Shown here piece by piece: positions 1 to 64,000 of a DNA stretch of 64,000 bases. The notes under the pieces were generated by a model. The model saw nothing but the letters and a program-made list of their open reading frames with translations. It had not been told where the DNA came from and made no database searches. The translations under genes were made by a program, and so were the position numbers. This DNA comes from Acidimicrobiales bacterium. Lineage in GTDB: Bacteria > Actinomycetota > Acidimicrobiia > Acidimicrobiales > CATQHL01. Each line of letters begins with the position of its first letter. Position 1 is the first letter of the stretch. The stretch is taken from NCBI GenBank assembly GCA_965116465.1, contig OZ220687.1, positions 2,564,596 through 2,628,595 of the forward strand. Direction: 5' to 3'.

Positions 1-848
1 GGCTCTTCGTGGCACCGGCGGTGCTGCTCCTGCTGGGGCTCACCGCCTACCCCTTCGGGTACGCCATCTACATCAGCCTGCACACCTGGAAGGTCACACG
101 CCCGGCGCGACCCTTCATCGGCTTCGACAACTTCCGGGAGCTGCTCTTCGACGACGAGCGGTTCATCAACTCCATCGAGCAGACGCTGATCATCGCCTCC
201 TCGGCGCTCGCGCTGGAGTTCCTGTTCGGCCTGGGCATGGCGCTGCTGTTCTGGACCGCCTACCAGCGGGTCCGCTGGGTGGCCACCGGGATCCTGGTCC
301 CCATGATGATCGCCCCGGTGGTGGTGGGATTCACCGCCCGCATGGCGTTCAACAACAGCTTCGGGTTCCTGAACCAGATCCTCAGCCTGCTGTGGCCGGG
401 CGACGTGAATACCCAATGGCTGAGCGACCCGACGCTGGCGCCCGTCGTGATCATCCTCGCCGACACCTGGCAGTGGGGTCCGTTCATGTTCCTGATCCTG
501 CTGGCCGGGCTGTTGGCCACTGAGGGCGACCAACTGGAGGCGGCGGTGGTGGACGGCGCCAAGGGGTTCCGGCTCTTCTGGCACGTGGTGCTGCCGTCGA
601 TCAAGCCGATCCTCCTGATCGCCCTGGTGCTGCGCGGTCTGGACCTGCTGCGGACCTTCGACCTCGTGGCGCTGGCGACACGCGGCGGACCGGGCATCAG
701 CTCCGAGACGATCACGTATTACATCTACAACCTCTCCTTCAAGTTCTTCGACCTCGGTATGGGCGCGGCGGCCGCCCTGTTGATGCTCGGCGGTCTCAGC
801 ATCGTGGTGTTCTTCGCCGTGCGCTCGGTCGTGAGGGCCGCCCGGTGA
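1..848 (+). CDS. Carbohydrate-type ABC transporter permease (MalF/UgpA-like); 5' end outside window
   Basis: ORF 9..848 stays open to position 1. Multi-TM protein with the EAA-type loop (LEAAVVDGAKGFRLFWHVVLP). Strong GC3 bias. 4-bp overlap with the next permease gene. Confidence 0.85.
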   Translation, partial: LFVAPAVLLLLGLTAYPFGYAIYISLHTWKVTRPARPFIGFDNFRELLFDDERFINSIEQTLIIASSALALEFLFGLGMALLFWTAYQRVRWVATGILVPMMIAPVVVGFTARMAFNNSFGFLNQILSLLWPGDVNTQWLSDPTLAPVVIILADTWQWGPFMFLILLAGLLATEGDQLEAAVVDGAKGFRLFWHVVLPSIKPILLIALVLRGLDLLRTFDLVALATRGGPGISSETITYYIYNLSFKFFDLGMGAAAALLMLGGLSIVVFFAVRSVVRAAR

Positions 849-1699
849 GCCGGGTCCGCACCCGCCGCTCGCCGTTGCGCCGCGCCGGCACCAACGCCGG
901 CCTCACCGCCGCGCTGCTGCTGGCGCTGCTGCTGGCACTGCTGCCGATCGTGTGGGTGGTGCTCACGTCGTTCAAGCCGGAGATGCAGTGGGTCTCCGAC
1001 CCGCCGGTCTGGATTCCCGGCGACTGGACCGCGGAGAGCTACACCCAGATGTGGACCGACGACGACGGCGCCGGCGCACTGTGGAACAGCCTCATCATCG
1101 TGGGCATCGCCACGGTGGCGGCGATGACGATCGGATCGCTGGCCGCCTACAGCTTCTCGCGGTTCCGCACGGGTGGGCGCCACATCGTGACGTGGATCCT
1201 GTCGATCAAGTTCCTGCCGCCGGTGGTGTTCGCCGTGCCGCTGCTGATCATGTTCACCGACGTCGGGCTGTACGACTCGTACCGGGGCCTGATACTGCTG
1301 TACACCGCCTTCCAGTTGCCGTTCGTGGTGTGGTTGATGAAGGGGTTCTTCGACGAGATCCCCCTGGAGATCGAGGAGTCGGCGCGCGTCGACGGCTGCT
1401 CGTGGTTCTCGATCTTCACGCGCTTCGCGCTGCCGCTGAGCGCGCCCGGGCTGGCCGCCACCACGCTGTTGACCTTCATCTTCGGTTGGAGCGAGTACTT
1501 CATCCCGCTGGTGTTCGCCAGCCACGAGCACTTCACGGTGCCGGTGCAGCTCTCGGCCTACTTCAGCGAGGCCGTGGGTCTGGAGTGGGGACCGCAGGCC
1601 GCCCTGAGCGTCGTGGGGATACTGCCGGTGGTGCTGCTGGCCCTGTTGATCCAGAAATACCTGATCCGTGGTATGACCTTCGGCGCGGTGAAGGGCTAG
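845..1699 (+). CDS. Carbohydrate-type ABC transporter permease (MalG/UgpE-like)
   Basis: 284-aa multi-TM ORF with an EAA-type loop (IEESARVDGCSWFSIFTRFALP). Translationally coupled to the upstream permease. Confidence 0.85.
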   Translation: MSRVRTRRSPLRRAGTNAGLTAALLLALLLALLPIVWVVLTSFKPEMQWVSDPPVWIPGDWTAESYTQMWTDDDGAGALWNSLIIVGIATVAAMTIGSLAAYSFSRFRTGGRHIVTWILSIKFLPPVVFAVPLLIMFTDVGLYDSYRGLILLYTAFQLPFVVWLMKGFFDEIPLEIEESARVDGCSWFSIFTRFALPLSAPGLAATTLLTFIFGWSEYFIPLVFASHEHFTVPVQLSAYFSEAVGLEWGPQAALSVVGILPVVLLALLIQKYLIRGMTFGAVKG

Positions 1700-1742
1700 C
1701 GGGCGGCGGCGGAAGAGCACCGGAGACGGGAGGCGGGCACCG

Positions 1743-1958
1743 ATGGCGATCCAGGTGAAGCAGGAGTTCCCCCACTGCGAGCGGTGCGGGATCATGATCC
1801 ACGACCGGCAGCGGCGTATCGAGGCCGACGGCGGCGGGCGCGAGCCGCTGGTCTACTGCTCGGAGCTCTGCCGTGACGAGTACGTCGAGATGCACGGCCT
1901 GGCCGACCGGGGTACCTGGGTGACCGGCGCCGGCGCCGGCATCGGGCGGAGGAGGTGA
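1743..1958 (+). CDS. Small Cys-pair (Zn-ribbon-like) protein, function unknown
   Basis: 71-codon ORF with near-uniform G/C at third positions. Motifs CERC ... CSELC. GGGAGG lies about 10 nt upstream of the ATG. Its stop sits inside the GGAGGTGAGG Shine-Dalgarno of hyuA. Confidence 0.5.
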   Translation: MAIQVKQEFPHCERCGIMIHDRQRRIEADGGGREPLVYCSELCRDEYVEMHGLADRGTWVTGAGAGIGRRR

Positions 1959-1966
1959 GGCGAGCC

Positions 1967-4006
1967 GTGGCTGTTCGCATGGGAATCGACATCGGCGGGA
2001 CGTTCACCGACCTGGCGCTGTTCGACGAGGAGTCCGGTCACGTACGGGTCACCAAGGCGGCCAGCACCCCGGGAGAACCCCACCGGGCCGTCAACGACGT
2101 CATCGGCCGAGCCGGGATCGACAACAGCACGATCCGCGACCTGGTGCACGGCACCACCGTGGCGACCAACGCGCTGCTGGAGCGCAAGCACCAACTGCCG
2201 GGATTGATCACCACGCGGGGCTTCAGCGACATGGTGTTCATCCAGCGCATGAACCGCAAGCACCACTACGACCTGCAGTGGGACAAGCCGATCCCGTTCG
2301 TGGAACGGCGGCACTGCCTCGAGGTGGACGAGCGCAGCAACTACAAGGGCGAGATCATCGAGCCCCTCGACGAGGAGGGCGCGCGGGTGGCGGCCCGCCG
2401 GTTGCGTGACGAGGGGCTCTCGGACATCGCCGTGTGCTTCCTGTTCTCGTACGTGAACCCCGCCAACGAGGTGCGCATGCGGGAGATCATCGCCGAGGAG
2501 CATCCGGGTGCACGGGTCTCGCTCAGCCACGAGGTGTACCCCCGCTGGCGGGAGTACGACCGGATGAGCACGACGCTCGCCGACGCCTTCCTGAAGACGC
2601 TCGTCGGCGAGTACATCGAGGACGTGGCCAGCGGCCTGGCGCCCATCGGTGTGGATGCCAACTTCCTGATGATGAAGTCCAACGGCGGCTTGGTGGACCA
2701 CAGGGCGGCGTCGGCCAAGCCGGTGGACCTGCTGGTGTCGGGGCCGGTGGGCGGCGTGCTGAGCGCCCTGTACTTCGGGAGCCTCGTGGGGCGGGAGAAC
2801 CTCATCTCGATGGACATGGGCGGCACCAGCTTCGACGTGAGCCTCATCGAGGGAGGCGAGGCCAACCGCACCGCCGAGTTCGAGATCGAATGGGGGCTGC
2901 CGGTGTACGCGCCGATGGTGGACGTGCGCACCATCGGGGCCGGCGGCGGCTCGGTGGCCTGGATCGACAAGGGCGGGCTGCTGCGGGTGGGGCCGCGCTC
3001 GGCGGGCGCCAACCCCGGACCGGCCTGCTACCGGCGCGGCGGCACCGAGGCAACCGTCACCGACGCCAACGTGGCGCTGGGACGCATCAACCCCGACAGC
3101 TTCTTCGGCGGCGAGATGCAACTGGACGCCGAGGCGGCGCGCGCCGCCCTCGGACGGCTGGGCGACGAATTGGACATGACGCCGGAGGAGGTGGCCACGG
3201 CGGTCGTGGAACTCGTGGACTTCAACATGGTCAACGCCATCCGGCTGGTGTCCATCGATCGGGGCCTTGACCCGCGGGACTTCACGCTCGTCTCCTTCGG
3301 GGGCGCCTGCTCGCTGCACGCCAACGCCCTGGCCCGGATCATCGGGGCGCGCGACGTGCTGGTGCCGGTCTACCAGGGTGTGTTCTCGGCCTTCGGCCTG
3401 ATGACAGCCGACATGCGGGTGGACGAGTCGGTCACGACGAGCTTCCGCTCGGACCTCGTGGATTTCGACCGCGCCACCGAGTTGGTGCGGCGCCTTCGCG
3501 ACACCGCGCTGCAGCGGATCGCCAGGGAGGGCTACGCGGGCACGCCGGTGCTGGAGCCGACGGTGGAGATGCGTTACAGCGGCCAGAACTACGGCACCTC
3601 GGTCGTGCTCTCCCTGACCGACTGGACCTTCGGCCCGGAGAACCTCGCCGAGACCATCGAACGGTTCGAGTCCGAGCACCGCCGGCTGTACGGATACGAC
3701 ATCCCCGGCGAGATCGTGGAGCTGGTGCTGTTCACCATGACCGCCGTCGGGGTGAACGAGGACCCGGGCCTGGCGCCGCTGCCACCCGGCGGGTCCGCTG
3801 CGCCCGTCGACGAGCGGCCGGTCTATTTCAGCGAGGGCGGCTGGGTGCCGACGAGGATCTACCGCCGCGAGCAGTTGCCGCCGGGCGCCGAGTTGGTCGG
3901 CCCCGCGGTCGTCGAGGAGGCCATGTCCACCACCCTCGTGCACCCGGGCGAGCGGGTGGACGTCGACGACTACGGCAACCTGCTGATCCACGTGGCGCCG
4001 ACCTGA
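1967..4006 (+). CDS. hyuA: Hydantoinase/oxoprolinase family, A (HyuA-type) subunit
   Basis: N-terminus RMGIDIGGTFTD and overall hydantoinase_A/oxoprolinase architecture. Start chosen at GTG 1967, 6 nt after GGAGGTGAGG; ATG 1979 is an alternative. Confidence 0.85.
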   Translation: MAVRMGIDIGGTFTDLALFDEESGHVRVTKAASTPGEPHRAVNDVIGRAGIDNSTIRDLVHGTTVATNALLERKHQLPGLITTRGFSDMVFIQRMNRKHHYDLQWDKPIPFVERRHCLEVDERSNYKGEIIEPLDEEGARVAARRLRDEGLSDIAVCFLFSYVNPANEVRMREIIAEEHPGARVSLSHEVYPRWREYDRMSTTLADAFLKTLVGEYIEDVASGLAPIGVDANFLMMKSNGGLVDHRAASAKPVDLLVSGPVGGVLSALYFGSLVGRENLISMDMGGTSFDVSLIEGGEANRTAEFEIEWGLPVYAPMVDVRTIGAGGGSVAWIDKGGLLRVGPRSAGANPGPACYRRGGTEATVTDANVALGRINPDSFFGGEMQLDAEAARAALGRLGDELDMTPEEVATAVVELVDFNMVNAIRLVSIDRGLDPRDFTLVSFGGACSLHANALARIIGARDVLVPVYQGVFSAFGLMTADMRVDESVTTSFRSDLVDFDRATELVRRLRDTALQRIAREGYAGTPVLEPTVEMRYSGQNYGTSVVLSLTDWTFGPENLAETIERFESEHRRLYGYDIPGEIVELVLFTMTAVGVNEDPGLAPLPPGGSAAPVDERPVYFSEGGWVPTRIYRREQLPPGAELVGPAVVEEAMSTTLVHPGERVDVDDYGNLLIHVAPT

Positions 4007-4067
4007 GCCCCCACCACCGAGACATCCCGAACGATCACAACGAAACGAGACGACCAAGGAGCCAACC

Positions 4068-5879
4068 GTGACACAGACGCTTCCCGCTCCCGAGACGACT
4101 GTCCCGGCAATCGACGAGGTGGACCAGATCACCCTGCAGGTGGCCAACAACTTCCTCGTCACGACCGCGCGCGAGATGGGCATCGCCATGCGCAACACGG
4201 CCTACTCACCGCTGTTCAACGAGGGCCTGGACTTCTCCTGCGCCATCTTCGACGCCGGCGGCGAGATGATCGCGCAGGCCGAGTTCTGCCCTGCGCAACT
4301 CGGCGCCATCCTCTTCGTCGTCGAGTGGACGATCAACGAGGTCGGTACCGAGAACTTCAACCCCGAGGACGTGATCTTCCACAACGACCCGTTCCGGGGC
4401 GGCTGCCACCTGCCCGAGTACTGCGTGATCAAGCCGGTCTTCTACGACGATGAACTGGTTGCCTTCGTGTCCTGCATCGGGCACATGACCGAGGTGGGCG
4501 GCAAGGTGCCCGGCGGCTTCGCCGGCGACGCCACCGAGGTCTTCCAGGAGGGGCTGCGCATCCCGCCGCTGAAGATCGTGGACCGGGGCGAGGACGTGGA
4601 GGCCATCTGGAACATCATCATGGCCAACGTCCGCACGCCGCGGATGTCCTACGGCGACCTGAAGTCGATGATCGGCTCGCTCTACGTGGGGGAGCGGCGC
4701 GTGCTGGAGCTCGTCGACAAGCACGGTCCCGAGCGGTTCGGGGTGCTCGGCAAGGCCATCAAGGACTACTCCGAGCGCCGCATGCGCGCCGAGATCTCCG
4801 AGATGCCCGACGGCGTCTACGAATTCTCCGACATCGTCATCGACAACGACGGCGTGACCGAGGAGTCCTCACTGCTTCAGGTGCGGGTCACCATCGACGG
4901 TGACAGCATGACCGTGGACTACACCGGCAGCGGCGAGCAGCGGCTGGGACCGGTGAACTGCACCTACGGCGTCACCGCGTCGGCCACCTACAACGCCCTG
5001 CTGCACCTCACCGACCACTCGATCCCGTCCAACCACGGGTGCTTCCGGCCGGTGCGCATCATCGCCCCCTACGGGACGATCGTGAACGTGGCCTATCCGG
5101 GCGCCAGCGTGGGCGGCAACTCCGAGATCCACCCGCACCTGGTGATGGCCATCTACGGGGCGCTGGCAGACGCCCTGCCCGAGCGGGTCTCGGCGCACGA
5201 CGGCGGCACCTCGGCACTGGTCGGCATCGGCGGCCACCACCCCGACACGGGCGAGATCTTCGCCAACCTCACCAACGAGGGCTGCGGCTGGGGCGGCCGC
5301 GCCACCAAGGACGGCAACAATGCGTGCTGCATCCCCAACGGAAACTGCGCCCTGCAGCCCGTGGAGATCCTGGAGACCCGCTACCCGATCCTGCACGAGG
5401 CGCTCGCCATCAACGAGGGCTCGGCGGGCGCCGGCCGCAACCGCGGCGGCTTCGGCTACTACCGCCAGTTCCGGGTGCTCGGCGACTACCTGCGGGTCTC
5501 GTGCTTCATCGAGAAGGAGAAGACCCGCCCGTGGGGCCTCTTCGACGGTGAGTCCGGAAAGACCGCGGCCATGCTGGTGCAGCGCAGCAGCGACGAGGAC
5601 TGGACCACGTTCACCGAGGCGTTCGGCGTGGCCTGCAACGGCAAGTTCTCCGACGTGCGCCTGCAGGCGGGCGACCGGATCCGCACCGTGACCTCCGGAG
5701 GCGGCGGTTACGGCGACCCGCTGGACCGGGACACGGACCGCGTGGCCGAAGACGTTCGCCAGGGGTTCATCAGTCCGGCCATGGCGGCCGAGGAGTACGG
5801 CGTGGTCTGTGCCGACGACGGCGTGGTGGACGAGGCGGCGACCGCGGCACGCCGGGCGGAGTTGCGAGCCGGGTCGTGA
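4068..5879 (+). CDS. hyuB: Hydantoinase B/oxoprolinase family, B (HyuB-type) subunit
   Basis: 603-aa ORF with typical HyuB features (ITLQVANNFLVTTAREMG near the N-terminus, SGGGGYGDPLDRD near the C-terminus). AAGGAG lies upstream of the start. Confidence 0.85.
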   Translation: MTQTLPAPETTVPAIDEVDQITLQVANNFLVTTAREMGIAMRNTAYSPLFNEGLDFSCAIFDAGGEMIAQAEFCPAQLGAILFVVEWTINEVGTENFNPEDVIFHNDPFRGGCHLPEYCVIKPVFYDDELVAFVSCIGHMTEVGGKVPGGFAGDATEVFQEGLRIPPLKIVDRGEDVEAIWNIIMANVRTPRMSYGDLKSMIGSLYVGERRVLELVDKHGPERFGVLGKAIKDYSERRMRAEISEMPDGVYEFSDIVIDNDGVTEESSLLQVRVTIDGDSMTVDYTGSGEQRLGPVNCTYGVTASATYNALLHLTDHSIPSNHGCFRPVRIIAPYGTIVNVAYPGASVGGNSEIHPHLVMAIYGALADALPERVSAHDGGTSALVGIGGHHPDTGEIFANLTNEGCGWGGRATKDGNNACCIPNGNCALQPVEILETRYPILHEALAINEGSAGAGRNRGGFGYYRQFRVLGDYLRVSCFIEKEKTRPWGLFDGESGKTAAMLVQRSSDEDWTTFTEAFGVACNGKFSDVRLQAGDRIRTVTSGGGGYGDPLDRDTDRVAEDVRQGFISPAMAAEEYGVVCADDGVVDEAATAARRAELRAGS

Positions 5880-6646
5880 GCGGCGGCCGGTTCGGCGACG
5901 TTGCCCTGGTGACCGGGGCGGGCAGGGGCATCGGCCGGGCGATCGCCGAGGCAATGACAACCGCCGGGTACGCCGTCGGGGTTTGTGCCCGCTCGGAGGA
6001 AGTCGGCGAAGTAGCCGCCGGGCTGCGCGAGGCCGGAGCGGTCGCGGAGGCTTGGCGAGTGGATGTGACCGACTCCCCGGGACTGCGGCGCTTCGTCGAC
6101 GGAGCGGCCGAGCGGTTCGGTCGCATCGACGTGCTCGTGAACAACGCCGGCATGAATCGTGCCGGCTACATCAGCGACGTCTATGCGAACGAGGTGGATG
6201 CCATGTTCGCCGTCAACGTGCGGGCCCCGCTGGTGGCGATGCAGGCCGTCGCGCCGCACATGGCCGCCGCGGGCGGCGGGCGCATCGTCAACATCGCCTC
6301 CTGGGTGGCGCGCTCACCGCGGCCCGGTTTCGTGGCCTATTCGGCGACCAAGGCCGCGCTCGTCGCGTTGACGCAGGGGGCTGCACTGGAGTTCGCCGAC
6401 AGCGGGATCACCGTCAACGCGGTCTGCCCCGGCAACGTGCTCACCGACATCTGGGAGTCGTGCATCGCCGGCACGTCGCTCGAGGACGGGACCGACGTCG
6501 AGACGCTGTACGCCGAGAGCGTCGCCGCCCAGCCGATCAAGCGGGGCGTGACCGCCGGGGAGGTCGCCGAGGCTGTCCTGTTCCTGTGCAGCGATGCGGC
6601 GGCGAGCATCACCGGCGAGGCCCTGGCCGTGGCCAGCGGGCTCTGA
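5876..6646 (+). CDS. Short-chain dehydrogenase/reductase (SDR)
   Basis: TGAGRGIGRAIA cofactor motif, NNAG, YSATKAAL catalytic motif. 4-bp overlap with hyuB. Confidence 0.85.
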   Translation: MSGGRFGDVALVTGAGRGIGRAIAEAMTTAGYAVGVCARSEEVGEVAAGLREAGAVAEAWRVDVTDSPGLRRFVDGAAERFGRIDVLVNNAGMNRAGYISDVYANEVDAMFAVNVRAPLVAMQAVAPHMAAAGGGRIVNIASWVARSPRPGFVAYSATKAALVALTQGAALEFADSGITVNAVCPGNVLTDIWESCIAGTSLEDGTDVETLYAESVAAQPIKRGVTAGEVAEAVLFLCSDAAASITGEALAVASGL

Positions 6647-6662
6647 GCGGGGAGGAGCACTC

Positions 6663-8696
6663 ATGTCGAATGATCGACCCACAACGCTGATCGGGGTGAC
6701 GTCCGGCTTCGGTCGGCTCAACTTCGACCCGGACACGGGAAGCGTCGAGGTGGAGGGGCTCGGCGCGCTGGACGTCGGGGTGTCGGTGAACGGGTCCCGG
6801 CTGGCTCACGTGCGCACCGAGACGCCGATCCAGAGCCCGCTGATGGGTCGCATCGTCCAGCACCTCGCCGGAGACGGTGTGACGGCGCGCCTCTGCTGGG
6901 ACGCCCACACGACCGAGAACCTGCACGTCTACGCCGGCGTCCGTGCCGAGGGCGCGCTCGAGATCCAGAACGTCGAGTTGCCCCGCGTCACTCTCGGGTC
7001 CGGTGACGGCGCCGCCGCGGTCGACCGGGCCGACGCCTCGGGGGTGCTGGTGGATAGCGCGGCGGTCCTCGGGGTCGCCGTCAAGAAGTACCCGTGGCTT
7101 GCCTCCTGGAACGACGTCGGCGCCTACGGCCACCGCACGCTCGCCGACGGTGTGCTGGCAGCCGACGCCGATGGCGGCGCGCTGGCGCTCAGGTTGGCGT
7201 TCCCCGTCGAGATGGCGGCGGGCCAGACCCTCGAGGCTGCCGTCTTCCTGCGGCGCGGGCCCGCCGACAGCGAGGAGTTCCGTGCCGCGCTGCGTCACGA
7301 GGTCCGCTACGACCACCGTGACGAGGTGCGGTACATCCCCGAGGGCGAGTTCGCCGAGCAGCGGGTCTGGGAGATCGAGGACCGCTGGCTGGGCCCGCCC
7401 ATCACCGAGGGCGCCCTGCATCGTCCCTACGACCAGCTCATCACGCGGCCGCTCGGCTTGAACGTGCTGGCCCGGCGCCGTTTCACCTGGAGCAACGAGG
7501 ACTTCTCGCTCTGGCGTCTCACCGGCAAGGAGCACTACCGCGACTCGGGAGTCAAGAAGGCGTTCGCCCTGATCGACACGCAGAACCGCCACGGCGGCTG
7601 GTACGAGGGGGTCGAATTCATGAACCTCCCGCCAGAGCATCACCACATGTACGACACCTACATCTCGGGCATGTTCCTACTCGATGCCTACGACGCCACC
7701 GGCTACGACGGTTTCCTGCAGGCGGCCGAGCGGGCCGTGGGTTTCTGGGTGTCGAACCCGCCGCCGGCCAACGGCCACGTGGAGGTCGCGGAGGGGGCTT
7801 GGTGGTACCGCTGGGGCGGCTACATCAACGAGTTCGGCTACACCGACGAGCGCTGCGTCCTGAACACGCACTCCGGCGCCACCGCCTTCCTGGCCATGTA
7901 CGCCGAGCGGACCGGCGACCCCGATGCCCGCCGCGGCGCCGAGGCCGGCCTGGCGGCGATGCGCTGGGGACTGGAGCGGGGCATCCAGCGCGGCGACGGT
8001 CAGTTCCTCTACTGCCTCAGCCAGATCGACCCCACCCTGGAGCGCCCCGGCGACCCGCCGTACATCAGGCTCGACCTGGTGCCGCAGATCGAGGACGTGT
8101 ACACGGTGGCGTCCAGCTACCGGCTGATGATGGCGCTGCGCAGCATCCCGGATCCGGTCATCACCGCCGCCATCGGCCGCGCCCTGGACTACTGGTGGGT
8201 GGGCCATCGAGCCGGGACCGTCTACACGTACCGGGCCTACTCGGCGATCGCCTTCGGCGTGGCTGCGGGCGAGATCGATCTGCGCTACGCCATGGCGCTG
8301 CCGGAGATCCTGCGCGACCGGGAGCAGTTCACGTCCATGCAGCGCGGTCTGTCCTCGTTCATCGCGCCGCACGGGTTGCCGATGCCCTACGTGCGGGCAC
8401 GCGGGCGGCCCGGCAAGTTCGTCGAGCCGGTCTTCGTGCGCCGCCGCCACGGCGAGTGCCTGTTCGCGCTGGTCAACACCGAGCAGCCGATGCGCAACAT
8501 CCCCATCGAGGTCGGCCTGCCGGCGGGCACCGCGCTGCGGGGCGCCTCACTCATCGATCCGGCGGGTGCCCCCATCACCGAGGTCCCCACTTCCTGGGCG
8601 CCCGGCGGCGAGCGGACCGCCATCGTGGGCGTGGAGGAACTGCAGGAGTTCGCCGTCACCGTCGTGCGCCTGGAACTCGACGAGCCCGATGGCTGA
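6663..8696 (+). CDS. Hypothetical protein; C-terminal half possibly an alpha/alpha-toroid (glycoside hydrolase/epimerase-like) fold
   Basis: 677 codons with strong GC3 bias. ATG 6663 is preceded by GGGGAGGAG. I recognise no family motif. The Trp/Tyr-rich helical C-terminal half (WWYRWGGYINEFGY, YWWVGHRAG) only loosely recalls (alpha/alpha)6 enzymes. Confidence 0.6.
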   Translation: MSNDRPTTLIGVTSGFGRLNFDPDTGSVEVEGLGALDVGVSVNGSRLAHVRTETPIQSPLMGRIVQHLAGDGVTARLCWDAHTTENLHVYAGVRAEGALEIQNVELPRVTLGSGDGAAAVDRADASGVLVDSAAVLGVAVKKYPWLASWNDVGAYGHRTLADGVLAADADGGALALRLAFPVEMAAGQTLEAAVFLRRGPADSEEFRAALRHEVRYDHRDEVRYIPEGEFAEQRVWEIEDRWLGPPITEGALHRPYDQLITRPLGLNVLARRRFTWSNEDFSLWRLTGKEHYRDSGVKKAFALIDTQNRHGGWYEGVEFMNLPPEHHHMYDTYISGMFLLDAYDATGYDGFLQAAERAVGFWVSNPPPANGHVEVAEGAWWYRWGGYINEFGYTDERCVLNTHSGATAFLAMYAERTGDPDARRGAEAGLAAMRWGLERGIQRGDGQFLYCLSQIDPTLERPGDPPYIRLDLVPQIEDVYTVASSYRLMMALRSIPDPVITAAIGRALDYWWVGHRAGTVYTYRAYSAIAFGVAAGEIDLRYAMALPEILRDREQFTSMQRGLSSFIAPHGLPMPYVRARGRPGKFVEPVFVRRRHGECLFALVNTEQPMRNIPIEVGLPAGTALRGASLIDPAGAPITEVPTSWAPGGERTAIVGVEELQEFAVTVVRLELDEPDG

Positions 8697-9756
8697 CGGA
8701 TCCACCGCAGGGCTCTCGGCGCCCGGGGGGACCGTGGTCGTCGCAGGAGCCTCCTTCCCGAGCCTCGAGGTCGAGCGGTCGTTCCTGGAGCCGCTGGGCT
8801 GCACCGTCGTGGACAAGCGCTTCGCCCCCGACCCCGAGGTGCTGGAGGTCTGCCGGGAAGCGGTGGCGGTGATGACCGACTACTTCGTCTGCGATGCGGC
8901 GCGCATCGCCACCTTCGAGCGCTGCAAGGTCATCTGCCAGTACGGCGCCGGCCTGAACCAGGTGGACGTGGCGGCCGCCACGGCCGCGGGCATCTACGTC
9001 ACCCACACCCCCGACTACTGCAGCGAGGAGCTCGGCGACCACACGATGGCGCTGATCCTGGCCTCGATGCGGCGCATCGTGCGCTTCGACCGGAACATCC
9101 GGGCCGGACGCTGGGACTACAACGACGGCATGCCGATGCGCCGCCTGGCGGGCTGCACCCTCGGGCTCGTGGGCTTCGGCAGGGCGGCGCGGGCGGTGGC
9201 GGCGCGTGCCCAGGGGTTCGGCATGACGGTGATCGCGCACGATCCGCTCGTCGATGACGCTGCCTTCGCCGCAGCCGGCGTGGCGCGCGCCACCGAGCTC
9301 GCCGACCTGCTGGGGGCCGCCGAGGTTGTCAGCGTGCACGTCCCGCTGGTGCAGTCCACGCGTCACCTCATCGGCGCCGAGCAGTTGGCCCTGCTGAGCG
9401 ACGGGGCCTTCCTCGTGAACACCTCTCGCGGCGGGGTCATCGACCAGCGGGCCCTGCAGGCCGAACTGGCCACCGGGCGACTCGGCGGGGTCGGCCTCGA
9501 CGTCCTCGAGCAGGAGCCGCCGGCCGCCGACGAGCCTCTGCTGTCGTGCGACGACGCGGTGCTCACGCCGCACACCGCGTTCCTGTCGGTGGAGTCGCTG
9601 GAACTCGTGCAGTCCCGCGCCGGCTCGGAGGTGGCACGCGTGCTCACCGGGGAGGCACCGGTCTACGGCGTCAACGTGGCGGGCGTGCGGGACGGCAGGA
9701 CCGGCGACGGAGCGGCAGGCCCCGGCGATGTGGCTCTATTCTGGCGAGAGAACTGA
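8689..9756 (+). CDS. D-isomer-specific 2-hydroxyacid dehydrogenase family, NAD-binding
   Basis: GLVGFGRAARAVA Rossmann motif, NTSRGGVID, TPHTAF. ATG 8689 overlaps the upstream stop (ATGGCTGA). Confidence 0.8.
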   Translation: MADGSTAGLSAPGGTVVVAGASFPSLEVERSFLEPLGCTVVDKRFAPDPEVLEVCREAVAVMTDYFVCDAARIATFERCKVICQYGAGLNQVDVAAATAAGIYVTHTPDYCSEELGDHTMALILASMRRIVRFDRNIRAGRWDYNDGMPMRRLAGCTLGLVGFGRAARAVAARAQGFGMTVIAHDPLVDDAAFAAAGVARATELADLLGAAEVVSVHVPLVQSTRHLIGAEQLALLSDGAFLVNTSRGGVIDQRALQAELATGRLGGVGLDVLEQEPPAADEPLLSCDDAVLTPHTAFLSVESLELVQSRAGSEVARVLTGEAPVYGVNVAGVRDGRTGDGAAGPGDVALFWREN

Positions 9757-9770
9757 ACTGGAGAACGGGA

Positions 9771-10940
9771 ATGGGCGCGATAACTCTCGACAACTGCACG
9801 AAGGTGTATCCCAACGGGGTCCGCGCTGTGGACGACCTGTCGTTGCAGATCAACGACGGCGAGTTCATGGTGCTCGTCGGCCCGTCCGGCTGCGGCAAGT
9901 CCACGATGCTGCGCATGATCGCCGGGCTGGAGGAGGTCACCGAGGGGACGATCACCATCGGCGACCGGGACGTGACCGACCTGGCGCCGCCCGAGCGGGA
10001 CATCGCCATGGTGTTCCAGAACTACGCCCTCTACCCGCACATGTCGGTGCGGGAGAACCTCGGCTTCGGCCTGCGGATGCGCAAGGTCTCCAAGACCGAG
10101 CGCGCCGAGCAGGTGAACGCTGTGGCCCGCACGCTCGGCCTCGGCGAGTTGCTGGACCGCAAGCCGGCGGCGCTGTCGGGCGGGCAGCGCCAGCGGGTGG
10201 CGATGGGCCGGGCCATGGTCCGCGAGCCGGCGGCGTTCCTGATGGACGAACCGCTGTCGAACCTCGACGCCAAGCTGCGCGTGGCGATGCGCTCGGAGTT
10301 GGTGCGCCTGCACGGCCGGTTGCAGACCACGTCGCTGTTCGTGACCCACGACCAGACCGAGGCGATGACCCTCGGCCAGCGGGTGGCGGTGCTGCGCGAC
10401 GGGGTGCTGCAGCAGTGCGACACCCCCCAGCAGCTCTTCAGCAACCCCGTGAACCTGTTCGTCGGGGCCTTCATCGGCTCGCCGAGCATGAACTTCGTGG
10501 AGGCCGCCGTCGGCGGTGACAGCGTCGTGTTCCCCGGCCTGCAGATGCCTCTGCCCGCCGACTCGCCGTTGCGCGGCCAGGAACGGTCGGTGATCGCCGG
10601 CATCCGGCCCACAGACTTCGCCCACAGCGACGATGCCCCCGCCGATCTGCCCCGCATGCGGATCACGCCGTCGGTGGTGGAGGAGTTGGGCGCGGAGACC
10701 TACCTCGTGTTCACCATCGATGCGCCGCGAGTCGACACCGAGGCGACGCGGGCGGCAGCGGACGCCGAGCGCACCGACGAGATGACGCTGCTGGCCGACG
10801 AGGAGGGAGCGGTCTTCACCGCCCGCATCGACCCGCGCCGTTCAACCCGCCCGGGAACCGCCATGGAGTTGGCCGTCGACAGCGAGCGGGTCCACTTCTT
10901 CGACCCCGACACGGGCGAATCCCTCAGCACCGCCTCCTAG
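9771..10940 (+). CDS. ABC transporter ATP-binding protein (MalK/UgpC-like) with C-terminal regulatory domain
   Basis: Walker A GPSGCGKST, signature LSGGQRQRVAMGRA, Walker B FLMDEPLSNLD. Start set at ATG 9771 (MGAITLDNCTKVY). Confidence 0.9.
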   Translation: MGAITLDNCTKVYPNGVRAVDDLSLQINDGEFMVLVGPSGCGKSTMLRMIAGLEEVTEGTITIGDRDVTDLAPPERDIAMVFQNYALYPHMSVRENLGFGLRMRKVSKTERAEQVNAVARTLGLGELLDRKPAALSGGQRQRVAMGRAMVREPAAFLMDEPLSNLDAKLRVAMRSELVRLHGRLQTTSLFVTHDQTEAMTLGQRVAVLRDGVLQQCDTPQQLFSNPVNLFVGAFIGSPSMNFVEAAVGGDSVVFPGLQMPLPADSPLRGQERSVIAGIRPTDFAHSDDAPADLPRMRITPSVVEELGAETYLVFTIDAPRVDTEATRAAADAERTDEMTLLADEEGAVFTARIDPRRSTRPGTAMELAVDSERVHFFDPDTGESLSTAS

Positions 10941-10947
10941 AGCCCGC

Positions 10948-12120
10948 CTAGCGCAGGCCACCGAAGAACGCTCGGAGATCCTCGAGGAACAGTTCGGGCT
11001 GCTCGAAGGCGGCGAAGTGACCGCCGTGGGGCATCACGGTCCAGTGCCGGAGATCGTCGAAGAACGGCTCGCACCAGGAGCGCACCGGCGGGACGATCTC
11101 CTTCGGGAACTTCGCCACGCCGGTGGGGACCGTGATCGGTGCGATCCTGCCCGTCGGTCGAGGCGCCGACGGCCGGAACGTCTCCCAGTACAGGCGCGCC
11201 GATGAGGTCGCGGCGGCGTTCAGCCAGTAGAGCATCACGTTGTCGAGCAACTCGTCGCGACCCAGCGCGTTCTCCGGATGTCCGTCGCAGTCCGTCCACG
11301 CCCAGAACTTCTCGAGGATCCAGGCTGCCTGGCCTGCCGGCGAATCGGTCAGCCCGTAGCCGAGCGTCTGTGGCCGCGTCGAGTGCTGGCGGTTGTAGGC
11401 CGATCCCCATGCAATGAAGTCCCTGAGCGCGGCCGCGGCGTCCCGCTCCTCGTCGGTCCACGAGGGGTCGGCTGACCGCAGGTCGGGGATCGCCATGTGC
11501 GTTCGCATGACCATGTTCAGATGGATGCCGAGGCAACGTTCGGGATGGCGCGCAGCGATCGCAGTGGTGACGGCGCCGCCCCAGTCGCCTCCCTGGGCGC
11601 CGAACTGGTCGTAGCCCAGCCCCGCCATCAACTCAGCCCAGCAATCGGCGATCCGGTCGACGCCCCAGCCGGTGCGGGTCGGCTTTCCGCTGAAGCCGAA
11701 ACCCGGCAGCGACGGGCAGACCACGTGGAATGCGTCCGACGCCGACCCGCCGTGAGCCACCGGGTCGGCGAGTGGGCCGATCACCTTGGCGAACTCCACC
11801 ACCGATCCGGGCCAGCCGTGGGTGATCACCAGCGGGACGGCGCCGGGCTCCGGCGAGCGGGCATGGATGAAGTGCACGTCCATGTCGCCTAGGCGGGCCA
11901 CGAACTGATCGAACCGGTTGAGAGCCCGCTCCCGTGCTCGCCAGTCGTACTCGTTGGCCCAGTAGTCGCAGACCTCCTGCACGTACGCCAGAGGGATGCC
12001 CTGCGACCAGTCCTCCGCGGTCTCCGCCTCCGGCCAGCGCGTGCGGTGCAGGCGGTCCTTCAAGTCCTGCAGAACCTCGTCGGGAACGGCGATCTCGAAT
12101 GGTGTGACTTCCACGGCCAC
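10948..12120 (-). CDS. Epoxide hydrolase (alpha/beta hydrolase with N-terminal EH domain)
   Basis: N-terminal PFEIAVPDEVLQDLKDRLHRTRWP, HGWPGS oxyanion motif, GGDWGG nucleophile motif. GTG start lies 4 nt after the upstream stop. Confidence 0.85.
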   Translation of the reverse strand: MAVEVTPFEIAVPDEVLQDLKDRLHRTRWPEAETAEDWSQGIPLAYVQEVCDYWANEYDWRARERALNRFDQFVARLGDMDVHFIHARSPEPGAVPLVITHGWPGSVVEFAKVIGPLADPVAHGGSASDAFHVVCPSLPGFGFSGKPTRTGWGVDRIADCWAELMAGLGYDQFGAQGGDWGGAVTTAIAARHPERCLGIHLNMVMRTHMAIPDLRSADPSWTDEERDAAAALRDFIAWGSAYNRQHSTRPQTLGYGLTDSPAGQAAWILEKFWAWTDCDGHPENALGRDELLDNVMLYWLNAAATSSARLYWETFRPSAPRPTGRIAPITVPTGVAKFPKEIVPPVRSWCEPFFDDLRHWTVMPHGGHFAAFEQPELFLEDLRAFFGGLR

Positions 12121-12124
12121 GTGC

Positions 12125-12733
12125 TCAGGAGGGAGAGAACGAGCAGCCGGTCTGGAAGGGGGAGAGCTCCCCGGCGGGGACGTCCACGTCGAAGGCCTGC
12201 ATGAGTTGCGCGAGCAGGTTGTAGTAACCCACGAGTGCTACGAGTTCCATGACGCCTGCGCGGCCGAAGACGTCGCGGGCACCCTCGAAGACCTCGTCGT
12301 CGGGTCGCCGGCCCGCCAGCAGCGCCCGGCAGAGGGCGTGGGCGGCCGCTGCCGGCTCGTCGTCGAATTCGGGCGTCCGGCCGCTGTACAGATCCCTGAT
12401 CTGGTCTTCCCGCAGGCCCGCCCGGCGGGCGATGGGTTCGTGCGCCCACCACTCGAATCCCGAGCGCCAGTGGGCCGCAACCGTCAGGATGGCCACTTCC
12501 CGCACGAGCGGGCTCAGGTCGCAGCCGAAGCGGATGGCGGCACCCACCGACTGGAGGGCGTCGCCGACGACCGGGCTCAGCAGAAGGGCGTTGAACGGAC
12601 CAACCAGGCTGCCGTCGGTCTCGGTCAGCCGGAACGAGGCGTCGCGGGCCCTGTCCCCGCCGGCGATCGATTCGTAGAGGTGCTGCTGTTCGTCGGTGAG
12701 ATCCTCCGGGCGGAGCCCCTCCAGGCGGCTCAC
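12125..12733 (-). CDS. Carboxymuconolactone decarboxylase (AhpD-like) family protein
   Basis: The 202-aa C-terminal part of track ORF 12125..13156 matches the CMD family layout ([21 protein letters not shown]). GTG 12733 overlaps the upstream stop (GTGA). Confidence 0.7.
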
Positions 12734-13830
12734 GTCCCCAGGTCCACGATGGCGGCCACCGAGCCGCCACCCGCCGGGCCCTGCTGCAGGCCCGCCACCG
12801 AGACGAACACAGCGGGGTCGCCGATGGCGGCCGCGGCCACGCCGCCGACCGCCCCCTTGGTGTGGTGCGTGTGATGCACGTCGGAGTCGTTGAGTGCAAC
12901 CTGGCGCCGGTCCCGCAGCCGGCCCGATGGGTCGGCCTCGCACTTGATGAAGCAGTTGACGACGCGGCCGTCGAGATCCTCGGCGCGGGGGCGCTCGGGC
13001 AGGTCCAGTCCCGCCGAGCGGATGGCGTCGTAGATGCCGTCGAAGTCCAGGGCGTCGTTCATGACCGAGTGGCCGATGCGGTAGCGCCCGCCCACGCCGA
13101 GGCGATTGCCGACCACGACGATCTGGGCCTCCACCTGCTCGACACCCGACGAGCACGAGGCGACCGACGAGTACACCGACAGGTCGTGGGCGATCTGCTC
13201 GGGCCGGGGCCGGGGGATCTCGCCGAGCGCGGTGGCGATGCCGAGCGCCGAGGTGGCGTTGGAGACCGCCATCGACTCCATGGTGTCGGTGAGGGCGACG
13301 GTCTTGCCCCGGGAGTGGGCATCGGCGATGCGCTCGGCGGTCAGCAGCGGCGTCTTGGTCTGCACGAAGTGCACATCCGCACTGTCGCTGATGCCGGCGG
13401 CCTCCATGGCCTTGCGCACACCGGCGGCCACCTTGTCCACCATCTCCAGGCGTCCGATCTCCTCGGGCTGGATCGGCTCGGACACGGCGAAGCCCACGGC
13501 GAGGCGCTTCTCGTCGGCGGGCTCGGCGGGGCCGTCCACCTTGGCGAACACCGTCATGTGCGGGGAGATCACGCCGTCGCAGCCGCCGGACCAGGCGATC
13601 GGCACCTGCAGCGCCTCGGAGCGCGTCTTGCCGGCGTGGTCGACGAGGAAGTCCCGCAGCACCCGGTCGGCCAGCACGCGGGAGAAGTCGTTGACCCCCC
13701 CGTTGCCCTCCACCTTGCCGATGAGGGCCACGATCTCATCCGCGGCGAAGTCGCCGGCGGCGATGGCCGCCTCCAGTCCGGAGGTGTCCTGAACGTTCTC
13801 GAAGGGAATCTTGCGTACGACGTAGGGCAT
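12730..13830 (-). CDS. Ring-opening amidohydrolase, cyanuric acid amidohydrolase/barbiturase (AtzD/TrzD) family
   Basis: 366 aa from ATG 13830, with GAGGAGG upstream. Threefold internal organisation and family-typical segments ([35 protein letters not shown]). The length matches this family. Confidence 0.8.
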
Positions 13831-13928
13831 CTCCGGTCCTCCTCGCCCTTGGGGGATGGCTCTGACCAGCGGTGACGCCGAGAGGGTGAATGCCGCCGGC
13901 CGGACGGCCCCATGATAAGCAGTGTTGA

Positions 13929-13940
13929 ATCGTCTACGAT
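13929..13940. promoter_or_regulatory. Palindrome ATCGTCTACGAT in the divergent intergenic region; candidate operator
   Basis: Perfect 5-2-5 inverted repeat inside an AT-enriched pocket between divergent starts 13830(-) and 14010(+). TTGACA at 13945-13950 is nearby. Confidence 0.3.
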
Positions 13941-14009
13941 CCCGTTGACATTTTCCGATCCGGGGGCCGGGAGGGGCTGGCGCCGGGACCGACACGAGGA
14001 GACCATTCC

Positions 14010-15323
14010 ATGTCCGCTCCAAAGCACCTGCTACCTGGCCAGGAGACCCGAAGGGCCGGCGACCTGCTGTACGTCTCGACGATCTTCCCCGTCGACGGCG
14101 CTGGCCGTGCCGTGCAGTCCGCGTCGCATTCGCCCCATATGGGCGACTCCGACGTCTACACCCAGTCCAGCGTCATCCTCGGCGAGCTGGCACGGCGTGT
14201 GGAAGCCGACGGCAGTTCCATGGACCGGGTCCTGCGGGTCGAGGTGCAGCTGGCGGCGACGGCCGACTTCCACGAGTTCAAGCTGGCGTGGATCGACGCC
14301 TTCGGTGACGAGCCCCCGGCCCGCACCACCATCGTCGTCGGCGACGATCAGGTCGTGCCCGGCACCCTCGTGACGCTCAACGCCGTGGCTCTCAACGGTG
14401 GCTCGTCGGCGCAGCGGGAGACCATCCACACCGACGAGGCCCCCGATCCGATGCCCTACGAGCACGTCCCGCAGGCCATCAAGGGGGGGCACTGGGTGTA
14501 TCCCTCGGCGCTGCCGGCCTGCGACTACGAGACGGGCATCCCGCTGGGTGTGGGCAAGAACCTGCCCGCCTTCCCCTACTACGCCAACGACGCCACCGAC
14601 CAGGCCGAGTACGTGTTCGCCAACCTGCAGAAGGTGATGCAGGCCGCCGGCACCGAGGTGGCCAACATCATCAAGGCGCACCTCTACGAGCCCAGCCTCC
14701 TGTCGTTCCCCGACGTGGACGCCGTCTGGGCCCGCTACATGCCCCGCCCGCCGACCCGGGCCTCGATGGCCGCACGCGACCTGCTCGTGGAGCGGGCGGT
14801 GTTCGTGGCCAACCTGGTCGGCGTGATGCCCGACGACTCCATGGAGATCGTCGAGACCCGCAAGGGCATCCACTGGCACCCGGTGCTGGTGCGCAAGGTG
14901 AACTTCACGCCCGGCATCGCCGTCGGCGACGACTGGCTGTTCCTGGCCGGCCAGGTTCCGGTGCCGGACTTCCTGACCGGCGTGGTGGGCACCGGCCCGT
15001 CCAAGCTGCGTCACTACTTCAGTGACATCGAGATGCAGACCGAGACCACCATGCGTCTCATCCAGGACCAGATCGACTCCAACGGCTTCGAGTTGAAGGA
15101 CGTGGTGGACGCCCACATCTTCCTGGTGCACGCCCAGCGCGACTACCGGGGCTTCGAGCGGGCCTGGAACCGCATCATGGCCGAGGCCGGCATCGACGAC
15201 CCGCCGCCGATCACCCTCATCCCGTCACGCCAGCGCGACGGGAACACCGGCATCATGTTCCTCGGCCCCGACGAGCACCTCGTCCCCGACATAGAAATCG
15301 ACTTCATCCTCCACCGCAGCTGA
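14010..15323 (+). CDS. Triple tandem RidA/YjgF/TdcF-family domain protein
   Basis: 437 aa divisible into three ~130-160 aa RidA-like modules. Each has a buried G(D)xxFxSG/LAG-type segment near its start and a PARxxv-type segment near its end (GDLLYVST...PARTTIVV; GHWVYPSA...PTRASMAA; DDWLFLAGQ...). Confidence 0.7.
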
Positions 15324-15349
15324 CTCCGGGCGGTGGCCCGGCCGCCCCA

Positions 15350-15355
15350 TAGAAT
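15350..15355 (+). promoter_or_regulatory. -10-like hexamer TAGAAT 6 nt upstream of the MNT ATG (possible leaderless transcript)
   Basis: TAGAAT at 15350-15355, ATG at 15362, and no Shine-Dalgarno in between. Confidence 0.3.
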
Positions 15356-15361
15356 CGACCC

Positions 15362-15661
15362 ATGGACAATCTGGGCCGGGGTGAGGTCATCGACGTTCTC
15401 CGAGCACACAGGGACGCGCTCGCCGAGCGATTCGGTGTGGCGGAACTGGCCCTGTTCGGCTCGTTCGCCCGCGATCAGGCCACCGAGTCGAGCGATATCG
15501 ACATACTCGTCGGCTTCGACGGGCCCGCTACGTCAAAGTCGTACTTCGGTGTGCAGTTCTACCTGGAGGACCTGCTCGGTCGACGTGTCGACCTCGTGAC
15601 CACCAAAGCGCTCCGCCCCCGGTTCCGCCCCTACGTGGAGCGCGAGGCGGTCCATGTCTGA
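15362..15661 (+). CDS. Nucleotidyltransferase (MNT-type) antitoxin
   Basis: GSFARDQATESSDIDILV minimal nucleotidyltransferase motif. 8-bp overlap with the downstream HEPN gene. Confidence 0.8.
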   Translation: MDNLGRGEVIDVLRAHRDALAERFGVAELALFGSFARDQATESSDIDILVGFDGPATSKSYFGVQFYLEDLLGRRVDLVTTKALRPRFRPYVEREAVHV

Positions 15662-16004
15662 ACCCGAGGGAGATCGCGACTGGCGGCCCTACGTTCAGGA
15701 CATGGTCGAGTTCGGCGAACGGGTGGTCGCGTACGTCGAAGGATTGGATCAGCAGTCGTTCACGACCGATCAGCGCACCTACGACGCCACGCTGCGCAAT
15801 ATCGAACTCCTCGGCGAAGCGGCGACGCATGTCCCCGAGCGCGTGCGCGAGGCGCACCCTGAGATCGCTTGGCGCCAGATCATCGGAACCAGGAATCGCC
15901 TGGCGCACGGCTACCTCGGGATCGACGACGACGTCATCTGGGACATCATCCAGACCGACATCCCGGATCTGCTCGCAGCGCTCGGGCGCCTGCTGAACGA
16001 GTAG
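15654..16004 (+). CDS. HEPN-domain (DUF86/HepT-like) toxin
   Basis: RNRLAHGY (Rx4H HEPN motif), ~115 aa, paired with the MNT gene. Confidence 0.8.
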   Translation: MSEPEGDRDWRPYVQDMVEFGERVVAYVEGLDQQSFTTDQRTYDATLRNIELLGEAATHVPERVREAHPEIAWRQIIGTRNRLAHGYLGIDDDVIWDIIQTDIPDLLAALGRLLNE

Positions 16005-16122
16005 CAGCCAAGATCCGACCGGCCGGATGCGGCACTTCGGGTCTTCCACTGGCTATCCGCGCTATGTCGCGCCGACGCAAACGAGACACCGGGACCATGT
16101 ACCTCACGTTGATTGCCTGAGA

Positions 16123-16252
16123 GCGTTGTGCGCTTCACCGAGCGGGCCGGTGCTGAGGAGAGGCGCTTGCCGTCAGGCCGGTTCGACTATGGCGCCGTAT
16201 CGCTGCTGGGCAGCCTGCGGTGACGTGCCGAGGATCGCGCCGATGCGCTTCC
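16123..16252. repeat. Copy 1 of a ~130-bp dispersed direct repeat (3' end of gene 16173..16445 plus ~50 bp downstream)
   Basis: By-eye alignment with 17398..17527 shows mostly identical bases, e.g. gcgcttgccgt(c/t)aggccgg(t/g)tcgactatggcgccgtatcgctg. Confidence 0.75.
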
Positions 16253-16445
16253 AGGGGATGCCGTTGGCACGCGCCGAGGTGACCGCCTCGGCGATCTGCC
16301 GTTCCCCTCGCGCTCGGGCCAGGACGGCTCGCTCGAGCAGGTATTCCTCGACGGGTCGCTCATCATCGGATGCCGGCTCGTATGCCTCGCATCGCTCGGC
16401 AAGCTGGTCGGCGTGGTCGAGGATCTCTTGGATGGATCGGGGCAT
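16173..16445 (-). CDS. Small HTH protein, putative antitoxin of the upstream toxin-like gene
   Basis: 90 aa. The C-terminal IPWKRIGAILGTSPQAAQQRYG resembles an HTH. Separated by 4 nt from the upstream gene. Confidence 0.45.
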   Translation of the reverse strand: MPRSIQEILDHADQLAERCEAYEPASDDERPVEEYLLERAVLARARGERQIAEAVTSARANGIPWKRIGAILGTSPQAAQQRYGAIVEPA

Positions 16446-16449
16446 TGGG

Positions 16450-16671
16450 CTACTCCAGGAACTTCCGGCGAGCGGTCATGGCGTGAACGATGAAGTCGAT
16501 GCCCTCGCTTCGCGCGACTCCGATCTCGACGAGTCGTGCGGACTCGTCGGGCCCTATCAGCATGATCAGGTCTTCGAGGTCGAAGACTCGGATCGGGTTC
16601 CTGTACGCGTACAGCATGTCGTCATCGGAGATCCCGTGTTTTCGTGCGCTACCCAGGATAACCGGATCCAC
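16450..16671 (-). CDS. Small toxin-like protein (BrnT/DUF497-like, tentative)
   Basis: 73 aa. SARKHGISDDDMLYAYRNP and C-terminal HAMTARRKF recall BrnT-type toxins. Toxin-first order with a downstream HTH partner. Confidence 0.4.
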   Translation of the reverse strand: MDPVILGSARKHGISDDDMLYAYRNPIRVFDLEDLIMLIGPDESARLVEIGVARSEGIDFIVHAMTARRKFLE

Positions 16672-16684
16672 GAAATCAAGTTAT

Positions 16685-16736
16685 CTTGTGCGCTCCCATC
16701 GAGCGCGGGACGGGCCGTTTCCGCGAGGCGCACAAG
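16685..16736. other. 9-bp perfect inverted repeat CTTGTGCGC/GCGCACAAG with 34-nt spacer (intergenic RNA structure or operator)
   Basis: Arms at 16685-16693 and 16728-16736, lying between gene 16815..17288 and gene 16450..16671. Confidence 0.3.
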
Positions 16737-16814
16737 CAGATCGCGCACTGCCGCGCCGATGCGAGACGCGGGCATCGTCGACGGCGGTGAATGACAACGG
16801 GGCGCCTTTTCCTG

Positions 16815-17288
16815 TCAGTAGTCGAGACGGAGGCGCTGAGCTTCGGCAGTGAGTTCGTCGGCGATCGCGCGCCGTTCGGCATCGTCGCGGTGCTTGTACT
16901 CGATGACATCGGCGAGCAGGATCCTCCGACGGTTGCCCACCCGCCGGTGAGGGATCCTCCGCTCGTCGAGCAGCTTTACCAGGTAGGGCCGTGAAACGTT
17001 GAGCAGGTCAGCGGCCTGCTGAGTTGTCAACTCAGCATGGACAGGGGCGACCGTGACGCCATTGCCGTTGGAAATCTCAGTCAGGATGTCCACGAGCAGC
17101 CGCAAGGCGTGGCCCGGGATCTCCAGGGTGGCGCTGCTGTCGTCTGCGACCAGCGATACCGAGGCGGTATCGATGCCCGGATGGTGTCGCAGGAACCGCC
17201 CGAGCGTGTCGACGGCCTCGGCAGCCCGCGCCGCTGTTGCCTCGTCGGGCACAGCGAGTTGGTGTTCGAGCAATGCTGTGGTGGGCAT
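16815..17288 (-). CDS. Excisionase/MerR-type HTH DNA-binding protein (antitoxin-like)
   Basis: C-terminal TTQQAADLLNVSRPYLVKLLDERRIPHRRVGNRRRILLADVIEY is a typical HTH_17/excisionase motif. AAGGAGGA lies upstream of ATG 17288. Confidence 0.6.
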   Translation of the reverse strand: MPTTALLEHQLAVPDEATAARAAEAVDTLGRFLRHHPGIDTASVSLVADDSSATLEIPGHALRLLVDILTEISNGNGVTVAPVHAELTTQQAADLLNVSRPYLVKLLDERRIPHRRVGNRRRILLADVIEYKHRDDAERRAIADELTAEAQRLRLDY

Positions 17289-17299
17289 GGTCGGTCCTC

Positions 17300-17375
17300 C
17301 TTGTGTGATGCGCGTAGCGTAGGACGCTAGGTACGTGTCTGCAATACTCGAAATAGAAGTAGTATTCGAATCGAC
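17300..17375 (-). promoter_or_regulatory. AT-rich promoter/operator pocket upstream of the HTH gene
   Basis: Contains TAGCGT-AGG-ACGCTA and AATACT-N12-AGTATT inverted repeats. It is unusually AT-rich for this sequence. Confidence 0.3.
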
Positions 17376-17397
17376 ACAGCACGTTCGTGAGCCGGAA

Positions 17398-17527
17398 GCG
17401 TGTTGGTCTTCACCGATCGGGCTGGCGCTGGGGTGGGGCGCTTGCCGTTAGGCCGGGTCGACTATGGCGCCGTATCGCTGTTGCGCAGCCTGTGGCGAGG
17501 TGCCGAGGATCTTGCCGATGCGCTTCG
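17398..17527. repeat. Copy 2 of the ~130-bp repeat; carries a truncated 3' fragment of an HTH antitoxin-like gene (pseudogene remnant)
   Basis: The minus-strand reading gives ..KRIGKILGTSPQAAQQRYGAIVDPA-stop. There is no matching 5' part, and the fragment abuts the vapC stop at 17542. Confidence 0.7.
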
Positions 17528-17541
17528 ACCGTCCGGGGGAG

Positions 17542-17922
17542 TTACGCGCGGGCGGGGAGGGTCGCCACGTCGTAGGCGAGGAGTTGTTCGTCGGCTGTCA
17601 CGAGGGTGAGCGACTCGGCCTGTACCTGGGCCACGAGCATGCGATCGAACGGATCGGCGTGGTGCGGGGGTAGTCGGGTGGCCGCGTCGGCGTGCGCCGC
17701 CGTGATCGGCAACTCCTCGAACCCGCAGGCCAGGAGTTCGGCAACAAGCCCGTCGGGATACTCAATCCTGCCTTTCGCTCGCTTGATGCCGAGTTCCCAT
17801 GGCGTCACCGCCGAGAAGTACACCTCGTCTGCTGTTCTGAGGTGGTCTCCGCACTCGTCCCCGAGCAGGGCCGACTGGCCCAGCGCCCAGAGAGCGACAT
17901 GGCTGTCGAGCAACAACCTCAC
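17542..17922 (-). CDS. vapC: PIN-domain ribonuclease toxin VapC
   Basis: 126 aa from GTG 17922 (GTGA overlap with the antitoxin stop). N-terminal LLLDSH acidic residue and DPFDRMLVAQ motif. Confidence 0.8.
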   Translation of the reverse strand: MRLLLDSHVALWALGQSALLGDECGDHLRTADEVYFSAVTPWELGIKRAKGRIEYPDGLVAELLACGFEELPITAAHADAATRLPPHHADPFDRMLVAQVQAESLTLVTADEQLLAYDVATLPARA

Positions 17923-18176
17923 GACGGGTCGTCGAGCGCCGATTGTTCGAACAGGGCATTGACCTCCTCGTCGGAGCCGACGATGTCGTCGAGTATCCGT
18001 ATCTGACCGGCCCATGACCCCAGCACCCGCTGATCTCGGGCAGGTGGCCACGCAATGATCTTCGCCACCGGCCGCCCGTTGCGAGCCACGATCACGTCGC
18101 TGCCCGCCTCGGCCTGCCGGATCAACTCCGATAGCCGGCTCTTCGCCTCGTGGGTGTTCACCATGAGAGTTGACAT
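17919..18176 (-). CDS. Phd/YefM-family antitoxin
   Basis: MSTLMVNTHEAKSRLSELIRQAEAGSDVIVARNGRPVAKI is a typical Phd/YefM N-terminus. Overlaps vapC. Confidence 0.8.
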   Translation of the reverse strand: MSTLMVNTHEAKSRLSELIRQAEAGSDVIVARNGRPVAKIIAWPPARDQRVLGSWAGQIRILDDIVGSDEEVNALFEQSALDDPS

Positions 18177-18177
18177 G

Positions 18178-18194
18178 GTCTTAGCCTAGCTAAG
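18178..18194. promoter_or_regulatory. Perfect palindrome TCTTAGC-CTA-GCTAAGA directly upstream of the antitoxin ATG; candidate TA operator
   Basis: 7-3-7 inverted repeat ending 2 nt from ATG 18176. Confidence 0.4.
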
Positions 18195-18329
18195 ACTGTT
18201 ACTATCTCCTCCGGTCACGCGACACGCTGAGCCCGCAAGGGATCCAGAGCGATTCGAGGTCGGCGAGATCCACACGGGCGTAACTCGTGTTTCCGGCTTC
18301 AGCGGTTGCGCGAGGATGCTCGTGATGCC

Positions 18330-19925
18330 ATGACTGCTCGACCCGCCCGACGCCTTCTCACCACTGGGTGCGCCGTCCTCGCTCTCGCTGCCGCATGCGG
18401 ACACGTGGATGTTCGGTCGTCGGCGCCTGCGACGACCGAACCAATGCCTCCGAACACCGAGGTGGACGGGGGGTCGGTGGATGGCCCGTCGTCGTCGGCG
18501 CCTGGGACGACTGAGCCGATCTATCCGAGCACCGAGGTGGATGGGGGGCGAGTGGCTGATTCGCCACCGCTGACCACGACGACCGAGCCGGTCCCTCCGA
18601 GTACCCAGGTCGACGGTGGGCGGGTCGCCGAGCCGTCAACGGTGCCCGCGACGACGGCCGACTCGACGGAAGCGCCGCCAGCACCCAGAAGTGTCGACGC
18701 AGATGATCCCGGCGCATTGTCCGCCGATGCGCGCTCGCTCATCGGTAGCTGGCACACCGCCGTGTTAGCGACGACCGGGGTGTGGCCGGGCTTCGATCTT
18801 GCATCGATCCCAACTGTGTTGGCAGCAATCGACGACGAGGGAGCCATCCGAGCCACGGTGGCGTTCAACCACCCGAACCCGCTTGTACTCGGCACTCTGG
18901 TTCGGAACCTGGACGTCGACGGCCACGAGGTCGCGGTCATCGGAGAGGTGGCCGACCCGGATTGGCTGGTCGCCCGAGCCCCGTTCGACTTCTTCGCCGA
19001 CGTCGGTGGGACGGACACGTTCGTGCTGATCAGCCAGGAAGGTGAACTCGGTCTTGAGTCTGGGACCCCCGAGTTCATCGCCACGCTCGTGCACGAGGCG
19101 TTCCACCGGTATCAGTGGGATGAGTGGGCCCCGCGTGCGACGGGGCAATACATCGAGACTTACGACTTCTCGGCGGCGAACCTCGAACTGGCGCTGCTCG
19201 AGAACCGGATCCTCATCGCCGCCTACCAGGCCGAGGATCCCGGTGACCTCGAACGCCTCGCCCGCCAGTTCGCCGCGGTACGTGCCACGCGTCACCAACG
19301 CGACCAGGCCTGGGACGATCGGGTCGACCATGACGAAGCACAGGAACGCACGGAGGGATCCGCTCAATTCGTCGAGCACCGGATCGGCGACTCGATCGGC
19401 AACGTCTACCGCACGGCAACCAACCACACCGAGGACTTGGAGTTCCACGACGAGATCCTCTCGAACCCGGAGGTGCTCGTCGCCAACATCGCGTGGTACG
19501 AAGTCAGCATCAAGACGTACTTCAGCTTCGGTCGCTTCTACGGCAGCGGAGCCACGCTGCTCGTCCTACTAGATCGCCTCGGTGTGCCCGATGTCGCCCA
19601 GCAACTGCAGGACGGCAGGACACCCGCGGGCCTGCTGGAGCACCACATCGCACCGCTTGGTGATCTCGACGAACTGGTCGCCGATGCCCAGGCCGAGCAC
19701 GACCCCGATGGCCGACTCGCTGCGGTTGCAGTGACCCTCTCTGAACTGGCGATCGACGAACCGGCGACCGCCCTGGGCCATGATGGCGAATCTGTCCTGA
19801 CAGTTACACAGATTGCCTGCCTTGTGGCTCATGGGATCGACATCGGCGACCGCATGGGCATTCCTCAGAACGTCGTTGACGAGTGCCTGGTCGAAGCGGA
19901 TGACTCCGATGGCGCTTCCCCCTGA
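18330..19925 (+). CDS. Putative lipoprotein with Thr/Pro-rich tandem repeats and an HExxH motif (possible metallopeptidase)
   Basis: Signal/lipobox LLTTGCAVLALAAAC. Three TTEPxxPxTxVDGGxV repeats. LVHEAFHRY motif. Start at ATG 18330; TTG 18306 is possible. Confidence 0.6.
   Translation: MTARPARRLLTTGCAVLALAAACGHVDVRSSAPATTEPMPPNTEVDGGSVDGPSSSAPGTTEPIYPSTEVDGGRVADSPPLTTTTEPVPPSTQVDGGRVAEPSTVPATTADSTEAPPAPRSVDADDPGALSADARSLIGSWHTAVLATTGVWPGFDLASIPTVLAAIDDEGAIRATVAFNHPNPLVLGTLVRNLDVDGHEVAVIGEVADPDWLVARAPFDFFADVGGTDTFVLISQEGELGLESGTPEFIATLVHEAFHRYQWDEWAPRATGQYIETYDFSAANLELALLENRILIAAYQAEDPGDLERLARQFAAVRATRHQRDQAWDDRVDHDEAQERTEGSAQFVEHRIGDSIGNVYRTATNHTEDLEFHDEILSNPEVLVANIAWYEVSIKTYFSFGRFYGSGATLLVLLDRLGVPDVAQQLQDGRTPAGLLEHHIAPLGDLDELVADAQAEHDPDGRLAAVAVTLSELAIDEPATALGHDGESVLTVTQIACLVAHGIDIGDRMGIPQNVVDECLVEADDSDGASP
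18416..18636 (+). repeat. Three imperfect in-frame ~72-75-bp tandem repeats inside the lipoprotein gene
   Basis: Repeated accga(a/g)cc...ccgag(c/t)acc(g/c)aggt(g/c)ga(c/t)gg(g/t)gggc units, read directly from the sequence. Confidence 0.6.
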
Positions 19926-19990
19926 CGCTGCTCCGACCGCGCTGCTGCAGCGCGCCCGGCGCGCAAGAGCGTCATCTAGGAGAATCACCT

Positions 19991-21451
19991 GTGACTGAAC
20001 GTGCCCTGATGATCCAGGGGACGGCCTCGGGGGTTGGCAAGTCGCTGCTTGTGGCGGGGCTGTGCCGGCTGCTGGCGCGCTCGGGGGTGCGGGTGGCGCC
20101 CTTCAAGCCCCAGAACATGAGCAACGCGGCGGCGGCCTGCCCCGCCGGCGGCGAGATCGGCCGGGCGCAGGCCCTGCAGGCGTTCGCCTGCGGCATCGAG
20201 CCGACCGTGGACATGAACCCGGTGCTCGTGAAGCCCGAGGCCGACCACACAGCTCAGCTCATCGTGTCGGGCGAGGTGCGTGGCAGGCTCGACGCGGCAC
20301 GATTCCGGGAGGACCGCCAACCGCTGCTGCCTGAGGTCCTCGCCGCATTCGAGCGTCTGGCCGGCAGCTACGACTTCATCGTGGTGGAGGGCGCCGGCTC
20401 GCCCGCCGAACCGAACCTGCGGGCCGGTGACATCGCCAACATGGGATTTGCCCGGGAGGTATCGCTGCCGGTCTGGCTGGTGGCCGACATCGACCGCGGC
20501 GGATCCTTCGCGGCGCTTCTGGGCACGGTGGAGGCGCTGGAGCCCGCCGATCGGAGGCTTGTGGAGGCGTTGCTGGTGAACCGCTTCCGGGGCGAGGCGG
20601 CCCTGCTCGACGAGGCCTTCGTCTGGTTGGCCGAGCGAACGGGGCTGCCGGTCCTGGGAGCCGTCCCGTACCTGCCCGACCTGCTGCTGCCCGAGGAGGA
20701 CGCCCCCTACGCCCTCATGGAGGGCCGGATCGGGACCGCGACGGACGAAGCGAACCGGCTTCGGGTGGGCGCCGTCCACTACCCGCGCGCCTCCAACATC
20801 GCGGATGTGGACCCGTTGGTGGCCGACCCGGCCGTGGAGTTCACGTGGCTGCGCGACCCGGCCGAGCTTGTCGGGCTCGACCTGGTGATCCTGCCGGGCT
20901 CCAAGGCCGTCGCCGCCGATCTCAACTGGCTGCGAGAGCGCGGTTGGGTGCCGGCGCTGGAGCGGCACCTGCGCTACGGCGGCCGGGTGCTCGGAATCTG
21001 CGGCGGCCTCCAGATGCTGGGCCGGCGCATCCTGGATCCTGGCGAGATCGAGGGTCCGGCCGAGACCCCTGGACTCGGCTGGTTGGACTTCGAGACTGAG
21101 ATCCAGCCGCAGAAGCTGGTGCGGCAGGTCACCGGCCGAGCGACCTGGCCGGAGGCTGTTGAGTTCTCCGGCTACGAGATCCGCCACGGAAACAGCGAGG
21201 CCGATCCCGTCATCCACCCGTTCAGCGCTCGCTCAGCCGACGGGCAGATCCTCGGTACCTACATCCACGGCCTCTTGGACCGAGCCGACTTCCGCCGCGC
21301 CTTCCTGCAGCACTGGCTCGCCTGGGACTCCGATCACGCCGAGGACCAAACCACCCGCTGGCACCGCGACCTCGACCGTCTCGCCGACACCCTCCGCGAC
21401 CACCTCGACCTGACGTATCTTGAGAAACGCGTCGGCGAGGCGGTACTTTGA
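19991..21451 (+). CDS. cobQ: Cobyric acid synthase
   Basis: N-terminal MIQGTASGVGKS P-loop and C-terminal glutamine amidotransferase GICGGLQMLG...HG. AGGAG lies upstream of GTG 19991. Confidence 0.9.
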   Translation: MTERALMIQGTASGVGKSLLVAGLCRLLARSGVRVAPFKPQNMSNAAAACPAGGEIGRAQALQAFACGIEPTVDMNPVLVKPEADHTAQLIVSGEVRGRLDAARFREDRQPLLPEVLAAFERLAGSYDFIVVEGAGSPAEPNLRAGDIANMGFAREVSLPVWLVADIDRGGSFAALLGTVEALEPADRRLVEALLVNRFRGEAALLDEAFVWLAERTGLPVLGAVPYLPDLLLPEEDAPYALMEGRIGTATDEANRLRVGAVHYPRASNIADVDPLVADPAVEFTWLRDPAELVGLDLVILPGSKAVAADLNWLRERGWVPALERHLRYGGRVLGICGGLQMLGRRILDPGEIEGPAETPGLGWLDFETEIQPQKLVRQVTGRATWPEAVEFSGYEIRHGNSEADPVIHPFSARSADGQILGTYIHGLLDRADFRRAFLQHWLAWDSDHAEDQTTRWHRDLDRLADTLRDHLDLTYLEKRVGEAVL

Positions 21452-21482
21452 GCGGCTGGGCCGTGGAGGGAAGGAGCGACAG

Positions 21483-22025
21483 GTGGAGCAGGTGATTCTC
21501 TACAGCTTGAACACCGAGGCGCGGACGCCCACTTGACAGGAGTGCTGCCGCGTTCGGGACTTCCTGAACGAGCATTCCGTCGAGTTCGACGACCGCAACA
21601 TCCGCCAGAGCACCGGTGCCCGTGACGAGTTGCTGGCACTGACCGGGGACCTCGTCGTGCCGACGCTCGTCGCCGGCGACCGCCAGGTGGTGGGGTTCGA
21701 TGCGGCAGCACTTGCGGAGATCGCGGGGCTCCAGCTGCCGGACGGGCCGGCGCAGAGCGCGGCGACCGCTGCAGGCCCCCCGGGGAACTCCCTCGAGGCA
21801 GATCAGGGTCGGCGGGTCATCGCCTCCGGCGACACCCTTGCCGACGACCTGCAGAGCCTCCTGGGCCGCATCAACGCGGAGCTCGACTACAACGTCGCCA
21901 AGGGCGGCACGCCGTTCCGCCAGGGGATGCACGACGGCCTTCGTTTCGCCCAGGACGCCGTGGCGGACCTGCTGACACGCCACGGCCACCCCGCCGAGGT
22001 CGAGCCCAGAGACTGGGACTTCTGA
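21483..22025 (+). CDS. Glutaredoxin-like thioredoxin-fold protein with in-frame TGA (codon 18) at the first redox position: candidate selenoprotein (UxxC), or a nonsense pseudogene
   Basis: GGGAAGGAG lies 6 nt before GTG 21483. The frame keeps high GC3 on both sides of TGA 21534-21536. Translation is VEQVILYSLNTEARTPT-U-QECCRVRDFLNEHSVEFDDRNI...VVPTLVAGDRQVVGFD, where U-Q-E-C aligns with the Grx CPYC and the cis-Pro VP is present. The track ORF 21630.. starts inside the fold. Confidence 0.45.
21537..21566 (+). other. Hairpin immediately 3' of the in-frame TGA (SECIS-like candidate)
   Basis: CAGGAG(U) 21537-21543 pairs with (A)CUUCCUG 21559-21566. The apical CCG-CGUU-CGG mini-stem starts about 12 nt after the UGA. 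Confidence 0.3.
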
Positions 22026-22116
22026 GGCTCGGTCAGGCGCAGTACCCGGGGCTTGTCGTCGGTTGCGACGGCGTCGCCGGACCGCCCGGCCGCTTGCGAC
22101 CGGTGTCCTGACCCGG

Positions 22117-22560
22117 TCAGCGCACGAGGCGGGCGATCGCCTCGGCTGCGGTGGGATACTGCGCCGTCAGCTCCTCGAGGTTGCCGAGTTCGAACCCCTC
22201 CTCGTGGTAGGGCGGCGCCATGGTGGTGCCCATCAGCGCCCACGCGCCGCTGGTGGAGGCGCCCATCCAGACGCCGGCCGGAACGGTCACGCACGGCCGC
22301 TGGCCACCCTCCAGGTCCTTGCCGAGGACGGGCGTGGTGACGCCGCCGTCGGGGTGCAGCAGCAGCATCTCCACCGCGGCACCGGCGTAGTGGTGCCAGA
22401 GTTCCGCAGCGTCCACCCGGTGCATGGCCGAGAAGTCCCCCGGCACGACCAGGTAGTAGATCGCCGAACCGTGCGCGTCGCGCCACGTCTCGGCGAAGTA
22501 CCCGCCCTCCGCCGGCAGCGACTCGAGGCCGAGCAGTTCTATGACGTCTGAGGTCCTCAT
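22117..22560 (-). CDS. Cupin-fold protein (DUF985/YML079w-like)
   Basis: 147 aa from ATG 22560. LPAEGGYFAETWRD and HRVDAAELWHHYAG are typical of this cupin family. Confidence 0.7.
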   Translation of the reverse strand: MRTSDVIELLGLESLPAEGGYFAETWRDAHGSAIYYLVVPGDFSAMHRVDAAELWHHYAGAAVEMLLLHPDGGVTTPVLGKDLEGGQRPCVTVPAGVWMGASTSGAWALMGTTMAPPYHEEGFELGNLEELTAQYPTAAEAIARLVR

Positions 22561-22656
22561 CGAATCAACCCTAAGTCCGCCAGATCGTCGGCGCGCCGAG
22601 CTGCAGATCTGGGTCACGCTCCGCCTGGCACGCTTCCGGCGGGTCGAACCATTGGG

Positions 22657-24144
22657 CTACCGGGTGCACTCGTGGCGCCGCAGATTCTCCGTTCGCCGAG
22701 CGAAGCCGCTCGGTCCGTCGTCATTATGGGAGCGCACCATCAGGGTGGCGTCGTGTCGCCCCCCGAACACGTAGCTGAAGTACCTGTCGATGGTCAAGGA
22801 CGTCTCCGTCGTCGGGTGCCAGCGGAATGACTGAGGGCGAGCACCCGCGTCCGTGCGGCGCCAGCGTGCCTGGACGAGGTAGCCGGTGACGTCCGAACCG
22901 CCGGGCGGATCCCAAAGAAACTCCACGCGTTCGGGTTGTCCCGCCTCGTCGCAGAACACGAGCAGGCGGAGGTTCCGCGGCCTGCCGGGTGCCCCCTCGA
23001 AGGAGAATTCGACAGTGGCGGGCCGTCCGGTCCCGCGGCTGTTGACCGCGGCCACGGAGAAGTATCGGACACGGCCTTCGGGGAGTCTCTCGATTGTGAA
23101 GTCCGCCGCGTGGCGACCCTCGGGTCGGGCGGGCGCGATGGTCCAGGTGGCTCGCCCGTTCCGAACGTCGGTGTAGCTGACCCGATAGCTCGTCACCCGG
23201 TCGCCGCCGTCGTCCGCCGGGGGCGACCAGTAGACGTACACCTGGCCTGCTGCGCCGTCCCACTCGGCCTGCACGTCCTGGGGAGCGCCGGGGGAGGTGA
23301 CGCCCCTGCTCGGAGCCGCGCGCTCGTCGCAGGAGTCGTGGCGGACCGCGGGGTCCCATCCTTTGGAGGATGCGTAGCGCGGTCGATAGATGAACTGCGC
23401 GCTTGCCGCGTCGCTGATGCCTGTCGGGGTCAGCGTCCGGACAGACCACTCGTACAGCACCGACTGCTGGATGTCGACGCCGAGGAACGAGGTGCCGGTA
23501 ACGGTGACATCGAGGTGCGGATCGGGCATTGACGGGACGAACTCGAACAAGAGAGCGCGCTCGCGGGTCACCGCATAGCCGAGGATCGCGGGTCCACCGG
23601 TATCCGCGGGATCCCACGCCAGTCGCACACTGTGGATACCCCCTGACCGATCGCAGATGACCGCGTCGACGTGCAGGAGTCGCGGCGCCCCGACGGTTGG
23701 AGTCTCGAAGGAGGACGAGTACAGCCAGCGCCCCTCGGATGCGGTGGCGTACGGGAAGAACCGGGACCGCGGCAGCCAAACGGACCTGTCGGGCAACTCC
23801 AACCCGAACTCCACCTTCCCTGATGACACGAGTCTCGCCTGGATGCGGATCGTCCTCCCGTGGCTCAACTCGTACGGTGACGAATACAGCCAGCGATCCT
23901 CCAGTGCGCTGCCATAGGGGAAGAACCGCAGGCGGGGAAGCCATTCTCGCTCGCCGTCCAACTCCAGTCCGAACTCGACGCTGCCGGACGTGTGGAGCCG
24001 GGCCTGGATGCGTATTCGGGAGAGACTCTCCGACACCTCCTGCGTTATGGCCGGCTCCTCAGGGGGCTCCTGAGCCGAGGTCGTGGTTGTTGCGAAGAGG
24101 CTTGCCGCGAGCACCAGCAGGGCCGCCGGGCCGAATCGCCCCAC
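22657..24144 (-). CDS. Secreted protein: 2 copies of an unrecognised ~52-aa repeat plus 3 FN3-like domains
   Basis: Start proposed at GTG 24144 ((M)GRFGPAALLVLAASLFATTTTSAQE signal peptide, GAGG upstream). Repeats RIQARLxxSGxVEFGLELxxxxxWLPRxRFFPYxxAxExRWLYSS. FN3-like segments with WxPP...Y...V..N..G patterns. Confidence 0.65.
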   Translation of the reverse strand: MGRFGPAALLVLAASLFATTTTSAQEPPEEPAITQEVSESLSRIRIQARLHTSGSVEFGLELDGEREWLPRLRFFPYGSALEDRWLYSSPYELSHGRTIRIQARLVSSGKVEFGLELPDRSVWLPRSRFFPYATASEGRWLYSSSFETPTVGAPRLLHVDAVICDRSGGIHSVRLAWDPADTGGPAILGYAVTRERALLFEFVPSMPDPHLDVTVTGTSFLGVDIQQSVLYEWSVRTLTPTGISDAASAQFIYRPRYASSKGWDPAVRHDSCDERAAPSRGVTSPGAPQDVQAEWDGAAGQVYVYWSPPADDGGDRVTSYRVSYTDVRNGRATWTIAPARPEGRHAADFTIERLPEGRVRYFSVAAVNSRGTGRPATVEFSFEGAPGRPRNLRLLVFCDEAGQPERVEFLWDPPGGSDVTGYLVQARWRRTDAGARPQSFRWHPTTETSLTIDRYFSYVFGGRHDATLMVRSHNDDGPSGFARRTENLRRHECTR

Positions 24145-24238
24145 GAGCAGCCTCAGCAGCGCCCGGTCAGCGCCCGGCTCGCTTGACGTGCAAGCGGATC
24201 GGCAGGGTGCCGTCTGGCTGCGGAGAGCCAGAGAGTCC

Positions 24239-25387
24239 TCAGAACCTGAAGTCGACCGTCGCCCACGGCCCCCGTCCGTGGCTGTTAATTGCGCGCACCC
24301 AGTAGGTGTACGACCCGGCCGTTGCGCCGCCAAGCCTGAACGGATAGACGGGGGACTCGCGCCCCGGGTTGATCCTCCCGTACCCCACGTTGGAGGCGCC
24401 GAGCGGAGAGCTTCCGATCTCGTAGCTCGTGATCGGGTCGCCGCCGTCGTTTGGTGCTGACCACGTCAGGATGACGGCGTCGCGGGCGCCGTTGAGCCTT
24501 GCCCGCAGATTCTGCGGGGCACCCGGCGGAGCGGCTCCTGGAAGCGGCGTTGCGTATTCGTCGCAGTCGGGCCACCGCCGATCGCCCCAATCGCCCCACG
24601 GCTCGGTGCCTCTGAAGAAGCTGGGTTTGAAGATGAGTTGGACCGAGGCAACGGCACCTCTACCCGCTCTGTTCAATGCCCGGACCGACCATTCGTGGAG
24701 TTCGTTCATCTGGACATCCGCGCCGGTGTATGTGGTACCTGGCACGAGATCGTCCGAGCCCGGGTCGGTGTGCACCGGTGTGTAACGCCACTCCGAAGCC
24801 CGCAGGCGAGTCACCTCGTAGGCAGTGATGCGCGTACCGCCGCTGCGGGCCGGCGGGTCCCACGACAGCCGAACGCTGTGCGGACCTCCCGCAACGTCGC
24901 AGACAACTGCTGTTACGCGGAGGTTCCGCGGTGCGCTGGCCGGTTGGCCGATCTCGTCGAGCAGCGAGAAGCGCGAGGAGAAGAGCCAGCGTCCGACCTC
25001 GACGGTCTCGTAGGGGAAGAAGCGTGCGCGCGGCAGCCACACCTGGTCGCCGTCCACCTGGAGTCCGAATTCGAGTCGGCCATCGACGAGCAGCCGGGCC
25101 TGGATCCGCACCTGCGTGCCGTCACGCATCGCGTACGGCGAGGCGAACAGCCACTGGCCCACGTTCGCGGTGGCATAGGGGAACAGGCGCACCCGCGGCA
25201 GCCATTCGCTGTCACCGTCGATTTCCAGCCCGAACTCGACCTTGCCCGATTCCACCTTGCGCGCCTGGATGCGCACCGAGGTGGCGGGAGTGTCGGACGA
25301 CTCGGCGTCCTGCGCGACCGCTGGTGAGGCGACCAGCGCACTCGCGGCGATGACAACGGCGGCAAGCGCGCCAATCCGACGGATCAT
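24239..25387 (-). CDS. Secreted protein, paralogue of the downstream gene: 2 copies of the ~52-aa repeat plus 2 FN3-like domains
   Basis: Signal peptide MIRRIGALAAVVIAASALVASPAVAQD. GGAGGGGAG upstream. Repeats VRIQARKVESGKVEFGLEIDGDSEWLPRVRLFPY.. and VRIQARLLVDGRLEFGLQVDGDQVWLPRARFFPY.. Confidence 0.7.
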   Translation of the reverse strand: MIRRIGALAAVVIAASALVASPAVAQDAESSDTPATSVRIQARKVESGKVEFGLEIDGDSEWLPRVRLFPYATANVGQWLFASPYAMRDGTQVRIQARLLVDGRLEFGLQVDGDQVWLPRARFFPYETVEVGRWLFSSRFSLLDEIGQPASAPRNLRVTAVVCDVAGGPHSVRLSWDPPARSGGTRITAYEVTRLRASEWRYTPVHTDPGSDDLVPGTTYTGADVQMNELHEWSVRALNRAGRGAVASVQLIFKPSFFRGTEPWGDWGDRRWPDCDEYATPLPGAAPPGAPQNLRARLNGARDAVILTWSAPNDGGDPITSYEIGSSPLGASNVGYGRINPGRESPVYPFRLGGATAGSYTYWVRAINSHGRGPWATVDFRF

Positions 25388-25465
25388 GTTCGTCTCCCCT
25401 CCGAAGATGATCGTGCGCTCAGATGCTAGTCAGCGAGCTCGGAGCCGGCGCCTGCCGGACAGCGG

Positions 25466-26479
25466 TCAGATGCCGCCGATGGGGCCAAGGGCTCGGCGGT
25501 AGGCGAGAGCGGCGGCGTCGGGGCCGCGCAGGTGGAGTTCCTCGGTGAGGCGGACCGGTAGCGGCACGGGGCGCTGGCTCTCCACGATCCGGCGGTCGCC
25601 CTCCATGATCTCGTGGGTGAACCCGTGGAATCCGGTTCTGTCGACGCCGAGGTCGTAGTTGCGCGACAGCCAGAGGAACAACTCGTTGGTGTTCTCGGTG
25701 GTGGGCCGGCACGCCATCGACACCACGGTGCTCTGGCCGTCGGGGGTGCCCTTGCGCAGGTGAACGGTGAAGGGCAGCCACAGGAAGTACTCCCAGTGCA
25801 CCTCGGTGCCGCTGGGCGAGTGCACCCCGCCCGGCTCGAGCGCCTTGTAGCTGACGTAGAAGCCGAAGTCGGTCTCGGTCACGTCGCAGTTGCCGACCAC
25901 GGTGCGGTCCCGGCTGCCCAGCAGGCCGTCGTGCAAGAAGGGGAAGTGCGAGACGTCCAGGAAGTTCTCGACGGTCCGGGCCGCCGAGGCCTGCCACGAG
26001 TAGCGGTGGCTGTACCAGATCTCGACGTTGGGGTCGTCCCACTCGCCGCTCGGCCACTCGGTGATAGCCCCCACCGGGTCGGCCAGTGCCACCCACACGA
26101 GTTCGTGGCGCTCGGCGGTGGGGAAGCTGTTGACCCTGGCGCCCGACGGAATGGACGAGCCCGGCTCCAGGGCGGGGATGTTCACGCAGCGCCCCTCGCC
26201 GTCGTACTGCCAGCCGTGGTAGGGGCACACGATGCAGCCCTCCGGGGTCGTCCAGCCCAGTGACAGGGCCGTCCCCCGGTGGATGCAGAGATCGTCCAGC
26301 ACGCGGGCCTGACCGGCGTCGTCGCGGTAGGCCACCAGGTGCCGCCCCAGCAACTCGAACCCGACCGGCGCGTCGGCGGTCACCTCGGCGGATTCCAGCA
26401 CCGGGTGCCAGTAGTTGGTGAGGTCGGGAGCGCGGGGCTCGATGTCGTCGAGGGTCGCAGCGGGCGCTGTCGTGGTCAT
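25466..26479 (-). CDS. Rieske [2Fe-2S] non-haem iron oxygenase, alpha/oxygenase component (VanA/KshA-like size)
   Basis: CIHRGTALSLG...CPYHGWQYD Rieske motif. 337 aa from ATG 26479, with GGGGAGGA upstream. Confidence 0.8.
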   Translation of the reverse strand: MTTTAPAATLDDIEPRAPDLTNYWHPVLESAEVTADAPVGFELLGRHLVAYRDDAGQARVLDDLCIHRGTALSLGWTTPEGCIVCPYHGWQYDGEGRCVNIPALEPGSSIPSGARVNSFPTAERHELVWVALADPVGAITEWPSGEWDDPNVEIWYSHRYSWQASAARTVENFLDVSHFPFLHDGLLGSRDRTVVGNCDVTETDFGFYVSYKALEPGGVHSPSGTEVHWEYFLWLPFTVHLRKGTPDGQSTVVSMACRPTTENTNELFLWLSRNYDLGVDRTGFHGFTHEIMEGDRRIVESQRPVPLPVRLTEELHLRGPDAAALAYRRALGPIGGI

Positions 26480-26556
26480 GGTTCCTCCCCGGTCCAGGTG
26501 CTCCGAGGAGGCTGCTGACCGATCCATCGGGGGCAGTCCGGACGGTTGCACACTGG

Positions 26557-26576
26557 GTTCCGGCCTGCGCCGGAAC
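26557..26576 (-). terminator. 8-bp perfect hairpin GTTCCGGC-ctgc-GCCGGAAC between livF-like and Rieske genes
   Basis: Read directly from the sequence. There is no U-tract, so its function as terminator, attenuator or stabiliser is uncertain. Confidence 0.3.
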
Positions 26577-26614
26577 GACTAACGAAATGGTCGGCGGGGT
26601 TGGTTGCGGTCTCC

Positions 26615-27382
26615 TCAGTGGTGATGGTCGATCCCGAAGAACGTGGCCTGCAGCAGTTCCTCGTCCAGCATGTCCTCAGCCGGTTGCGACGACCCAAGCA
26701 CGCCGGAGTTCATGACGTAGACCCTGTCCACGTGCGGCAGGCACAGCATGGGGCTCTCCTCGATGACCCAAAGCACCGACGTGCCCTGCTCGCGCACGGC
26801 GACGATGTCGGCGATGCGCGCCTGCACGATCGACGGGGCCAGACCCGTTGTCGGCTCGTCGAGTGCGAGGAAGCGAGGCTCGGAGATCATCGCCGAGGCG
26901 ATGGCGAGCATCTGGCGCTCGCCGCCGGACAGCGTGCCGGCGCGGGCTCGGCGCAAGTCCTGCAGCGCCGGGAAGGATTCCAGCATCTCGCCGATGCGCC
27001 GATGCTGGGTGCGCGTGTGCTCGTGCAGCAGGCTGACGGCGAGATTGTCGTAGACCGTGAGTTCCGGGAAGGTGCTGCCCTCCTGGGGGACGTAGGCCAT
27101 CCCGAGCTTGGCACGGGCCCCCGGGGTGGTCGGGCCGAGGTCCTCTTCGCCGAAGGTCATCGTGCCGCCGCGCAACGCCAGCAGCCCGAACAGCGTCTTG
27201 AGCAGGGTCGACTTGCCGGCGCCGTTGGGACCGATCACCGCCACGATCTCCGCTGGCGCCACCTCCAGGCTGACGCCGTGGAGGATGGGCAGGTCGCCGT
27301 AGCCGGAGTCCACGTCGCGAAGCACCAGGCTCGGTGCCGGGGACCGGTCCATGGAAGTGCCGGCGGCCGCCTCGTCGCTCAC
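26615..27382 (-). CDS. livF: Branched-chain amino acid/amide-type ABC transporter ATP-binding protein (LivF-like)
   Basis: GPNGAGKSTLLKT, LSGGERQMLAIA, LALDEPT. GTGA overlap with the upstream gene. Confidence 0.85.
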   Translation of the reverse strand: MSDEAAAGTSMDRSPAPSLVLRDVDSGYGDLPILHGVSLEVAPAEIVAVIGPNGAGKSTLLKTLFGLLALRGGTMTFGEEDLGPTTPGARAKLGMAYVPQEGSTFPELTVYDNLAVSLLHEHTRTQHRRIGEMLESFPALQDLRRARAGTLSGGERQMLAIASAMISEPRFLALDEPTTGLAPSIVQARIADIVAVREQGTSVLWVIEESPMLCLPHVDRVYVMNSGVLGSSQPAEDMLDEELLQATFFGIDHHH

Positions 27383-28155
27383 GTGTCCGCTCCCATGTAC
27401 ACCTGGCGCACCAGTGGGTTGGCGGCGATCTCCTCGGGGGTTCCCTCGGCGATGATCCGTCCGTTGGCCATTGTGTGCACATAGTCGGCAACGTCGAGCA
27501 CGAAGGAGAGGTTGTGGTCGATGATCATGAGGGCGATACCACTGCGATGCACGTCACGGATCAGTTCGGAGAGCCGCGAGATCGCACCGGGGTTGACGCC
27601 GGCAGCGGGTTCGTCCAGAAGCAGCAGCCGGGGCTGGGCCATGAGTTGCCGCGCCAACTCGGCGAGCTTGCGGTCGCCGGCGGCCAGCTCGTCCACCGGC
27701 GTGTCGATGAGCTGATCCAGGCCCAGGTGCTCCAGGATCTCGTCGGCCCGCTGAGACAGATCGGTGGTCTCCCGGCGGCCCCGACCGGTCAGCATTCCGG
27801 TGAGCACCGCGTGCGACGCGCCGGCCACCTGCAGGCTCTCCCAGACGGTCATGGTGGGGAAACCCACCGGCGTCTGGAAGGTGCGCACCACGCCCCGTCG
27901 CGAGATTTCCCAGGGGGCCATCCCGGTCACCGGCCGGCCGTCGAAGGTGATGCTGCCGGCGTCGGCCCGCTCGTAGCCGGTCATGATGTTGAACAGCGTC
28001 GTCTTGCCCGCGCCGTTGGGTCCGATGAGCGCGGTGATGCGATCGGGGTAGAGGTCGAGGGACACGTCGTGCACCGCCACGTTGCCCCCGAAGGCCTTGT
28101 ACAGACCGTGGGTGCTCAGCAGGGCGCCGCTGCCGTTGGTCTCCGGTGCGGTCAT
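27379..28155 (-). CDS. livG: Branched-chain amino acid/amide-type ABC transporter ATP-binding protein (LivG-like)
   Basis: GPNGAGKTTLFN, LLLDEPAAG. ATG 28155 overlaps the permease stop (ATGA). Confidence 0.85.
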   Translation of the reverse strand: MTAPETNGSGALLSTHGLYKAFGGNVAVHDVSLDLYPDRITALIGPNGAGKTTLFNIMTGYERADAGSITFDGRPVTGMAPWEISRRGVVRTFQTPVGFPTMTVWESLQVAGASHAVLTGMLTGRGRRETTDLSQRADEILEHLGLDQLIDTPVDELAAGDRKLAELARQLMAQPRLLLLDEPAAGVNPGAISRLSELIRDVHRSGIALMIIDHNLSFVLDVADYVHTMANGRIIAEGTPEEIAANPLVRQVYMGADT

Positions 28156-29195
28156 CTCGCCGCTCCGCCGCCGCGCAGGCTCAGCCGCCGCAGCCGAGCC
28201 ATCATGGCAGCTCCGGCCAGGTCGAGGGGTGTCTGCTGGCGGGCTCGCTCCCCGAAAGTCCGGCGCTCCGAGAGCAGGCCCTCGGGGCGGAAGCGCAGCA
28301 CCAGCACCAGCAGCAGGCCGATGGCCAGGGGATGCACCGCCACGTGCACGTTGCGAAGTTCCGGCGGCACGTCGATCAACTCCACCAACTCGGTGAAGAG
28401 CAGCAGGACCGCCACGCCCAGCACGGGGCCGAACCGGCTGGCGATGCCGCCGAGCACCAGCGCGGTCCACGCCGTGAACGTGAACTGCGCTCTGAAGACG
28501 TTGGGGTTCGCATAGCGCAGCCACCACATGTACAGCGGAGCGATCCCGCCGATCGCGACGCCCACCAGCACGAAGGTCTGCAGGCGCAGCCGGCTGACCC
28601 GGATCCCCAGCGACAGCGCCGCCGGCTCGTTGTCGCGCATGGCCCGCAACGCCCGCCCGTAGCCCGAGCGGCTGATCCGCCGGGTCAGCGCGTAGACCAG
28701 CAATGCGGCGCCCCAGGTCACGACGAGCAGGACGGCTCTCAGGGCGTCGCGTTGGAAGAAGCTCTCGAACGGCCGGGCCACGCTGTTGAATCCCACGGTC
28801 CCGTGGGTGAGATCGACCAGGTTGATCGCCAACTGCCGGAACACCTCCGCGAAGGCGAACGTGATGATCAGGAAGTACTCGCGCCGCGCGCGCAGAGCAG
28901 GCAGCCCGACCAGGAAGGCCACGATGCCGGTCATCAGCATGGCCGCGAGGATCCCTGCCCAGACGGGCCAGCCGGGGGCGTAGCTCACCTCGAATTCCCC
29001 GGGAGGATTGGTCACGATCGTGTAGGTGTAGGAGCCGATGGCCAGCAGCCCCACGATTCCGAGGTCCCACATGCCGCCCCATCCCGATTCCACGTTCAGC
29101 AGCATGGTGACCGAGGCGTAGATGCCGATGAGGGTGAGGAGGCTGACCCAGAAGCTGGGTGAGCCCAAGGCGCTGATGGCGGCCAATGTGCTCAT
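28152..29195 (-). CDS. livM: Liv-type ABC transporter permease (LivM-like)
   Basis: 347-aa polytopic membrane protein from ATG 29195 (ATGA overlap with the livH-like stop). Confidence 0.8.
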   Translation of the reverse strand: MSTLAAISALGSPSFWVSLLTLIGIYASVTMLLNVESGWGGMWDLGIVGLLAIGSYTYTIVTNPPGEFEVSYAPGWPVWAGILAAMLMTGIVAFLVGLPALRARREYFLIITFAFAEVFRQLAINLVDLTHGTVGFNSVARPFESFFQRDALRAVLLVVTWGAALLVYALTRRISRSGYGRALRAMRDNEPAALSLGIRVSRLRLQTFVLVGVAIGGIAPLYMWWLRYANPNVFRAQFTFTAWTALVLGGIASRFGPVLGVAVLLLFTELVELIDVPPELRNVHVAVHPLAIGLLLVLVLRFRPEGLLSERRTFGERARQQTPLDLAGAAMMARLRRLSLRGGGAAR

Positions 29196-30289
29196 GCGGC
29201 CTGCTCCGCCCGGCGGCGCGTGCTGAACAGTCCCTCGGGTCGCACGAACAGCACCAGGATCAGCGCGCCGAACGCCACGACCAGGCGGTATGCGGTCGGG
29301 ATCCACAGCGCGCTCACGTCCATCGCCATACCCAGGAGCACGGCTGCTGCCATCACGCCCATGATGCTGCCGGTGCCGCCCAGGACGGCCGCGGAGAGGA
29401 TCACCAGGATGTTCTCCCATCCCAGCGGGCTGGTGACGCCGCCGCGGCGCACCGCGATCATCACGCCGGCCATGGCAGCCAGCCCGGAGCCGATGAACCA
29501 GACGACATTCGAAACCACCCGCACCGGTATGCCGCGCACCGCCGCCAGGGCGGGATTGGAGGCCGCGGCGCGCAGCCAGCGACCCATGCGCGTCAGCGAC
29601 AGGAAGAACTGCAGGCTCAACACCGCCCCGAGCGACAGCAGGATCATCCCCAGCTCGCCAGTGGCGATGTTGAGGGCTTTGTGATCTGCCCCGAAGCCGT
29701 CGCTCAGGGTCGCCAGCACGAACAGGACCGTGGCGGCGACGGTAGCGAGAGCGAGCGCCAGGCCGGTCCCGCGGGCGGCCCACAATTCAGCCCACCTGCC
29801 GATGACCTCGCGGTGCTCGGCGCGCCGGGAGCGGTTGGCCAGCAGCCAGCCCACGAGCGTCGCCAGCGCCGCTGTCAGCACGAGAACCAGCACGAACTCG
29901 GGCACCGAGAACTCGATGCGGGGGCCGAAGCCGACCGGCACGGGGCGCAGGACGGTGCCGAAGATGGCGATGATCGCCCCGTAGATCACGAAGGCGAGGC
30001 CGATCGACGTGAACAGCAGCACGTTGCCGCCTTCGTCCTTCACCGGCCTGAAGACGACGATCCCCAGAACCACACCCAGGACGCCCATGACCAGCATGGA
30101 CACAACCCCGGCCACGAAGACGTTCATGCCGGCGTTGGTTATGAGGATGACCGACAGGAAGGCGCCGAGGGCCAGCATCTGCCCGTGGGCGATGTGCAGG
30201 ATGTTCTCGGTCTGGCGGATCAGGGCGAACCCGACCGTGGCGGCGGCCAGAACCCCCCCGGTCAGCAGCCCGAAGATGACGTGTTGCAC
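29192..30289 (-). CDS. livH: Liv-type ABC transporter permease (LivH-like)
   Basis: 365-aa polytopic membrane protein. N-terminal MQHVIFGLLTGGVLAAATVGFALI is typical of LivH. Confidence 0.8.
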   Translation of the reverse strand: MQHVIFGLLTGGVLAAATVGFALIRQTENILHIAHGQMLALGAFLSVILITNAGMNVFVAGVVSMLVMGVLGVVLGIVVFRPVKDEGGNVLLFTSIGLAFVIYGAIIAIFGTVLRPVPVGFGPRIEFSVPEFVLVLVLTAALATLVGWLLANRSRRAEHREVIGRWAELWAARGTGLALALATVAATVLFVLATLSDGFGADHKALNIATGELGMILLSLGAVLSLQFFLSLTRMGRWLRAAASNPALAAVRGIPVRVVSNVVWFIGSGLAAMAGVMIAVRRGGVTSPLGWENILVILSAAVLGGTGSIMGVMAAAVLLGMAMDVSALWIPTAYRLVVAFGALILVLFVRPEGLFSTRRRAEQAA

Positions 30290-30306
30290 GCGAACAGAGT
30301 CGGATC

Positions 30307-30342
30307 CCGGGGCGGCCCCGCCGTCGCGCGGGGCCGCCCCGG
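30307..30342 (-). terminator. 14-bp perfect GC hairpin just downstream of the Liv-type binding-protein gene
   Basis: CCGGGGCGGCCCCG (30307-30320) and CGGGGCCGCCCCGG (30329-30342), with an 8-nt loop. Located between the SBP stop (30365) and the livH-like start (30289). Confidence 0.4.
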
Positions 30343-30364
30343 AGTGATCCTGGGTCTAAGTGGC

Positions 30365-31588
30365 CTAGCGGCCGAGGCTTGCGTCGAGTTCGATGACCTC
30401 ACGCGCGGTGTAGCTGCCACCGACGATGTGCTGCACGGCGACCTTGGGTGAGACCAGGTTGCCGGTCGTGGTGTGCAACTCGATCGAGCCCGAGGGGCCG
30501 TCGTAGTCGATCTGCTCGCCGCGCTCGAGCGCTGCGACGCCGTCGGCGTACGTGTACACCTTGGTGCCCGGCGCGTTCACGATGTTGTAGATCTGGGCGG
30601 CTACATCGGGGCCGTCGGTGGACTCGGCGGCGGTCATTGCCAGCGCCAGGACGATGTACTGATCGAACTGGTTGGTCTCGTAGAAGCCCGTCGGAGGCGG
30701 CTTGCCCGCGTACTCCTGGTGCGCCGCGGCGAAGGCCGAGTACGCCGGGGACTCGAAGTCGTCGGTGACCTGGGCGGCCAGGATCCGGCCGGTCGGCAAC
30801 TCCGCCGCCGCCTCGGCGATGTCGGGCACCTGCAGGTCCGGTGAGACCAGGATCTGGGCGTCGTAGCCCCTGGCGATGTACTCCCGCAGGATCGGGATCC
30901 CCGCCTGAGGGCCGGCGCCGATGTAGACGGCCTCGGGGTCGCCCGCGAACGCCTGCTCGACCTCGGCCTGGTAGCTGTCGCTGCCGGGGGCGAATCGCAC
31001 GTCGGCGATGATCTCGCCGCCGATCTTGTTCTCCCAGACGTCCTTGAACACGTTGGCCGGGCTCTCGGTGCCCTCGGTCTGCTGCACCAGCATGGCCACC
31101 CGCGTGAAGCCCAGGTCGCGGGCCAGCTGCGCGGAGATGATGCCGTACGTGGTGTCCGACGCCGTGATGCGCCAGATGAAGTTGCCGCCCTCGGTGTCCA
31201 GAACCGTCGTCCCGCAGGCCGGGCACATGGTCGGCATCTCGTCCTCTGCCACGGTGCCCAGTAGGGCGACGGCGCCGTCGGATTCAACGCCGCCGAGTGC
31301 GTCGATCTCCTCGCGGATCCGGTTGTAGCCCGTGACCGCGCCCTCCGGCGTGGACAGATTGTCCTGCACCACGAGTTCGGCGTCGCGGCCCAGAATGCCG
31401 CCGGAGGCGTTGATCACGCCGATGGCGGCTTCTGCGCCGTCCTGGCTGGGCGGACCCCATTCGGAGTAGTCACCGGACAGACCGGCCAAGAAGCCGAGCT
31501 TCACCGGGCCTTCGTCGTCGCCACCGCAGCTGAGGACGACACCGCCCAGAACCACGATCGCGATCAATGGCAGGAAAATGCGTCGCAC
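30365..31588 (-). CDS. Liv-type (type I periplasmic binding fold) substrate-binding lipoprotein; ligand unknown
   Basis: GTG 31588 is preceded by GAGGGGAG. Lipobox VVLSCGG. LGFLAGLSGDYSEWG is typical of Leu/Ile/Val/amide/urea binding proteins. Confidence 0.8.
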   Translation of the reverse strand: MRRIFLPLIAIVVLGGVVLSCGGDDEGPVKLGFLAGLSGDYSEWGPPSQDGAEAAIGVINASGGILGRDAELVVQDNLSTPEGAVTGYNRIREEIDALGGVESDGAVALLGTVAEDEMPTMCPACGTTVLDTEGGNFIWRITASDTTYGIISAQLARDLGFTRVAMLVQQTEGTESPANVFKDVWENKIGGEIIADVRFAPGSDSYQAEVEQAFAGDPEAVYIGAGPQAGIPILREYIARGYDAQILVSPDLQVPDIAEAAAELPTGRILAAQVTDDFESPAYSAFAAAHQEYAGKPPPTGFYETNQFDQYIVLALAMTAAESTDGPDVAAQIYNIVNAPGTKVYTYADGVAALERGEQIDYDGPSGSIELHTTTGNLVSPKVAVQHIVGGSYTAREVIELDASLGR

Positions 31589-31637
31589 TTTCTCCCCTCT
31601 CACTCTCTGTTCCGCTCTGTCACGCAATGCGCGTAGA

Positions 31638-31656
31638 GCTTCAATGCTGTTGAAAC
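31638..31656. promoter_or_regulatory. 7-5-7 palindrome GCTTCAA-TGCTG-TTGAAAC upstream of the Liv-type SBP gene
   Basis: AT-rich pocket in the 135-bp spacer. Same architecture and 14 of 19 bases as the site at 41601-41619. Confidence 0.35.
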
Positions 31657-31723
31657 CCACAGTAGCAGGGCCACCGTTGAAATGTGGAACGACGATGTTC
31701 CCGGCGAGACCCTGGGTGGTTGG

Positions 31724-33259
31724 CTAGACGGCGGCCCCGGCCGTTCTCCCGGCCATCGCCAGAGCCAACTCGTCCATGTCGAGGTCGCCGATGGAGCACT
31801 CGAGCATGATGCGGCCCCGGAACAGGACGATGAGCCGATCGCTCAGCTTCAGGAGTTCCTCGAGATCCATCGACAGCAGCAGGACGGCGGCGCCGCTGTG
31901 CTTGACGTCGAGCAGCCGGCGATGGACGTAGTCGATGGCGCCGACGTCGAGCCCCCAGGTGGGATTGTCCGCCACGAGCACCCGCGGCTCCCGTGACAGC
32001 TCCCGCGCCAGCACCACCTTCTGCTGGTTGCCCCCGGAGAGGCTGGAAGCCAGCAGGTCCGGGTCGGGCGGTCTCACGTCGTATTCCTCGAGCAGTTCCC
32101 GGGATCGACGCCGGACGCTGCGCCAGTCCAGGAGGCCGGTCCTGTTGTATGCGCCGGCAGGGATGTCGGACATGGCGATGTTCTCCGCCACGGTCATGTC
32201 GAGGATGAGGCCCCAGGTGTGACGATCCTCGGGGATCACCGCCAGCCCGGCGCTGCGAAGGGCGCTCGTGCCGGCTCCGGTGACGTCCTGCCCGGCGATG
32301 TGGACGGTGCCGGACTCCGCCTCGTCGAGCCCGCAGACGCAGTTGACGAGGGTTCGCTGTCCGTTGCCCTCGACGCCCGCCACACCCAGGATCTCGCCGG
32401 GCCGCACCATGAAGGAGATGCTGTCCAGATGGTCCGCCCCCTCGCCGGGGGCGTTCAGCTCGCGGACGTCCAGCAGCGGGACATCGTCGGTCCAGGGGGC
32501 ATGGTCGCTCTCCACGGCGGCGATCTCGTGGCCGGTCATCGCCCGGGTGAGGCTGCGCTCGTCGAATTCGCCACGTTCCGTGGTCGAGACCTTGTGGCCG
32601 CCCCGCAGCACGGTGACCCGGTCGGCCACCTCCATCACCTCGCCGAGCTTGTGGGTGACGAGCACGATCGAGCAGCCCCGGTCGCGCAGGTCGCGCAGGA
32701 TCTCCAGCAGGTTCTCGATCTGGCGGGGGCCGAGCAGCGACGTGGGTTCGTCGAGGATCAGGATGGTGGCGCCCCGGTAGAGCACCTTGAGGATCTCGAC
32801 CCGCTGCTGCAGGTCGACCGGCAGGTCCTGCACGGCGATGTGGGGGTCGATCGGCATGCCGAAGCGCTCGGCCAACTCGGTCGTCTCGGCGCCGATGGCG
32901 CTGCGTCTGAAGCGGAGATCCGTGGCGGGACGCGAGCCCAGGACGATGTTCTCGGCGACGCTGAAGGTGGGAACCAGGGAGAAGTGCTGGTGGACCATTC
33001 CGATGCCCAGTTCCAGGGCATCGTGCGGTGAGTGGATGTCGGCCTCGGTGCCGCCGACGTGGACGGTCCCGGCGTCCGGCAGCACGTGGCCGAACATGAC
33101 GTTCATCAGCGTCGTCTTGCCGGCGCCGTTCTCGCCCAGGAGCACGTGGATCTCGCCGGCGCGCAGATCGAAGTCGATGTCGACGTTGGCCCTCGTCTCG
33201 CCGTAGCTCTTGGAGATGCCGTGCAGCTCGACGACGTTGCCGTTGGTTGATTCGATCAC
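31724..33259 (-). CDS. Duplicated-cassette ABC ATPase (RbsA/CUT2-type; expected partner of the BMP-type permeases)
   Basis: Two ABC modules (GENGAGKTTLMN ... GVEGNGQRTL, LSGGNQQKVVLAREL). GTG 33259 lies 6 nt after GAGGAG. Confidence 0.85.
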   Translation of the reverse strand: MIESTNGNVVELHGISKSYGETRANVDIDFDLRAGEIHVLLGENGAGKTTLMNVMFGHVLPDAGTVHVGGTEADIHSPHDALELGIGMVHQHFSLVPTFSVAENIVLGSRPATDLRFRRSAIGAETTELAERFGMPIDPHIAVQDLPVDLQQRVEILKVLYRGATILILDEPTSLLGPRQIENLLEILRDLRDRGCSIVLVTHKLGEVMEVADRVTVLRGGHKVSTTERGEFDERSLTRAMTGHEIAAVESDHAPWTDDVPLLDVRELNAPGEGADHLDSISFMVRPGEILGVAGVEGNGQRTLVNCVCGLDEAESGTVHIAGQDVTGAGTSALRSAGLAVIPEDRHTWGLILDMTVAENIAMSDIPAGAYNRTGLLDWRSVRRRSRELLEEYDVRPPDPDLLASSLSGGNQQKVVLARELSREPRVLVADNPTWGLDVGAIDYVHRRLLDVKHSGAAVLLLSMDLEELLKLSDRLIVLFRGRIMLECSIGDLDMDELALAMAGRTAGAAV

Positions 33260-33279
33260 GGCGTGCTCCTCGATCGGCC

Positions 33280-35499
33280 TCAGCGCCCGTTGCCACCGCC
33301 GGCGGCGGCCCGCCAGACCTTCTCGGGCGTGAACGGCATGTCGAGGTGGCGGACTCCGAACGGTGCCAGAGCGTCGAGGACGGCGCTCTGCACGGCGGGT
33401 GTGGCGCCCACGGTCCCGGCCTCGCCGATGCCCTTCGCGCCCAGCGGGTTGAGCGGCGTGGGTGTCGTGTTGCGGTGGGTCTCGAAATCGCAGAACTCCG
33501 CCGCCGACGGGATGAGGTAGTCCCCGAAGTTGGTGGTGCGGGGCCCGCCGCCGGTGTCGTAGACCATCTCCTCCCACAGCGCCTGGGCGATGCCCTGGGC
33601 GATGCCGCCGTGCTGCTGGCCCTCGGCCAGCAGCGGGTTGATGACGTTGCCGCAGTCGTCCACGCAGAGGTGGCGCAGTTGGCGGACGTCGCCGGTCTCG
33701 GTGTCCACCTCGACGACGGCCACGTGTGTGCCGAACGGGAACGTCCGGGAACCCTGGTCGAAGTCGCACTCGGCGGCCAGCGGCTCGGGGGAGAGTTCGG
33801 CGAGCCTGCTCCACGAGAGCACGGTGTCCGGCGACCCGGCCACGCCGAGGCCCTCCTCGTGGTACACGGCGATGTCGTCCACGTTCGCCTCGAGATGCTC
33901 GGCGGCGACCTGGCGGGCCTGGTCCACGACGGCGGCGGCGGCGCGGTCGATCGCGGAGCCGCCCAGTTGCAGGGAGCGCGAGCCGTATGTGCCGTTGCCG
34001 CGGGGAACCAGGTCGGTGTCGGACTGGACGACGCTGATGTGCTGCCAGGGGATCCCCAGTTGCTCCGAGGCGATCTGGGCGTAGGTCGTCTGGTGGCCCT
34101 GCCCGTGGGACGAGACGCCCGACAGCACCGTTACCGTGCCGTCGTCGTGGATCTCCACCGAGCCGTAGTCGTTGCTGGGACCGTTGCCGGTGACCTCGAT
34201 GTAGTTGGCGACGCCGATGCCGAGCTGGTGGCGGTCTCCCCGGCGGCGACGCTCGGCCTGTTCCCTGCGCAACTCCTCGTAGCCGACGAGTTCGACCGCG
34301 CGTTCCATCGCCGCCAGGTAGTTGCCGGCGTCGTAGACGGCGCCCGTGGGGGTCTCAACAGGGTCGCTGTGGGTCTCGATCAGGTTCCGGCGCCGCACCT
34401 CGACCGCGTCCATGCCCAGCTCGGCCGCCAGGAGGTCCATGGCCCGCTCCACGGTCGCGGCCGCCTCGGGCCGCCCCGCCCCTCGCAGGGCGCCGGTGGG
34501 CGCGGTGTTGGTCACGACGCTCCTCGCCCGGAAGTCGATCCGCGGGATCCGGTAGGTGCCCGAGGCCATCATCTTGGTGTAGAAGATCAGCCAGGCGCCG
34601 ATGTCGGGGTAGGCGCCGGCGTCCTGGGTGACGCTCCACTTCATGCCCACGACGGTGCCGTCGGACCTCGCCCCGATCTCCACGTCCTGGACCTGGCCAC
34701 GGGCGTGGCCCATGTGGAGCATGTTCTCGGTGCGGGACTCGATCCAGAGCAACGGCTCGCCGAGCCGCACAGCCAATGCCGCGGTCACGACCTGCTCCAC
34801 ATAGGCGTGGCCCTTGGCTCCGAACCCGCCGCCGGTTGCCGGAACCACCACATGGATCCGGTCGATGTCGAGTTCCAGGCAGTCGGCGATGGTCTGCTGG
34901 ACCGAGAACGGGCACTGGGTGGGGACCCAGAGCCGCAGGCGCCCCTGACCGTTGTCGCCCCCGACGTTCGGGATCGCCAGGATCCCGTTGGTCTCCATCG
35001 GCGCGGGCGCGATCTTCTGGTTCACGTATCTGAACGACACGACGACGTCGGCGTCGTCGAGCGCGCCCGGGTCCTCGGCCGGGTCGACCTCGAACACGAC
35101 CTCGGTGCTGTCCATCGGATCGGAGATGCCGGGCAGCTCCTCGATCTCGACGACGACCTCCTCGGCTCGGTCGCGCGCCTCCGCGAGGGTGTCGGCCACG
35201 ACGACCGCCACGGGATCGCCCACGTATCCGACCGTCCCGCGAGCCAGAGCCGGACGCCCGAAGTGAGAGGGTGCCGGCGGGCCGGCCAGCATGTCGGGAA
35301 TGTTCAGGTCGTCCGCCGTGTAGACGCCTTCGCCTCCGGAGATGCCCACGATCCGCCCGTGCGGCACGTCGGAGCGCACGAAGACGACGCTGCGCGCCTC
35401 GACGTCGAGGTCGTCCACGTAGGGGCGGCCGCCGACCAGCAGAGCCGCATCCTCGCGGCGCAGCACGCTGTGGCCGAGGATCGAGCCTGCCGCCGCCAT
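33280..35499 (-). CDS. Xanthine dehydrogenase/CO dehydrogenase-family molybdopterin-binding large subunit (stand-alone)
   Basis: N-terminal GHSVLRREDAALLVGGRPYVDD, 739 aa, aldehyde oxidase/XDH a/b-hammerhead plus Mo-binding layout. No adjacent FeS or FAD subunit genes. Confidence 0.85.
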   Translation of the reverse strand: MAAAGSILGHSVLRREDAALLVGGRPYVDDLDVEARSVVFVRSDVPHGRIVGISGGEGVYTADDLNIPDMLAGPPAPSHFGRPALARGTVGYVGDPVAVVVADTLAEARDRAEEVVVEIEELPGISDPMDSTEVVFEVDPAEDPGALDDADVVVSFRYVNQKIAPAPMETNGILAIPNVGGDNGQGRLRLWVPTQCPFSVQQTIADCLELDIDRIHVVVPATGGGFGAKGHAYVEQVVTAALAVRLGEPLLWIESRTENMLHMGHARGQVQDVEIGARSDGTVVGMKWSVTQDAGAYPDIGAWLIFYTKMMASGTYRIPRIDFRARSVVTNTAPTGALRGAGRPEAAATVERAMDLLAAELGMDAVEVRRRNLIETHSDPVETPTGAVYDAGNYLAAMERAVELVGYEELRREQAERRRRGDRHQLGIGVANYIEVTGNGPSNDYGSVEIHDDGTVTVLSGVSSHGQGHQTTYAQIASEQLGIPWQHISVVQSDTDLVPRGNGTYGSRSLQLGGSAIDRAAAAVVDQARQVAAEHLEANVDDIAVYHEEGLGVAGSPDTVLSWSRLAELSPEPLAAECDFDQGSRTFPFGTHVAVVEVDTETGDVRQLRHLCVDDCGNVINPLLAEGQQHGGIAQGIAQALWEEMVYDTGGGPRTTNFGDYLIPSAAEFCDFETHRNTTPTPLNPLGAKGIGEAGTVGATPAVQSAVLDALAPFGVRHLDMPFTPEKVWRAAAGGGNGR

Positions 35500-35533
35500 G
35501 GGGTGCTCCCGTTACCGGTCCCGAACCCAGCCG

Positions 35534-36898
35534 TCAGGCCGACGGGGCGTAGCCGATCAGGTCCAGGATGACGTGCGCGCCGGGCACCTGCAGCGGTCCG
35601 CCGATGCGCATCGTCGTGGAGGCCGGCTTGGAGCCGGGGAAGTGGCGTGCCCACTCGTTGATGGAGATCTGGAAGTCGGCGAAGTCGGCGTGGTAGCACT
35701 GCCGCTTGCAGATGTTCTCCAGCGAGGTGCCGGCGGCCTCGCAGATGGCCGAGATGTTGCCCAGCAGGTACTCCATCTCCATCTGCGGCGGCAGGCCGTA
35801 GTGCGGGAATCCGGGATTGCGCTGGACGCTCTTGGGCAGGCTGCCCCGCTCGTCGGTGGGGATCATGGTGCTGAAGAACAGGTAGTCACCCGCCTTCACG
35901 GCCTGCGGCTCGTGCCATGGGGGCTCCACCGCGTCCGACGTCTCGATGGTCTCCTTGGAGATGGAGGCGTCATCGGCCAGCAGCTTCATGGCGATCTCGA
36001 TGCGCGAGCCCATGCCGCCCAGGCCCATGTAGGGCACCACGACGCGGGCCGGCGGGTTCTCCGGGAACCACTGGCGCCACACCCTGTCCATGCCCGCGAA
36101 GTCGTTCGGGCCCGACAGGTACACGGTTGCCTTCACGCAGTTGTCCTGCAGCGACGAGGCGCCGGCGGCCGCGGCGATCTTCTCGAGCTTCTGCAGGGTG
36201 TAGTCGGTCTGGCGCTCGATCGGCGAGTCGTACCAGAGGTACGGGTTGACGCGTGCTTCGGGGGCGAGGCCGCTGAGGGGGCCCATGTGGCGCTCCGACA
36301 TCCAGTCGCCCATCCAGTCCACCGGGATCTCCCCGGCCAGGAAGATCCAGTCGCCGCGCCGGATGGCCGGCGAGTAGCCCGCCAGCGGCGACGGCACGCC
36401 CTCGGGTGTCTCGTAGCCGACGCTCGGACCGCCGGGGATCGCCAGCAGGTCGACCTCGATGAGCGAGTCCGCCACCAGCAGTTCCTTGATGCCCATGCCG
36501 GTGGAGGCAGGGCGGGGCGGCTTGATGTAGAGGTCGCGGGTGCGCAGGTAGGGCGTGATGGTGATGCGCGGCCAGGTGTTGCCTTCGGCGAACTCCTCCA
36601 TCGTCGGGTACTCCGAGGTGAACCACTGGTAGATGCGCACCACGTCGGTGGCGATGTCGCAGCCGGCGGCGGCCAGGGTGGACGTGAGGTTGTCGAGGAT
36701 GATTTTGGACTGCAGTTCCAGGTGGTTGTCCAGGTACGGGTTGCGCCCGTCACCGCCACCTTCGGCCGTGATGCCCGTCTCGAAGTCGGTGGCGAGCTGA
36801 CCGGACAGGAAGACCCAATCACCGGCCTTGACGCACGGCGTGTAGGGCATGAGCGGCATGGGCTCGCCGCCCCAGATGTGTTGGATGTCGCTGGACAT
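35534..36898 (-). CDS. Triple tandem RidA/YjgF-family domain protein (second copy of this architecture)
   Basis: 454 aa in three RidA-like modules (GDWVFLSGQ.., GDWIFLAGE.., GDYLFFSTM..). Confidence 0.7.
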   Translation of the reverse strand: MSSDIQHIWGGEPMPLMPYTPCVKAGDWVFLSGQLATDFETGITAEGGGDGRNPYLDNHLELQSKIILDNLTSTLAAAGCDIATDVVRIYQWFTSEYPTMEEFAEGNTWPRITITPYLRTRDLYIKPPRPASTGMGIKELLVADSLIEVDLLAIPGGPSVGYETPEGVPSPLAGYSPAIRRGDWIFLAGEIPVDWMGDWMSERHMGPLSGLAPEARVNPYLWYDSPIERQTDYTLQKLEKIAAAAGASSLQDNCVKATVYLSGPNDFAGMDRVWRQWFPENPPARVVVPYMGLGGMGSRIEIAMKLLADDASISKETIETSDAVEPPWHEPQAVKAGDYLFFSTMIPTDERGSLPKSVQRNPGFPHYGLPPQMEMEYLLGNISAICEAAGTSLENICKRQCYHADFADFQISINEWARHFPGSKPASTTMRIGGPLQVPGAHVILDLIGYAPSA

Positions 36899-36943
36899 TG
36901 TTTCCTCCGGTTGGATGTGCTGTTCGGTGCGGTCTGTCCGGTC

Positions 36944-37007
36944 GGGGGCCGGGGTGCCGTTCGCTCCTTCGTCTTCGCAGGCGTCGCGAATCGGCTCCCC
37001 GGCCCCC
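36944..37007 (-). other. 11-bp inverted repeat GGGGGCCGGGG/CCCCGGCCCCC with 42-nt spacer in the isochorismatase-RidA3 spacer
   Basis: Arms at 36944-36954 and 36997-37007, read directly from the sequence. Confidence 0.3.
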
Positions 37008-37045
37008 TCCCTCGGTTGTTGGTGTGCCCGGTCGGGGCCGCCGGC

Positions 37046-37867
37046 TCAGGCCGCTTCGGCGTCCTCGGCGTCCCGATCCAGGAGCAGTCCGCAACTTTCG
37101 GTGATCTCGGTGATGCCCTCGAACCCCGCGGGCACGTCCATGCCCTTGCGGGCGTACCACTCGCGCACCAGGGCGGGCGCGTCGGTGACGAGCCCGAGGT
37201 GCAGCGAGATGATCGCCAATGCCGAGTCCTCGACCTCCTGGCTGTAGCCGGCCACGATGTCCCGGGGCACGATCACCCGGAAGTCCCGGTTGGCGGCATC
37301 GAACGCCGAGGAGAGTACGCAGGCGTCGGTGTAGGTGCCGGTCAGGACCAGGTTCGGGATGTTCATCTGGTGGAGCAGGAACTCCAGGTCGGTGGGGTAG
37401 AAGGCCGACAGGCGCTTCTTGGTGCGCACGTACAGGTCGCCCTCCTCCTCCTCGATCAGGATGTCGAGCCACTCGGTGCCCTCCCAGGAGTGCTGGTCCA
37501 TCAGCGGGTTGGGCGGCAGGTACAGCTCGTACATCGCCCGCCAGTTGGCCATGCGGTTGTGCTGGCGCGAGTGGAGGTCGTCGATCCCGCCGTAGCGCTG
37601 CCAGTGCTGCACGTGGATGATGGGGATGCCGATGGCGCGGCAGGCGGCGTGGAACATGTTGTGCGCCGGGATGCGCCAGCGGGCGCGCGGCGCGGGGCAC
37701 GTCAACTCGGCCTCGGGCCCCACGTGGCCGCGGTGCATGTCGATGCAGGCGACCGCGGTCTTGTCGGGGTCCAGCCACTTGTCGAACACGTCGGCGGAGT
37801 TGCTGGTGCCCGAGGGGAGCACACAGCGGTCCTTGTTCTCCAGGTAGCAGTACATCTCGGTTTCCAT
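37046..37867 (-). CDS. Isochorismatase-like cysteine hydrolase (amidase) family
   Basis: VACIDMHRGH and LVLTGTYTDACVLSSAFDAANRDF (catalytic Cys context), 273 aa. Confidence 0.8.
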   Translation of the reverse strand: METEMYCYLENKDRCVLPSGTSNSADVFDKWLDPDKTAVACIDMHRGHVGPEAELTCPAPRARWRIPAHNMFHAACRAIGIPIIHVQHWQRYGGIDDLHSRQHNRMANWRAMYELYLPPNPLMDQHSWEGTEWLDILIEEEEGDLYVRTKKRLSAFYPTDLEFLLHQMNIPNLVLTGTYTDACVLSSAFDAANRDFRVIVPRDIVAGYSQEVEDSALAIISLHLGLVTDAPALVREWYARKGMDVPAGFEGITEITESCGLLLDRDAEDAEAA

Positions 37868-37912
37868 AGTTGGCCTCCTTTGTCGGTTGGATCGTGGATT
37901 GGTTGTGGGTCT

Positions 37913-37944
37913 GCGGGGTCGGCGACGCGTCTCGCCGGCCCCGC
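37913..37944 (-). terminator. 13-bp GC hairpin (one G-T position) downstream of the BMP lipoprotein gene
   Basis: GCGGGGTCGGCGA-cgcgtc-TCGCCGGCCCCGC. Confidence 0.35.
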
Positions 37945-37949
37945 CCTGG

Positions 37950-37990
37950 CGCCGGGGTTCGCCGGACGAGTTGCCCGGCGAACCCCGGCG
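37950..37990 (-). terminator. 16-bp perfect GC hairpin downstream of the BMP lipoprotein gene
   Basis: CGCCGGGGTTCGCCGG-acgagttgc-CCGGCGAACCCCGGCG. The first structure after stop 38035 on the minus strand. Confidence 0.45.
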
Positions 37991-38034
37991 ATCGGGTTCT
38001 GATTCAGTTGTGGGGTCGGTGCCGGGCGTGTGCC

Positions 38035-39294
38035 TCAGCAGCCGATGTCGGCGAGGTTGATCTGGCCGCCGATGCCCACCTCGAGGCCGACGGGGTTGTC
38101 GCCCTTGGTCTCGTCGGGGATCTGGATCTCGCCGCTGCGGACCCTGGCCTCGAAGTCCTCGTAGATGGCCAATTCATCGGCGCTGAGAGCCGAGAGTGCG
38201 GGCTCACGCAGTGGTGACGCCTGGATGCCCGGCGTGTTGTAGGCGGTGAAGTCGTTGAACTTCTCGATCTCACCGCTCATGCCACGGTTGAGCATGGCGT
38301 AGGCCACATCGGCGAGGCCGTGCACCGAGGACGTCAGGATCACGTCGGGGGAGATGTGGTGGCTGTCGTAGTAGGCCGGGATGACCCAGACCTGGCTGTC
38401 GGCCTCCTCCGCGGCGTCGATGATGCCGAGCACCGCCTGGTCGGTGGCGGACTGGATCACATCCACGCCGCCGGCGATGAGCGCCTGCGCGGCCGTCTTG
38501 GCCAGCCCGGTGTCGTCCCAGGTCTGGATGTACTCCTGGGTGAACTCGATGTCGGGGTTCACGCAGCGGGCGCCCAGGTGGAACGTCTCGGGCTGGCGGG
38601 TCAGCGCCGGGAACGGGAAGCCGCCGAGCGCGCCCACGTGGCCGGTCTCGGTGATGAGTGCCGCCAGCACGCCGGTGAAGAAGTTGGCGTGGTGCTGGGC
38701 CATGTCGATGAAGCAGAGGTTCTCCGGGCTGCCGTCCAGCAACTCCGGCGTGGGATCCACCGGCGCCACGCACACCTGGGTGTCCGGGTAGGCCTCGGCC
38801 ACCTGCGCAGCCGGGTCGGCCATGGCGCCGTGCGCCATGATGACCAGGTCGAAGCCCTCGCTGGCGTAGGCCAGGCCCTGCTGCAGGTAGTCGTCCACCT
38901 CGTAGGCGTACTCGGTCGGCTCGACGTGCAGGTTGGGCGCCTCCGCGGCAGCCGCCAGAGCGCCGTCCCACCAGGCGTTCGCCCAACTCTCGTCGTTGGA
39001 GAAGCCGGGGAACAGGATCACGGCCCGGTACGGCTCGGCGTCAGCCGCCGGTGCCGGCGCAGGTTCGGGCGGCGGTGGGGGCGGCTCGGGCTCGGCCGCC
39101 GGCGGGGGTGCCGGCTCGTCCGCGGCTGCCGGCGCGGGCTCGGGCGGCGGTGGGGGCGGCTCGGGCTCGGCCGCGGGTTCGGGCGGTGGCGGTGGCGGCG
39201 CTGCGGTGTCGTCGTCATCGCCACCGCAGGCGGCGGCGATCAACGCGACACTCATCAGCAGGCCGAACAGCTTGACCACGGTGCGACGGTTCAT
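38035..39294 (-). CDS. BMP-family (basic membrane protein/PnrA-like) ABC substrate-binding lipoprotein with long Pro/Ala/Glu linker
   Basis: Lipobox LIAAACGG, then a ~75-aa PEPA-rich linker, then a BMP-type fold (ILFPGFSNDESW.., VCVAPVD). Confidence 0.8.
   Translation of the reverse strand: MNRRTVVKLFGLLMSVALIAAACGGDDDDTAAPPPPPPEPAAEPEPPPPPPEPAPAAADEPAPPPAAEPEPPPPPPEPAPAPAADAEPYRAVILFPGFSNDESWANAWWDGALAAAAEAPNLHVEPTEYAYEVDDYLQQGLAYASEGFDLVIMAHGAMADPAAQVAEAYPDTQVCVAPVDPTPELLDGSPENLCFIDMAQHHANFFTGVLAALITETGHVGALGGFPFPALTRQPETFHLGARCVNPDIEFTQEYIQTWDDTGLAKTAAQALIAGGVDVIQSATDQAVLGIIDAAEEADSQVWVIPAYYDSHHISPDVILTSSVHGLADVAYAMLNRGMSGEIEKFNDFTAYNTPGIQASPLREPALSALSADELAIYEDFEARVRSGEIQIPDETKGDNPVGLEVGIGGQINLADIGC
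39050..39200 (-). repeat. In-frame 75-bp tandem duplication encoding the Pro/Ala-rich linker
   Basis: gg(t/c)tcgggcggcggtgggggcggctcgggctcggccgc occurs twice, 75 bp apart. Confidence 0.6.
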
Positions 39295-39427
39295 CTTTCT
39301 CTCCTTGGGTTGGTTCGGGTTGGGTCGGGGCCTCGGGCCGCGCGCCCGGGCGGATTGTCAGGGCAGTGGGACGGGGCGATCAGTGCATCGTAATTCGATG
39401 CCCTCGAACCGCTCCAAGTCGCAGGCG

Positions 39428-40360
39428 TCACGTTCGCGCCTCGGCAGCGGGCTCCCGCCAGGGGATGCCCACCGCAGCCGGGTAGCGCGTGCCCCGGGAC
39501 ACCGCCACGGCGATGATCGTGATGATGTAGGGCAGGGCGAGCCAGAACTGGTCGGGGACCGGCTCGAAGAAGTCGATGAGCCCGGCCACGAACTGCAGCG
39601 CCTGGCTGAGCCCGAAGAGTCCGGCGATGGCCACCACCCAGAGGGGGTTCCAGCGCGCCACGACGACGACGCCGAGTGCGATGAAGCCCCGTCCCGACGT
39701 GAATCCGGGAATGAACCGACCCGAGGTGGACATCACGAGGGCCGCGCCGCCGAGACCGGCCAGGGCGTTCCCGGCGATGACCGCCGTGTAGCGCAGCCGC
39801 CACACGTCCAGGCCCGCCGAGGAGGAGGCGTGCGGGCGCTCACCGGCGGCACGAACATAGAGCCCCCACCAGGTGCGTCGCAGCAGGAAGAAGATCACGA
39901 TCGCCAGGAGGATCGAGATCCAGAACAGGAAGTTCTGGTCGTTCAGGACGTCGCTCAGCTTGGGGATCCGCCCCAGCAGCGGGACCGTCCAGGGTGAGAG
40001 GGTGGGCGCCGTGTTGCCGATGATGACCTGTGCGGTGAGGATTCCCGTGACGCCCAGCGCGAAGACGTTGAAGAGCAACCCGGTCACGATCTGGTCGGTG
40101 CCGCGGCGCACGTAGAGAGCCGACAGGACGACTCCCGCTCCCATGCCCGTCGCCGTGCCCGCGAGCAGCGCCAGCGGGACACTGCCGGTGTTCACGCCGA
40201 CGAGCGCGCAGATGGCCGCGCCGAACAGCATGGTGCCCTCGATGCCCACGTTGAGAACCCCGGCTTGCTCGCTGATGGCCTCGCCGAGCGCCGCCAGCAG
40301 GACGGGCACCATGAGCGCCAGTCCCGAGCCGAACAAGGTGATGATGATGTCCTCGGTCAC
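39428..40360 (-). CDS. ABC transporter permease (BMP/CUT2-type, second)
   Basis: 310-aa polytopic membrane protein with GTG start at 40360. Confidence 0.8.
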   Translation of the reverse strand: MTEDIIITLFGSGLALMVPVLLAALGEAISEQAGVLNVGIEGTMLFGAAICALVGVNTGSVPLALLAGTATGMGAGVVLSALYVRRGTDQIVTGLLFNVFALGVTGILTAQVIIGNTAPTLSPWTVPLLGRIPKLSDVLNDQNFLFWISILLAIVIFFLLRRTWWGLYVRAAGERPHASSSAGLDVWRLRYTAVIAGNALAGLGGAALVMSTSGRFIPGFTSGRGFIALGVVVVARWNPLWVVAIAGLFGLSQALQFVAGLIDFFEPVPDQFWLALPYIITIIAVAVSRGTRYPAAVGIPWREPAAEART

Positions 40361-40367
40361 GGTGTCC

Positions 40368-41489
40368 CTAGCTCTGCGCGTAGCGGAACCTGATGGCCCC
40401 GGTGACCATCAGCATGATGACGAACGTGGCGATGAGCACCTCGCCGAAGGAGGAGGAGATGCCCGCGGCGGCCTGGAGGCTGTTGCTCCCCACGCGAAGC
40501 GTCGAGAAGATGAAAGCCGCCGGGATCACGGCCATGGGGTTCAGCCGGGCCAGCAGCGCCACGGCGATGCCGACGTAGCCGTAGTTGGAGATCCACAGAT
40601 CCAGGGCCAGGTCGTGGTGGACACCGCCGACCGTGACCGCGCCCGCCAGACCCCCGGCTGCGCCCGCGGTCACGAACGACGACACGGTCACCAGGCGGGT
40701 GCGCACGCCTGCCAGGCGGGCGGCGCGCGGGTTGGCCCCGACCGAGCGGATGGAGAAGCCGAGGGAGGTCCGGGTGATCAGGACCCAGGCGGCCACTGCC
40801 GCGGCCAGGGCGATGAAGACGCTGATGTCGACCTTGGCCGAGGCCCAGAAGTCGGTGAACCGGGCGTTCTCGTGGATCTCCTGGCTCTGGAGCTGCGCGT
40901 AGATCTCCGGCCACGCCACGGTGATGACGTAGTTGGCGGCGAAGAACGCCAGGAAGTTCAGCATCAGCGAGGTGACGATCTCGTTGATGCCGAAGTAGGC
41001 CTTGAGCACGCCCGGGACGGAGCCCCAGACCGCCCCACCGGCGGCTGCGCCGACGATGAGGATGAGCACGAACAGCCCGTGTGAGGTGGTCTCCGGGAGC
41101 ATGAGCCCGAGTGTCACCGCCACGACCGCGCCGGCGAACATCTGGCCCTCGCCGCCGATGTTCCACAGCCGCGCCGTGAACGGGATCGCCGCGGCCAGGC
41201 CCGTGAGGATCAGGATGGCGGCGGTCATGATCGTCTGACCCAGGAAGATCTCCTCGGCCAGCGAGTTGTTGATGATGGTCTTGGCGACCGTCCAGGGGTT
41301 GCCGCCGAAGGCGACGACGATTATCGCCATCACGCCGATGGTCAGCAGGATCGAGCCGAGGATGTCCCCGTGGCGGATGGCTCCCAGCACGTTGAGGCGC
41401 GCCAGACCGTCCTTGGGTCCCGGCGTCGCTGCGGCTTGGTCGCTCAGCTTTGTGTCGGCGGCACCGTCGCCGCCGCTCCCCTCGCTCAC
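40368..41489 (-). CDS. ABC transporter permease (BMP/CUT2-type, first)
   Basis: 373-aa polytopic membrane protein. GTG 41489 is preceded by GAGGAG. Confidence 0.8.
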   Translation of the reverse strand: MSEGSGGDGAADTKLSDQAAATPGPKDGLARLNVLGAIRHGDILGSILLTIGVMAIIVVAFGGNPWTVAKTIINNSLAEEIFLGQTIMTAAILILTGLAAAIPFTARLWNIGGEGQMFAGAVVAVTLGLMLPETTSHGLFVLILIVGAAAGGAVWGSVPGVLKAYFGINEIVTSLMLNFLAFFAANYVITVAWPEIYAQLQSQEIHENARFTDFWASAKVDISVFIALAAAVAAWVLITRTSLGFSIRSVGANPRAARLAGVRTRLVTVSSFVTAGAAGGLAGAVTVGGVHHDLALDLWISNYGYVGIAVALLARLNPMAVIPAAFIFSTLRVGSNSLQAAAGISSSFGEVLIATFVIMLMVTGAIRFRYAQS

Positions 41490-41554
41490 CCGGTCTCCTC
41501 GGCCTCGGTGCTGGCGCCGGCGCCGCGCCTCGTCGAGGCGGTGCCAGCGACGTG

Positions 41555-41620
41555 ACGATACTCGTTTTTCGGCCGGCGGTTTTCAATCTCGTGCGCCCGT
41601 GTTTCAGCAATATCGAAACC
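41555..41620. promoter_or_regulatory. Divergent promoter/operator pocket: minus-strand TTGAAA-N17-GAGTAT and palindrome GTTTCAG-CAATA-TCGAAAC
   Basis: The minus strand reads TTGAAA (41581-41586) and GAGTAT (41558-41563). The 7-5-7 inverted repeat is at 41601-41619. AT-rich relative to its surroundings. Confidence 0.35.
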
Positions 41621-41708
41621 GCGTCCTGGGACATCGAGCCCGGCTGCGGGGACGGCAGCGGACGAGTCCCAGCGGGCGCCCCTGCTGTGGCGATGTACCA
41701 TCGAGACG

Positions 41709-42392
41709 GTGAGTGCGCAACCGGTTGGGGGGTCGATCCCGGAGGCAGCGGCGGGGTCGGAGTCGGTCGCGTCGCCGCGCCGGACCGTGGTCACCACCGA
41801 GGAGCACCTCACCGAGTTGGGGGCTCGGATCCGTGCCCTGCGTGTGGAGCAGGGGTTGACGCTTCAGATGATCGGCGAGCGCACAGGTCTCAGTTCGTCG
41901 ATGGTGTCGATGGTGGAGCGGGGTCGGACGTCGCCGTCGATCGGCACGCTGATCGCGATCTCCTCGGCACTGGGTGTCCACATGGCCGACCTGTTCGAAC
42001 TGGATGTGGACGGAACGCGTGACGTGGTCCAGCGAGCCGGCGAGCATCAGATCGTCGAGACGGCCAACGGAGTGCTGCGGCGGCTCGTGCAGGTGGATCC
42101 GCGCCGCGGGCTCGAGTTGGTGGTGAACGAGTACGAGCCCGGCACCGCCAGCGCCGTGCAGGTCACCCACCACGGCGGCTACGAGTACGGCTACGTGCTG
42201 GAGGGCACCCTCACCGTCGAACTGCAGAACACCGCGCACCATCTGGAGCCGGGGGATTCCATCGCCTTCGAGTCCACCCGGCCACATCGGATCGTGAACG
42301 AGGGCCGGCGGCGTGCCCGCGCCGTCTGGGTCAACCTGTCGCCGCGACCCCTGCAGGTCGACGCCACCGGCGACGGCAACCGGAGCGACTGA
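41709..42392 (+). CDS. XRE-family HTH transcriptional regulator with C-terminal cupin sensor domain
   Basis: LGARIRALRVEQGLTLQMIGERTGLSSSMVSMVERG HTH_3 motif, followed by a cupin-type domain (GYVLEGTLTVEL..GDSIAF). The start is uncertain. Confidence 0.8.
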   Translation: MSAQPVGGSIPEAAAGSESVASPRRTVVTTEEHLTELGARIRALRVEQGLTLQMIGERTGLSSSMVSMVERGRTSPSIGTLIAISSALGVHMADLFELDVDGTRDVVQRAGEHQIVETANGVLRRLVQVDPRRGLELVVNEYEPGTASAVQVTHHGGYEYGYVLEGTLTVELQNTAHHLEPGDSIAFESTRPHRIVNEGRRRARAVWVNLSPRPLQVDATGDGNRSD

Positions 42393-42479
42393 ACGACCGG
42401 GGATGGTTCCAGCCCGGCCGTCGTATGCCGCCGCGGGAGCCGGAGCACCGGGGAGACCCGCGACAACAGGGAGGACGCC

Positions 42480-43232
42480 ATGAGTGGGACGCTGGCAGGC
42501 AGGACAGCCTTGGTGACCGGGGGCAACCGGGGCCTGGGACGGGCCATGGCCCTGGCCATGGCAGCCGAGGGCGCTGACATCGTCATCTGGGGCCGCGACA
42601 CCGGTGCACTCGACCGCACGGCCGGCGAGGTCCGCGCCGCCGGCCGTGAATGCCTGACCCAGGTCGTGGAGATCACCGACTCGACGCAGGTCGAGAGTGC
42701 CGCGGCGGAGGCGTGGGAGCACACCGGCGGCGTTGATGCGGCTTTTCACTCTGCCGGCGTCCTGCTTCTCCAACCGGCGGTGGAGACCTCCGACGAGGAC
42801 TGGGAAGCGGTGATGGCGGCCAACCTCACCGGCGCCTTCTACTGTTGCCGGGCGTTCGGCGAGCACATGCTGGCGCAGGGCCACGGCAAGATCATCAACA
42901 TTGCCTCCAACTTCGGGCTGCACGGCGGGGCGAGCTGGTCGGCCTACTCGGCGAGCAAGGGCGGCCTCGTGATGATGTCCAAGAGCATGGCCTGGGAGTG
43001 GGCGCCCACGGTCACCGTCAACGTGATCGCACCCGGGGCCTTCTACACCGACATGAACAGCCATCTGCTCGACATACCCGAGGTGATGTCCGCCATCGAG
43101 ACGAACACGCCGCTGGGACGGGTCGGCGACCCGCCGGAACTCGGGCCTCTGGCGGTGATGCTCGCCGGAGCGGGATCGGATTTCATGACCGGCGCCGTCA
43201 TCAGCGTCGACGGCGGTGTCATCAAGCCCTGA
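42480..43232 (+). CDS. Short-chain dehydrogenase/reductase (SDR)
   Basis: VTGGNRGLGRAMA, YSASKGGL, 250 aa. Confidence 0.85.
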   Translation: MSGTLAGRTALVTGGNRGLGRAMALAMAAEGADIVIWGRDTGALDRTAGEVRAAGRECLTQVVEITDSTQVESAAAEAWEHTGGVDAAFHSAGVLLLQPAVETSDEDWEAVMAANLTGAFYCCRAFGEHMLAQGHGKIINIASNFGLHGGASWSAYSASKGGLVMMSKSMAWEWAPTVTVNVIAPGAFYTDMNSHLLDIPEVMSAIETNTPLGRVGDPPELGPLAVMLAGAGSDFMTGAVISVDGGVIKP

Positions 43233-43314
43233 GGGCGGGTGCAGCGGCACTCCCGGCGTTCCTTCTGGCCGGCCCGTCCGGCCGTCGGAGGTTCGAGCCT
43301 GCGGCGCCTCCGTG

Positions 43315-43340
43315 GTTACAGTACGGTTCAACCTGTTACA
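43315..43340 (+). promoter_or_regulatory. Direct repeat GTTACA-N14-GTTACA flanking GGTTCAAC upstream of the cupin/XDH genes
   Basis: GTTACA at 43315-43320 and 43335-43340, with GGTTCAAC at 43325-43332. AT-enriched pocket about 40 nt before ATG 43378. Confidence 0.25.
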
Positions 43341-43377
43341 CGGCGCCTGAAGTCGTCGGGAACGGGAGAGGTTCTGG

Positions 43378-43758
43378 ATGAGCGAGGACCGGGTGCAGGT
43401 CGTGCGGGGCGGCGCAGAGCCCGTCCCGCTGCCGCTGATCGCCTCCGGTGGCGAGGCTCTGGCCGTGGTCTGGCCGGGGGTGGGGTCGCAGCACCGCTCC
43501 TTGCATCGGCTGCTGCTCGCGCCCGGCGGGCGGACCATAAACCTGCAGCACCCGTCGGAGTCCGTGTACTACGTGCGGACGGGGAGCGCCACGGTCACCG
43601 ACGGTGACGGCGGTGAGAAGCATGCCCTCGTGGAGGGCTCGATGGTCCACGTCGACCCGTCCACGGCGCATCGATTCGAAGCGGGCACCGACGGCGCCGA
43701 GATCGTGGGGGGCCCGTGCCCTCCCGACCCCTCCATCTACGAGTCATCGGAGGTCTGA
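43378..43758 (+). CDS. Cupin-domain protein
   Basis: 126 aa with beta-rich cupin-like pattern (SVYYVRTGSATV...GSMVHVDPSTAHRF). Shares the C-terminal VGGPCPPD motif with the next gene. Confidence 0.65.
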   Translation: MSEDRVQVVRGGAEPVPLPLIASGGEALAVVWPGVGSQHRSLHRLLLAPGGRTINLQHPSESVYYVRTGSATVTDGDGGEKHALVEGSMVHVDPSTAHRFEAGTDGAEIVGGPCPPDPSIYESSEV

Positions 43759-43759
43759 C

Positions 43760-44134
43760 ATGGCAGTGCGCGTCTTCCATCGCGACGAGCCCGATCTGAT
43801 GATGCCGATCATCTCCTCGGATGCCCGGCTGATCGTCTGGCCCGGCGTGGGTGCCGAGGTGGCCAACATGAACTATGTCGTGCTGGAGCCGGGGGAGCAG
43901 AACGTTCCGCACATCCACTCGGAGTCCGAGGACACCATCTTCATCATCGAGGGGAAGGGATCGGTGCAGGACCTCACCAACGGCGTGCGCCTCGAGTTCG
44001 AGGCCGGCGATGCGGTGCACGTGCCCGCCGGCGTGGAGCACGCCGTCTGCGCCGACCGCGACAGCCGCATCGTCAGCGTCGGCGGCCCGTGCCCGCCGGA
44101 TCGCCACCTGTTGCGGCTGCTCGGCGTGGAGTGA
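43760..44134 (+). CDS. Cupin-domain protein (metal-binding type)
   Basis: GEQNVPHIHSESEDTIFIIEG...GDAVHVPAGVEHAV, the classic cupin motifs 1 and 2. ATG 43760 lies 1 nt after the upstream stop. Confidence 0.7.
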   Translation: MAVRVFHRDEPDLMMPIISSDARLIVWPGVGAEVANMNYVVLEPGEQNVPHIHSESEDTIFIIEGKGSVQDLTNGVRLEFEAGDAVHVPAGVEHAVCADRDSRIVSVGGPCPPDRHLLRLLGVE

Positions 44135-44159
44135 GCCTGCGCTCTCCCCAAGCGGAGCA

Positions 44160-45023
44160 GTGAACGCCCTCGGGGTGGGTCTGGCGCAGATCGGCGCCCC
44201 GCCGGGAGACGCACAGGCCAACCGCCGCCGCAGTGTCGAGGCGGCGACGGCGCTCTTCGATCGGGGCGCTGGAGTCGTGGTGCTGCCGGAGTTGTGCGTG
44301 CCGTGGTACACGGCGGACCGGGCCGAACTGGAGGGTGAGGCCGAATCTCTCGACGGGCCGACCGTCGAGGCTTGGTCTGCCGTCGCCGCGGCGCACGACG
44401 GCGTGATCGTCGGCGGCTTGTGCGAGCGGGCCGGCGCAGCCGGCGACGGGATCCTGTACAACAGCGCGGTGGCGGTGAGCCGGGAGGGTGTCATCGGCCA
44501 CTACCGCAAGCTGCACCTGTTCGACAGCGAGAAGCTCTGCTTCGCGCCGGGGGATCTGGGCCTTCCGACCTTCGAGACCCCCTTCGGGCGCCTGGGGATG
44601 TGCGTCTGCTACGACCTGCGGTTCGTCGAGGTGGTTCGGGTGCTGGCACTGTCGGGAGCCGATCTGATCTGCGTGCCGACAGCCTGGATCATGGGATTCG
44701 ACCGCCGGGGTTTCGATGACGGTGGGCTGATCCCGCACGCCCAGGGCGCCCTGCTGCAGGCGAACCTCTCGCAGGTGTTCATCGCCTGCGCCTCGCAGGC
44801 CGGCGACTTCGGGGACCTGCACTTTCTCGGGTCGTCGATCCTGGCGGGGCCGTACGGGCAGGTGGTCGCCGGGCCGCTCGCCCGCGACGGCGACGAATTG
44901 CAGTTGGCGCGCGTGGATCTGGCCGACGCGGCCCGGGCGCAGGTTCGCAGCGAGTTGATCCGGCCGCGCGCCGACCGTCGGACCGACGTCTACGGTGTGA
45001 CTCTGGGTTCGCATCAGTTGTAG
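44160..45023 (+). CDS. Carbon-nitrogen hydrolase (nitrilase superfamily) amidase
   Basis: VVLPELCVPWY (Glu), HYRKLHLF (Lys), MCVCYDLRF (Cys) catalytic triad contexts. Start GTG 44160 is uncertain (alternative 44175). Confidence 0.8.
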   Translation: MNALGVGLAQIGAPPGDAQANRRRSVEAATALFDRGAGVVVLPELCVPWYTADRAELEGEAESLDGPTVEAWSAVAAAHDGVIVGGLCERAGAAGDGILYNSAVAVSREGVIGHYRKLHLFDSEKLCFAPGDLGLPTFETPFGRLGMCVCYDLRFVEVVRVLALSGADLICVPTAWIMGFDRRGFDDGGLIPHAQGALLQANLSQVFIACASQAGDFGDLHFLGSSILAGPYGQVVAGPLARDGDELQLARVDLADAARAQVRSELIRPRADRRTDVYGVTLGSHQL

Positions 45024-45114
45024 AGGACCGCGGAGAGGTGCCGATGACGATGTGCTCGACGATGGGGTGCTCGACGATGGGGCGGGACCGCGGCGGCGCC
45101 CCGCGGTGGTCGCG

Positions 45115-46014
45115 ATGAAGCCGGCACGGTTCGCCTACACGGCTCCCGACACCACCGAGGGCATCCTGGACGCGCTGGACCGCTTCGGTGACGAGGCCAA
45201 GGTGCTGTCGGGCGGTCAGAGCCTGGTGCCGATGATGAACTTCCGCCTGGCCCGCCCGGAGGTGATCGTGGACATCGGCCGGGTCGGCGGTCTGGACGGG
45301 ATGTCGGCGGCGAACGGGACGCTCACGGTGGGGGCGCGGGTGATCCATGCCCGGCTGGAGGCGCCGGCGGTGACCACGCCGGAGGGCCGCAGCGAGCCCC
45401 TCGGCGGCGTCCTCGGCTCGCTGCTGCCGGAGGTGGCCCGCTTGGTGGGCCACCTCCCGATCAGGGTGCGGGGGACGTTCGGGGGCTCGATCGCGCACGC
45501 CGATCCCGCCGCGGAATGGTGCATTCTGGCCCGCACCCTCGACGCCGAGATGGTGGCGCAGCGCCGGGGCGGCGAGCGAGCCATCCCGGCGGGCGACTTC
45601 TTCGAGACCGTGTTCACCACGGCACTGGCCCCCGAAGAGTTGCTCGTGGCGGTCCGCCTGCCGATCCTCGGCGACGATTGGCGGGCCGGATTCTGCGAGT
45701 TCAGCCGCCGGGCGGGCGACTTCGCCGTCGTGGCGGCGATGACGGCGGTGCGTCTGGAGCCGGCGACGGGTGCCATCGCCGAGGCCCGCGTCGGCGTCGG
45801 CGGGGTGGCCGGCGTGCCGGTGCGCCTGGATGGCGCCGAGGCGACGCTGGTGGGTGAGGCGCCGGGCGCCGAACTGCACGCGGCCGCAGCCGAGGCGGCC
45901 GCCGGTGAGGTGGACCCGGTGGGGGACCTGCACGGTTCGGCCGCCTACCGGCGGGATCTGGTGCGCGCCATGGTGGCCCGGGCCCTGGCGCAGGGCGCCG
46001 GCGCGTCCCGGTAG
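45115..46014 (+). CDS. XDH/CODH-family FAD-binding medium subunit (CoxM-like)
   Basis: KVLSGGQSLVPMMNFRLARP FAD-binding motif, 299 aa. Confidence 0.85.
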   Translation: MKPARFAYTAPDTTEGILDALDRFGDEAKVLSGGQSLVPMMNFRLARPEVIVDIGRVGGLDGMSAANGTLTVGARVIHARLEAPAVTTPEGRSEPLGGVLGSLLPEVARLVGHLPIRVRGTFGGSIAHADPAAEWCILARTLDAEMVAQRRGGERAIPAGDFFETVFTTALAPEELLVAVRLPILGDDWRAGFCEFSRRAGDFAVVAAMTAVRLEPATGAIAEARVGVGGVAGVPVRLDGAEATLVGEAPGAELHAAAAEAAAGEVDPVGDLHGSAAYRRDLVRAMVARALAQGAGASR

Positions 46015-46032
46015 AACGCGGAGAGGCCCACG

Positions 46033-48387
46033 GTGAGCTGGGTCGGCCGCTCCATCCGCAGGGTCGAGGATCCGACCCTGCTATGCGGCGCGGGCATGTT
46101 CGTGGGCGACATAGGCGGTGCCGCCTCGGTGCGGTTCGTCCGAAGTCCGGTGGCGAGCGGTCTCATCCGGGCGGTGCGTGGCCCCGCGTACACGATTGCG
46201 GACCTCGACGCCGACGGAGTCGGGAACATCGAAGCGGTCCTGCACCGTCCCGACTACGTGCGGCTCGCCCAACCGTTGCTCGCCAGGGAGCGGGTGCGGT
46301 ACGTGGGTGAACCGGTTGCGGTGGTGGTCGGCGCAACCGCCGCGGAGGCCGAGGATCTGGCCGAGCAGGTGGAACTGGACATCGAGCCGCTCCCGGCGGC
46401 GGTGGGCCTCGAGGCCGCCCTGGCTCCCGGCGCCCCGCTGGTGCATCCCGACGAGTCGGAATCCAACGTGATGGTGGCCGGCGAGATGGCCACGCCCGAA
46501 CTGGCCGAGACTCTGGAGCGCGCCCACGCCATCGTCGAGTTGGAGATCACCTCCGGGCGTCAGGCGGCGCTGCCGCTGGAGGCGCGCGGCTCGCACGCCG
46601 TCACCGAGCGCTTCGGTGGCCGCACGACGCTGCACGCCTCGATCCAGGCGCCGCACATGATCCGGACCGTCATCTGCGACCTGCTGGGCATGCCCGAGGC
46701 CGACCTCCGGGTGGTGGCGCCGGACGTGGGCGGCGCCTTCGGCCAGAAGCTGCCGCTGGCCCGGGAGGACGCCATCGTGGTCTGGCTGTCGCGTCGCCTG
46801 GGGCGTGCCGTGGCCTGGTTAGAGGACCGCAGCGAAAACCTCATGGCCTCGTGGCACAGCCGCGAGCAGCGCTACCGGCTGCGGGCCGGGTTCGACTCGA
46901 CGGCCCACCTCGAGGCGTTGCAGGCCGACGTGGCGGCCAACGTGGGGGCGTGGCCGTGCTATCCGATCACCTGGGGAGTCGAACCGCTCATGGCTCTGGC
47001 GGAGCTACCAGGTCCCTACACGCCGGAGCACTACGGCGTGCGCTCACGCGGCGTGGCCTCGCACACCTGCCCCATGTCCCCCTACCGGGGCGTGTCGCGA
47101 CCCGTGATCACCCTGGCGCTGGAGCGGCTCATGGACATCGCCGCCGCCCGCCTGGACATCGACCCGGTGGAGATCCGCCGGCGGAACCTGCAGAGCGACT
47201 TCCCGCACATCTCGCCGACCGGCCTGCGCCACGACGAGGGCACCTATCGCGAGGCCATGGAGCTGGCGGTCGGCCACGTCGACCTGGGGGCGTTCCGCGC
47301 CCGCCAGCACGCCGCCCGCGCCGCCGGGGGAACCCTGCCGGGGATCGGGATCTGCACCTTCAGCGAGCGCACCGGCTACGGCACGCCGGCGTTCGCGGCC
47401 CGGGCGATGGGGGTGACTCCGGGCTTCGAGAACGTGGAGATGTCCATGGACCCGTCGGGCTACGTGACCCTGCGCATCGGCGCCTCGCCGCACGGCCAGG
47501 GCCTGGAAACCGCCCTGTCGCAGATCACCGCCGACGAGTTGGGCACCGATCCGGGGCGCGTGCGGGTCGTGGCCAGCGACACCGACCGGACACCCTACGG
47601 CTGGGGGTCGTTCGCCAGCCGTGCCATGGTGCTGGCGGGCGGGGCGACCTACCTGGCGGCACAGAAGCTGGCCACCCAGCTCGGCTCGCTGGCCGCGGAG
47701 GTGCTCGAGGCGGCGGCCGACGACATCGTCCTGGCCGACGGGCGCGCCACGGTTGCGGGCACCTCGGTGGGCGTGGACATAGCCGAGCTTGCTCGCATCG
47801 CCCACCATCACACGCAGCGGCTGCCGGACGGCGCGATGGGGGGCCTCTCGGCACAGGCGGGCTATGACCCGGCGGGCACGTTCTCCAACGCCTGCCACGT
47901 GGCTGAGGTGGACGTGGATCCGGACACGGGCGGCGTGTCGATGCGGCGCTTCGTCGTGGTGGAGGACGCCGGGCGGCTCATCAACCCGATGATCGCGGAC
48001 GGGCAGATCCGCGGCGGGGTGGCGCAGGGGATCGCCAACGCCCTGCTCGAGGAGGTCGTCTACGACGAGGACGGCAACATCCTCACGACGTCCCTCATGG
48101 ACTACCTGCCGCCGACCGTCGCGGAGATCCCCGATATCGAGATCCTGCACCTCGAGACCGCCAGCGACGCCACCATCACCGGCGCCAAGGGGCTCGGCGA
48201 GGGCGGCACCATCGGGGCTCCCGCCGCGGTGCTGAACGCCGTGAACGACGCCCTCGCCCATCTGGGGGTGGAGCTGAACGAGATGCCCGCCACGCCCGAG
48301 CGGGTCCGGGCCGCGGTGCGCGCCGCAGCCCGCGGGGATTCCCTGGGCGACACGAATCGACTGACGCAGGAGGCCGCAGTCCGATGA
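46033..48387 (+). CDS. XDH/CODH-family molybdopterin-binding large subunit (copy 1 in this operon)
   Basis: N-terminal [22 protein letters not shown], 784 aa, C-terminal [15 protein letters not shown]. Confidence 0.85.
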
Positions 48388-48881
48388 CCGAGATCTCAGC
48401 CGCGGATGTGGCGGTTCCCGTGGTGCTGCGGGTGAACGGCGACGAGTACCGCATATCCACCGAACCGCGGCGGACGCTGGCCGACGCACTGCGCGAGGAC
48501 TGCGGGCTCACCGGCACGCATCTGGGGTGCGAGCACGGAGTCTGCGGGGCCTGCACCGTGCTGCTGGACGGCGAACCGGTGCGGTCGTGCCTGCTGTTCG
48601 CCGTGCAGGCCCAGGACGCCGAGATCCGCACTGTGGAGGGCCTCGCCGCGGCGGACGGCACCCTGCACCCCCTGCAGGAGGCGTTCTGGCGCCATCACGG
48701 ACTGCAGTGCGGCTTCTGCACACCCGGGTTCCTGATGCTCAGCGCCGGGCTTCTGGAGACCAGCCCCGACATCAGTGACGACGAGTTGCGCGAGGCGCTC
48801 TCGTCGAACCTCTGCCGCTGCACCGGCTACCAGACCATCGTGGAGTCGGTGCGGTCGGTGCGCGACGCCGGCGAGGTTTGA
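48384..48881 (+). CDS. XDH/CODH-family [2Fe-2S] small subunit (CoxS-like)
   Basis: [25 protein letters not shown] cluster-binding motifs. 4-bp overlap with the upstream gene. Confidence 0.9.
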
Positions 48882-48884
48882 GCT

Positions 48885-51026
48885 TTGGGCGAACCCGACC
48901 GCGCGCGGGGCCGGCCGCTGATCGGCGAGTCGGTCCTGCGCCTCGAGGACCGCCCGCTGCTGGTCGGCGAGGGTCGTTTCCTCGGAGATGTCAGCTTCGA
49001 GGGCGAGTTGCACCTCCGCGTGGTGCGCTCCGACGTCGCCCACGGCGTGCTGGTGGGTGTCGACCTCGATGACGTGCTGGCAGCCGAGGGTGTGGTGGCG
49101 GCCTGGGGTGCCGACGAGGTGGCGCACCTGCCGGCGATCGAGTTCCGCATGACCGGCTTCGACGAACTGCGCCCCTATTGCCAGCGGATCCTCGCCGGCG
49201 AGCGTGTGCGCTACGTGGGCGACCCGGTGGCCGTCGTGATCGCCGAGGATCCGTACCTCGCCGAGGATGCCGCCGAGTTGGCGTTCGTGGACATCGAACC
49301 GCTCGACGCGGTGCTGGAGGCCACCTCACCGGAGGCCGTCGCTCCGCTGACTCTGGAGCACGAGTACGGCGATGTGGGGGCCGCCTTCGCCGGCGCGCAC
49401 CGGGTCGTGGAACTCCGGGCGACCGTCGGCCGCCACAGCGGGATCCCGCTCGAGACCCGCGGGCTGCTGGCGCGCCCGGTGGGCGGGTACGGTCCGGAAG
49501 GGAACCGCGTGGAGCTGTACGGCATCGCCAAGGTGCCGCACTACAACTGCGCCACGATCGCCACCATGCTGGGTCTGGCGCCCGGTCAGGTCGTCGGCAG
49601 GGAGGGTCACGTCGGAGGCGGGTTCGGGGTCCGCGGCGAGCTGTACCCCGAGGATCTGCTCGTGACCTACGCGGCGTTGAAGCTGGGCCGTCCTGTGAAG
49701 TGGGTGGAGGACCGCAGGGAGCACCTGGTGGCGGCCAACCACTCGCGCGATCAGGCCTACCACGTGCGGGCGGCCGTCGACGCCGAGGGCATCGTGCAGG
49801 CCATCGACGCCGACTTCTTCCACGACCAGGGGGGCTACGTGCGCACGCACGGGGCCACCGTGCCGAACCTGTCGGTGGCGCTCCTGCCGGGCCCGTACAT
49901 GGTCCCCTCCTACCGGGTACGGGGGCGGATCCGCCTCACGAACAAGACCCCCGCCGGCACATACCGGGCGCCCGGCCGCTTCGAGAGCACCTTCGTACGC
50001 GAGCGCCTCCTGGACCGGGTGGCGGCCGAGTACGCCCTCGATCCCGCCGAAGTGCGCCGGCGCAACCTGATCCCCGCCGAGGCGATGCCGTTCGACCGCG
50101 GTGTCAGCACCCTCGGCACCCCCCTGGTCTACGACTCCGGCGACTACCACCGGTTGCTGGAGCGCCTGCTGGCCCACATCGGCTACGAGTCGCTGCGGGA
50201 GTCGCTGGCCCAGCGGCGCTGTACGGGCGAGATGGTCGGGCTCGGCGTGGGGATGTTCGTGGAGAAGTCCGGACTGGGGCCCTTCGACGACGTGCGGGTG
50301 CGGCGACTCGACGGCGGCGGGGTGGAGGTGGTGACCGGCGCCGCCTCGGTCGGCCAGGGCATGGAGACCGCCATCGCGCAGATCTGCGCCGACGTCCTGG
50401 GCGTCGACTACGCGGACGTGACCGTGCGCCACGGCCAGACCGACATGATCGGCCGCGGCATGGGCGCGTTCGCCAGCCGGGTCACCGTCATGACCGGCGT
50501 GGCCGTCCACCTGGCTGCCACCGAACTCTTGGCGACCGGAGAGGCGGCTGAGGCCACGTTCAACACCGACCACATGACCTACCCCTACGGTGCCCACGCC
50601 GCGGTGGTGCGTGTCGATGGGGGAACCGGCGGGGTGACCGTGGAACGCTATGTCGTGGCCTATGACGTCGGTCGGGCAGTGAACCCGATGCTCGTCGAGG
50701 GTCAGATCATCGGTGGCGTCGCCCAGGGCATCGGCGGGGCGCTGCTGGAGTTGTTCGCCTACGACCCCGATGGCCAACCGCTCGCCACGTCGTTCATGGA
50801 CTACCTCATGCCCACGGTCGCCGAGCAGCCGCCCGTGGAGGTGCTGCTGAGCGAGGACGCGCCCAGCCCCCTCAACCCCCTCGGGCTCAAGGGTGCCGGC
50901 GAGGGTGGCACGACCGCCTGCGGCGCGGCCATCGCCGCAGCCATCGACGACGCCATCGGTCGCCCGGGGGCGGTCACCTCGCTGCCGGCCACGCCGGAGT
51001 TGGTCCGCTCGCTGCTCAGGACCTGA
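48885..51026 (+). CDS. XDH/CODH-family molybdopterin-binding large subunit (copy 2 in this operon)
   Basis: IGESVLRLEDRPLLVGEGRFLGD, 713 aa, C-terminal KGAGEGGTTACGAAI. The TTG start at 48885 is tentative. Confidence 0.85.
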   Translation: MGEPDRARGRPLIGESVLRLEDRPLLVGEGRFLGDVSFEGELHLRVVRSDVAHGVLVGVDLDDVLAAEGVVAAWGADEVAHLPAIEFRMTGFDELRPYCQRILAGERVRYVGDPVAVVIAEDPYLAEDAAELAFVDIEPLDAVLEATSPEAVAPLTLEHEYGDVGAAFAGAHRVVELRATVGRHSGIPLETRGLLARPVGGYGPEGNRVELYGIAKVPHYNCATIATMLGLAPGQVVGREGHVGGGFGVRGELYPEDLLVTYAALKLGRPVKWVEDRREHLVAANHSRDQAYHVRAAVDAEGIVQAIDADFFHDQGGYVRTHGATVPNLSVALLPGPYMVPSYRVRGRIRLTNKTPAGTYRAPGRFESTFVRERLLDRVAAEYALDPAEVRRRNLIPAEAMPFDRGVSTLGTPLVYDSGDYHRLLERLLAHIGYESLRESLAQRRCTGEMVGLGVGMFVEKSGLGPFDDVRVRRLDGGGVEVVTGAASVGQGMETAIAQICADVLGVDYADVTVRHGQTDMIGRGMGAFASRVTVMTGVAVHLAATELLATGEAAEATFNTDHMTYPYGAHAAVVRVDGGTGGVTVERYVVAYDVGRAVNPMLVEGQIIGGVAQGIGGALLELFAYDPDGQPLATSFMDYLMPTVAEQPPVEVLLSEDAPSPLNPLGLKGAGEGGTTACGAAIAAAIDDAIGRPGAVTSLPATPELVRSLLRT

Positions 51027-51068
51027 CTGCAGGCGGTCGGAGGGCGCGACCGCCGGACCGGAGCTCTC

Positions 51069-52094
51069 TCAGGAGGTGACGGCGGCGAGGGACCAATCCA
51101 GAATGTCGGCGGGGCCGCTCTCGCGGTGGGCGGTCGCCCGGACCCGCACGGCGCGCAGCCGGCCCTGACCGGCGCGGGTCTCGCCGAGCAGCGTGTGCGA
51201 GAACGAGAGCAGATCGTCCTCGAACGCCGGACCGGTGTGGTTGCAGTAGCCCCAGGCCACCACCGTCGCCATGCCGTGAACGACCCGGCTGAGCGAAGCC
51301 TGGGCCATGCCCACGACCTGGAGACCGTTCACGAGGCGGCGCCCGTACGGCGACACCTCGGAATCCCGGTGCACGAACGCCAGGTTGTGGGTCAGGTGCA
51401 GGAGCGCCGGCGTGTTGTCGATGTAGTCCCGCAGCGGATCGGTCACGGTGGTGCCGACCTCCCAGGAATCCGGTTCCCCCAGCAGGTAGAGCCGCCAACT
51501 CCCCGGGACCAGCTCGGCACACGCCTCGAGGTCGATCCCGCCGGTCACCTCATCGGTGGCGGCGCCGCTACCGATGTCGTCGGAGAACCCCGGCAGGTCG
51601 GGTCCCCTCGTGGGAAGCATGGGGCAGCGCTCGTAGGTGGCCACCGCGACGCCGTCGGCCGTGCTCTCGCAGGCCACGAGGACCATGCCGCGGGGCGGCC
51701 GGTCCGGGCGGGAGCGCCCGTCGCGCATGGCGATCACCCGTACGGTCGTGTCCACGGTCTGCCGCTGGTATACGGGCCGCGGGAAGCGCACGTCGCGGTA
51801 GAAGAGGTTGGCGATGACGCGCCGGCTGACGGTGGTGGTATGGCCGACCGACAACGCCATGACGAGGCCGGGGCTCACCAGTGGCTCCGGGGAGCCGGTC
51901 ACCTCCTCACAGATCCGACGGTTCTGCACCAGCGGGAGCCGCTCGCCGACGAGTGCCTGGTAGACGGCGCAGAGGCCACTGTCGAGGGTGACGCCCGGCT
52001 GGCGGGGGAGTTCCATCCCCGGGCGCAGAAGGTCGTAGTACGGACCGTCGAGGGGGATCTGCCCCCCGGTGGGTGACAGGTCGTCCGGGCTCAC
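51069..52094 (-). CDS. MaoC-like double hot-dog (enoyl-CoA hydratase/dehydratase) protein
   Basis: Only the 3' third of track ORF 51069..53984 is coding in this frame. GTG 52094 overlaps the ATPase stop (GTGA). Two hot-dog-like halves. Confidence 0.6.
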   Translation of the reverse strand: MSPDDLSPTGGQIPLDGPYYDLLRPGMELPRQPGVTLDSGLCAVYQALVGERLPLVQNRRICEEVTGSPEPLVSPGLVMALSVGHTTTVSRRVIANLFYRDVRFPRPVYQRQTVDTTVRVIAMRDGRSRPDRPPRGMVLVACESTADGVAVATYERCPMLPTRGPDLPGFSDDIGSGAATDEVTGGIDLEACAELVPGSWRLYLLGEPDSWEVGTTVTDPLRDYIDNTPALLHLTHNLAFVHRDSEVSPYGRRLVNGLQVVGMAQASLSRVVHGMATVVAWGYCNHTGPAFEDDLLSFSHTLLGETRAGQGRLRAVRVRATAHRESGPADILDWSLAAVTS

Positions 52095-54481
52095 GCGCGC
52101 AAGGCTGCGAAACGGTTGAGGCGCAGCGAGTTGCCGAGCACGAAGAGCGAGGATAGCCCCATGGCCGCGGCGGCGATCTCCGGACGCAAGAGTCCGACGG
52201 CCGCCAGCGGGATGGCGGCGGTGTTGTAGACGAAGGCCCAGAACAGGTTGCCCCGGATGGTCCCGAGCGTGCGCCGGGCGAGGTTCAGGGCGTCCACCGC
52301 CAGTCGCAGGTCGTCCCCCACGAGGGTGAGATCCGACGCCTCGGCGGCCACGTCGGCGCCGGTGCCGATCGCCACTCCCACATCCGCGGCGGCCAGGGCG
52401 GGGGCGTCGTTCACGCCGTCGCCCACCATCGCCACGCGCCGCCCCGCGGTCTGCAGGCGCTCGATCTCCGCCACCTTGCCGGCGGGCGTCAGTTCGGCGA
52501 CGACGCGGTCGATCTCCACCTGGCGGCCGACCTGCTCCGCGGCCGCACTGTTGTCGCCGCTCAGGAGCACGACCTCGATTCCGGCGCGTTTCCAGTCGGC
52601 CACAGCGGCGGAACTCGACGGCTTGACGCGGTCCGCGAGTGCCAGGAATCCCCGCGCCGAGCAGTCGTCGCCCACGAACACGAGCGTGCGTCCTGCGGCG
52701 GCATGGCCGGCAGCGGCCCGGTCCAGCTTCGCCGGGACTTGCTCGAAGAGTTCGGCCCGCCCCACGATGATCTTGCCCTCGCCGGTGCCGGAGGTGCCCG
52801 ATCCGGCCTTGCCGGCGGCCGACCCGGCGACTGCGCCGGCCCGCACGAGCCGTCCTTCGACACCGAATCCCGGCAGGTTGCGGAAGTCCGCGACGGCCGG
52901 TTCCCCGTCGGTGAGGTTCGTTCGGTCGTTCTCGACACCTGCGACGGATCCGCTGCGCGCGGCGCGCACGATCGCCGCCGCGACCGGGTGTTCCGAGCGG
53001 GCCTCCAGGGCCGCGGCCCCTGCCAGCAAGGAGCCGGCGTCGGTCCCGTCGACCACTTCGACGGCGACGACCTCGAGATGCCCCTCGGTGATGGTGCCGG
53101 TCTTGTCCAGTGCCACGACATCGATGCGCCGCGCGGCCTCGAGGGCGTCGGGACCCCTGATGATCACGCCCATGCGGGCACCCCGGCCGCTTCCGGCCAT
53201 GAATGCCGCCGGTGTGGCGAGGCCCAGGGCGCACGGGCAGGCCACGATCAGCACCGCCACGGCAGGGCTGATGGCGGTGCCCAGCGATCCCAGGAGCAGC
53301 CAGGCCACCAGCGTGGCGGCGGCGACGACCACCACTGCCGGCACGAAGACGGCCGAGATCCGGTCGGCAAGCCGCTGGATCGGCGCCTTGCGGGACAGCG
53401 CCTCGCTCACGAGTCGCACGACCTGGGCCAGGGTGCCGTCCGCCCCCACGCGGCGGGCCTCCACCACCAGCGAGCCGTGGGTGTTGAGCATCCCGCCGGT
53501 CACCTCGTCGCCGGGATCGACCTCCCGTGGCACGGGTTCTCCGGTCACGATCGAGGTGTCCACCGCGGAGTGTCCCTCGGTCACGACTCCGTCGGCGGCG
53601 ATCCTCTCGCCCGGCCGGACCAGGAATCGCATGCCCACTCTCAATTGTGACGGTGGGACGTCGCTGCCGTCGGCGAGCCGCACGGTGCCCGCGCTCAGTC
53701 CCACGAGCGCGCCGATGGCGTCGCCGGCACGCCGCCGGGCGCGTGCCTCCAGGTGTCGGCCCAGCAGCACGACCGCAACGATCACCGCGGCGGTGTCGAA
53801 GTAGATGTGGCCGTCGAGGTTGCCGATGGTCACGACCGCCGACCAACCCCAGGCCACCAGTGAGCCGAGCGACACGAGCGTGTCCATGGTTGCGTGCCCC
53901 CGGCGAACCGCCCGCCAGCCGGGCCGGTGGAACAGCAGCCCGCTGATCAGTACCACCGGCATGGTGATCCCCAGCACGAGCCACTCCCAGCCGGCGAATC
54001 GCAGGGCTGAGATCGACGAGATCACCATCGAGGCCGCCGCCAGGAGCAGCGTCACGGGCAGTGCCTTGCCGGCGGTCCAGCCGGGCTCGGTGCCCTCGAG
54101 GTGGAGCTCGCCCGGCGTGGCGCGGTACCCGAGGCCGGCGATGCGATCCAGCAGGTCACGTTCACTCAACAGGGTGGGGTCGTAGGTCACGCTGGCCCGG
54201 TTGGCGGCGAAGTTGACGTGGGCGGCGGACACACCGTGGGCTGCATGCAACTCACTCTCGATGCGGGTCGCGCAGGCGCCGCAGGTCATACCGTGGACCG
54301 TCGCATCGAGGCGGGTCTGCTTCCGCGGGGATCCGGGGAATTCCCTCTCGTCGGGGAGTGCTGTCGGTGCCAGTGGATCACCTCCCGCTCGATCCCCAGC
54401 GTATTGGGTTCGGGACCTGCCGAGGGGGCCTCTACGATGCCGCCGATGCGGCCCGCCAGCGGTCACCGGACCGGCAACCAT
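52091..54481 (-). CDS. copA: Heavy-metal (Cu+-type) translocating P1B-type ATPase
   Basis: HMA GMTCGACATRIE, CPC motif VACPCALGLATP, DKTGTIT, GDGVNDAPAL. The start is uncertain because the longest ORF overlaps the divergent gene by 45 bp. Confidence 0.85.
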   Translation of the reverse strand: MVAGPVTAGGPHRRHRRGPLGRSRTQYAGDRAGGDPLAPTALPDEREFPGSPRKQTRLDATVHGMTCGACATRIESELHAAHGVSAAHVNFAANRASVTYDPTLLSERDLLDRIAGLGYRATPGELHLEGTEPGWTAGKALPVTLLLAAASMVISSISALRFAGWEWLVLGITMPVVLISGLLFHRPGWRAVRRGHATMDTLVSLGSLVAWGWSAVVTIGNLDGHIYFDTAAVIVAVVLLGRHLEARARRRAGDAIGALVGLSAGTVRLADGSDVPPSQLRVGMRFLVRPGERIAADGVVTEGHSAVDTSIVTGEPVPREVDPGDEVTGGMLNTHGSLVVEARRVGADGTLAQVVRLVSEALSRKAPIQRLADRISAVFVPAVVVVAAATLVAWLLLGSLGTAISPAVAVLIVACPCALGLATPAAFMAGSGRGARMGVIIRGPDALEAARRIDVVALDKTGTITEGHLEVVAVEVVDGTDAGSLLAGAAALEARSEHPVAAAIVRAARSGSVAGVENDRTNLTDGEPAVADFRNLPGFGVEGRLVRAGAVAGSAAGKAGSGTSGTGEGKIIVGRAELFEQVPAKLDRAAAGHAAAGRTLVFVGDDCSARGFLALADRVKPSSSAAVADWKRAGIEVVLLSGDNSAAAEQVGRQVEIDRVVAELTPAGKVAEIERLQTAGRRVAMVGDGVNDAPALAAADVGVAIGTGADVAAEASDLTLVGDDLRLAVDALNLARRTLGTIRGNLFWAFVYNTAAIPLAAVGLLRPEIAAAAMGLSSLFVLGNSLRLNRFAALRA

Positions 54482-55132
54482 CGCAGATTCGGACTGCTGG
54501 CGACCGTCGTCGGGTTGTCTGCGGCGCGCCTGGCTCGCTGGGACATCCCCGATGTGCTGCCGCTACCGGCCCCGGCGATATTCGCCGGAAACCACCGCAG
54601 CCTGTTCGACATCGTGGTGGGGTTCCACCTCTTCTGGAACTTCCGGGCGTCTGTCCGCATCGTGGTCGCCGGGCGCTACTTCGACCACTGGCTGATGGGC
54701 CGGCTGCTGCGGGCGGCGGGGTTCATCCCGATGGAGCCCGGCAGGGCCGCCCTCGGTGGTGTCAAGGCCTCCCTGGCGGCGCTGGACCGCGGCGAGACCG
54801 TGGTGCTCATGCCCGAGGGGCGTGTGATACCTCCCGATGAGCGCCCCGGGGGCGTGGGTCCTTCCGGCGCGGGCATCGGCATCCTGGCGGCCCGCAGCGA
54901 CGCCCCGCTGGGCCTGTGTGCCATCACGGGGACCGACGAGGTGTGGCCCCTCGGCCGCCGCTTCCCGCGCCTGCGCCTGGGTCGAGCCCGACCCACCGTG
55001 CGCGTGCTGGTGGAGGCGCTGGAGCCTCTCGAGCCGGGCGAGCGCCACGATCGCGAGCGCGTGGCGGCGGCGGTGATGGCGGCGCTTGCGGAACGTGTGC
55101 AGGGGTCCGAGGACCCGAGGGCGCCGGACTGA
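54437..55132 (+). CDS. 1-acyl-sn-glycerol-3-phosphate acyltransferase-like (PlsC family)
   Basis: NHRSLFD (HxxxxD) and LMPEGR motifs, 231 aa from ATG 54437. Confidence 0.7.
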   Translation: MPPMRPASGHRTGNHRRFGLLATVVGLSAARLARWDIPDVLPLPAPAIFAGNHRSLFDIVVGFHLFWNFRASVRIVVAGRYFDHWLMGRLLRAAGFIPMEPGRAALGGVKASLAALDRGETVVLMPEGRVIPPDERPGGVGPSGAGIGILAARSDAPLGLCAITGTDEVWPLGRRFPRLRLGRARPTVRVLVEALEPLEPGERHDRERVAAAVMAALAERVQGSEDPRAPD

Positions 55133-55206
55133 GCGACCCGCGTCAGTCCGGCGGAAGCCGGAATCCAGGGACCGCCGCCGGCTACTGCTGCGCGCTTGGC
55201 GGGTCC

Positions 55207-56088
55207 CTACTCCGACATTCGCCGGGCGAGGCGGCGCATGCCGGCAAGCCAGCGGTCCGGGTCGTCGGCCCGACGCCTGGTGTATGTCGCAACCTCCGGA
55301 TGCGGCAGGACGAGGAACCGTCCCTGCCGCAACGCCTCGGCCGTGGCGTCGGCAACCGCCTCCGGTTCCAGCACGCCGTCCGTGCCGGCGGCTGACCGGC
55401 CGGCCACATCGGCACCGGCTGGGTCGACCGGTGCCGTCCCAGCGGTCGGGCCGTCCAGCAACGGCGTGCGCACCGCCTGCGGGCACAACGCCGCAACTTG
55501 GATGCCTCGGTCCCCGTAGCCGATTGCCAGCCACTCGGCCGCGGCGACTGCGGCGTGCTTGGTGACGGCGTAGGAGACCGAGTCGAGCTGTGTCAGCAGG
55601 CCCGCTGCCGATGCGGTGACCACGAGGGTGCCGCCGCCCCGCTCGACCCAGCGGGGCAGCAGCACGCGCGCGGCGTGGAAGTGCGCCATCACGTGGACGT
55701 CCCAATTGCGCTGCCAGTCGGTGTCCTCCGTGTCCACACCACCGGGTGTCAGCAGGCCCGCATTCGAGCAGTAGATCTCCACGGGGCCGAGCGAGCGCTC
55801 CACTTCGTCGATCAGCGCGCGGGTGGCGGCCGCGTCGGCAACGTCCAGGAGGCGGGCCTCGCCGCTGATGCCCGATGCCACGGATTCGGCACCCTCGCCG
55901 TCGATGTCGGCGGCCACCACACTGGCGCCGTCGCCGGCGAGACGCCGCGCCAGAGCCGCCCCGATGCCGCTGGCGGCGCCCGTCACGATGGCCACGGCGC
56001 CGGGTCGGGGTGGGTAGCGGCTGGGCTGTCGCGGGTCCGGTCCCGCCTGGGGCGATCGGTCCGGTGGATTCCCAGCTGGTGCGGGCAC
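55207..56088 (-). CDS. Short-chain dehydrogenase/reductase (SDR)
   Basis: VTGAASGIGAALA, YAVTKHAA. The N-terminal ~30 aa is Pro-rich, so the true start may be internal. Confidence 0.8.
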   Translation of the reverse strand: MPAPAGNPPDRSPQAGPDPRQPSRYPPRPGAVAIVTGAASGIGAALARRLAGDGASVVAADIDGEGAESVASGISGEARLLDVADAAATRALIDEVERSLGPVEIYCSNAGLLTPGGVDTEDTDWQRNWDVHVMAHFHAARVLLPRWVERGGGTLVVTASAAGLLTQLDSVSYAVTKHAAVAAAEWLAIGYGDRGIQVAALCPQAVRTPLLDGPTAGTAPVDPAGADVAGRSAAGTDGVLEPEAVADATAEALRQGRFLVLPHPEVATYTRRRADDPDRWLAGMRRLARRMSE

Positions 56089-56318
56089 GCCCCGGAGGTT
56101 AGAGCCAGGTCCCGGAAGCGGTGGAGCGTGCCGGGTTCGTGCGGCGAGCCGGCGCTGACGTCATGGAGGGTCGCGCAACCGCTGACCGCGGATTCGGGCG
56201 CAAGTCCCCGTAGTGTCCGGGTAGGTCGACTGCCCTACGGCAGGAGCCGAACCGTCGGCGCCCGGTCGGGCGAAGCAGCGACTGCGGCGCGCGGCCCGCG
56301 TGCCGGGATCGTGCCGGG

Positions 56319-57203
56319 ATGAGGAAGGGGACAGTGACGCCGATGAGGATGCTTGCAGGGGGCTCTGCCGTGGGGGCATTGTCGCTTCTCGCGGCGGTTC
56401 TGCTGCTGGTCGCCGCCTGCGGGGGGAACGGCGCCACCACCGCGGTCCCAGCGCCTGTGGTGAGCGAGTCCGAGGTCACCGGCGACGACTCGCCGCAGCC
56501 GTCCGCCGGCGGTGAGCCCACCGAGGCGACGACGGCTCCTGCACCCGCCGCCGACCCACCCGCCGCCGACCGGAGCCCGTCGCCTCCACCAAGTCCCGAA
56601 CCGCCGGCGGCGGCAGGGGGACGCGTCGGTGCGGACCTTGCCGACACCTTGCCGACCGTGTCGAGCATGGCCCAGTCCTCCGCACCGCTGCCGGCGCCGC
56701 AGGGGTCCGACGGAGCCGCTGCGGCTCCCGAGGGCATCGACGGGGTCACCGTGGTGCCGGTCACCAGCAACGAACACGTGCGCTACGACGTCGAGTACCC
56801 GACATCGCCGCCCGCGGGCGGCCCTCACCTGGGCATCTGGCTCAACTGCGGCTTCTACACCGTGCCCGTTCTGGATGAGTTGGCCGTCCATTCCCTCGAG
56901 CACGGAGTTGTCTGGGTGACCTATCGCTCCGACGTCGGGGCTGCGGCGCTCGGCGAATTGCAGGCGCTGGTGGTGCAGTCGTCCCACGTCCTGGTCTCGC
57001 CGTACGAGGATCAAACGTCGCCGCTGGTGCTCAGCGCCTGGGCGCGCCAACTCCACCTGGACTCGATCGAGGATCCCCGCTTCGATCAGTTCCTGGACGT
57101 GTACCTCTTCGATGGCCCGACGGCGCCCGAGCCCGGGGCGGCCTGCTCGGGGGCGGTGGGTGTGCCCCCCGAGCACCCCGAAGCGATTCCCCAGCAGGGA
57201 TGA
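56319..57203 (+). CDS. DUF3105-like secreted lipoprotein
   Basis: Lipobox LLLVAACGG, Pro/Ala-rich linker, and a C-terminal domain with YPTSPPAGGPH...SLEHGVVWVTY...LSAW, as I recall it for DUF3105. Confidence 0.6.
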   Translation: MRKGTVTPMRMLAGGSAVGALSLLAAVLLLVAACGGNGATTAVPAPVVSESEVTGDDSPQPSAGGEPTEATTAPAPAADPPAADRSPSPPPSPEPPAAAGGRVGADLADTLPTVSSMAQSSAPLPAPQGSDGAAAAPEGIDGVTVVPVTSNEHVRYDVEYPTSPPAGGPHLGIWLNCGFYTVPVLDELAVHSLEHGVVWVTYRSDVGAAALGELQALVVQSSHVLVSPYEDQTSPLVLSAWARQLHLDSIEDPRFDQFLDVYLFDGPTAPEPGAACSGAVGVPPEHPEAIPQQG

Positions 57204-57907
57204 GAAGCGGCCCTCCAAAACGCCGCTCCAGTGGCGGAGGGGCGGCCGGTTCGGGCGCCCCGACCGGTCACGGTCCCCACGGGACGTCGGCGGGCGCGCA
57301 GCGCAGGCGCCGGCGCGGCAGGCCGGACCGCGCCCGCACGTGGCGCATCGTGCTGTGGGTCGGCGTCGCCGTGGCTCTGGCCTGGGTGGCCGTCGCGATG
57401 GTTCTCTTCGTCGGTGACGACGAGGAGTTGCCGCCGCCACGCCCGGAGGAGATCGCCGCCGGTGCGGCGGGGTGCACGCCGCTCGACTTCAGCGTGGCAC
57501 CCGGCGAGAGCGTGGTCTTCCGCGTGACCAACACCACCGACAGCGACTTCGAGGTGATCGTCACCGACGAGGCGGGCGTGGCGTTGCGTACGTCGCCCGG
57601 CTACGACCCGGACAGCCGACCGGCGTGGGAGGCCTCGCAATCGGGCGCTGGTCCGGCAGCGTCACAGCCGCGCCTACTCATCGCCGGCCTGCTCGCCCAC
57701 GAGGGCCACGAGGACGAGGCGGGCCCCAACGCCAATGTGGACTACCGCTATCGCATGATCGTGGCCGAGAACGGGGTGCGCATCATGATCGTCACGTTCC
57801 CCGAGATCGGTGAGTTCGCCCCGCTGACCCGCTTCGTATGCGCCGCCGTCGGAACCGACGGCACCCTGGACGCAACGATGCCCGTTGGGAGAATCACCCG
57901 CGGCTGA
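57200..57907 (+). CDS. Single-pass membrane protein with extracytoplasmic beta-rich (possibly cupredoxin-like) domain
   Basis: ATGA overlap with the upstream gene. Arg-rich N-terminus and TM segment IVLWVGVAVALAWVAVAMVLFV. CTPLDFSVAPGESVVFRVTN resembles EfeO-type cupredoxin starts (weak). Confidence 0.45.
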   Translation: MRSGPPKRRSSGGGAAGSGAPTGHGPHGTSAGAQRRRRRGRPDRARTWRIVLWVGVAVALAWVAVAMVLFVGDDEELPPPRPEEIAAGAAGCTPLDFSVAPGESVVFRVTNTTDSDFEVIVTDEAGVALRTSPGYDPDSRPAWEASQSGAGPAASQPRLLIAGLLAHEGHEDEAGPNANVDYRYRMIVAENGVRIMIVTFPEIGEFAPLTRFVCAAVGTDGTLDATMPVGRITRG

Positions 57908-57981
57908 GGCGCCGCGCCTCGCGGGTGGCCGGTAAGATCGGGGAGCTTCCCCCGAGGCGACCGAGATCTCAAGGAGGAAGC

Positions 57982-58161
57982 ATGGATTGGAGCCAGTTTG
58001 CCGCCATCGCTGGGCTGATGGTCGTGCTGTTCGGCTGGTTGAAGCTCGACATCCGCGACCTGCGGGTTGAGATGCGCTCATTGTCCGACCGCCTGAACGA
58101 CATGTGCAGACGGGTGGCCCGCATCGAGGGTCACCTGGGAGTCGGAAGCACAGAGGCGTGA
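57982..58161 (+). CDS. Small membrane-anchored coiled-coil protein, hypothetical
   Basis: 59 codons. AAGGAGGAAGC lies directly upstream of ATG 57982. One hydrophobic helix FAAIAGLMVVLFGWL. Confidence 0.35.
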   Translation: MDWSQFAAIAGLMVVLFGWLKLDIRDLRVEMRSLSDRLNDMCRRVARIEGHLGVGSTEA

Positions 58162-58200
58162 CCTCCCGGCGATCCTCCTTCGCCCCGCTCAGTTGAGCCT

Positions 58201-59988
58201 CTATCGCAACTGAGCGGCGCTCAGGGAGGCGAGAATCTCGGCGCCGCCGGTGACAGCCGGCCTCAGGCCCACCGCCTGCGGCAGCAACTGCCGGCAGAAG
58301 AACTCGGCGGTGACCTGCTTGGCCTCGAGGGCCTCGGCCTCGGTCCCGGTCGCCCCGGCGGTGATCTCGGCACGGGCGGCCTCGGCTGAGCGGGCCAGCA
58401 GCCATGCGGCCACCACGCTGGCCAGCAGGCGCAGGTACGGGGCCGCGCCGGCCAGCGCGGGGTCACCGGGATTCGCCAGCAGCCAGTCCGTGCAGGAACG
58501 GGCGGCGGCGACGGCTTCGGTCAGCGGCTCCCGCAGGGCCTCGAGGTCGGGGTGGAGCTGGTCGACGGTCTGCTGGACGCGGTCGAGCAACTCGTGCACC
58601 ACGGCCCCGTCGCGCACCGCCAGCTTGCGGCCCACCAGGTCGATGGCCTGGATGCCGTTGGTGCCCTCGTAGATGGCGGCGATGCGCACGTCCCGGCAGT
58701 ACTGGGAGGCCCCGGTCTCCTCCACGTAGCCCATCCCCCCGTGAATCTGCAGCGCCACGGACGTCATCTCGTTGGCGACATCGGTGCACCAGGCCTTCGA
58801 CAGCGGAGTCAGCAGGTCGCAGAGTTCCTGCGCGGCCTGCCGCTCGCTCTCCTCGGGGTGATGCTGGGCGAGGTCGAGAGCGGTCGCGTTGTAGTAGCAG
58901 AGGCAGCGCATCGCCTCGATGTAGGCCTTCTGGGTCAGCAGCATGCGCTGCACGTCAGGATGCTCGATGATGGCGGCCCGCTCACCTCGTACCGTGTCCG
59001 GACGGCGGCCCTGCCGGCGCTCGACGGCGTGGTCGAGAGCCTGCTGGTAGGCCCGGTCGGCAACCCCCACGCCCTCCAGCCCGACGCCGAGCCGGGCGTT
59101 GTTCATCATGGTGAACATGTAGAACAGGCCCATGTTCTCCTCGCCGATGAGGTAACCGACGGCGCCGTCGGTCTCGCCGAGCGACATGACGCAGGTGGGG
59201 CTGGCGTGGATGCCCATCTTGTGCTCAATGGAGACGCACGTGATGTCGTTGCGCTCGCCGGGCCGCCCCGAGGCGTCGGGCAGGTACTTGGGGACGATGA
59301 AGCACGAGATGCCCCGCGAGCCCGGCGGGGCATCGGGCGTGCGGGCCAGAACCAGGTGGATGGTGTTGGCGGCCATGTCGTGCTCGCCCCAGGTGATGAA
59401 GATCTTCTGGCCGCGCAGCCGGTAGCCGCCGTCGGCGGCGCGGTCGGCGCGCGTCGACAGGGCGCCCAGGTCCGAGCCGGCGTGAGGCTCGGTCAGCAGC
59501 ATGGTGGCGGTCCACTCCCCCGAGACGAGTCTCGGCAGGTATTCGGCCTTCTGCGCGGGGCTGCTGTGAAGCGTGAGCAGGTGCACACCGCCCTGTGTCA
59601 GCAGCGGGCAGAGCGAGAGCGCCAGGTTCGAGGCGGTCATCATCTCCTGCAGGGCCAGTCCGACCGACCACGGCAGCCCGCCGCCACCCAGCTCGGGGTC
59701 GAGAGCTGCCGCCCCCCAGCCGGCGGCCACGAAGGCCTCGTAGGCGTCCCTGAATCCCGGCGGGGTGGTGACGGTTCCGTCGCCGTTGTGCACGCTGGGC
59801 GTGGTGTCGCCGGTGCGGTTGAGGGGCGCGAAGACCTCCGAGAAGAAGCGTCCGGCCTCGGCCAGGATGTCGGGGAGGCTGTCGGGGTCAAACGTCTGGA
59901 ACGCCTCCAACTTGGCCAGCGACCGCACGTCGCAGATGTGCTCCAGAACGAACTGCATGTCCTGCAGCGGTGGACGGTAGGTGGTCAT
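58201..59988 (-). CDS. Long-type acyl-CoA dehydrogenase (FadE5-like, ~600 aa)
   Basis: N-terminal [14 protein letters not shown], central ACAD domains (TEPHAGSDL; [13 protein letters not shown]) and a C-terminal extension. ATG 59988 is preceded by AGAGGAAG. Confidence 0.85.
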
Positions 59989-60159
59989 GTCTTCCTCTGG
60001 TGCAGGGTTGCCGCGGCCGGGCGCGCGGCGCCGGTGGCGTCCGGGGTGATGTTCGTGATTCACGGTATCGGCTACGGGGCCCGCATCCGCGGCCAGAGGC
60101 ATCGGGGCTGGAATCGGCTAGAAAACAGCGGCGGAGGAGGCGACGAGAGAGGATCTGCC

Positions 60160-60657
60160 ATGGCCGAGATCGAATTCCGCGGGATGACCATGAACACGGG
60201 CGGGGACCTGCCGAGCGTCGGTGCGCCGGCTCCGGACTTCAGCCTCACCGGTGACGGGCTCGCTGCGGTGGGCCTCGGCGACTTCGCCGGCAAGAACCTG
60301 GTGCTGAACATCTTCCCGAGCATCGACACGCCCACGTGCGCCGCCTCGGTGCGGGCCTTCAACGAGCGCGCCGCCGCCCTCGAGGGTGCAGCCGTGCTCT
60401 GCGTGTCGGCCGACCTGCCGTTCGCGGCCGGACGGTTCTGCGGCGCCGAGGGCATCGAGAACGTGTCGTGCGCCTCGACGTTCCGGTCGCCGGCCTTCTA
60501 CGAGGCCTACGGCGTCCGGATCACCGACGGCCCGCTGGCCGGCCTCTGTGCCCGAGCCGTGGTGGTCGTCGACGCCGAGGGCAACGTGACCCACACGGAG
60601 CTCGTCAACCCCATCACCGACGAACCTGACTACGACGCCGCGCTTGCCGCGCTGTAG
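60160..60657 (+). CDS. tpx: Thiol peroxidase (atypical 2-Cys peroxiredoxin)
   Basis: APDFSL...[20 protein letters not shown]...[10 protein letters not shown]. Only the last 165 codons of track ORF 58552..60657 are coding. Confidence 0.85.
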
Positions 60658-60760
60658 CGACGCCGGTCCGGGGACCCGGCGCGCCGGTAGCCGCCGGTCA
60701 GTCGGGAGCCCATCGAGTGAGTCCGGCCGGATCCCATCGCCCGGCCGGTTCTCGTTCGGC

Positions 60761-61681
60761 CTAGCCGAGACCTCGGGGGAAGCCGCCCGCTTTGGATAGG
60801 TAGCCGGGCACAGGGCGGTCCAGCAGTTCCTCCAGCCAGAGCGCAGATTCGCAGAGCGCGTCCAGGGAGACGCCGCTGCCGACCCCCATCCGATCCAGCA
60901 GGTAGACGAGGTCCTCGGTGGCGATATTGCCGGTCGCCGCGGGCGCGAACGGGCAGCCCCCGATGCCCCCGAGGCTGGCGTCGAAGACCTCCACACCGGC
61001 GTCGAGCGCGGCCACCACATTGGCGAAACCCATGTTGCGGGTGTTGTGGAAGTGCGCCCGGAGCCGGACGTCGGGGCCGACCGCCTCCCGCACGGCCGTA
61101 ACCCTCTCGGTCACGTCGGGAGGCACAGCGACGCCGATGGTGTCGGCGATGGCGATCTCAACAGGGTCGCTCTTGACAACCTCGGCGGCCACTGCCGCCA
61201 GACGCTCGACCGGGACCTCGCCCTCGTAGGGACAGCCGAACACGGCAGAGAGGGTGACGCCGGCGCTGATGCCGCCTGCCCGGGCTCCGTCTGCGAGATC
61301 CTCCCAGACGGCGACGGCTCCGGCGGTGGTCGTGCCCTGGTTGCGCTCGCAGAACGTGTCGGAGCAGACGACCACGGCGTTGATCTCGTCGACCCCCGCG
61401 TCCAGTGCCCTGTCGAGTCCCCGGCGGTTCATGACCAGACCGATGTAGGTCACGTCGTCGTGCCGGGGGAGGGCTGCCATAAGGGCCTCGGCGTCGGCCA
61501 TCTGCGGCACCCGCTTGGGGTTAACGAAGCTCGTCGCCTCCAAGCGCCGAACGCCGGCCTCGACCAGTCGACCGATCAGCTCCACCTTCGCATCGGTCGA
61601 GACCATCGCCGCGTCGCTCTGGAGGCCGTCACGAGGTGAGACATCCACGATCTCCACTGTTCCTGCACCCTGCCGTGACAT
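60761..61681 (-). CDS. Hydroxymethylglutaryl-CoA lyase family (HMGL-like aldolase)
   Basis: VEIVDVSPRDGLQ, HFHNTRNMGFANV, GGCPFAPAATGN. Confidence 0.85.
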   Translation of the reverse strand: MSRQGAGTVEIVDVSPRDGLQSDAAMVSTDAKVELIGRLVEAGVRRLEATSFVNPKRVPQMADAEALMAALPRHDDVTYIGLVMNRRGLDRALDAGVDEINAVVVCSDTFCERNQGTTTAGAVAVWEDLADGARAGGISAGVTLSAVFGCPYEGEVPVERLAAVAAEVVKSDPVEIAIADTIGVAVPPDVTERVTAVREAVGPDVRLRAHFHNTRNMGFANVVAALDAGVEVFDASLGGIGGCPFAPAATGNIATEDLVYLLDRMGVGSGVSLDALCESALWLEELLDRPVPGYLSKAGGFPRGLG

Positions 61682-61807
61682 CGCTCGCCCTTCCTGCGGG
61701 TGCCGGTCGGCGCACCTTGACGGTTCCGGCACCCACTCCTAGCGTGACCCGGGCCGATGGTACCGCTGCCGGCCATCAGGAAACGTGTGCGGGGGACGCA
61801 GCAGCAA

Positions 61808-63013
61808 ATGGAGCGACCGATGACCCCAGCACTCGATGGCATCCGCGTCGTGGAGACCGGCGTCCTGCTCGCAGGACCCTTCTGCGGCCAGCTTCTGGCC
61901 GACTTCGGCGCCGAGGTCATCAAGATCGAGCAACCGGGCGTCGGCGACCCCATGCGCCAGTGGGGCCGGGAACGCGCCGGCGGGCACTCGCTGTGGTGGC
62001 CCGTCCTGGCCCGCAACAAGAAGTCGCTCACGCTCAACCTGCGCGAGCCACGCGGCCAGGAAATCGTGCGGCGGCTCGCCTCCTCCTCGGACATCATGGT
62101 GGAGAACTTCCGGCCCGGCACGCTGGAGCGTTGGGGCCTCGGCTACGAGGAACTCGCGGCCGTCAACCCCCGCCTGATCCTGGTGCGGGTCACGGGCTTC
62201 GGCCAGACCGGGCCCTACGCCGGCCGGCCCGGCTACGGCTCCGTCGGTGAGGCTATGGGAGGCCTGCGCTACGTGGTCGGCAATCCGGACGCTCCGCCCA
62301 GCAGGGTGGGGATCAGCATCGGTGACACTCTCGCGGCCACCTTCGCCTGTGTCGGCGCGCTGTGTGCCCTGCACGCCCGCGAGCGCACCGGCCGCGGCCA
62401 GGTCGTCGACTCCGCCATCTACGAGGCCGTGCTGGCGGTCATGGAGTCGCTCATTCCCGAGTACGCCGTGGCCGGGTACGTACGTGAGCGCAGCGGAGCC
62501 ATCATCCCCAACGTGGCGCCGTCGAACGTGTATCCCACCGCGGACGGTCAGATGGTCATCATCGCAGCCAACCAGGACACGGTCTTCCGCCGGCTCGCCG
62601 AGGCGATGGGGCGCCCCGAGTTGGCGAGCGATGAGCGCTACGCCACGCATGTGGCACGTGGCGCCCACCAGGCGGAACTCGACGGGTTGATTGCCGACTG
62701 GAGCGCCGGCCTGGATGCGGAGGCCGTCAACGAGGTCCTCGAGCAGCACGGTGTGCCCACCGGCCACATCTACCGGGCGCCGGAGATGCTACGCGATCCC
62801 CATTTCGCGGCCCGAGAGGCGATCGTGAAACTCGTGCACCCCGAGATTGGCGAACTGCCCATGCAGAACGTCGTGCCGAAGCTGTCCGAGACGCCGGGTC
62901 GGCTTCGCTGGCCGGGCCCGCAACTCGGCGAGCACAACGCGGAGATCCTGGAGGGTCTGCTGGGTCTCGGCGGCGACGAGGTGGCCCGACTCGCCGCCGA
63001 CGGCATCATCTGA
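61808..63013 (+). CDS. Family III CoA-transferase (CaiB/BaiF)
   Basis: LDGIRVVETGVLLAGPFCGQLLADFGAEVIKIE. The start is ATG 61808 or 61820. Confidence 0.85.
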   Translation: MERPMTPALDGIRVVETGVLLAGPFCGQLLADFGAEVIKIEQPGVGDPMRQWGRERAGGHSLWWPVLARNKKSLTLNLREPRGQEIVRRLASSSDIMVENFRPGTLERWGLGYEELAAVNPRLILVRVTGFGQTGPYAGRPGYGSVGEAMGGLRYVVGNPDAPPSRVGISIGDTLAATFACVGALCALHARERTGRGQVVDSAIYEAVLAVMESLIPEYAVAGYVRERSGAIIPNVAPSNVYPTADGQMVIIAANQDTVFRRLAEAMGRPELASDERYATHVARGAHQAELDGLIADWSAGLDAEAVNEVLEQHGVPTGHIYRAPEMLRDPHFAAREAIVKLVHPEIGELPMQNVVPKLSETPGRLRWPGPQLGEHNAEILEGLLGLGGDEVARLAADGII

Positions 63014-63043
63014 AGACCCGCCGCCGCTGCGGCGGCGGGCTCG

Positions 63044-63481
63044 TCACAGCAGCGGTGTCGAGTCCGCTCCGTCCCCGGTGACCTGGCGCGTGATGGTGTT
63101 CAGGTCGAAGTAGCTGCGACCCCCGGCGACGCGGCCGTCCACGACCCGCAGCACGTCGCAGGACTGCAACTCGATCTTGGCGTTCGTCGGCGGGATCTCG
63201 CCGTCGGGGCCCATCATGGGTCCGGTGTTGGTGCCGCGCACCGTGAACTCGACGACGACCCACTCCCCGCTCTCGATCAGGTTCGTGATCTCGACGGAAC
63301 CGTCGGGGAAGGCACGCGCCCACTCGCGGAATTCCCGCATCATCCCTTCCGGCCCCTGGTAGCGGCGTCCGCTGGCCACCTCCGTCCAGTCCAAGTCCTC
63401 GGCCACGCACTCGATCGCCGACTCGAAGTCGCGACTGTTGAACGCGTCGTAGGTCTTGCGCACCAGATCGGCGTTGCTCAT
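63044..63481 (-). CDS. NTF2-like (SnoaL/ester cyclase-type) protein
   Basis: 145 aa. MSNADLVRKTYDAFNSRDFE... is a typical SnoaL-like N-terminus. Confidence 0.7.
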   Translation of the reverse strand: MSNADLVRKTYDAFNSRDFESAIECVAEDLDWTEVASGRRYQGPEGMMREFREWARAFPDGSVEITNLIESGEWVVVEFTVRGTNTGPMMGPDGEIPPTNAKIELQSCDVLRVVDGRVAGGRSYFDLNTITRQVTGDGADSTPLL

Positions 63482-63513
63482 GGCTGCCCTCCTTGGCTAC
63501 TCCGGCTCTCGTC

Positions 63514-64000
63514 CTAGGCGTGCTCGTCCGGGACGGCGTAGAGCGGTGTCGTGCTCGGATAGATCGGCTGTTCGGGGCGTTGGTCCCAGTCGGCGTGGAC
63601 CGGGGGCTTCAACCAGGACTCGCCGTCATGGAACGCCCGGACCAGTTCCGTGCCCACCTCTTCGCCCTCGTCGTTGGTCAACTCCGAGAACTGGGCCCCC
63701 ATGGGAGCCTCGCAGTGCAGCATGAGGAGGCTGCCCTTGGCGGTCAGTAGCGGTCCGTGTTTCAGACCCGCGGGATTCGCAAGGAACGATCCTGCGGCGT
63801 GCATGCCCCGCTCGGCCATGAGCAGATCACCGGCCAGCCAGACCATCTCCTCCCAGGTGTCATAGTGGACCTCCTGGCGGGGCTCGCCGAAACCGGGCGC
63901 CATCTGGATGAAGCGCAGCATCCCACCGGGACCGCCGTGGAACAGGCCCTCTGCCGGGTCGGGCCACCGCAACGACTTGTGCATGATGCCGTGGCGAAGG
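63514..64000 (-). CDS. Hypothetical protein, possibly cupin-like; may extend beyond the window
   Basis: Track ORF 63514..63984. The frame stays open upstream to position 64000. GC3 bias is present. I recognise no firm motif. Confidence 0.4.
   Translation of the reverse strand, partial: LRHGIMHKSLRWPDPAEGLFHGGPGGMLRFIQMAPGFGEPRQEVHYDTWEEMVWLAGDLLMAERGMHAAGSFLANPAGLKHGPLLTAKGSLLMLHCEAPMGAQFSELTNDEGEEVGTELVRAFHDGESWLKPPVHADWDQRPEQPIYPSTTPLYAVPDEHA

Follow-up and report, generated by a model that had tools for sequence, protein, structure and literature searches.

The window analysed here, a whole stretch of 64,000 nucleotides from an Acidimicrobiales genome, belongs to a sponge-symbiont actinobacterium in which the gene of a ring-opening cyclic amide hydrolase (Bar) is tightly joined to a small gene of the carboxymuconolactone decarboxylase (CMD) family. 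Which ring does Bar open, and what would the small protein do with the product? The features concerned are the following.

10948–12120, minus strand: EH, a microsomal-type epoxide hydrolase of 388–390 aa (EHN and Abhydrolase_1 domains)
12125–12733, minus strand: CMD, a predicted CMD/AhpD-fold protein of 202 aa (start GTG 12733, stop TGA 12125; PF02627)
12730–13830, minus strand: Bar, a barbiturase-clade Toblerone-fold cyclic amide hydrolase of 366 aa (start ATG 13830, stop TGA 12730)
13831–14009, no strand: divergent intergenic region between Bar and 3x-RidA, with a conserved block of about 43 nt; candidate shared promoter/operator
14010–15323, plus strand: 3x-RidA, a protein of 437 aa with three RidA/YjgF domains (PF01042)

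The open reading frames and their translations place the GTG start codon of CMD over the stop codon of Bar as GTGA (12730–12733). For EH there are two possible GTG starts, 12120 and 12114, which lie 4 nt and 10 nt past the CMD stop. An independent gene call on a public contig with the identical protein recovered these three genes too, with Bar and CMD overlapping by 4 nt and EH following after 10 nt. The chain of three minus-strand genes that the initial annotation had described, with its GTGA overlap and its 4-nt gap (10 nt from the second GTG), is borne out by reading frames, translations and the independent gene call, and profile matches confirmed its three family assignments (AtzD/barbiturase, CMD and EHN epoxide hydrolase). 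GC3 was 0.87–0.90 for Bar and EH, supporting that both are coding. Since short gene overlaps are frequent within operons, the Bar/CMD overlap is in itself ordinary. Judged by sequence conservation, its retention in relatives although CMD identity drops to 46–51% is beyond chance, and Bar and CMD are presumably co-transcribed. Rfam gave zero matches across the window, and scans for consensus promoters and terminators between 10.7 and 15.5 kb found nothing.

Members of the barbiturase subgroup hydrolyse barbiturate and are inhibited by cyanurate, which is not a substrate for them. This subgroup is reportedly Group VI of Peat et al. 2013. Bar matched PF09663 over its full length (446 bits, positions 2–358 of 358), which places it in the family, and TIGR02714 with 452 bits. 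Its identity is 60% with the crystallised barbiturase of Rhodococcus and 42–49% with AtzD, TrzD and the Moorella cyanuric acid hydrolase (CAH). The best solved relative was barbiturase 5HWE (437 bits); the Moorella enzyme, the best CAH in the PDB, reached 303 bits. In a tree with AtzD, TrzD and the Moorella CAH as CAH references, and without Peat groups I and III–V, Bar and barbiturase split from these three at 100/100 support, with 5HWE basal in a 47-row clade that includes the window Bar. All three Ser-Lys dyads are present (K39/S81, K159/S227 and K296/S344, plus R51; in AtzD K42/S85, K162/S233, K296/S344 and R54) and are, like R51, invariant or nearly so among 119 relatives. Phylogenetic placement and inspection of the Ser-Lys dyads were among the checks that the initial annotation had proposed for this protein; Bar groups with barbiturase and has intact catalytic Ser/Lys residues.

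Five specificity positions have been defined, reading N-H-K-V-S/A in barbiturase and R-T-R-G-G in CAH (PMC3758960). In AtzD numbering these are Asn195, His321, Lys325, Val345 and Ser/Ala346 versus Arg195, Thr321, Arg325, Gly345 and Gly346. Bar has N-T-K-V-A (N191, T321, K325, V345 and A346), matching barbiturase at 4/5 positions and CAH at one, the Thr at 321, which leaves it outside the CAH type. Among the 119 relatives this position is Thr in 107 and His in 10. In the putative metal-binding loop, for which the reference pattern after the third serine is S-x-x-x-x-x-Q-G-P-x-G-G-G, Bar retains the QGPxGGG core after S344, with Leu-Gln replacing the Glu-His of CAH (AEHQGP). The 366-aa protein is most likely of the barbiturase type and not a cyanurate hydrolase, with a substrate deduced from clade and residues. 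Of the two routes that the initial annotation had thought compatible with the locus, the oxidative pyrimidine/barbiturate-like one is favoured by phylogeny, specificity residues and the adjacency of Mo hydroxylases in relatives, and the triazine/cyanurate one loses ground with a single CAH signature residue in five.

The cyanurate route was weighed in its full form, in which Bar is a cyanuric acid hydrolase and CMD, or spontaneous chemistry, decarboxylates carboxybiuret in a nitrogen-scavenging pathway for triazine or cyanurate. It draws on the score of Bar against the 'cyanuric acid amidohydrolase' equivalog NF052395 (433.6 bits, above the cut-off of 360), on the CAH-like Thr321 and on an isochorismatase-family gene (the BiuH/TrtA family) at 37046–37867 of the window. 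However, NF052395 gives the experimentally characterised barbiturase itself 477 bits, so the name of the model is uninformative for Bar. At the signature positions the second and third substrate-binding Arg are lost (N191 and K325) and V345 is barbiturase-like too, the tree joins Bar to barbiturase, and the isochorismatase gene lies 23 kb off. A dedicated decarboxylase would also be less needed, because carboxybiuret loses CO2 spontaneously (PMC3758960, PMC4051656). We consider this reading very improbable. As NF052395 labels true barbiturases as cyanurate hydrolases, it could inflate estimates of triazine degraders in metagenomes.

Of about 62 related loci that could be assessed at species level, 31 have CMD next to Bar. 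They fall into three Bar subclades of Acidimicrobiia, most of them sponge-associated: the pair is present in every one of the 13 members sampled from the clade of the window and Ca. Poriferisocius, and also in a third clade. The gap between the genes ranges from −4 to +64 nt as CMD identity falls to the 46–51% given above. An order-wide sample had CMD directly downstream of Bar in 6/15 Bar-positive genomes, and four Aldehydirespirator-like genomes carry a high-scoring CMD homologue 10–47 kb off Bar. Around canonical barbiturases of other Actinomycetota (68–87% identity to the characterised enzyme) no CMD was found within 9 kb; in two such genomes a CMD homologue lies more than 0.5 Mb away. A 584-aa protein (P0016) that looked like a Bar-CMD fusion, and hence like Rosetta-stone evidence, was rejected as a frameshifted read-through artefact.

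EH behaves differently. The initial annotation had proposed to survey homologues for the CMD/EH pairing, of which the CMD half holds in the 31 loci, whereas EH as a conserved partner does not: its adjacency is limited to the nearest genus, it is missing from four genomes that retain RidA3-Bar-CMD, and it is displaced by 1.9–3.7 kb in three others (L006, L007 and L026). Two further Bar-CMD clades have EH paralogues 0.3 to about 3 Mb from Bar on the same chromosome or contig. From this distribution, EH is a recent, lineage-specific and dispensable addition to the operon. The protein itself is of the microsomal type, which is recognised by an EHN domain, an HGWP oxyanion motif, an Asp nucleophile in GGDWG and a C-terminal His: its EHN (PF06441) and Abhydrolase_1 domains score 136 and 76 bits, solved epoxide hydrolases 5F4Z and 4I19 match with 391 and 364 bits, and the translation contains HGWP, QGGDWGG (GGDWG) and GGHF.

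These data also bear on a reading in which CMD and EH form a PcaC/PcaD-like module, a decarboxylase and an alpha/beta-hydrolase acting on a lactone or epoxide, placed behind Bar by incidental operon packing. PcaC and PcaD classically occur as a pair or a fusion, EH weakly matches the PcaDC model, CMD and EH are 4 nt apart, and CMD homologues in L069–L071 are translationally coupled to alpha/beta hydrolases. Yet the Bar-CMD pair is kept in the four genomes lacking an EH orthologue, the displaced EH genes and the distant paralogues of the two other clades point the same way, and EH is a typical Asp-nucleophile epoxide hydrolase (the 391-bit match to 5F4Z) and not an enol-lactonase. Such a module seems improbable to us.

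The fourth gene is oriented away from the others. 3x-RidA has three PF01042 stretches, and each third of it matches RidA structures in the PDB. Every relative with a Bar of at least 89% identity keeps it; in the Ca. Poriferisocius clade its position is taken by an amidase and, after it, a single-domain RidA. The block of about 43 nt in the intergenic region (about 13913–13955) is conserved in five nearest-clade genomes. In alignment A2 it is near-identical between the window, L001, L003, L007 and L010, with diverged flanks, and it contains the palindrome ATCGTCTACGAT at 13929–13940; the region is a candidate shared promoter/operator. The '3x-RidA' architecture has already been described and named (PMC4433059), and the Toblerone fold has been interpreted as a YjgF trimer concatenated into one chain (PMC3758960). 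An evolutionary link between 3x-RidA and Bar was considered and dropped: when their families were compared profile to profile, the probability was 0.04%, so no sequence evidence for it was obtained.

What CMD does is less readily read from its family. It matches PF02627 with 24.3 bits, marginal against the cut-off of 23, and its profile found weak AhpD/CMD matches in the PDB (E about 1e-3). Its AF2 model (pLDDT 91.8) matched the CMD/AhpD-fold structures 3LVY, 6E8L and 6OHJ in Foldseek (prob 1.00, TM 0.68–0.73), and on this predicted model the protein has the AhpD/CMD fold. Invariant in alignment A1 are R28, G45-P46-F47, R68, E79, E94-x3-H98 and G169-Y170-Y171, with N48 nearly so; the columns conserved at either level include no Cys. 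In a profile alignment the Cys pair of the AhpD motif C-A-F-C (S. pneumoniae AhpD, 6E8L) falls on S/x and E94 of CMD. Lacking both CxxC and a catalytic Cys, CMD can be counted neither with the AhpD-type peroxidases nor with the Bmp8-type debrominases. E94-x3-H98 may correspond to the catalytic motif of PcaC; we know of no agreed sequence signature for PcaC-type decarboxylases and of no CMD-family enzyme that acts on acyl-ureas, and a search for a characterised member of this subfamily found none. Homologues elsewhere adjoin genes for IclR, a luciferase-like monooxygenase, an MBL hydrolase, CoxG/nitroreductase or a CoA transferase, a heterogeneity which indicates that the subfamily is not dedicated to barbiturate metabolism. 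The idea that it always follows ring-opening hydrolases agreed with the first three contexts and was abandoned when a wider sample of Actinomycetota proved heterogeneous.

The explanation that we prefer, with guarded confidence, is a barbiturase and a CMD forming one unit in which the CMD processes the ring-opened acid, with 3x-RidA sharing the control region and EH appended in the nearest genus. In oxidative pyrimidine catabolism Bar would most likely catalyse step two, in which barbiturate, or else a 5-substituted pyrimidine-trione, is opened and yields ureidomalonate. The cysteine-less E-x3-H CMD would most likely act on the ring-opened acid, and the chemistry we favour would be decarboxylation of the malonyl half-acid, from N-malonylurea to N-acetylurea and CO2. 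The barbiturase reaction is reversible, and decarboxylation by CMD would pull it forward. The divergently transcribed 3x-RidA would share its control region with Bar in this genus, and EH, which would have joined the operon only in the nearest genus, would not be needed for the function of the pair. More tentative is the specific assignment by which CMD consumes ureidomalonate, most likely as a new N-malonylurea decarboxylase yielding acetylurea. The initial annotation had suggested that the CMD could handle a labile carboxylated product; this rationale fails as written, since ureidomalonate, in contrast to carboxybiuret, has been described as stable (PMC3758960).

In two of the three Bar-CMD subclades the pair directly adjoins a three-subunit Mo hydroxylase, which fits oxidative pyrimidine catabolism. 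One arrangement (L074) is MoCo-Fer2-FAD...DUF1989-RidA-amidase, divergent from Bar-CMD; another (L075) is Fer2-FAD-MoCo, divergent from Bar-CMD-permease-permease, with Amidohydro_2 as the sole other enzyme of the cluster. Mo-hydroxylase genes also lie beside Bar in L092, L095 and the Aldehydirespirator-like loci. The Mo hydroxylases, the isochorismatase-family gene and the C-N hydrolase to which the initial annotation pointed are indeed in the window, but 19–37 kb from Bar, with unrelated genes and a toxin-antitoxin insertion in between, and there is no Mo hydroxylase within 19 kb. Their link to Bar comes from synteny in relatives and not from adjacency in the window: in L067, one of the four Aldehydirespirator-like genomes, the high-scoring CMD homologue has Mo hydroxylases, RidA, a cupin and a C-N hydrolase as neighbours, in synteny with 43.4–51 kb of the window. 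The genome itself has at least six Mo hydroxylase loci, none of them a clear orthologue of the Bar-adjacent enzymes of relatives (at most 43% identity). Urease alpha was searched for in the same genome and not found, and neither were orthologues of the Poriferisocius S9 hydrolase or of the amidase and DUF1989 proteins encoded next to Bar in that clade.

The neighbourhoods could also be read as those of a hydrolase with another cyclic amide as substrate, such as a substituted pyrimidine-trione or a host-derived N-heterocycle, with CMD and, in this genus, EH processing the side groups and the T321 subclade as a new specificity group inside the barbiturase branch. Thr replaces the barbiturase His in the 107 relatives mentioned, and the clusters of relatives hold Rieske/VanA-like and OYE enzymes, S15 and S9 hydrolases, a cyclase, TauD and at least two Mo hydroxylases, oxygenases and hydrolases in excess of what uracil to barbiturate needs; the lack of urease and of the Poriferisocius-type amidase in this genome is likewise in line with it. 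Against this, the remaining active-site residues of Bar match barbiturase, the minimal L075 cluster (Mo hydroxylase, Bar, CMD, Amidohydro_2 and transporter) fits a simple nucleobase route, and the proposal names no candidate compound. We regard it as unlikely, though less so than the two alternatives above, and keep to the barbiturase-CMD unit.

The biochemistry of the oxidative pyrimidine pathway, which consists of uracil/thymine dehydrogenase, barbiturase and ureidomalonase, goes back to the 1950s. In the literature that could be searched, no gene turned up for ureidomalonase or for the step that follows barbiturase. The pathway is genetically incomplete, and CMD is a candidate for this following step or for an alternative; the Bar-CMD pairing may mark a step, so far undescribed, that comes next when pyrimidines are broken down oxidatively. 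By position, candidates for ureidomalonase are the L074 amidase and, in L075, CMD or Amidohydro_2. A CMD route, if true, would bypass ureidomalonase and malonate as a variant of the pathway and give the subfamily of about 200 aa with GPFN and E-x3-H its first function. Bar was present in 5/5 sampled genomes of the family of the window organism and in dozens of related, mostly sponge-associated metagenome-assembled genomes. Barbiturase-clade enzymes therefore appear to be common in sponge-associated Acidimicrobiia, more widely than assumed, which points to nucleobase scavenging within the host.

Among known systems, the barbiturase of Rhodococcus erythropolis JCM 3132 (EC 3.5.2.1, 5HWE) is closest to Bar, with the 60% identity extending over 362 residues. 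The two share the 100/100 clade, the dyads, Arg51, N191, K325, V345 and A346, and differ at AtzD position 321, where Bar has Thr and barbiturase His. Canonical barbiturase loci have an amino-acid-kinase (carbamate-kinase-like) gene directly upstream, PucR regulators, a xanthine/uracil permease or a C-N hydrolase, and no CMD; the partners in the window are instead CMD, 3x-RidA and EH. AtzD, TrzD and the Moorella CAH (4BVQ, 5T13 and 6BUM) share the Toblerone-fold family, the dyads and Thr321 with Bar, and are set apart by their 42–49% identity, the 1/5 match to R-T-R-G-G and a separate clade; the CAH partners AtzEFGH and BiuH are not beside the window Bar. CMD resembles the PcaC/AhpD-like PF02627 superfamily in the all-helical fold of its predicted model (TM 0.68–0.73 to its neighbours Bmp8 debrominase 6OHJ, SMU.961 3LVY and S. 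pneumoniae AhpD 6E8L) and has E-x3-H at the position of the active-site helix of the family. It differs from the solved structures in an identity of at most 18% and in the lack of CxxC or a catalytic Cys, and is distinct in its length of about 200 aa and its GPF (N nearly invariant), R28, R68 and GYY motifs. In the E. coli Rut system for pyrimidine ring catabolism, a ring-opened ureide is processed by RutB, an isochorismatase-type ureidoacrylate amidohydrolase, along with RutC, a RidA-family protein, and RutD, an alpha/beta hydrolase. The likeness of the window to it is by family only: Bar is flanked by genes for 3x-RidA and, past CMD, an alpha/beta hydrolase, and an isochorismatase with a 3x-RidA lies at 35.5–37.9 kb. 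Unlike in Rut, no RutA-type monooxygenase was found in the Bar cluster of the window, and ring opening would be hydrolytic, by a Toblerone-fold enzyme acting after oxidation.

The G + C content of the window is approximately 70%, and its source genome is a single contig of 3.53 Mb that is 94.5% complete. The closest public relatives of the window are mostly sponge-associated Acidimicrobiales metagenome-assembled genomes. The ORF listing, the translation and the DNA itself confirmed three chained genes, and independent gene calls on a public contig encoding an identical Bar protein gave the same three:

12730-13830, minus strand: Bar, barbiturase-family protein, 366 aa
12125-12733, minus strand: CMD, carboxymuconolactone-decarboxylase-family protein, 202 aa; GTG start overlapping the Bar TGA as GTGA
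10948-12120, minus strand: EH, epoxide hydrolase; start 4 nt past the CMD stop (10 nt with a second GTG)

Gene order and tight coupling are as the initial annotation described them.

Bar scored 446 bits against PF09663 (Pfam) and 452 bits against TIGR02714 (NCBIfam). Its top match among solved structures was the Rhodococcus erythropolis barbiturase 5HWE (437 bits), with the cyanuric acid hydrolases (CAHs) well behind (Moorella CAH 303, TrzD 294 and AtzD 236 bits). A maximum-likelihood tree built from 50 sequences put the window Bar and all its relatives together with barbiturase, and AtzD, TrzD and Moorella CAH at the opposite end of a long branch supported at 100/100 on both sides. Alignment-based residue mapping showed the catalytic residues to be intact, with all three Ser-Lys dyads (K39/S81, K159/S227 and K296/S344) and R51 present. 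The five specificity-determinant positions proposed by Peat et al. 2013 (PMC3758960) were compared as well.

Residues at the proposed specificity-determinant positions (195, 321, 325, 345, 346)
Window Bar: N, T, K, V, A
Barbiturase: N, H, K, V, S/A
CAHs: R, T, R, G, G
119 close Bar relatives: N in 119; T in 107, H in 10; K in 118; V in 118; A in 116

The window Bar also passes the NCBIfam equivalog "cyanuric acid amidohydrolase" (NF052395, 433.6 bits). Since the characterised barbiturase 5HWE does so too (477 bits against a cut-off of 360), this name holds no specificity information and barbiturases will be automatically named cyanurate hydrolases, a systematic misannotation. From these comparisons we conclude that the window Bar is a barbiturase-clade enzyme, in which the Thr at 321 leaves some room for an altered substrate. 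Two apparent fusions among public Bar relatives, P0016 (584 aa) and P0017 (378 aa), were rejected as frameshifted read-throughs in long-read metagenome-assembled genomes.

The neighbourhood of Bar was surveyed in one genome per species (65 loci), comparing the window proteins by tblastn. In 31 loci the gene next after Bar was CMD. Among them are all those in which Bar reaches 80% identity and downstream sequence is available, and also L052 (Bar 68% identical). The Bar tree divides the 31 into three groups, namely the window's clade, the Ca. Poriferisocius clade and a third one within the sister group; Bar and CMD are separated by -4 nt in the first, by 1 nt in the Poriferisocius locus L074 and by 64 nt in the third-clade locus L075. 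Among 301 evenly drawn Acidimicrobiales genomes, 16 contained Bar, including 5/5 from the window's family, and of the 15 non-self positives, 6 had CMD as the next gene after Bar. Four Aldehydirespirator-like genomes have a high-scoring CMD homologue 10–47 kb from Bar, and several other genomes a more divergent one at 11–26 kb. The locus comparisons show that Bar and CMD are a genuine, conserved pair. Bar-CMD also occurs on L014, an 8-kb contig that was assigned to Verrucomicrobiales; the pair, whose Bar is 80% identical, nests within the Acidimicrobiia clade as a result of either mis-binning or horizontal transfer.

EH is a typical microsomal-type enzyme (EHN and Abhydrolase_1 domains in Pfam/NCBIfam; motifs HGWP, GGDWG and GGHF; 391 bits to 5F4Z). 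It lies directly behind CMD in the nearest relatives only, is shifted by 1.9–3.7 kb in three genomes (L006, L007 and L026), and has no orthologue at E <= 1e-40 in four genomes (L003, L012, L013 and L027) that retain 3x-RidA (a protein with three RidA domains), Bar and CMD. In other clades, paralogues 48–55% identical occur 0.3 to approximately 3 Mb from Bar on the same chromosome or contig. Judged by this distribution, EH joined the operon late and is dispensable. The initial annotation had read the three genes as a possible variant heterocycle pathway, pyrimidine/barbiturate-like or triazine-like. That reading is partly supported: by structure scores, tree and residues the enzyme belongs to the barbiturase type and not to the triazine type, and the pairing with CMD stands, but that with EH is not conserved.

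The window's Bar island is compact and consists of Bar-CMD-EH with 3x-RidA transcribed away from it. On one side it borders an unrelated sugar-type ABC/hydantoinase block, on the other a toxin-antitoxin insertion followed by cobQ. At 19–37 kb from Bar are Mo hydroxylases, an isochorismatase, a second 3x-RidA, a nucleoside-type (Bmp/PnrA) ABC importer and a C-N hydrolase. The features concerned are:

6594-8696, plus strand: protein of ~680–700 aa, strongly coding by its GC3 of 0.91, situated in the hydantoinase/sugar-ABC block with an SDR on one side and a 2-hydroxyacid dehydrogenase on the other
14010-15323, plus strand: 3x-RidA, 437 aa
15324-19990: lower-GC block (0.64–0.65) between 3x-RidA and cobQ, with MNT/HepT, Phd/PIN, an HTH_17 gene and a 493-aa unknown
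33280-35499: lone Mo-hydroxylase large subunit
35534-36898, minus strand: second 3x-RidA, between the Mo-hydroxylase large subunit and the isochorismatase and downstream of the Bmp/PnrA-type importer
37046-37867: isochorismatase

The lower-GC block is an insertion in the window's lineage, because cobQ lies ~100 nt from the 3x-RidA gene in two relatives (L002 and L011). The 6594-8696 protein matched no Pfam family beyond a sub-threshold glucuronyl C5-epimerase C-terminal domain (15.9 bits), and is kept at ~85% identity in L001, L004 and L010.

The triple-domain architecture has already been named 3x-RidA (PMC4433059), and a full HMMER search with E <= 1e-10 gave ~200 cluster representatives, of which many have 400–460 aa. 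The two paralogues of the window are distantly related (22–28% identity, best alignment domain-shifted). Profile comparison showed no sequence link between 3x-RidA and the Toblerone fold. Every Bar of 89% identity or more has 3x-RidA beside it, and in the Poriferisocius clade an amidase and a single-domain RidA occupy its position, so a RidA-type function is a second recurring partner of Bar. The Bar/3x-RidA intergenic region contains a ~43-nt block, with the palindrome ATCGTCTACGAT, whose conservation across five nearest-clade genomes suggests shared control.

The oxidative route (uracil/thymine to barbiturate to ureidomalonate) needs a three-subunit Mo hydroxylase, expected beside barbiturase. 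In L074, Bar-CMD is divergent from an operon encoding, in order, amidase, RidA, a 53-aa ORF, DUF1989, 2Fe-2S, alpha/beta hydrolase, OYE, FAD subunit, 2Fe-2S and Mo subunit. The two divergent gene sets of L075 are Bar-CMD-permease-permease on one side and Mo subunit, FAD subunit and 2Fe-2S on the other, alongside an NMT1-type binding protein, Amidohydro_2 and an ABC ATPase. In Aldehydirespirator-like loci a branched-chain-type ABC importer, Rieske/VanA-like oxygenases and Mo-hydroxylase subunits flank Bar, and in L067 CMD adjoins RidA, a C-N hydrolase, a cupin and a FAD-Mo-FeS-Mo block syntenic with 43.4–51.0 kb of the window. The oxidative pyrimidine/barbiturate-like part of the initial annotation is thus supported, mainly by the Mo hydroxylase beside Bar in relatives; the window itself is laid out differently. 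The 53-aa ORF of L074 (8023-8184, minus strand, between RidA and DUF1989) belongs to no family and has no match in the window's genome.

CMD barely exceeds the PF02627 cut-off (24.3 against 23 bits). Its homologues in a search of 5.8 billion proteins are mainly 184–202 aa and mostly from relatives of this organism, with others 40–55% identical in other phyla. Invariant in their alignment are R28, G45-P46-F47, R68, E79, E94, H98 and G169-Y170-Y171, and nearly so N48; it contains no conserved cysteine. Profile matches to AhpD/CMD structures in the PDB were weak (E ~1e-3 or weaker), and in the best, S. pneumoniae AhpD (6E8L), both Cys of C-A-F-C align with S/x and E94. Thiol-dependent chemistries are excluded. 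The AlphaFold model (pLDDT 91.8) matched AhpD/CMD-fold structures at TM 0.68–0.73 and at most 18% identity, the closest being Bmp8 debrominase, SMU.961 and S. pneumoniae AhpD, so CMD does belong to this fold. The protein, PDB and structure comparisons gave no characterised close relative.

Bar would open barbiturate or a 5-substituted analogue to ureidomalonate. Ureidomalonate is a stable product according to PMC3758960, so its removal would need an enzyme. CMD, tightly coupled to Bar, would be the best placed for this, and in L075 just one other candidate enzyme is left. Decarboxylation of the malonyl half-acid to acetylurea would suit the family best and would also pull the barbiturase reaction forward; Soong et al. 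reportedly found this reaction reversible in work of 2001/2002. That CMD consumes ureidomalonate is nevertheless a tentative proposal, somewhat less likely than not. A CMD without a dedicated role linked to Bar would fit the occurrence of its subfamily without Bar in heterogeneous contexts, and its absence within 9 kb of canonical barbiturase loci of other Actinomycetota (68–87% identical to the Rhodococcus enzyme).

In two such loci, L090 (8494-9429) and L091 (8345-9463), an amino-acid-kinase-family (carbamate-kinase-like) gene is directly upstream of Bar, overlapping it in L091. Their Bar proteins are closest to the characterised Rhodococcus enzyme (85–87% identity). The position of this gene hints that carbamate, besides urea, may leave the canonical pathway. 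Other canonical loci have PucR regulators, a xanthine/uracil permease or an adjoining C-N hydrolase. Bar-CMD would represent a variant of the oxidative pyrimidine pathway, with CMD as a testable candidate for its poorly defined post-barbiturase step.

Follow-up and report, generated by a model that had tools for sequence, protein, structure and literature searches.

Within the window (the whole 64-kb stretch of DNA that was analyzed), the forward strand carries a frame of 180 codons at positions 21483 to 22025, whose sole internal stop is a TGA at 21534 to 21536 and which ends with a TGA at 22023 to 22025. Read from the sequence, GGAGGGAAGGAG at 21465 to 21476 (+) forms a Shine-Dalgarno-like ribosome-binding site, separated by a 6-nt gap from the GTG start codon at 21483; the original prediction had described a strong Shine-Dalgarno motif 6 nt before this GTG and a frame running through the TGA to 22025, and both hold on rereading. 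From GTG 21483, the frame translates as VEQVILYSLNTEARTPT, followed by the TGA and then by QECCRVRDFL... (the earlier translation had the correct frame and TGA position and erred only in the trivial omission of EQ after the first V). The aligned start codon in homologues is ATG or GTG (MSQV.., MDRP.., MEQP.., VEQV..), and tblastn matches cover the full query (residues 1 to 180) across the TGA in 64 loci. On the basis of the open reading frame (ORF), Pfam, and tblastn, we annotate 21483 to 22025 (+) as the full coding sequence of a probable 180-residue selenoprotein consisting of a glutaredoxin (Grx) domain, a linker, and a C-terminal helical hairpin.

Conventional gene calling recovers a shorter product: the ORF called in the window runs from TTG 21630 to 22025 (131 aa), as had been reported, and database homologues are called identically. 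This TTG is the first start codon past the TGA and lies in the middle of the fold, and no conserved ribosome-binding site was noted there. Database entries for the family start past the column of the in-frame TGA (the U column) and are called either "glutaredoxin family" or hypothetical, and the starts chosen by gene callers downstream of the TGA vary among homologues (MRDFL, MLALTG, MTGEL, MPTLV, and MGFD). Database family members that begin after the U column are gene-caller truncations.

Judged from the conservation of its column and from an alignment with PDB entry 7c10, the UGA at 21534 to 21536 (+), which is residue 18 and the first position of a U-Q-E-C(-C) motif, is almost certainly a real selenocysteine (Sec) codon, encoding an active-site residue of a glutaredoxin-like redox protein. 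The search for homologues with U replaced by C, which the original prediction had called for, places TGA at this column in all 62 complete homologous loci (genome contigs), as well as in a more divergent member (L068), and a Cys codon in none of them. These TGA-bearing loci span several classes and two phyla, share 46 to 91% identity, and come from Acidimicrobiia (including sponge-associated lineages), Gaiellales/Thermoleophilia, Nitriliruptoria-type MAGs, and two Anaerolineaceae. The gene is present on complete chromosomes that include OY760933.1, OZ219783.1, OZ242194.1, OZ241858.1, and OY760694.1. No intact Cys form occurs among the matches from 5.8 billion proteins or among 1.84 billion representatives. 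One database entry whose N-terminus is present (homologue P0074) has Gly at the Sec column, which probably reflects the translation table used by its source.

Around the TGA, the sequence LNT[DE]ARTPT-U-QECCRVR is invariant at the peptide level, with third codon positions free to vary. Over the 13 codons that precede the TGA, mean entropy amounts to 0.23, 0.12, and 1.30 bits at codon positions 1, 2, and 3, respectively, and pairwise codon differences are 11244 synonymous versus 3156 nonsynonymous. The coding frame upstream of the TGA is under purifying selection, and codon-position-specific conservation is also observed downstream. TGA ends 31 of the 44 long ORFs in the window, where it is the commonest ordinary stop, and so the genetic code has not been reassigned; a crude scan of the window turned up no further convincing genes with an in-frame TGA.

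The Grx domain (residues 4 to 84; 21492 to 21734, +), recognized by Pfam, phmmer, and Foldseek, is a glutaredoxin/NrdH-like thioredoxin fold with a VVP cis-Pro motif and GFD. When Cys stands in for U, the Pfam Glutaredoxin profile (PF00462) matches residues 4 to 67 at 43.5 bits (cut-off, 22.9; E = 3.8e-11), covering profile positions 1 to 58 of 60 and spanning the TGA. Residues 15 to 84 match PDB 7c10_A (phmmer E = 9.6e-11) with the U column aligned to the first Cys of CPHC, in keeping with the original assignment of the TGA to the N-terminal redox Cys. An AF2 model of P0074, of moderate confidence (mean pLDDT 71), has the order b1-a1-b2-a2-b3-b4-a3 (E5-9, H19-31, E36-40, H45-54, E62-65, E68-71, and H75-88), and its U column, residue 19, sits at the N-terminus of helix alpha1; Foldseek superimposes this model on 7c10 with a TM score of 0.85 and an rmsd of 1.8. 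The peptide upstream of the TGA makes up strand beta1 and the following loop of the Grx fold, and the V-P motif is invariant in the family. Together, the profile match across the TGA and the modeled fold bear out the beta1/CxxC-helix/cis-Pro/GF layout that had been read from the translation.

Following the Grx domain is a low-complexity linker (21735 to 21836, +) that is predicted to be disordered (pLDDT 36 to 52) and includes the nearly invariant motif PPGNSL(x3)DQG, with PPGNSL at 21777 to 21794. The C-terminal domain (residues ~119 to 166; 21837 to 21980, +) is a two-helix hairpin, as indicated by AF2 and by conservation: in an AF2 model of the part downstream of the UGA, the hairpin reaches a pLDDT of 81 to 91, with helices at model residues 101 to 121 and 126 to 148. 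Conservation of this hairpin extends over about 50 to 60 residues, and an invariant patch (E..YN.AKG....R.GMHDGLRFA) surrounds its turn. The earlier description of a C-terminal domain without a known family stands: Pfam returns nothing for it at E <= 1, a sequence search of PDB finds nothing past the Grx part, and a Foldseek search of PDB likewise yields no significant match for it. A weak resemblance to ferritin-like two-helix hairpins (e.g., EncB; E ~3.8) was not accepted as an identity for the domain. A profile search of the 1.84 billion representatives finds the domain only behind the present type of Grx.

Directly at the UGA, the minimum-energy fold of the mRNA is a long hairpin (21531 to 21585, +; -31.5 kcal/mol) that we describe as an extended SECIS-like element. 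Its basal stem contains the UGA itself, its lower stem pairs GGAGUGCU with AGCAUUCC (21539-46 with 21571-78), and its apical stem pairs CGUUCGGG with CCUGAACG (21551-58 with 21563-70) around an ACUU loop (21559-62). The apical stem begins 14 nt, and the loop lies 23 to 26 nt, past the UGA. The original prediction had drawn a 30-nt hairpin at 21537 to 21566; a hairpin is indeed located 3' of the UGA, but the fold as drawn, while possible (-7.9 kcal/mol), is not the best one. The long hairpin is more stable than dinucleotide shuffles (z = -3.67, none of the 200 shuffles matching its stability) and more stable than 200 synonymous recodings of the identical peptide (z = -3.5). The apical stem-loop CGUUCGGG-ACUU-CCUGAACG (21551 to 21570, +) is a candidate SelB-binding element, given its pairing across the clade and its performance in the recoding test (p <= 0.014 for the window clade). 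Over 21 distinct sequences, 95.8% of the apical-stem cells pair, and its Val codon in the window clade is always the rare GTT. One apical pair, and no other, shows a compensatory change (U-A to G-C, in 7 sequences), and this change probably goes back to few evolutionary events.

In every clade, a hairpin lies at the expected distance downstream of the UGA, with a stem that starts 12 to 18 nt after it. The register of the helix varies from clade to clade, so that RNAalifold recovers no one structure common to all 63 sequences (the consensus is weak), and hairpin statistics were computed per clade rather than on a 63-sequence consensus. In the test against synonymous recodings, z is about -3 in clade A and about -2.3 in the Spongiisocius clade, whereas in the Gaiellales-type clade the native sequences have no advantage in folding energy over recoded controls. 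The hairpin of this last clade is a different one in the same place, G(U)GAGGGAG-UUU-CUCUCC, in which the rare AGG and TTT codons are invariant and adjacent third positions vary. As to the hairpin conservation anticipated in the original prediction, position is kept in all clades, but covariation is limited to the one compensatory pair and there is no common fold. The covariance-model search that had been suggested for the site likewise brought up no Rfam family: no match anywhere in the window reaches the gathering threshold, and around the site there is only a chance CRISPR-DR match (E = 8.4).

The gene's neighbors in the window, cobQ and a Cupin_5 gene, are both confined to the close clade, and a cystine-like ABC importer, which lies directly downstream in about 18 genomes, is confined to the Spongiisocius clade; no neighbor is common to all loci. 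For the Sec machinery, tRNA-Sec scans and tblastn searches with the SelA, SelB, and SelD proteins of Escherichia coli and of an Arthrobacter plasmid were run against the window and 64 loci. Genes for selA, selB, selD, and tRNA-Sec are absent from the 64-kb window and 1.2 Mb of related loci, indicating that the Sec machinery is not clustered with the gene. On one related contig (L061), the selenoprotein glutaredoxin gene is accompanied by an Rdx/SelW-like ORF (Pfam Rdx E = 4.4e-16) with a C-x-x-TGA motif and a hairpin that has GU in its loop at a near-equal distance from its UGA. The selA, selB, selC, and selD genes are present in Actinomarinales, which belong to the class Acidimicrobiia (bioRxiv 10.64898/2026.04.03.716425), and COGs for SelA and SelB are found together in the majority of sponge-symbiont bins (PMC5649159). 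This literature and the second selenoprotein gene on L061 lend indirect support to the use of Sec in these lineages.

We consider it very probable that the gene at 21483 to 22025 (+) is functional and encodes a 180-residue selenoprotein whose UGA is read as Sec by way of SelB and the hairpin. The original prediction had itself offered a nonsense pseudogene as the alternative, in which a TGC/TGT-to-TGA mutation or a sequencing error interrupts an ordinary glutaredoxin gene. One stop in frame, in the place of a Cys, would fit such an event, and gene callers treat the locus in this way, but the same TGA recurs in 62 of 62 independent genomes of several classes, codon-position-specific conservation lies on both sides of it, and the protein searches contain no intact Cys form. 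Nor are the loci contaminant copies of one sequence, as their range of identities makes plain. The retention of the TGA, the selection upstream of it, its alignment with a catalytic position, and the presence of a hairpin in every clade all favor the selenoprotein, leaving the pseudogene with a negligible probability.

Two other explanations accept the TGA as conserved. In attenuators, a short conserved upstream ORF can precede an RNA hairpin, and the locus could be arranged in this known fashion, with the TGA ending a conserved leader of 17 residues and translation reinitiating to give a downstream protein that lacks beta1 and the first active-site residue. Database gene calls do start downstream; however, the would-be leader coincides exactly with beta1 and its loop in the Grx fold, the catalytic column is where the TGA lies, and the downstream starts are not conserved (the one in the window, TTG 21630, lying mid-fold with no conserved ribosome-binding site noted), all of which renders two separate products highly improbable. 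Somewhat less remote, though still improbable, is read-through without Sec, in which a near-cognate or suppressor tRNA would insert Trp, Cys, or Gly and the hairpin would only promote read-through. This explanation draws on the failure to find Sec machinery in the window and the 1.2 Mb of related loci and on the Gly of P0074, the latter probably a product of its source's translation table. Against it, a UGA kept strictly where a thioredoxin fold has its catalytic Cys/Sec is the signature of Sec, the nearest structure is that of a native selenoprotein, a related contig holds another gene of selenoprotein type (CxxU, Rdx family), ordinary stops in the window are most often TGA, and Trp or Gly at the nucleophile would inactivate the enzyme. 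The comparative data support the original reading of the locus as a Sec-containing thioredoxin-fold protein fused to a C-terminal domain that has no family assignment.

For this selenoprotein, we propose that the UGA at 21534-36 would be decoded by SelB carrying Sec-tRNA(Sec), with SelB recruited by the mRNA hairpin at 21531 to 21585 and its apical stem-loop at 21551 to 21570. The product would most likely act as a thiol-disulfide (selenylsulfide) oxidoreductase: Sec18 would attack a substrate disulfide or an oxidized sulfur or selenium center, Cys21 would resolve the mixed intermediate to form an intramolecular Se-S bond, and a reductant would recycle the enzyme. Glutathione may not be the thiol that the host bacteria use. 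The C-terminal hairpin and the linker would probably provide partner specificity or oligomerization. A more specialized version, which we regard as unlikely, is an obligately Sec-dependent redox module, with no Cys form in existence, in which the U-x-E-C-C center, the C-terminal hairpin with its invariant E/Y/N/K/R/H/D patch, and PPGNSL together serve a specific small-molecule or metal(loid) substrate rather than protein disulfides in general; such a module might, for example, reduce a disulfide or selenium compound imported by the downstream cystine-like ABC importer.

Although UxxC chemistry is already known, the two-domain family appears to be unrecognized: neither NCBIfam nor Pfam has a model that treats it as a selenoprotein, and a 2026 inventory of 119 prokaryotic selenoprotein families gives it no separate entry. 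The family is widespread in sponge-associated Acidimicrobiia and soil Gaiellales, and it seemingly lacks a Cys-containing counterpart, which is unusual among selenoproteins and makes it a natural case for asking why Cys cannot replace Sec. Its conserved domain of unknown function adds to this interest. Recognition of the family would mend annotation in hundreds of genomes and mark these lineages as selenium users.

The putative SECIS-like element invites comparison with that of E. coli fdhF, in which SelB binds an apical stem-loop that lies a short distance 3' of the UGA and combines a bulged U with a loop containing G and U. The two have in common a hairpin directly 3' of the UGA with an apical stem that starts 12 to 18 nt after it, and the Gaiellales-type version additionally shows a bulged U and a loop of GUU; in contrast, there is no sequence similarity to the fdhF element and no covariance-model match, and the window-clade loop is ACUU closed by G-C.

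Among NCBIfam models, the Grx domain is best matched by YruB (TIGR02196; 45.3 bits against a cut-off of 88.55) and NrdH-redoxin (TIGR02194; 25.4 bits against 85.75), with both scores falling far short of membership. These families share with it the position of CxxC, the cis-Pro, and GF, and NrdH structures (1h75 and 4hs1) superimpose with a Foldseek TM of ~0.8; however, they consist of single-domain Cys proteins, unlike the window protein, and nrdE, nrdF, and nrdI are not beside the gene. The "Uxx-star" families of NCBIfam are distant Grx-like folds that use selenocysteine (Table 1 of PMC13188914). They carry Sec three residues before the stop (U-x-x-stop), whereas the window protein would have it at residue 18 of 180, and their models NF041212, NF041211, and NF047338 score 33.7, 25.9, and 21.3 bits, well below the respective cut-offs of 66, 100, and 97.

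The class of UxxC selenoprotein glutaredoxins is an established one. The closest parallel is cGrx1 of Clostridium oremlandii (PDB 7C10/7C12), a native selenoprotein, studied by experiment, with the active site U-P-H-C (natively U-P-x-C; PMC7642778). Both proteins have the small YruB/NrdH-like Grx fold, with Sec first in UxxC at the N-terminus of helix alpha1, and are ~38% identical over ~70 residues. They differ in that cGrx1 is a single-domain Firmicute protein of ~84 residues with Cys-containing paralogues (cGrx2), whereas the window protein has U-Q-E-C-C, a longer invariant loop (LNTxARTPT) before Sec, a ~95-residue extension made up of the linker and the helical hairpin, no detected Cys form, and no msrA in the annotated part of its gene's neighborhood. 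Our verdict is that the window protein is a two-domain, Sec-only variant of the known class of selenoprotein glutaredoxins.

The predicted selenoprotein glutaredoxin (Grx) gene occupies a forward-strand frame that runs from GTG 21483 to the stop codon TGA 22023-22025 and contains a single internal stop, TGA 21534-21536. A purine-rich ribosome-binding site (GGAGGGAAGGAG, 21465-21476) lies 6 nt before the GTG, where the original prediction had seen a Shine-Dalgarno sequence, and the translation reads VEQVILYSLNTEARTPT, then the TGA, then QECCRVRDFLNEHSVEFDDRNIRQ...VVPTLVAGDRQVVGFD..., with ~95 more residues to follow. The window has a G+C content of 69.5%, and GC3 is ~0.9 in its confident genes; the Grx frame has the same bias, in agreement with the claim that it passes through the TGA to 22025 without a change in codon usage. 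As also anticipated, the conventional call starts late: the sole mechanical ORF call at the locus is TTG 21630-22025 (131 aa). The window's ORFs usually stop with TGA (31 of the 44 that reach 150 aa), so nothing suggests that the genetic code has been reassigned.

Among 5.8 billion proteins, a sequence search picked out 74 relatives, and their starts all lie past the alignment column of the in-frame TGA (the Sec column): MRDFL.., MECCRV.., MLALTG.., MPTLV.., and MGFD... Such starts would arise if gene callers halted at a conserved TGA and resumed at the next start codon; NCBI names the truncated version “glutaredoxin family protein.” Among database entries, P0074 alone has its N terminus intact; the Sec column there is occupied by Gly (TPT-G-QECC), probably because the source applied an alternative code that reads UGA as Gly. 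Scanning 185,579 species-representative genomes, we recovered 64 loci with the Grx gene: in the Acidimicrobiia/Acidimicrobiales (including Ca. Spongiisocius and other sponge-named MAGs), in the Gaiellales/Thermoleophilia, Euzebyaceae, Egibacteraceae, and unclassified Actinomycetes, and in two Anaerolineaceae MAGs and one MAG labelled Alphaproteobacteria.

The in-frame TGA had been offered two explanations, a selenocysteine (U) codon or a TGC/TGT-to-TGA nonsense mutation in a pseudogene, and comparison of these homologues decides between them. Each of the 62 loci that extend over the region has TGA at the Sec column, within the invariant peptide LNT[DE]ARTPT-U-QECCRVR[DE], and the more divergent P0071 (41% identity) also has a TGA, in the motif U-M-E-C-C, with an AAGGAGG site ahead of its ATG. 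Neither Cys nor any other sense codon occurs at this column among the 62 genomes, nor did profile searching across 1.84 billion cluster representatives yield a homologue with Cys or another sense codon there. Conservation before the TGA acts at the protein level: mean column entropy over the 13 preceding codons is 0.23 bits at first, 0.12 at second, and 1.30 at third codon positions, and their pairwise differences are 11244 synonymous versus 3156 nonsynonymous. The shared TGA and this protein-level conservation rule out a pseudogene; the finding is real, and the selenoprotein reading is very probably correct, with the TGA on the catalytic column of the Grx domain.

With U read as C, the window protein scores 43.5 bits against Pfam Glutaredoxin (PF00462; gathering score, 22.9), residues 4-67 aligning with profile positions 1-58 of 60. 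Since the match runs from residue 4 across the TGA, strand beta1 and the active-site loop come from the 17 residues before it. The closest solved structure is PDB 7c10, “dithiol cGrx1” (phmmer E = 9.6e-11), in which SNT-C-PHC-FTVKEFL pairs with TPT-C-QEC-CRVRDFL of the window protein (U as C). Native cGrx1 of Clostridium oremlandii carries Sec in the motif U(C)PxC, according to its authors, who changed that Sec to Cys for crystallography (PMC7642778). For structural modeling, P0074, which retains its N terminus, stands in for the window protein: its model has the canonical b1-a1-b2-a2-b3-b4-a3 fold at moderate confidence (mean pLDDT, 71), the Sec column being the first residue of helix a1. Foldseek places 7c10 at the top (TM 0.85, rmsd 1.8 Å, 38% identity), followed by BC3987, NrdH, and mycoredoxin-type proteins. 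The Pfam match across the TGA and the alignment with 7c10 thus uphold the assignment of the TGA to the N-terminal redox Cys of a Grx-like CxxC motif.

The Grx domain is followed by an Ala/Pro/Ser-rich linker, predicted to be disordered (pLDDT 36-52), that is poorly conserved but for a nearly invariant motif, PPGNSL(x3)DQG. A two-helix hairpin, predicted with confidence (pLDDT 81-91), forms the C terminus, and its most conserved residues, E..YN.AKG....R.GMHDGLRFA, cluster around the turn; a more divergent subfamily has ...REMEFNAAKDxxPYRDGQHDGMRFARDAILRIL. The expectation of an unknown domain fused to the Grx held: the hairpin domain matches nothing in Pfam or, by sequence, in the PDB, Foldseek gives no significant hit, and in the representative library (1.84 billion) the domain is found behind this type of Grx N terminus alone, the divergent subfamily included. 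Targeting, oligomerization, or substrate binding are the obvious candidate roles. Many short proteins (57-68 aa), including P0222 and P0223, start exactly at the post-Sec Grx position (VRDHL.., VRDYL..) and have no C-terminal domain; these could be additional selenoprotein glutaredoxins of a stand-alone type, truncated at the UGA.

A stable hairpin does accompany the UGA, in a different form from that predicted: the proposed 30-nt fold at 21537-21566 can form (-7.9 kcal/mol) but loses to a minimum-energy hairpin at 21531-21585 on the same strand (-31.5 kcal/mol; 23 bp, interrupted). The latter consists of an apical stem, CGUUCGGG/CCUGAACG, with the loop ACUU, a 4-nt bulge, a lower stem, GGAGUGCU/AGCAUUCC, and a basal stem that includes the UGA. 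None of 200 dinucleotide shuffles was equally stable (z = -3.67). More pertinent in a coding region is synonymous recoding, with the peptide held constant and codons drawn from the window's own usage: the 48-nt hairpin segment is more stable than such recodings (z = -3.5), as is the 24-nt apical part for each member of the window's clade (p <= 0.014).

In other clades a hairpin persists at this position, though its construction differs. A second group has the stem GUGCGGG/CCUGCAC, with a U-A to G-C compensatory change relative to the window type that couples a synonymous Val site to the first base of an Asn/His/Gln codon; pairing holds in 95.8% of cells (21 distinct sequences), and none of 500 shuffles attains the observed score. 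The Spongiisocius group has CCGGGU-N8-ACCUGG inside a longer stem (z about -2.3), and the Gaiellales/Anaerolineae group has G(U)GAGGGAG-UUU-CUCUCC. For this last group the folding energy is not significant by itself; 25 of its sequences share the rare AGG and TTT codons without exception, with neighboring third positions above 1.2 bits of entropy, and TTT makes up 4 of the 545 Phe codons in genes of the window. RNAalifold finds no consensus common to all clades because the helix register shifts between them. Given this and the Gaiellales/Anaerolineae energies, we regard the RNA-structure evidence as good for the window's clade and suggestive for the others. Rfam has no match to the hairpin, which we take to be uninformative, as its SECIS models represent bacterial elements poorly (bioRxiv 10.64898/2026.04.03.716425).

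Neither the window nor 1.2 Mb of related loci encodes tRNA-Sec, SelA, SelB, or SelD, and an actinobacterial SelA query retrieved, among the matches listed, Micrococcaceae alone. Indirect evidence for Sec use in these lineages is positive. The Gaiella contig L061 carries, 7.5 kb from its Grx gene, a probable second selenoprotein gene: an Rdx/SelW-like ORF (2412-2663, forward strand; Pfam Rdx E = 4.4e-16 with U as C) with TGA at 2466 in the CxxU motif IEYC-VP-TGA-G. A GC-rich hairpin, GCCACC-GGUCU-GGUGGC, lies ~16 nt past its UGA, and the loop G-U is at +23/+24, versus +24/+25 in the contig's Grx gene. Elsewhere in the Acidimicrobiia, selA/B/C/D occur in 84 of 84 complete Actinomarinales genomes (bioRxiv 10.64898/2026.04.03.716425), and in one sponge metagenome SelA and SelB COGs co-occur in most symbiont bins (PMC5649159). 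Separately, the conjugative plasmid pYA7-1a of Arthrobacter sp. YA7-1 (NZ_CP110115.1, 25387-38589) bears a complete fdh, selD, selA, and selB set adjoining a Tn3 transposase, so the Sec trait is mobile in the Actinomycetota.

In the window, cobQ (cobyric acid synthase, 19991-21451) precedes the Grx gene and a Cupin_5/DUF985 gene on the opposite strand follows it, an order common to the closest relatives alone. In ~18 genomes of the Spongiisocius clade, the Grx stop and the start of an ABC transporter operon for polar amino acids overlap (L014, 10546-13694, forward strand; equivalents in L015, L021-L030, L032, L035, L036, L038, L041, and L047), ordered ATPase, permease, binding protein, and VOC-family (methylmalonyl-CoA-epimerase-like) gene. 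Its best NCBIfam matches, all below cut-offs, are TcyN (cystine transporter), cystine permease, and cystine-binding protein, a lead, which does not extend to the window's organism, toward a role in reducing an imported disulfide. Just upstream of cobQ, 15362-19925 may be an inserted island: GC3 is 0.72-0.83 (versus ~0.9 elsewhere), and the segment holds an MNT/HepT toxin-antitoxin pair (15362-16004), HTH_17 and PIN-domain genes (16815-18051, reverse strand), and an ORF of 539 aa (18306-19925) matched by neither Pfam nor NCBIfam. The window also encodes an AtzD/TrzD-type ring-opening amidohydrolase (cyanuric acid or barbiturate type, E = 1.7e-133) adjoining a 437-aa protein with three RidA/L-PSP repeats (both within 12730-15323), a second multi-RidA protein (35534-36898), and three xanthine-dehydrogenase/CoxL-type molybdenum hydroxylase large subunits (33280-35499, reverse; 46033-48387 and 48885-51026, forward), relatives of which adjoin the Grx gene in ~14 loci.

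The Grx gene is a predicted, unannotated two-domain version of a known kind of selenoprotein: a solid annotation-level discovery that poses a functional question and introduces no new principle. Selenoprotein glutaredoxins (PF00462, UxxC) are an experimentally verified prokaryotic family (PMC13188914), and by analogy the window protein would work as this class does. Its Grx domain qualifies as a PF00462 member, and by NCBIfam's curated cut-offs the protein scores too low for the YruB, NrdH, and Uxx-star families. It differs from known Grx selenoproteins in its two-domain architecture, its U-x-E-C-C motif, the long invariant loop ahead of Sec, and the apparent absence of a Cys form.

Follow-up and report, generated by a model that had tools for sequence, protein, structure and literature searches.

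Why do two seemingly exported proteins, encoded side by side in an Acidimicrobiales bacterium, begin with two copies of a repeat that could be assigned to no known family, and only then continue with fibronectin type III (FN3) domains? Comparative genomics has repeatedly found sponge symbionts to be enriched in eukaryotic-like proteins, and to our knowledge the destination of these proteins (secreted, surface-bound or injected) is largely unknown. The gene pair lies in a stretch of 64,000 nucleotides, hereafter the window, and the source bacterium presumably has a sponge-symbiont lifestyle. We asked what the N-terminal repeat is, where else it occurs, and what role its distribution and partners suggest.

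Two tandem paralogues with a duplicated N-terminal repeat

A preliminary description of the window had presented the locus as two tandem secreted paralogues. The two open reading frames lie on the minus strand and their products, P0001 and P0002, are 44% identical across 376 aligned positions; they are tandem paralogues, and their N-termini point to export via Sec. The features of the locus are as follows.

24239..25387, minus strand: gene 1, encoding P0001 (382 aa, ATG start; ORF and translation), with signal peptide, module pair, an FN3 domain probably stapled by Cys and a canonical FN3 domain
25394..25402, minus strand: Shine-Dalgarno sequence GGAGGGGAG, 6 nt before the ATG of gene 1 (read off the sequence)
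25313..25387, minus strand: putative signal peptide of P0001, residues 1-25 (read off the sequence, with predicted cleavage between AVA and QD)
25118..25282, minus strand: P0001 module repeat 1, residues 36-90 (repeat HMM 112.9 bits; alignment A1)
24953..25117, minus strand: P0001 module repeat 2, residues 91-145 (repeat HMM 109.9 bits)
24548..24934, minus strand: P0001 FN3a, about residues 152-280, with Cys163 and Cys275 (one of two Pfam fn3 stretches)
24242..24526, minus strand: P0001 FN3b, about residues 288-382 (best Pfam fn3 stretch, residues 290-376)
22657..24144, minus strand: gene 2, encoding P0002 (495 aa, GTG start), with signal peptide, module pair, FN3a, FN3b and a second FN3 domain probably stapled by Cys
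24151..24154, minus strand: GAGG, 6 nt before the GTG of gene 2 (read off the sequence)
24073..24144, minus strand: putative signal peptide of P0002, residues 1-24 (read off the sequence, with predicted cleavage between TSA and QE)
23857..24021, minus strand: P0002 module repeat 1, residues 42-96 (repeat HMM 109.5 bits)
23695..23856, minus strand: P0002 module repeat 2, residues 97-150 (repeat HMM 109.1 bits)
23314..23688, minus strand: P0002 FN3a, with Cys164 and Cys272 (Pfam fn3 stretch; aligns with P0001 FN3a)
22996..23292, minus strand: P0002 FN3b (best Pfam fn3 stretch, residues 287-376)
22660..22986, minus strand: P0002 third FN3 domain, of the FN3a type, with Cys398 and Cys493 (third Pfam fn3 stretch; resembles P0001 FN3a)

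The signal peptides that had been described at the start of both proteins are borne out by direct reading, which gives MIRRIGALAAVVIAASALVASPAVA with predicted cleavage before QD for P0001 and (M)GRFGPAALLVLAASLFATTTTSA with predicted cleavage before QE for P0002. A public collection contains P0002 as gene call P0054, also of 495 aa and with identical repeat positions. P0001 orthologues (n = 18) are 79-94% identical in the module region, and a locus search with P0001 alone led to one Acidimicrobiales MAG. At the C-termini (...ATVDFRF in P0001 and ...RRHECTR in P0002), neither protein has an LPXTG motif followed by hydrophobic residues and then a basic tail.

Each gene does possess a Shine-Dalgarno sequence of its own, as previously noted. 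The pair had also been placed immediately downstream of a long catabolic/transport cluster; this cluster is indeed the neighbour, and gene 1 keeps the adjacent Rieske/VanA oxygenase and ABC transporter genes in the contigs of one relative (L014, L015), but the link looks positional only. A functional tie to these genes was set aside, given the separate Shine-Dalgarno sequence and a gap of 78 nt upstream of gene 1, and the presence of gene 2 in only some genomes further counts against it.

The FN3 domains, two in the 382-aa and three in the 495-aa protein as originally counted, are matched by Pfam fn3 (PF00041; gathering score 25 bits) in two stretches of P0001 (E 9.9e-17, 61.4 bits) and three stretches of P0002 (E 1.6e-16, 60.7 bits); residues 155-245 of P0001 also give a weak match to Ig_Rha78A_N. 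C163 and C275 of P0001 are kept in 18/18 orthologues, and C164, C272, C398 and C493 of P0002 in 10/10 homologues; the cysteine pairs are invariant. A disulfide probably staples each FN3 domain of the a type. The conserved cysteine that had been assigned to each first FN3 domain is found in FN3a, but the VFCDEAGQ copy belongs to the third FN3 domain of the 495-aa protein; likewise, the second cysteine had been located in the inter-domain linkers, and the partner of VFCDEAGQ, which lies in the C-terminal tail (HECTR), had been overlooked. Cysteine pairs of the disulfide type in exported FN3 proteins fit an extracellular binding role.

The repeat pair belongs to no curated family or solved structure

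In both proteins the repeat copies stand back to back, two per protein. The four copies are clearly related, as the preliminary description had claimed, with 21 invariant columns of 55-56 in the alignment and 56% identity to the first copy; the period, given there as about 52 aa, was measured as 55 aa. The repeat HMM scores about 110 bits per copy, far above chance, and the repeat motif reads VRIxAR..G.vEFGL..W..LPxxRfFP..GrWL.SS. The module family was defined by profiles A2/A4, its members being proteins with a profile match, two tandem repeats and a position right after the signal peptide. Both window genes have all three features, with profile scores of 204 bits for P0001 and 179 bits for P0002.

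The repeat had been described as assignable to no family, and the searches agree. With the full P0001 and P0002 sequences at E<=1, the repeat was without match in Pfam-A (24,736 models) and in NCBIfam (18,950 models). The isolated module, compared with curated families at E<=10, gave nothing but one noise match at E 0.1, the Pfam carbohydrate-binding families giving none at this threshold, and the module of paralogues from the same genome had no curated-family match either. Profile A2 matched no PDB sequence at E<=10, and profile A4 gave a single match at noise level (E 1.6). A literature search found no paper that describes the module, which belongs to no curated family or solved structure.

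Structure prediction of the repeat pair produced a confident AF2 model (pLDDT 89.8, pTM 0.82), in which the two 55-aa repeats form a predicted all-beta globular domain of about 110 residues, in line with the beta-rich fold that had been anticipated. When two AF2 models were compared with the PDB by Foldseek, none of the matches reached E<=0.001 (best E 0.054), and one model compared with the viral BFVD library gave no match below E 0.04. The weak neighbours include propeller blades of sialidases and GH43 enzymes (TM by query 0.22-0.27) and a fucose lectin (6htn, TM by query 0.33), all at E>0.05. We rejected an arrangement of the repeats as adjacent propeller blades of an RSL/AAL-type lectin (TM by query <=0.33, where a superposition would call for TM >0.5) and a FABP/NanoLuc-type barrel (TM by query <=0.36). 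By TM-score the nearest solved fold is the FAIM N-terminal domain (PDB 3mx7), which is likewise small (about 90 residues) and all-beta; the superposition has an rmsd of 4.0 over 87 columns, and its TM is 0.43 when normalised by the query and 0.54 when normalised by the target. FAIM is a human cytosolic apoptosis regulator; at a Foldseek E of 0.58 and 11% identity, the likeness of the modelled module to it is at best topological, with no evidence of homology.

The module is portable and lineage-specific

The repeat is not confined to the two paralogues, a point that the preliminary description had missed: 24 ORFs of the source genome bear the module, two related MAGs contain 25 and 34 matches, and worldwide the profile matches 1,018 cluster representatives at E<=1e-3, with many unrelated passengers among them, although the cluster names give almost no taxonomy. 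Among the sampled genomes, the module is present in 3/3 other genomes of its own genus, with 8-22 matches in the genus; outside the genus, two other families yielded one match each, and 300 other genomes sampled across the phylum yielded none. The module is therefore both portable and lineage-specific.

Its architecture is highly regular. Exactly two repeats are present in 194 of 227 family proteins examined and four repeats in 14, and the module lies within the first 130 residues in 209 and at the extreme C-terminus in 12. Where it is N-terminal, an uncharged hydrophobic run precedes it in 158/162 cases. By contrast with this constancy, the partners vary: in the source genome they comprise RCC1 repeats, two Amidase_3 domains, PGA_cap with VanY, PPC, SLH, HExxH domains and FN3, and in 94 cluster representatives RCC1 (22), LRR (20), SLH (3), fn3 (3) and Ank (2), with single cases of Peripla_BP_6, trypsin, CAP, cadherin, YkuD and Calx-beta. 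An RCC1+HExxH paralogue (G000 173189-175306), encoded between two module-bearing genes, has neither the module nor a known anchor. The module is basic (median pI 10.2; pI >9 in 118/162 proteins) and the payloads are acidic (median pI 5.0). In several paralogues, the two repeats within a protein are 86-95% alike, as against 71-80% to the repeats of other proteins.

A candidate anchor at the cell envelope

From these sequence data we lean, if only by a modest degree, towards the reading that the module is a lineage-specific, non-covalent domain that would retain and display exported proteins at the cell envelope. After Sec export and cleavage of the signal peptide, the mature protein would begin with the all-beta module pair, followed by a short linker and the FN3 array. 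The target of the pair would be part of the envelope of the same cell, be it peptidoglycan, another wall polymer or the surface of the membrane, and through this contact a wide variety of exported payloads would stay attached to the cell; here the payload is a putative FN3 binding array of the 'eukaryotic-like' kind. A role of the repeat as a shared address or anchor, with FN3 as payload, is likely because the module is portable and sits on many unrelated proteins. Anchoring is also suggested because the module is almost always paired, terminal and behind a signal peptide, because the pair is modelled as one folded domain, and because a basic module is combined with acidic payloads; this last trend fails for the P0001 module itself, the pI of which is 5.5, compared with 9.3 for that of P0002.

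The nature of the payloads points in the same direction, because they include peptidoglycan amidases, a VanY carboxypeptidase, a YkuD transpeptidase and a substrate-binding protein, which have to act on or at the bacterium's own envelope. In the last case the module appears to replace a lipid anchor: P0071, a Peripla_BP_6 binding protein, has a type-I signal peptide, the module pair and a linker, whereas its orthologue in the source genome (phmmer E 8e-115) has at the module's place the lipobox LAVMAC and a short linker. This swap, which also argues for an anchor, is a single example and concerns a binding protein without adjacent permease genes.

The distribution of other anchors was considered as well. 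The source genome has one sortase, and an LPXTG-like signal occurs in 1/225 module proteins. In a 201-genome sample of the order, 13 genomes of other families each contained 7-33 or more SLH matches, genomes of the same genus had 0-1, and no genome with at least 7 SLH matches contained the module, so that the expanded SLH and the expanded module families do not co-occur. The rarity of LPXTG among module proteins and the separate expansions of SLH and module are consistent with an anchoring role, the complementary distribution being weak evidence because most genomes of the order are without both. Counting against this role, a few proteins carry module and SLH together, among them the only SLH protein of the source genome, which could mean that the two anchors are non-redundant; moreover, no structural neighbour in the Foldseek comparisons with PDB and BFVD hints at a ligand.

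Known systems offer partial parallels. Like the module, SLH (PF00395) is terminal, multi-copy and non-catalytic, stands behind a signal peptide and is common to many unrelated exported proteins of one genome; its ligand is a pyruvylated wall polymer. As the identity of the module it was rejected, since SLH repeats are helical, about 44 aa long and arranged in triplets, whereas the module is all-beta and paired, with no SLH match and no Pfam relation at E<=10. LysM, SH3b/GW, CW_binding_1/2, PG_binding_1, SPOR and ChW are likewise small repeats on peptidoglycan hydrolases (e.g., Amidase_3) and surface proteins, often basic and at either terminus, but the module has no Pfam match to them and they are absent from the Foldseek lists.

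Among the alternatives, the most serious is a lectin-like or ligand-binding function directed at an external target, such as sponge matrix glycans or some other common substrate, in which case the bearers of the module would be released adhesins or effectors. We regard this as unlikely, although several observations favour it. Arg, Pro and aromatic residues abound in the conserved irregular segment W-LPRxRFFP(Y)...GRWL-SS, as they often do in glycan-binding loops; a duplicated unit would offer two equivalent sites; the weak Foldseek neighbours include the sialidase and GH43 propeller blades and the fucose lectin; and eukaryotic-like interaction domains (RCC1, LRR, FN3, ANK, cadherin) predominate among the payloads. 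Of these, RCC1, LRR, ANK and FN3 would suit released, host-directed proteins as well as anchored ones. In the part of PMC11706023 consulted, fn3 (PF00041), which is also the payload of P0001 and P0002, is enriched in sponge-symbiotic Actinobacteriota together with LRR, cadherin and Calx-beta; this part counts Pfam domains, and a term search of it gave no 'signal peptide', 'unknown function' or N-terminal module. However, the amidase, VanY and YkuD fusions, and the fusion to a binding protein that is elsewhere lipid-anchored, are ill-suited to a host-directed lectin, none of the Foldseek matches is significant (best E 0.05, TM <=0.54 by either normalisation), and the carbohydrate-binding families of Pfam gave no match at E<=10. 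The preliminary description had proposed extracellular binding or adhesion proteins: the exported FN3 domains and their cysteine pairs fit that proposal, but the repeat itself looks a likelier anchor than the binding part of an adhesin.

The same description had offered, as a second possibility, a scaffold for cell-surface enzymes, which found no support, as the pair has neither repeats of the cohesin kind nor enzyme genes linked to it. A related alternative is that the module docks, in the manner of dockerin, onto one surface receptor or lattice (a scaffold or an S-layer-type array), or self-assembles. Dockerin type I (PF00404) is also a small, internally duplicated address unit on many secreted proteins, and the module is such a unit on many unrelated secreted enzymes and binders of one genome; the greater likeness of repeats within a protein than between proteins would fit a symmetric, two-faced unit, and the coexistence of module and SLH in one protein of the source genome could also be read in favour of docking. 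Yet dockerin, the partner of cohesin, consists of two helical, Ca-binding EF hands within about 70 aa, whereas the module is all-beta, of about 110 aa and unrelated to it (no Pfam match), and no receptor candidate carrying several cohesin-like modules was identified, which leaves docking a distinctly improbable explanation. Least credible by far is that the module serves a dedicated step of export, sorting or modification, as a recognition tag or an intramolecular chaperone, rather than binding anything in the mature protein: the strictly terminal placement (after the signal peptide in 209/227, at the C-terminal end in 12/227) and the lineage-restricted, multi-copy occurrence recall the logic of the T9SS C-terminal domain and of PEP-CTERM and GlyGly-CTERM signals, but all members already have ordinary Sec-type signal peptides, a well-folded, conserved and duplicated 110-residue domain is unlike known short sorting signals, and both N- and C-terminal placement are tolerated, as in binding modules.

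Implications for surface display

Should the module act as an envelope anchor, a broader picture is conceivable, although we hold it to be rather doubtful: the module may address proteins to a surface-display system that is as yet undescribed, by which bacteria associated with sponges would cover their cells in dozens of eukaryote-like interaction domains (RCC1, LRR, FN3, ankyrin, cadherin) as well as in wall enzymes of their own, using a fold without solved relative and a lineage-specific envelope ligand. The FN3 pair of the window would then be two displayed host-interaction proteins.

One N-terminal module shared by RCC1, LRR, FN3 and ankyrin proteins of a single lineage provides a concrete handle on the destination of these proteins, as the location of 20-30 proteins per genome could be addressed by one antibody or binding assay. 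For annotation, a defined domain could be assigned to about 1,000 clusters whose present label is 'hypothetical' or 'fibronectin type III domain-containing'. The module, which has no solved structural relative and could represent a new family of domains that bind the cell envelope, is of interest for structural classification and may also serve as a display tag.

Two tandem paralogues carry a repeated N-terminal module

The two window genes and the elements next to them are as follows.

Features of the gene pair and its downstream neighbour
25387..24239, minus strand: gene 1, encoding P0001 (382 aa), ATG start
6 nt 5' of the gene 1 ATG, minus strand: GGAGGGGAG, Shine-Dalgarno (SD) sequence
24144..22657, minus strand: gene 2, encoding P0002 (495 aa), GTG start
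6 nt 5' of the gene 2 GTG, minus strand: GAGG
39 nt 3' of gene 2, same (minus) strand: Cupin_5 gene

The preliminary description had ascribed to each gene an SD sequence of its own. The stop codon of the Rieske/VanA_C oxygenase gene lies 78 nt upstream of gene 1, and a gap of 94 nt separates gene 1 from the start of gene 2. A consensus scan of positions 22000-26000, a weak test in a genome of ~69% G+C, detected neither a sigma-70-like promoter nor a minus-strand terminator. The placement of the pair behind the catabolic/transport cluster appears to be incidental. A putative 131-aa ORF without Pfam match is present at 21630-22025 on the plus strand, flanked by cobQ (19991-21451) on one side and the Cupin_5 gene on the other.

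Read by eye, both N-termini are typical Sec signals, with a short basic n-region and an uncharged hydrophobic core, and putative cleavage sites are AVA|QD in P0001 and TSA|QE in P0002. Two back-to-back repeat units follow in each protein; the earlier count of two copies is correct, the unit being however 55 aa long and not ~52. The four window copies align with 56% identity to the first copy and 21 invariant columns, and each scores about 110 bits with the repeat HMM. The FN3-like domains were likewise recovered as described, as two (P0001) and three (P0002) Pfam fn3 stretches with E about 1e-16, and the paralogy of the two proteins is borne out by 44% identity over the whole length of P0001. 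The extra FN3 of P0002 is of the subtype of its first FN3. Mature P0001 has exactly two cysteines, C163 and C275, invariant in 18 of 18 orthologues, and P0002 has four (C164, C272, C398 and C493), invariant in 10 of 10 homologues. One cysteine of each pair sits on strand one of an 'a-type' FN3; its partner follows about 95-112 residues further on, just beyond the domain. The obvious reading is that a disulfide would staple each 'a-type' FN3, which fits an extracellular location.

The module matches no described family

Within full-length P0001 and P0002 the repeat had no match in Pfam-A or NCBIfam, and the repeats of diverged module paralogues had no curated-family match either. The isolated module gave no Pfam match at E≤10 beyond one noise match (E 0.1). 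In profile searches of all PDB sequences, the A2 alignment of the family retrieved nothing at E≤10 and the A4 alignment a single noise match (E 1.6). The proposal that the repeat belongs to no known family therefore stands, and we found no description of the module in the literature.

AlphaFold2 modelled the pair with pLDDT 81.5 and pTM 0.74 from 29 sequences, and with pLDDT 89.8 and pTM 0.82 from a more diverse 30-sequence alignment that included own-genome paralogues. Each repeat is predicted to form a long beta-hairpin (VRIxARxxxxGxVEFGLx), then a third strand, which is short and has the conserved Trp at its end, an irregular Arg/Pro/aromatic segment (LPRxRFFPY) and a fourth strand, again short (WLF). 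The high pTM points to a single domain made up of both repeats. Foldseek returned nothing at E≤0.001 in the PDB (two models) or BFVD; the top, non-significant matches were NanoLuc (E 0.054, TM 0.34) and FAIM-NTD (TM 0.43/0.54).

The module is shared by many putatively exported proteins

The pair profile matched 24 places in the 3.53-Mb single-contig genome of the organism (G000), mostly directly after a signal peptide and in four cases at the protein C-terminal end. Pfam identified the partners as RCC1-like propellers, peptidoglycan amidases (Amidase_3, two proteins), PGA_cap+VanY, PPC and SLH; direct sequence reading added an unnamed HExxH domain and Cys-rich tails, and inspection placed RCC1-type repeats in about 9 of the 24 proteins. 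Searched exhaustively with HMMER, a set of 1.84 billion cluster representatives yielded 1,018 proteins at E≤1e-3. In 227 family proteins the repeat number is exactly two in 194 and four in 14; the module lies within the first 130 residues in 209 and at the extreme C-terminus in 12. The partners among 94 representatives are RCC1 (22), LRR (20), SLH (3), fn3 (3) and ankyrin (2), with one case each of Peripla_BP_6, trypsin, CAP, cadherin, YkuD and Calx-beta, and closer homologues add further FN3, trypsin-like and LRR architectures. The module looks like a family-wide address and is not private to the window genes, which belong to a 'short-loop' subfamily (W-LPR, FPY). In most paralogues four residues are inserted (W-GERx-LPR, FFP).

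Several G000 proteins have unusual architectures. The Amidase_3 proteins are encoded at 1386098-1387876 and 1479889-1481427; one has a single internal repeat after an unassigned ~190-aa N-terminal region, the other an N-terminal pair. Three clustered RCC1 paralogues (165828-175306) end in an unnamed HExxH domain of ~250 aa, which has a conserved end (...NPF[KR]DGGC) and no Pfam match; the module is on two of the three and absent from the middle one. The sole SLH protein (108932-110938) combines an N-terminal SLH, an HExxH-type domain and a C-terminal module pair. A short module protein (1038934-1040145) shares with two others, P0033 and P0040, all about 260-300 aa, a Cys-rich, Trp/Tyr-rich C-terminal tail of ~110 aa (e.g. 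...CGWYDDEYKQCHN...); the P0033 and P0040 tails were compared by eye, and the Pfam scan, which covered the G000 copy alone, gave no match.

Module genes are patchily distributed

In a phylum-wide even sample, none of 300 other genomes had a module match. Of 200 further genomes sampled from the order, the three from the own genus all matched (8, 13 and 22 matches), and two from other families had one match each. Two MAGs reached via homologues, one titled Acidimicrobiales bacterium, had 25 and 34. In one relative, its two contigs L014 and L015 both retain gene 1 behind the Rieske gene, and the gene 1 loci L013-L015 have no second module gene. Gene 2 was found in G000 and one other genome, G479, and a further genome, G374, has three consecutive module genes; this patchiness and the three-gene row mean that the family expands and contracts fast. 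In six G000 paralogues (606958-609168, 1700516-1701859, 2908069-2909445, 108932-110938, 165828-168695 and 2532713-2535046) the two repeats within a protein share 86-95% identity, versus only 71-80% with any repeat of another protein, which speaks for intragenic homogenisation or for new duplications that occurred repeatedly. The four window copies are about equidistant (56-62%).

A candidate role in retention at the cell envelope

We class the module as a new domain family, putatively among the non-covalent surface-anchoring or targeting modules. On present sequence evidence we lean, by a modest measure, towards the reading that it keeps exported proteins at the cell's own envelope, where it would bind peptidoglycan, a wall polymer or the membrane surface. 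This reading is based on the terminal position behind ordinary signal peptides and on the fusion to enzymes of the cell's own peptidoglycan (Amidase_3 twice, VanY and YkuD). It is also based on a swap: P0071 (locus L026 7001-8689), which comes from another MAG and which NCBI annotates as a branched-chain amino-acid ABC substrate-binding protein, consists of a type-I signal peptide, the module pair, a Pro/Thr linker and the Peripla_BP_6 binding domain. Where P0071 has the module, its G000 orthologue (2549281-2550582; phmmer E 8e-115) carries a lipobox (LAVMAC) followed by a short linker. The swap is however a single case, and the P0071 gene has no adjacent permease. Also in favour of retention, sortase signals are nearly excluded, occurring in 1 of 225 module proteins although the genome encodes a sortase. 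SLH and the module are not jointly expanded in the order sample: 13 genomes from about eight families have an expanded SLH set (7-33 or more matches) and no module match, and elsewhere SLH is nearly absent, with 0-1 matches in own-genus genomes. Against this, the order's genomes mostly lack both, and a few proteins combine the two. Finally, the module is mostly basic and its payloads acidic (median pI 10.2 and 5.0), but the module of P0001 is not basic (pI 5.5).

An outward-facing lectin-like domain is an unlikely reading that still carries some weight, and a dockerin-like protein-docking unit is more doubtful again. That the module is a sorting tag seems very improbable.

The lineage is putatively sponge-associated, from the sample label ROBB21.... 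Fn3, LRR, cadherin and Calx-beta domains are reported to be enriched in sponge-symbiotic Actinobacteriota (PMC11706023), in a study that, in the portions consulted, counts Pfam domains and mentions no N-terminal module. If the module retains proteins at the envelope, P0001 and P0002 would be FN3 arrays displayed on the cell surface.
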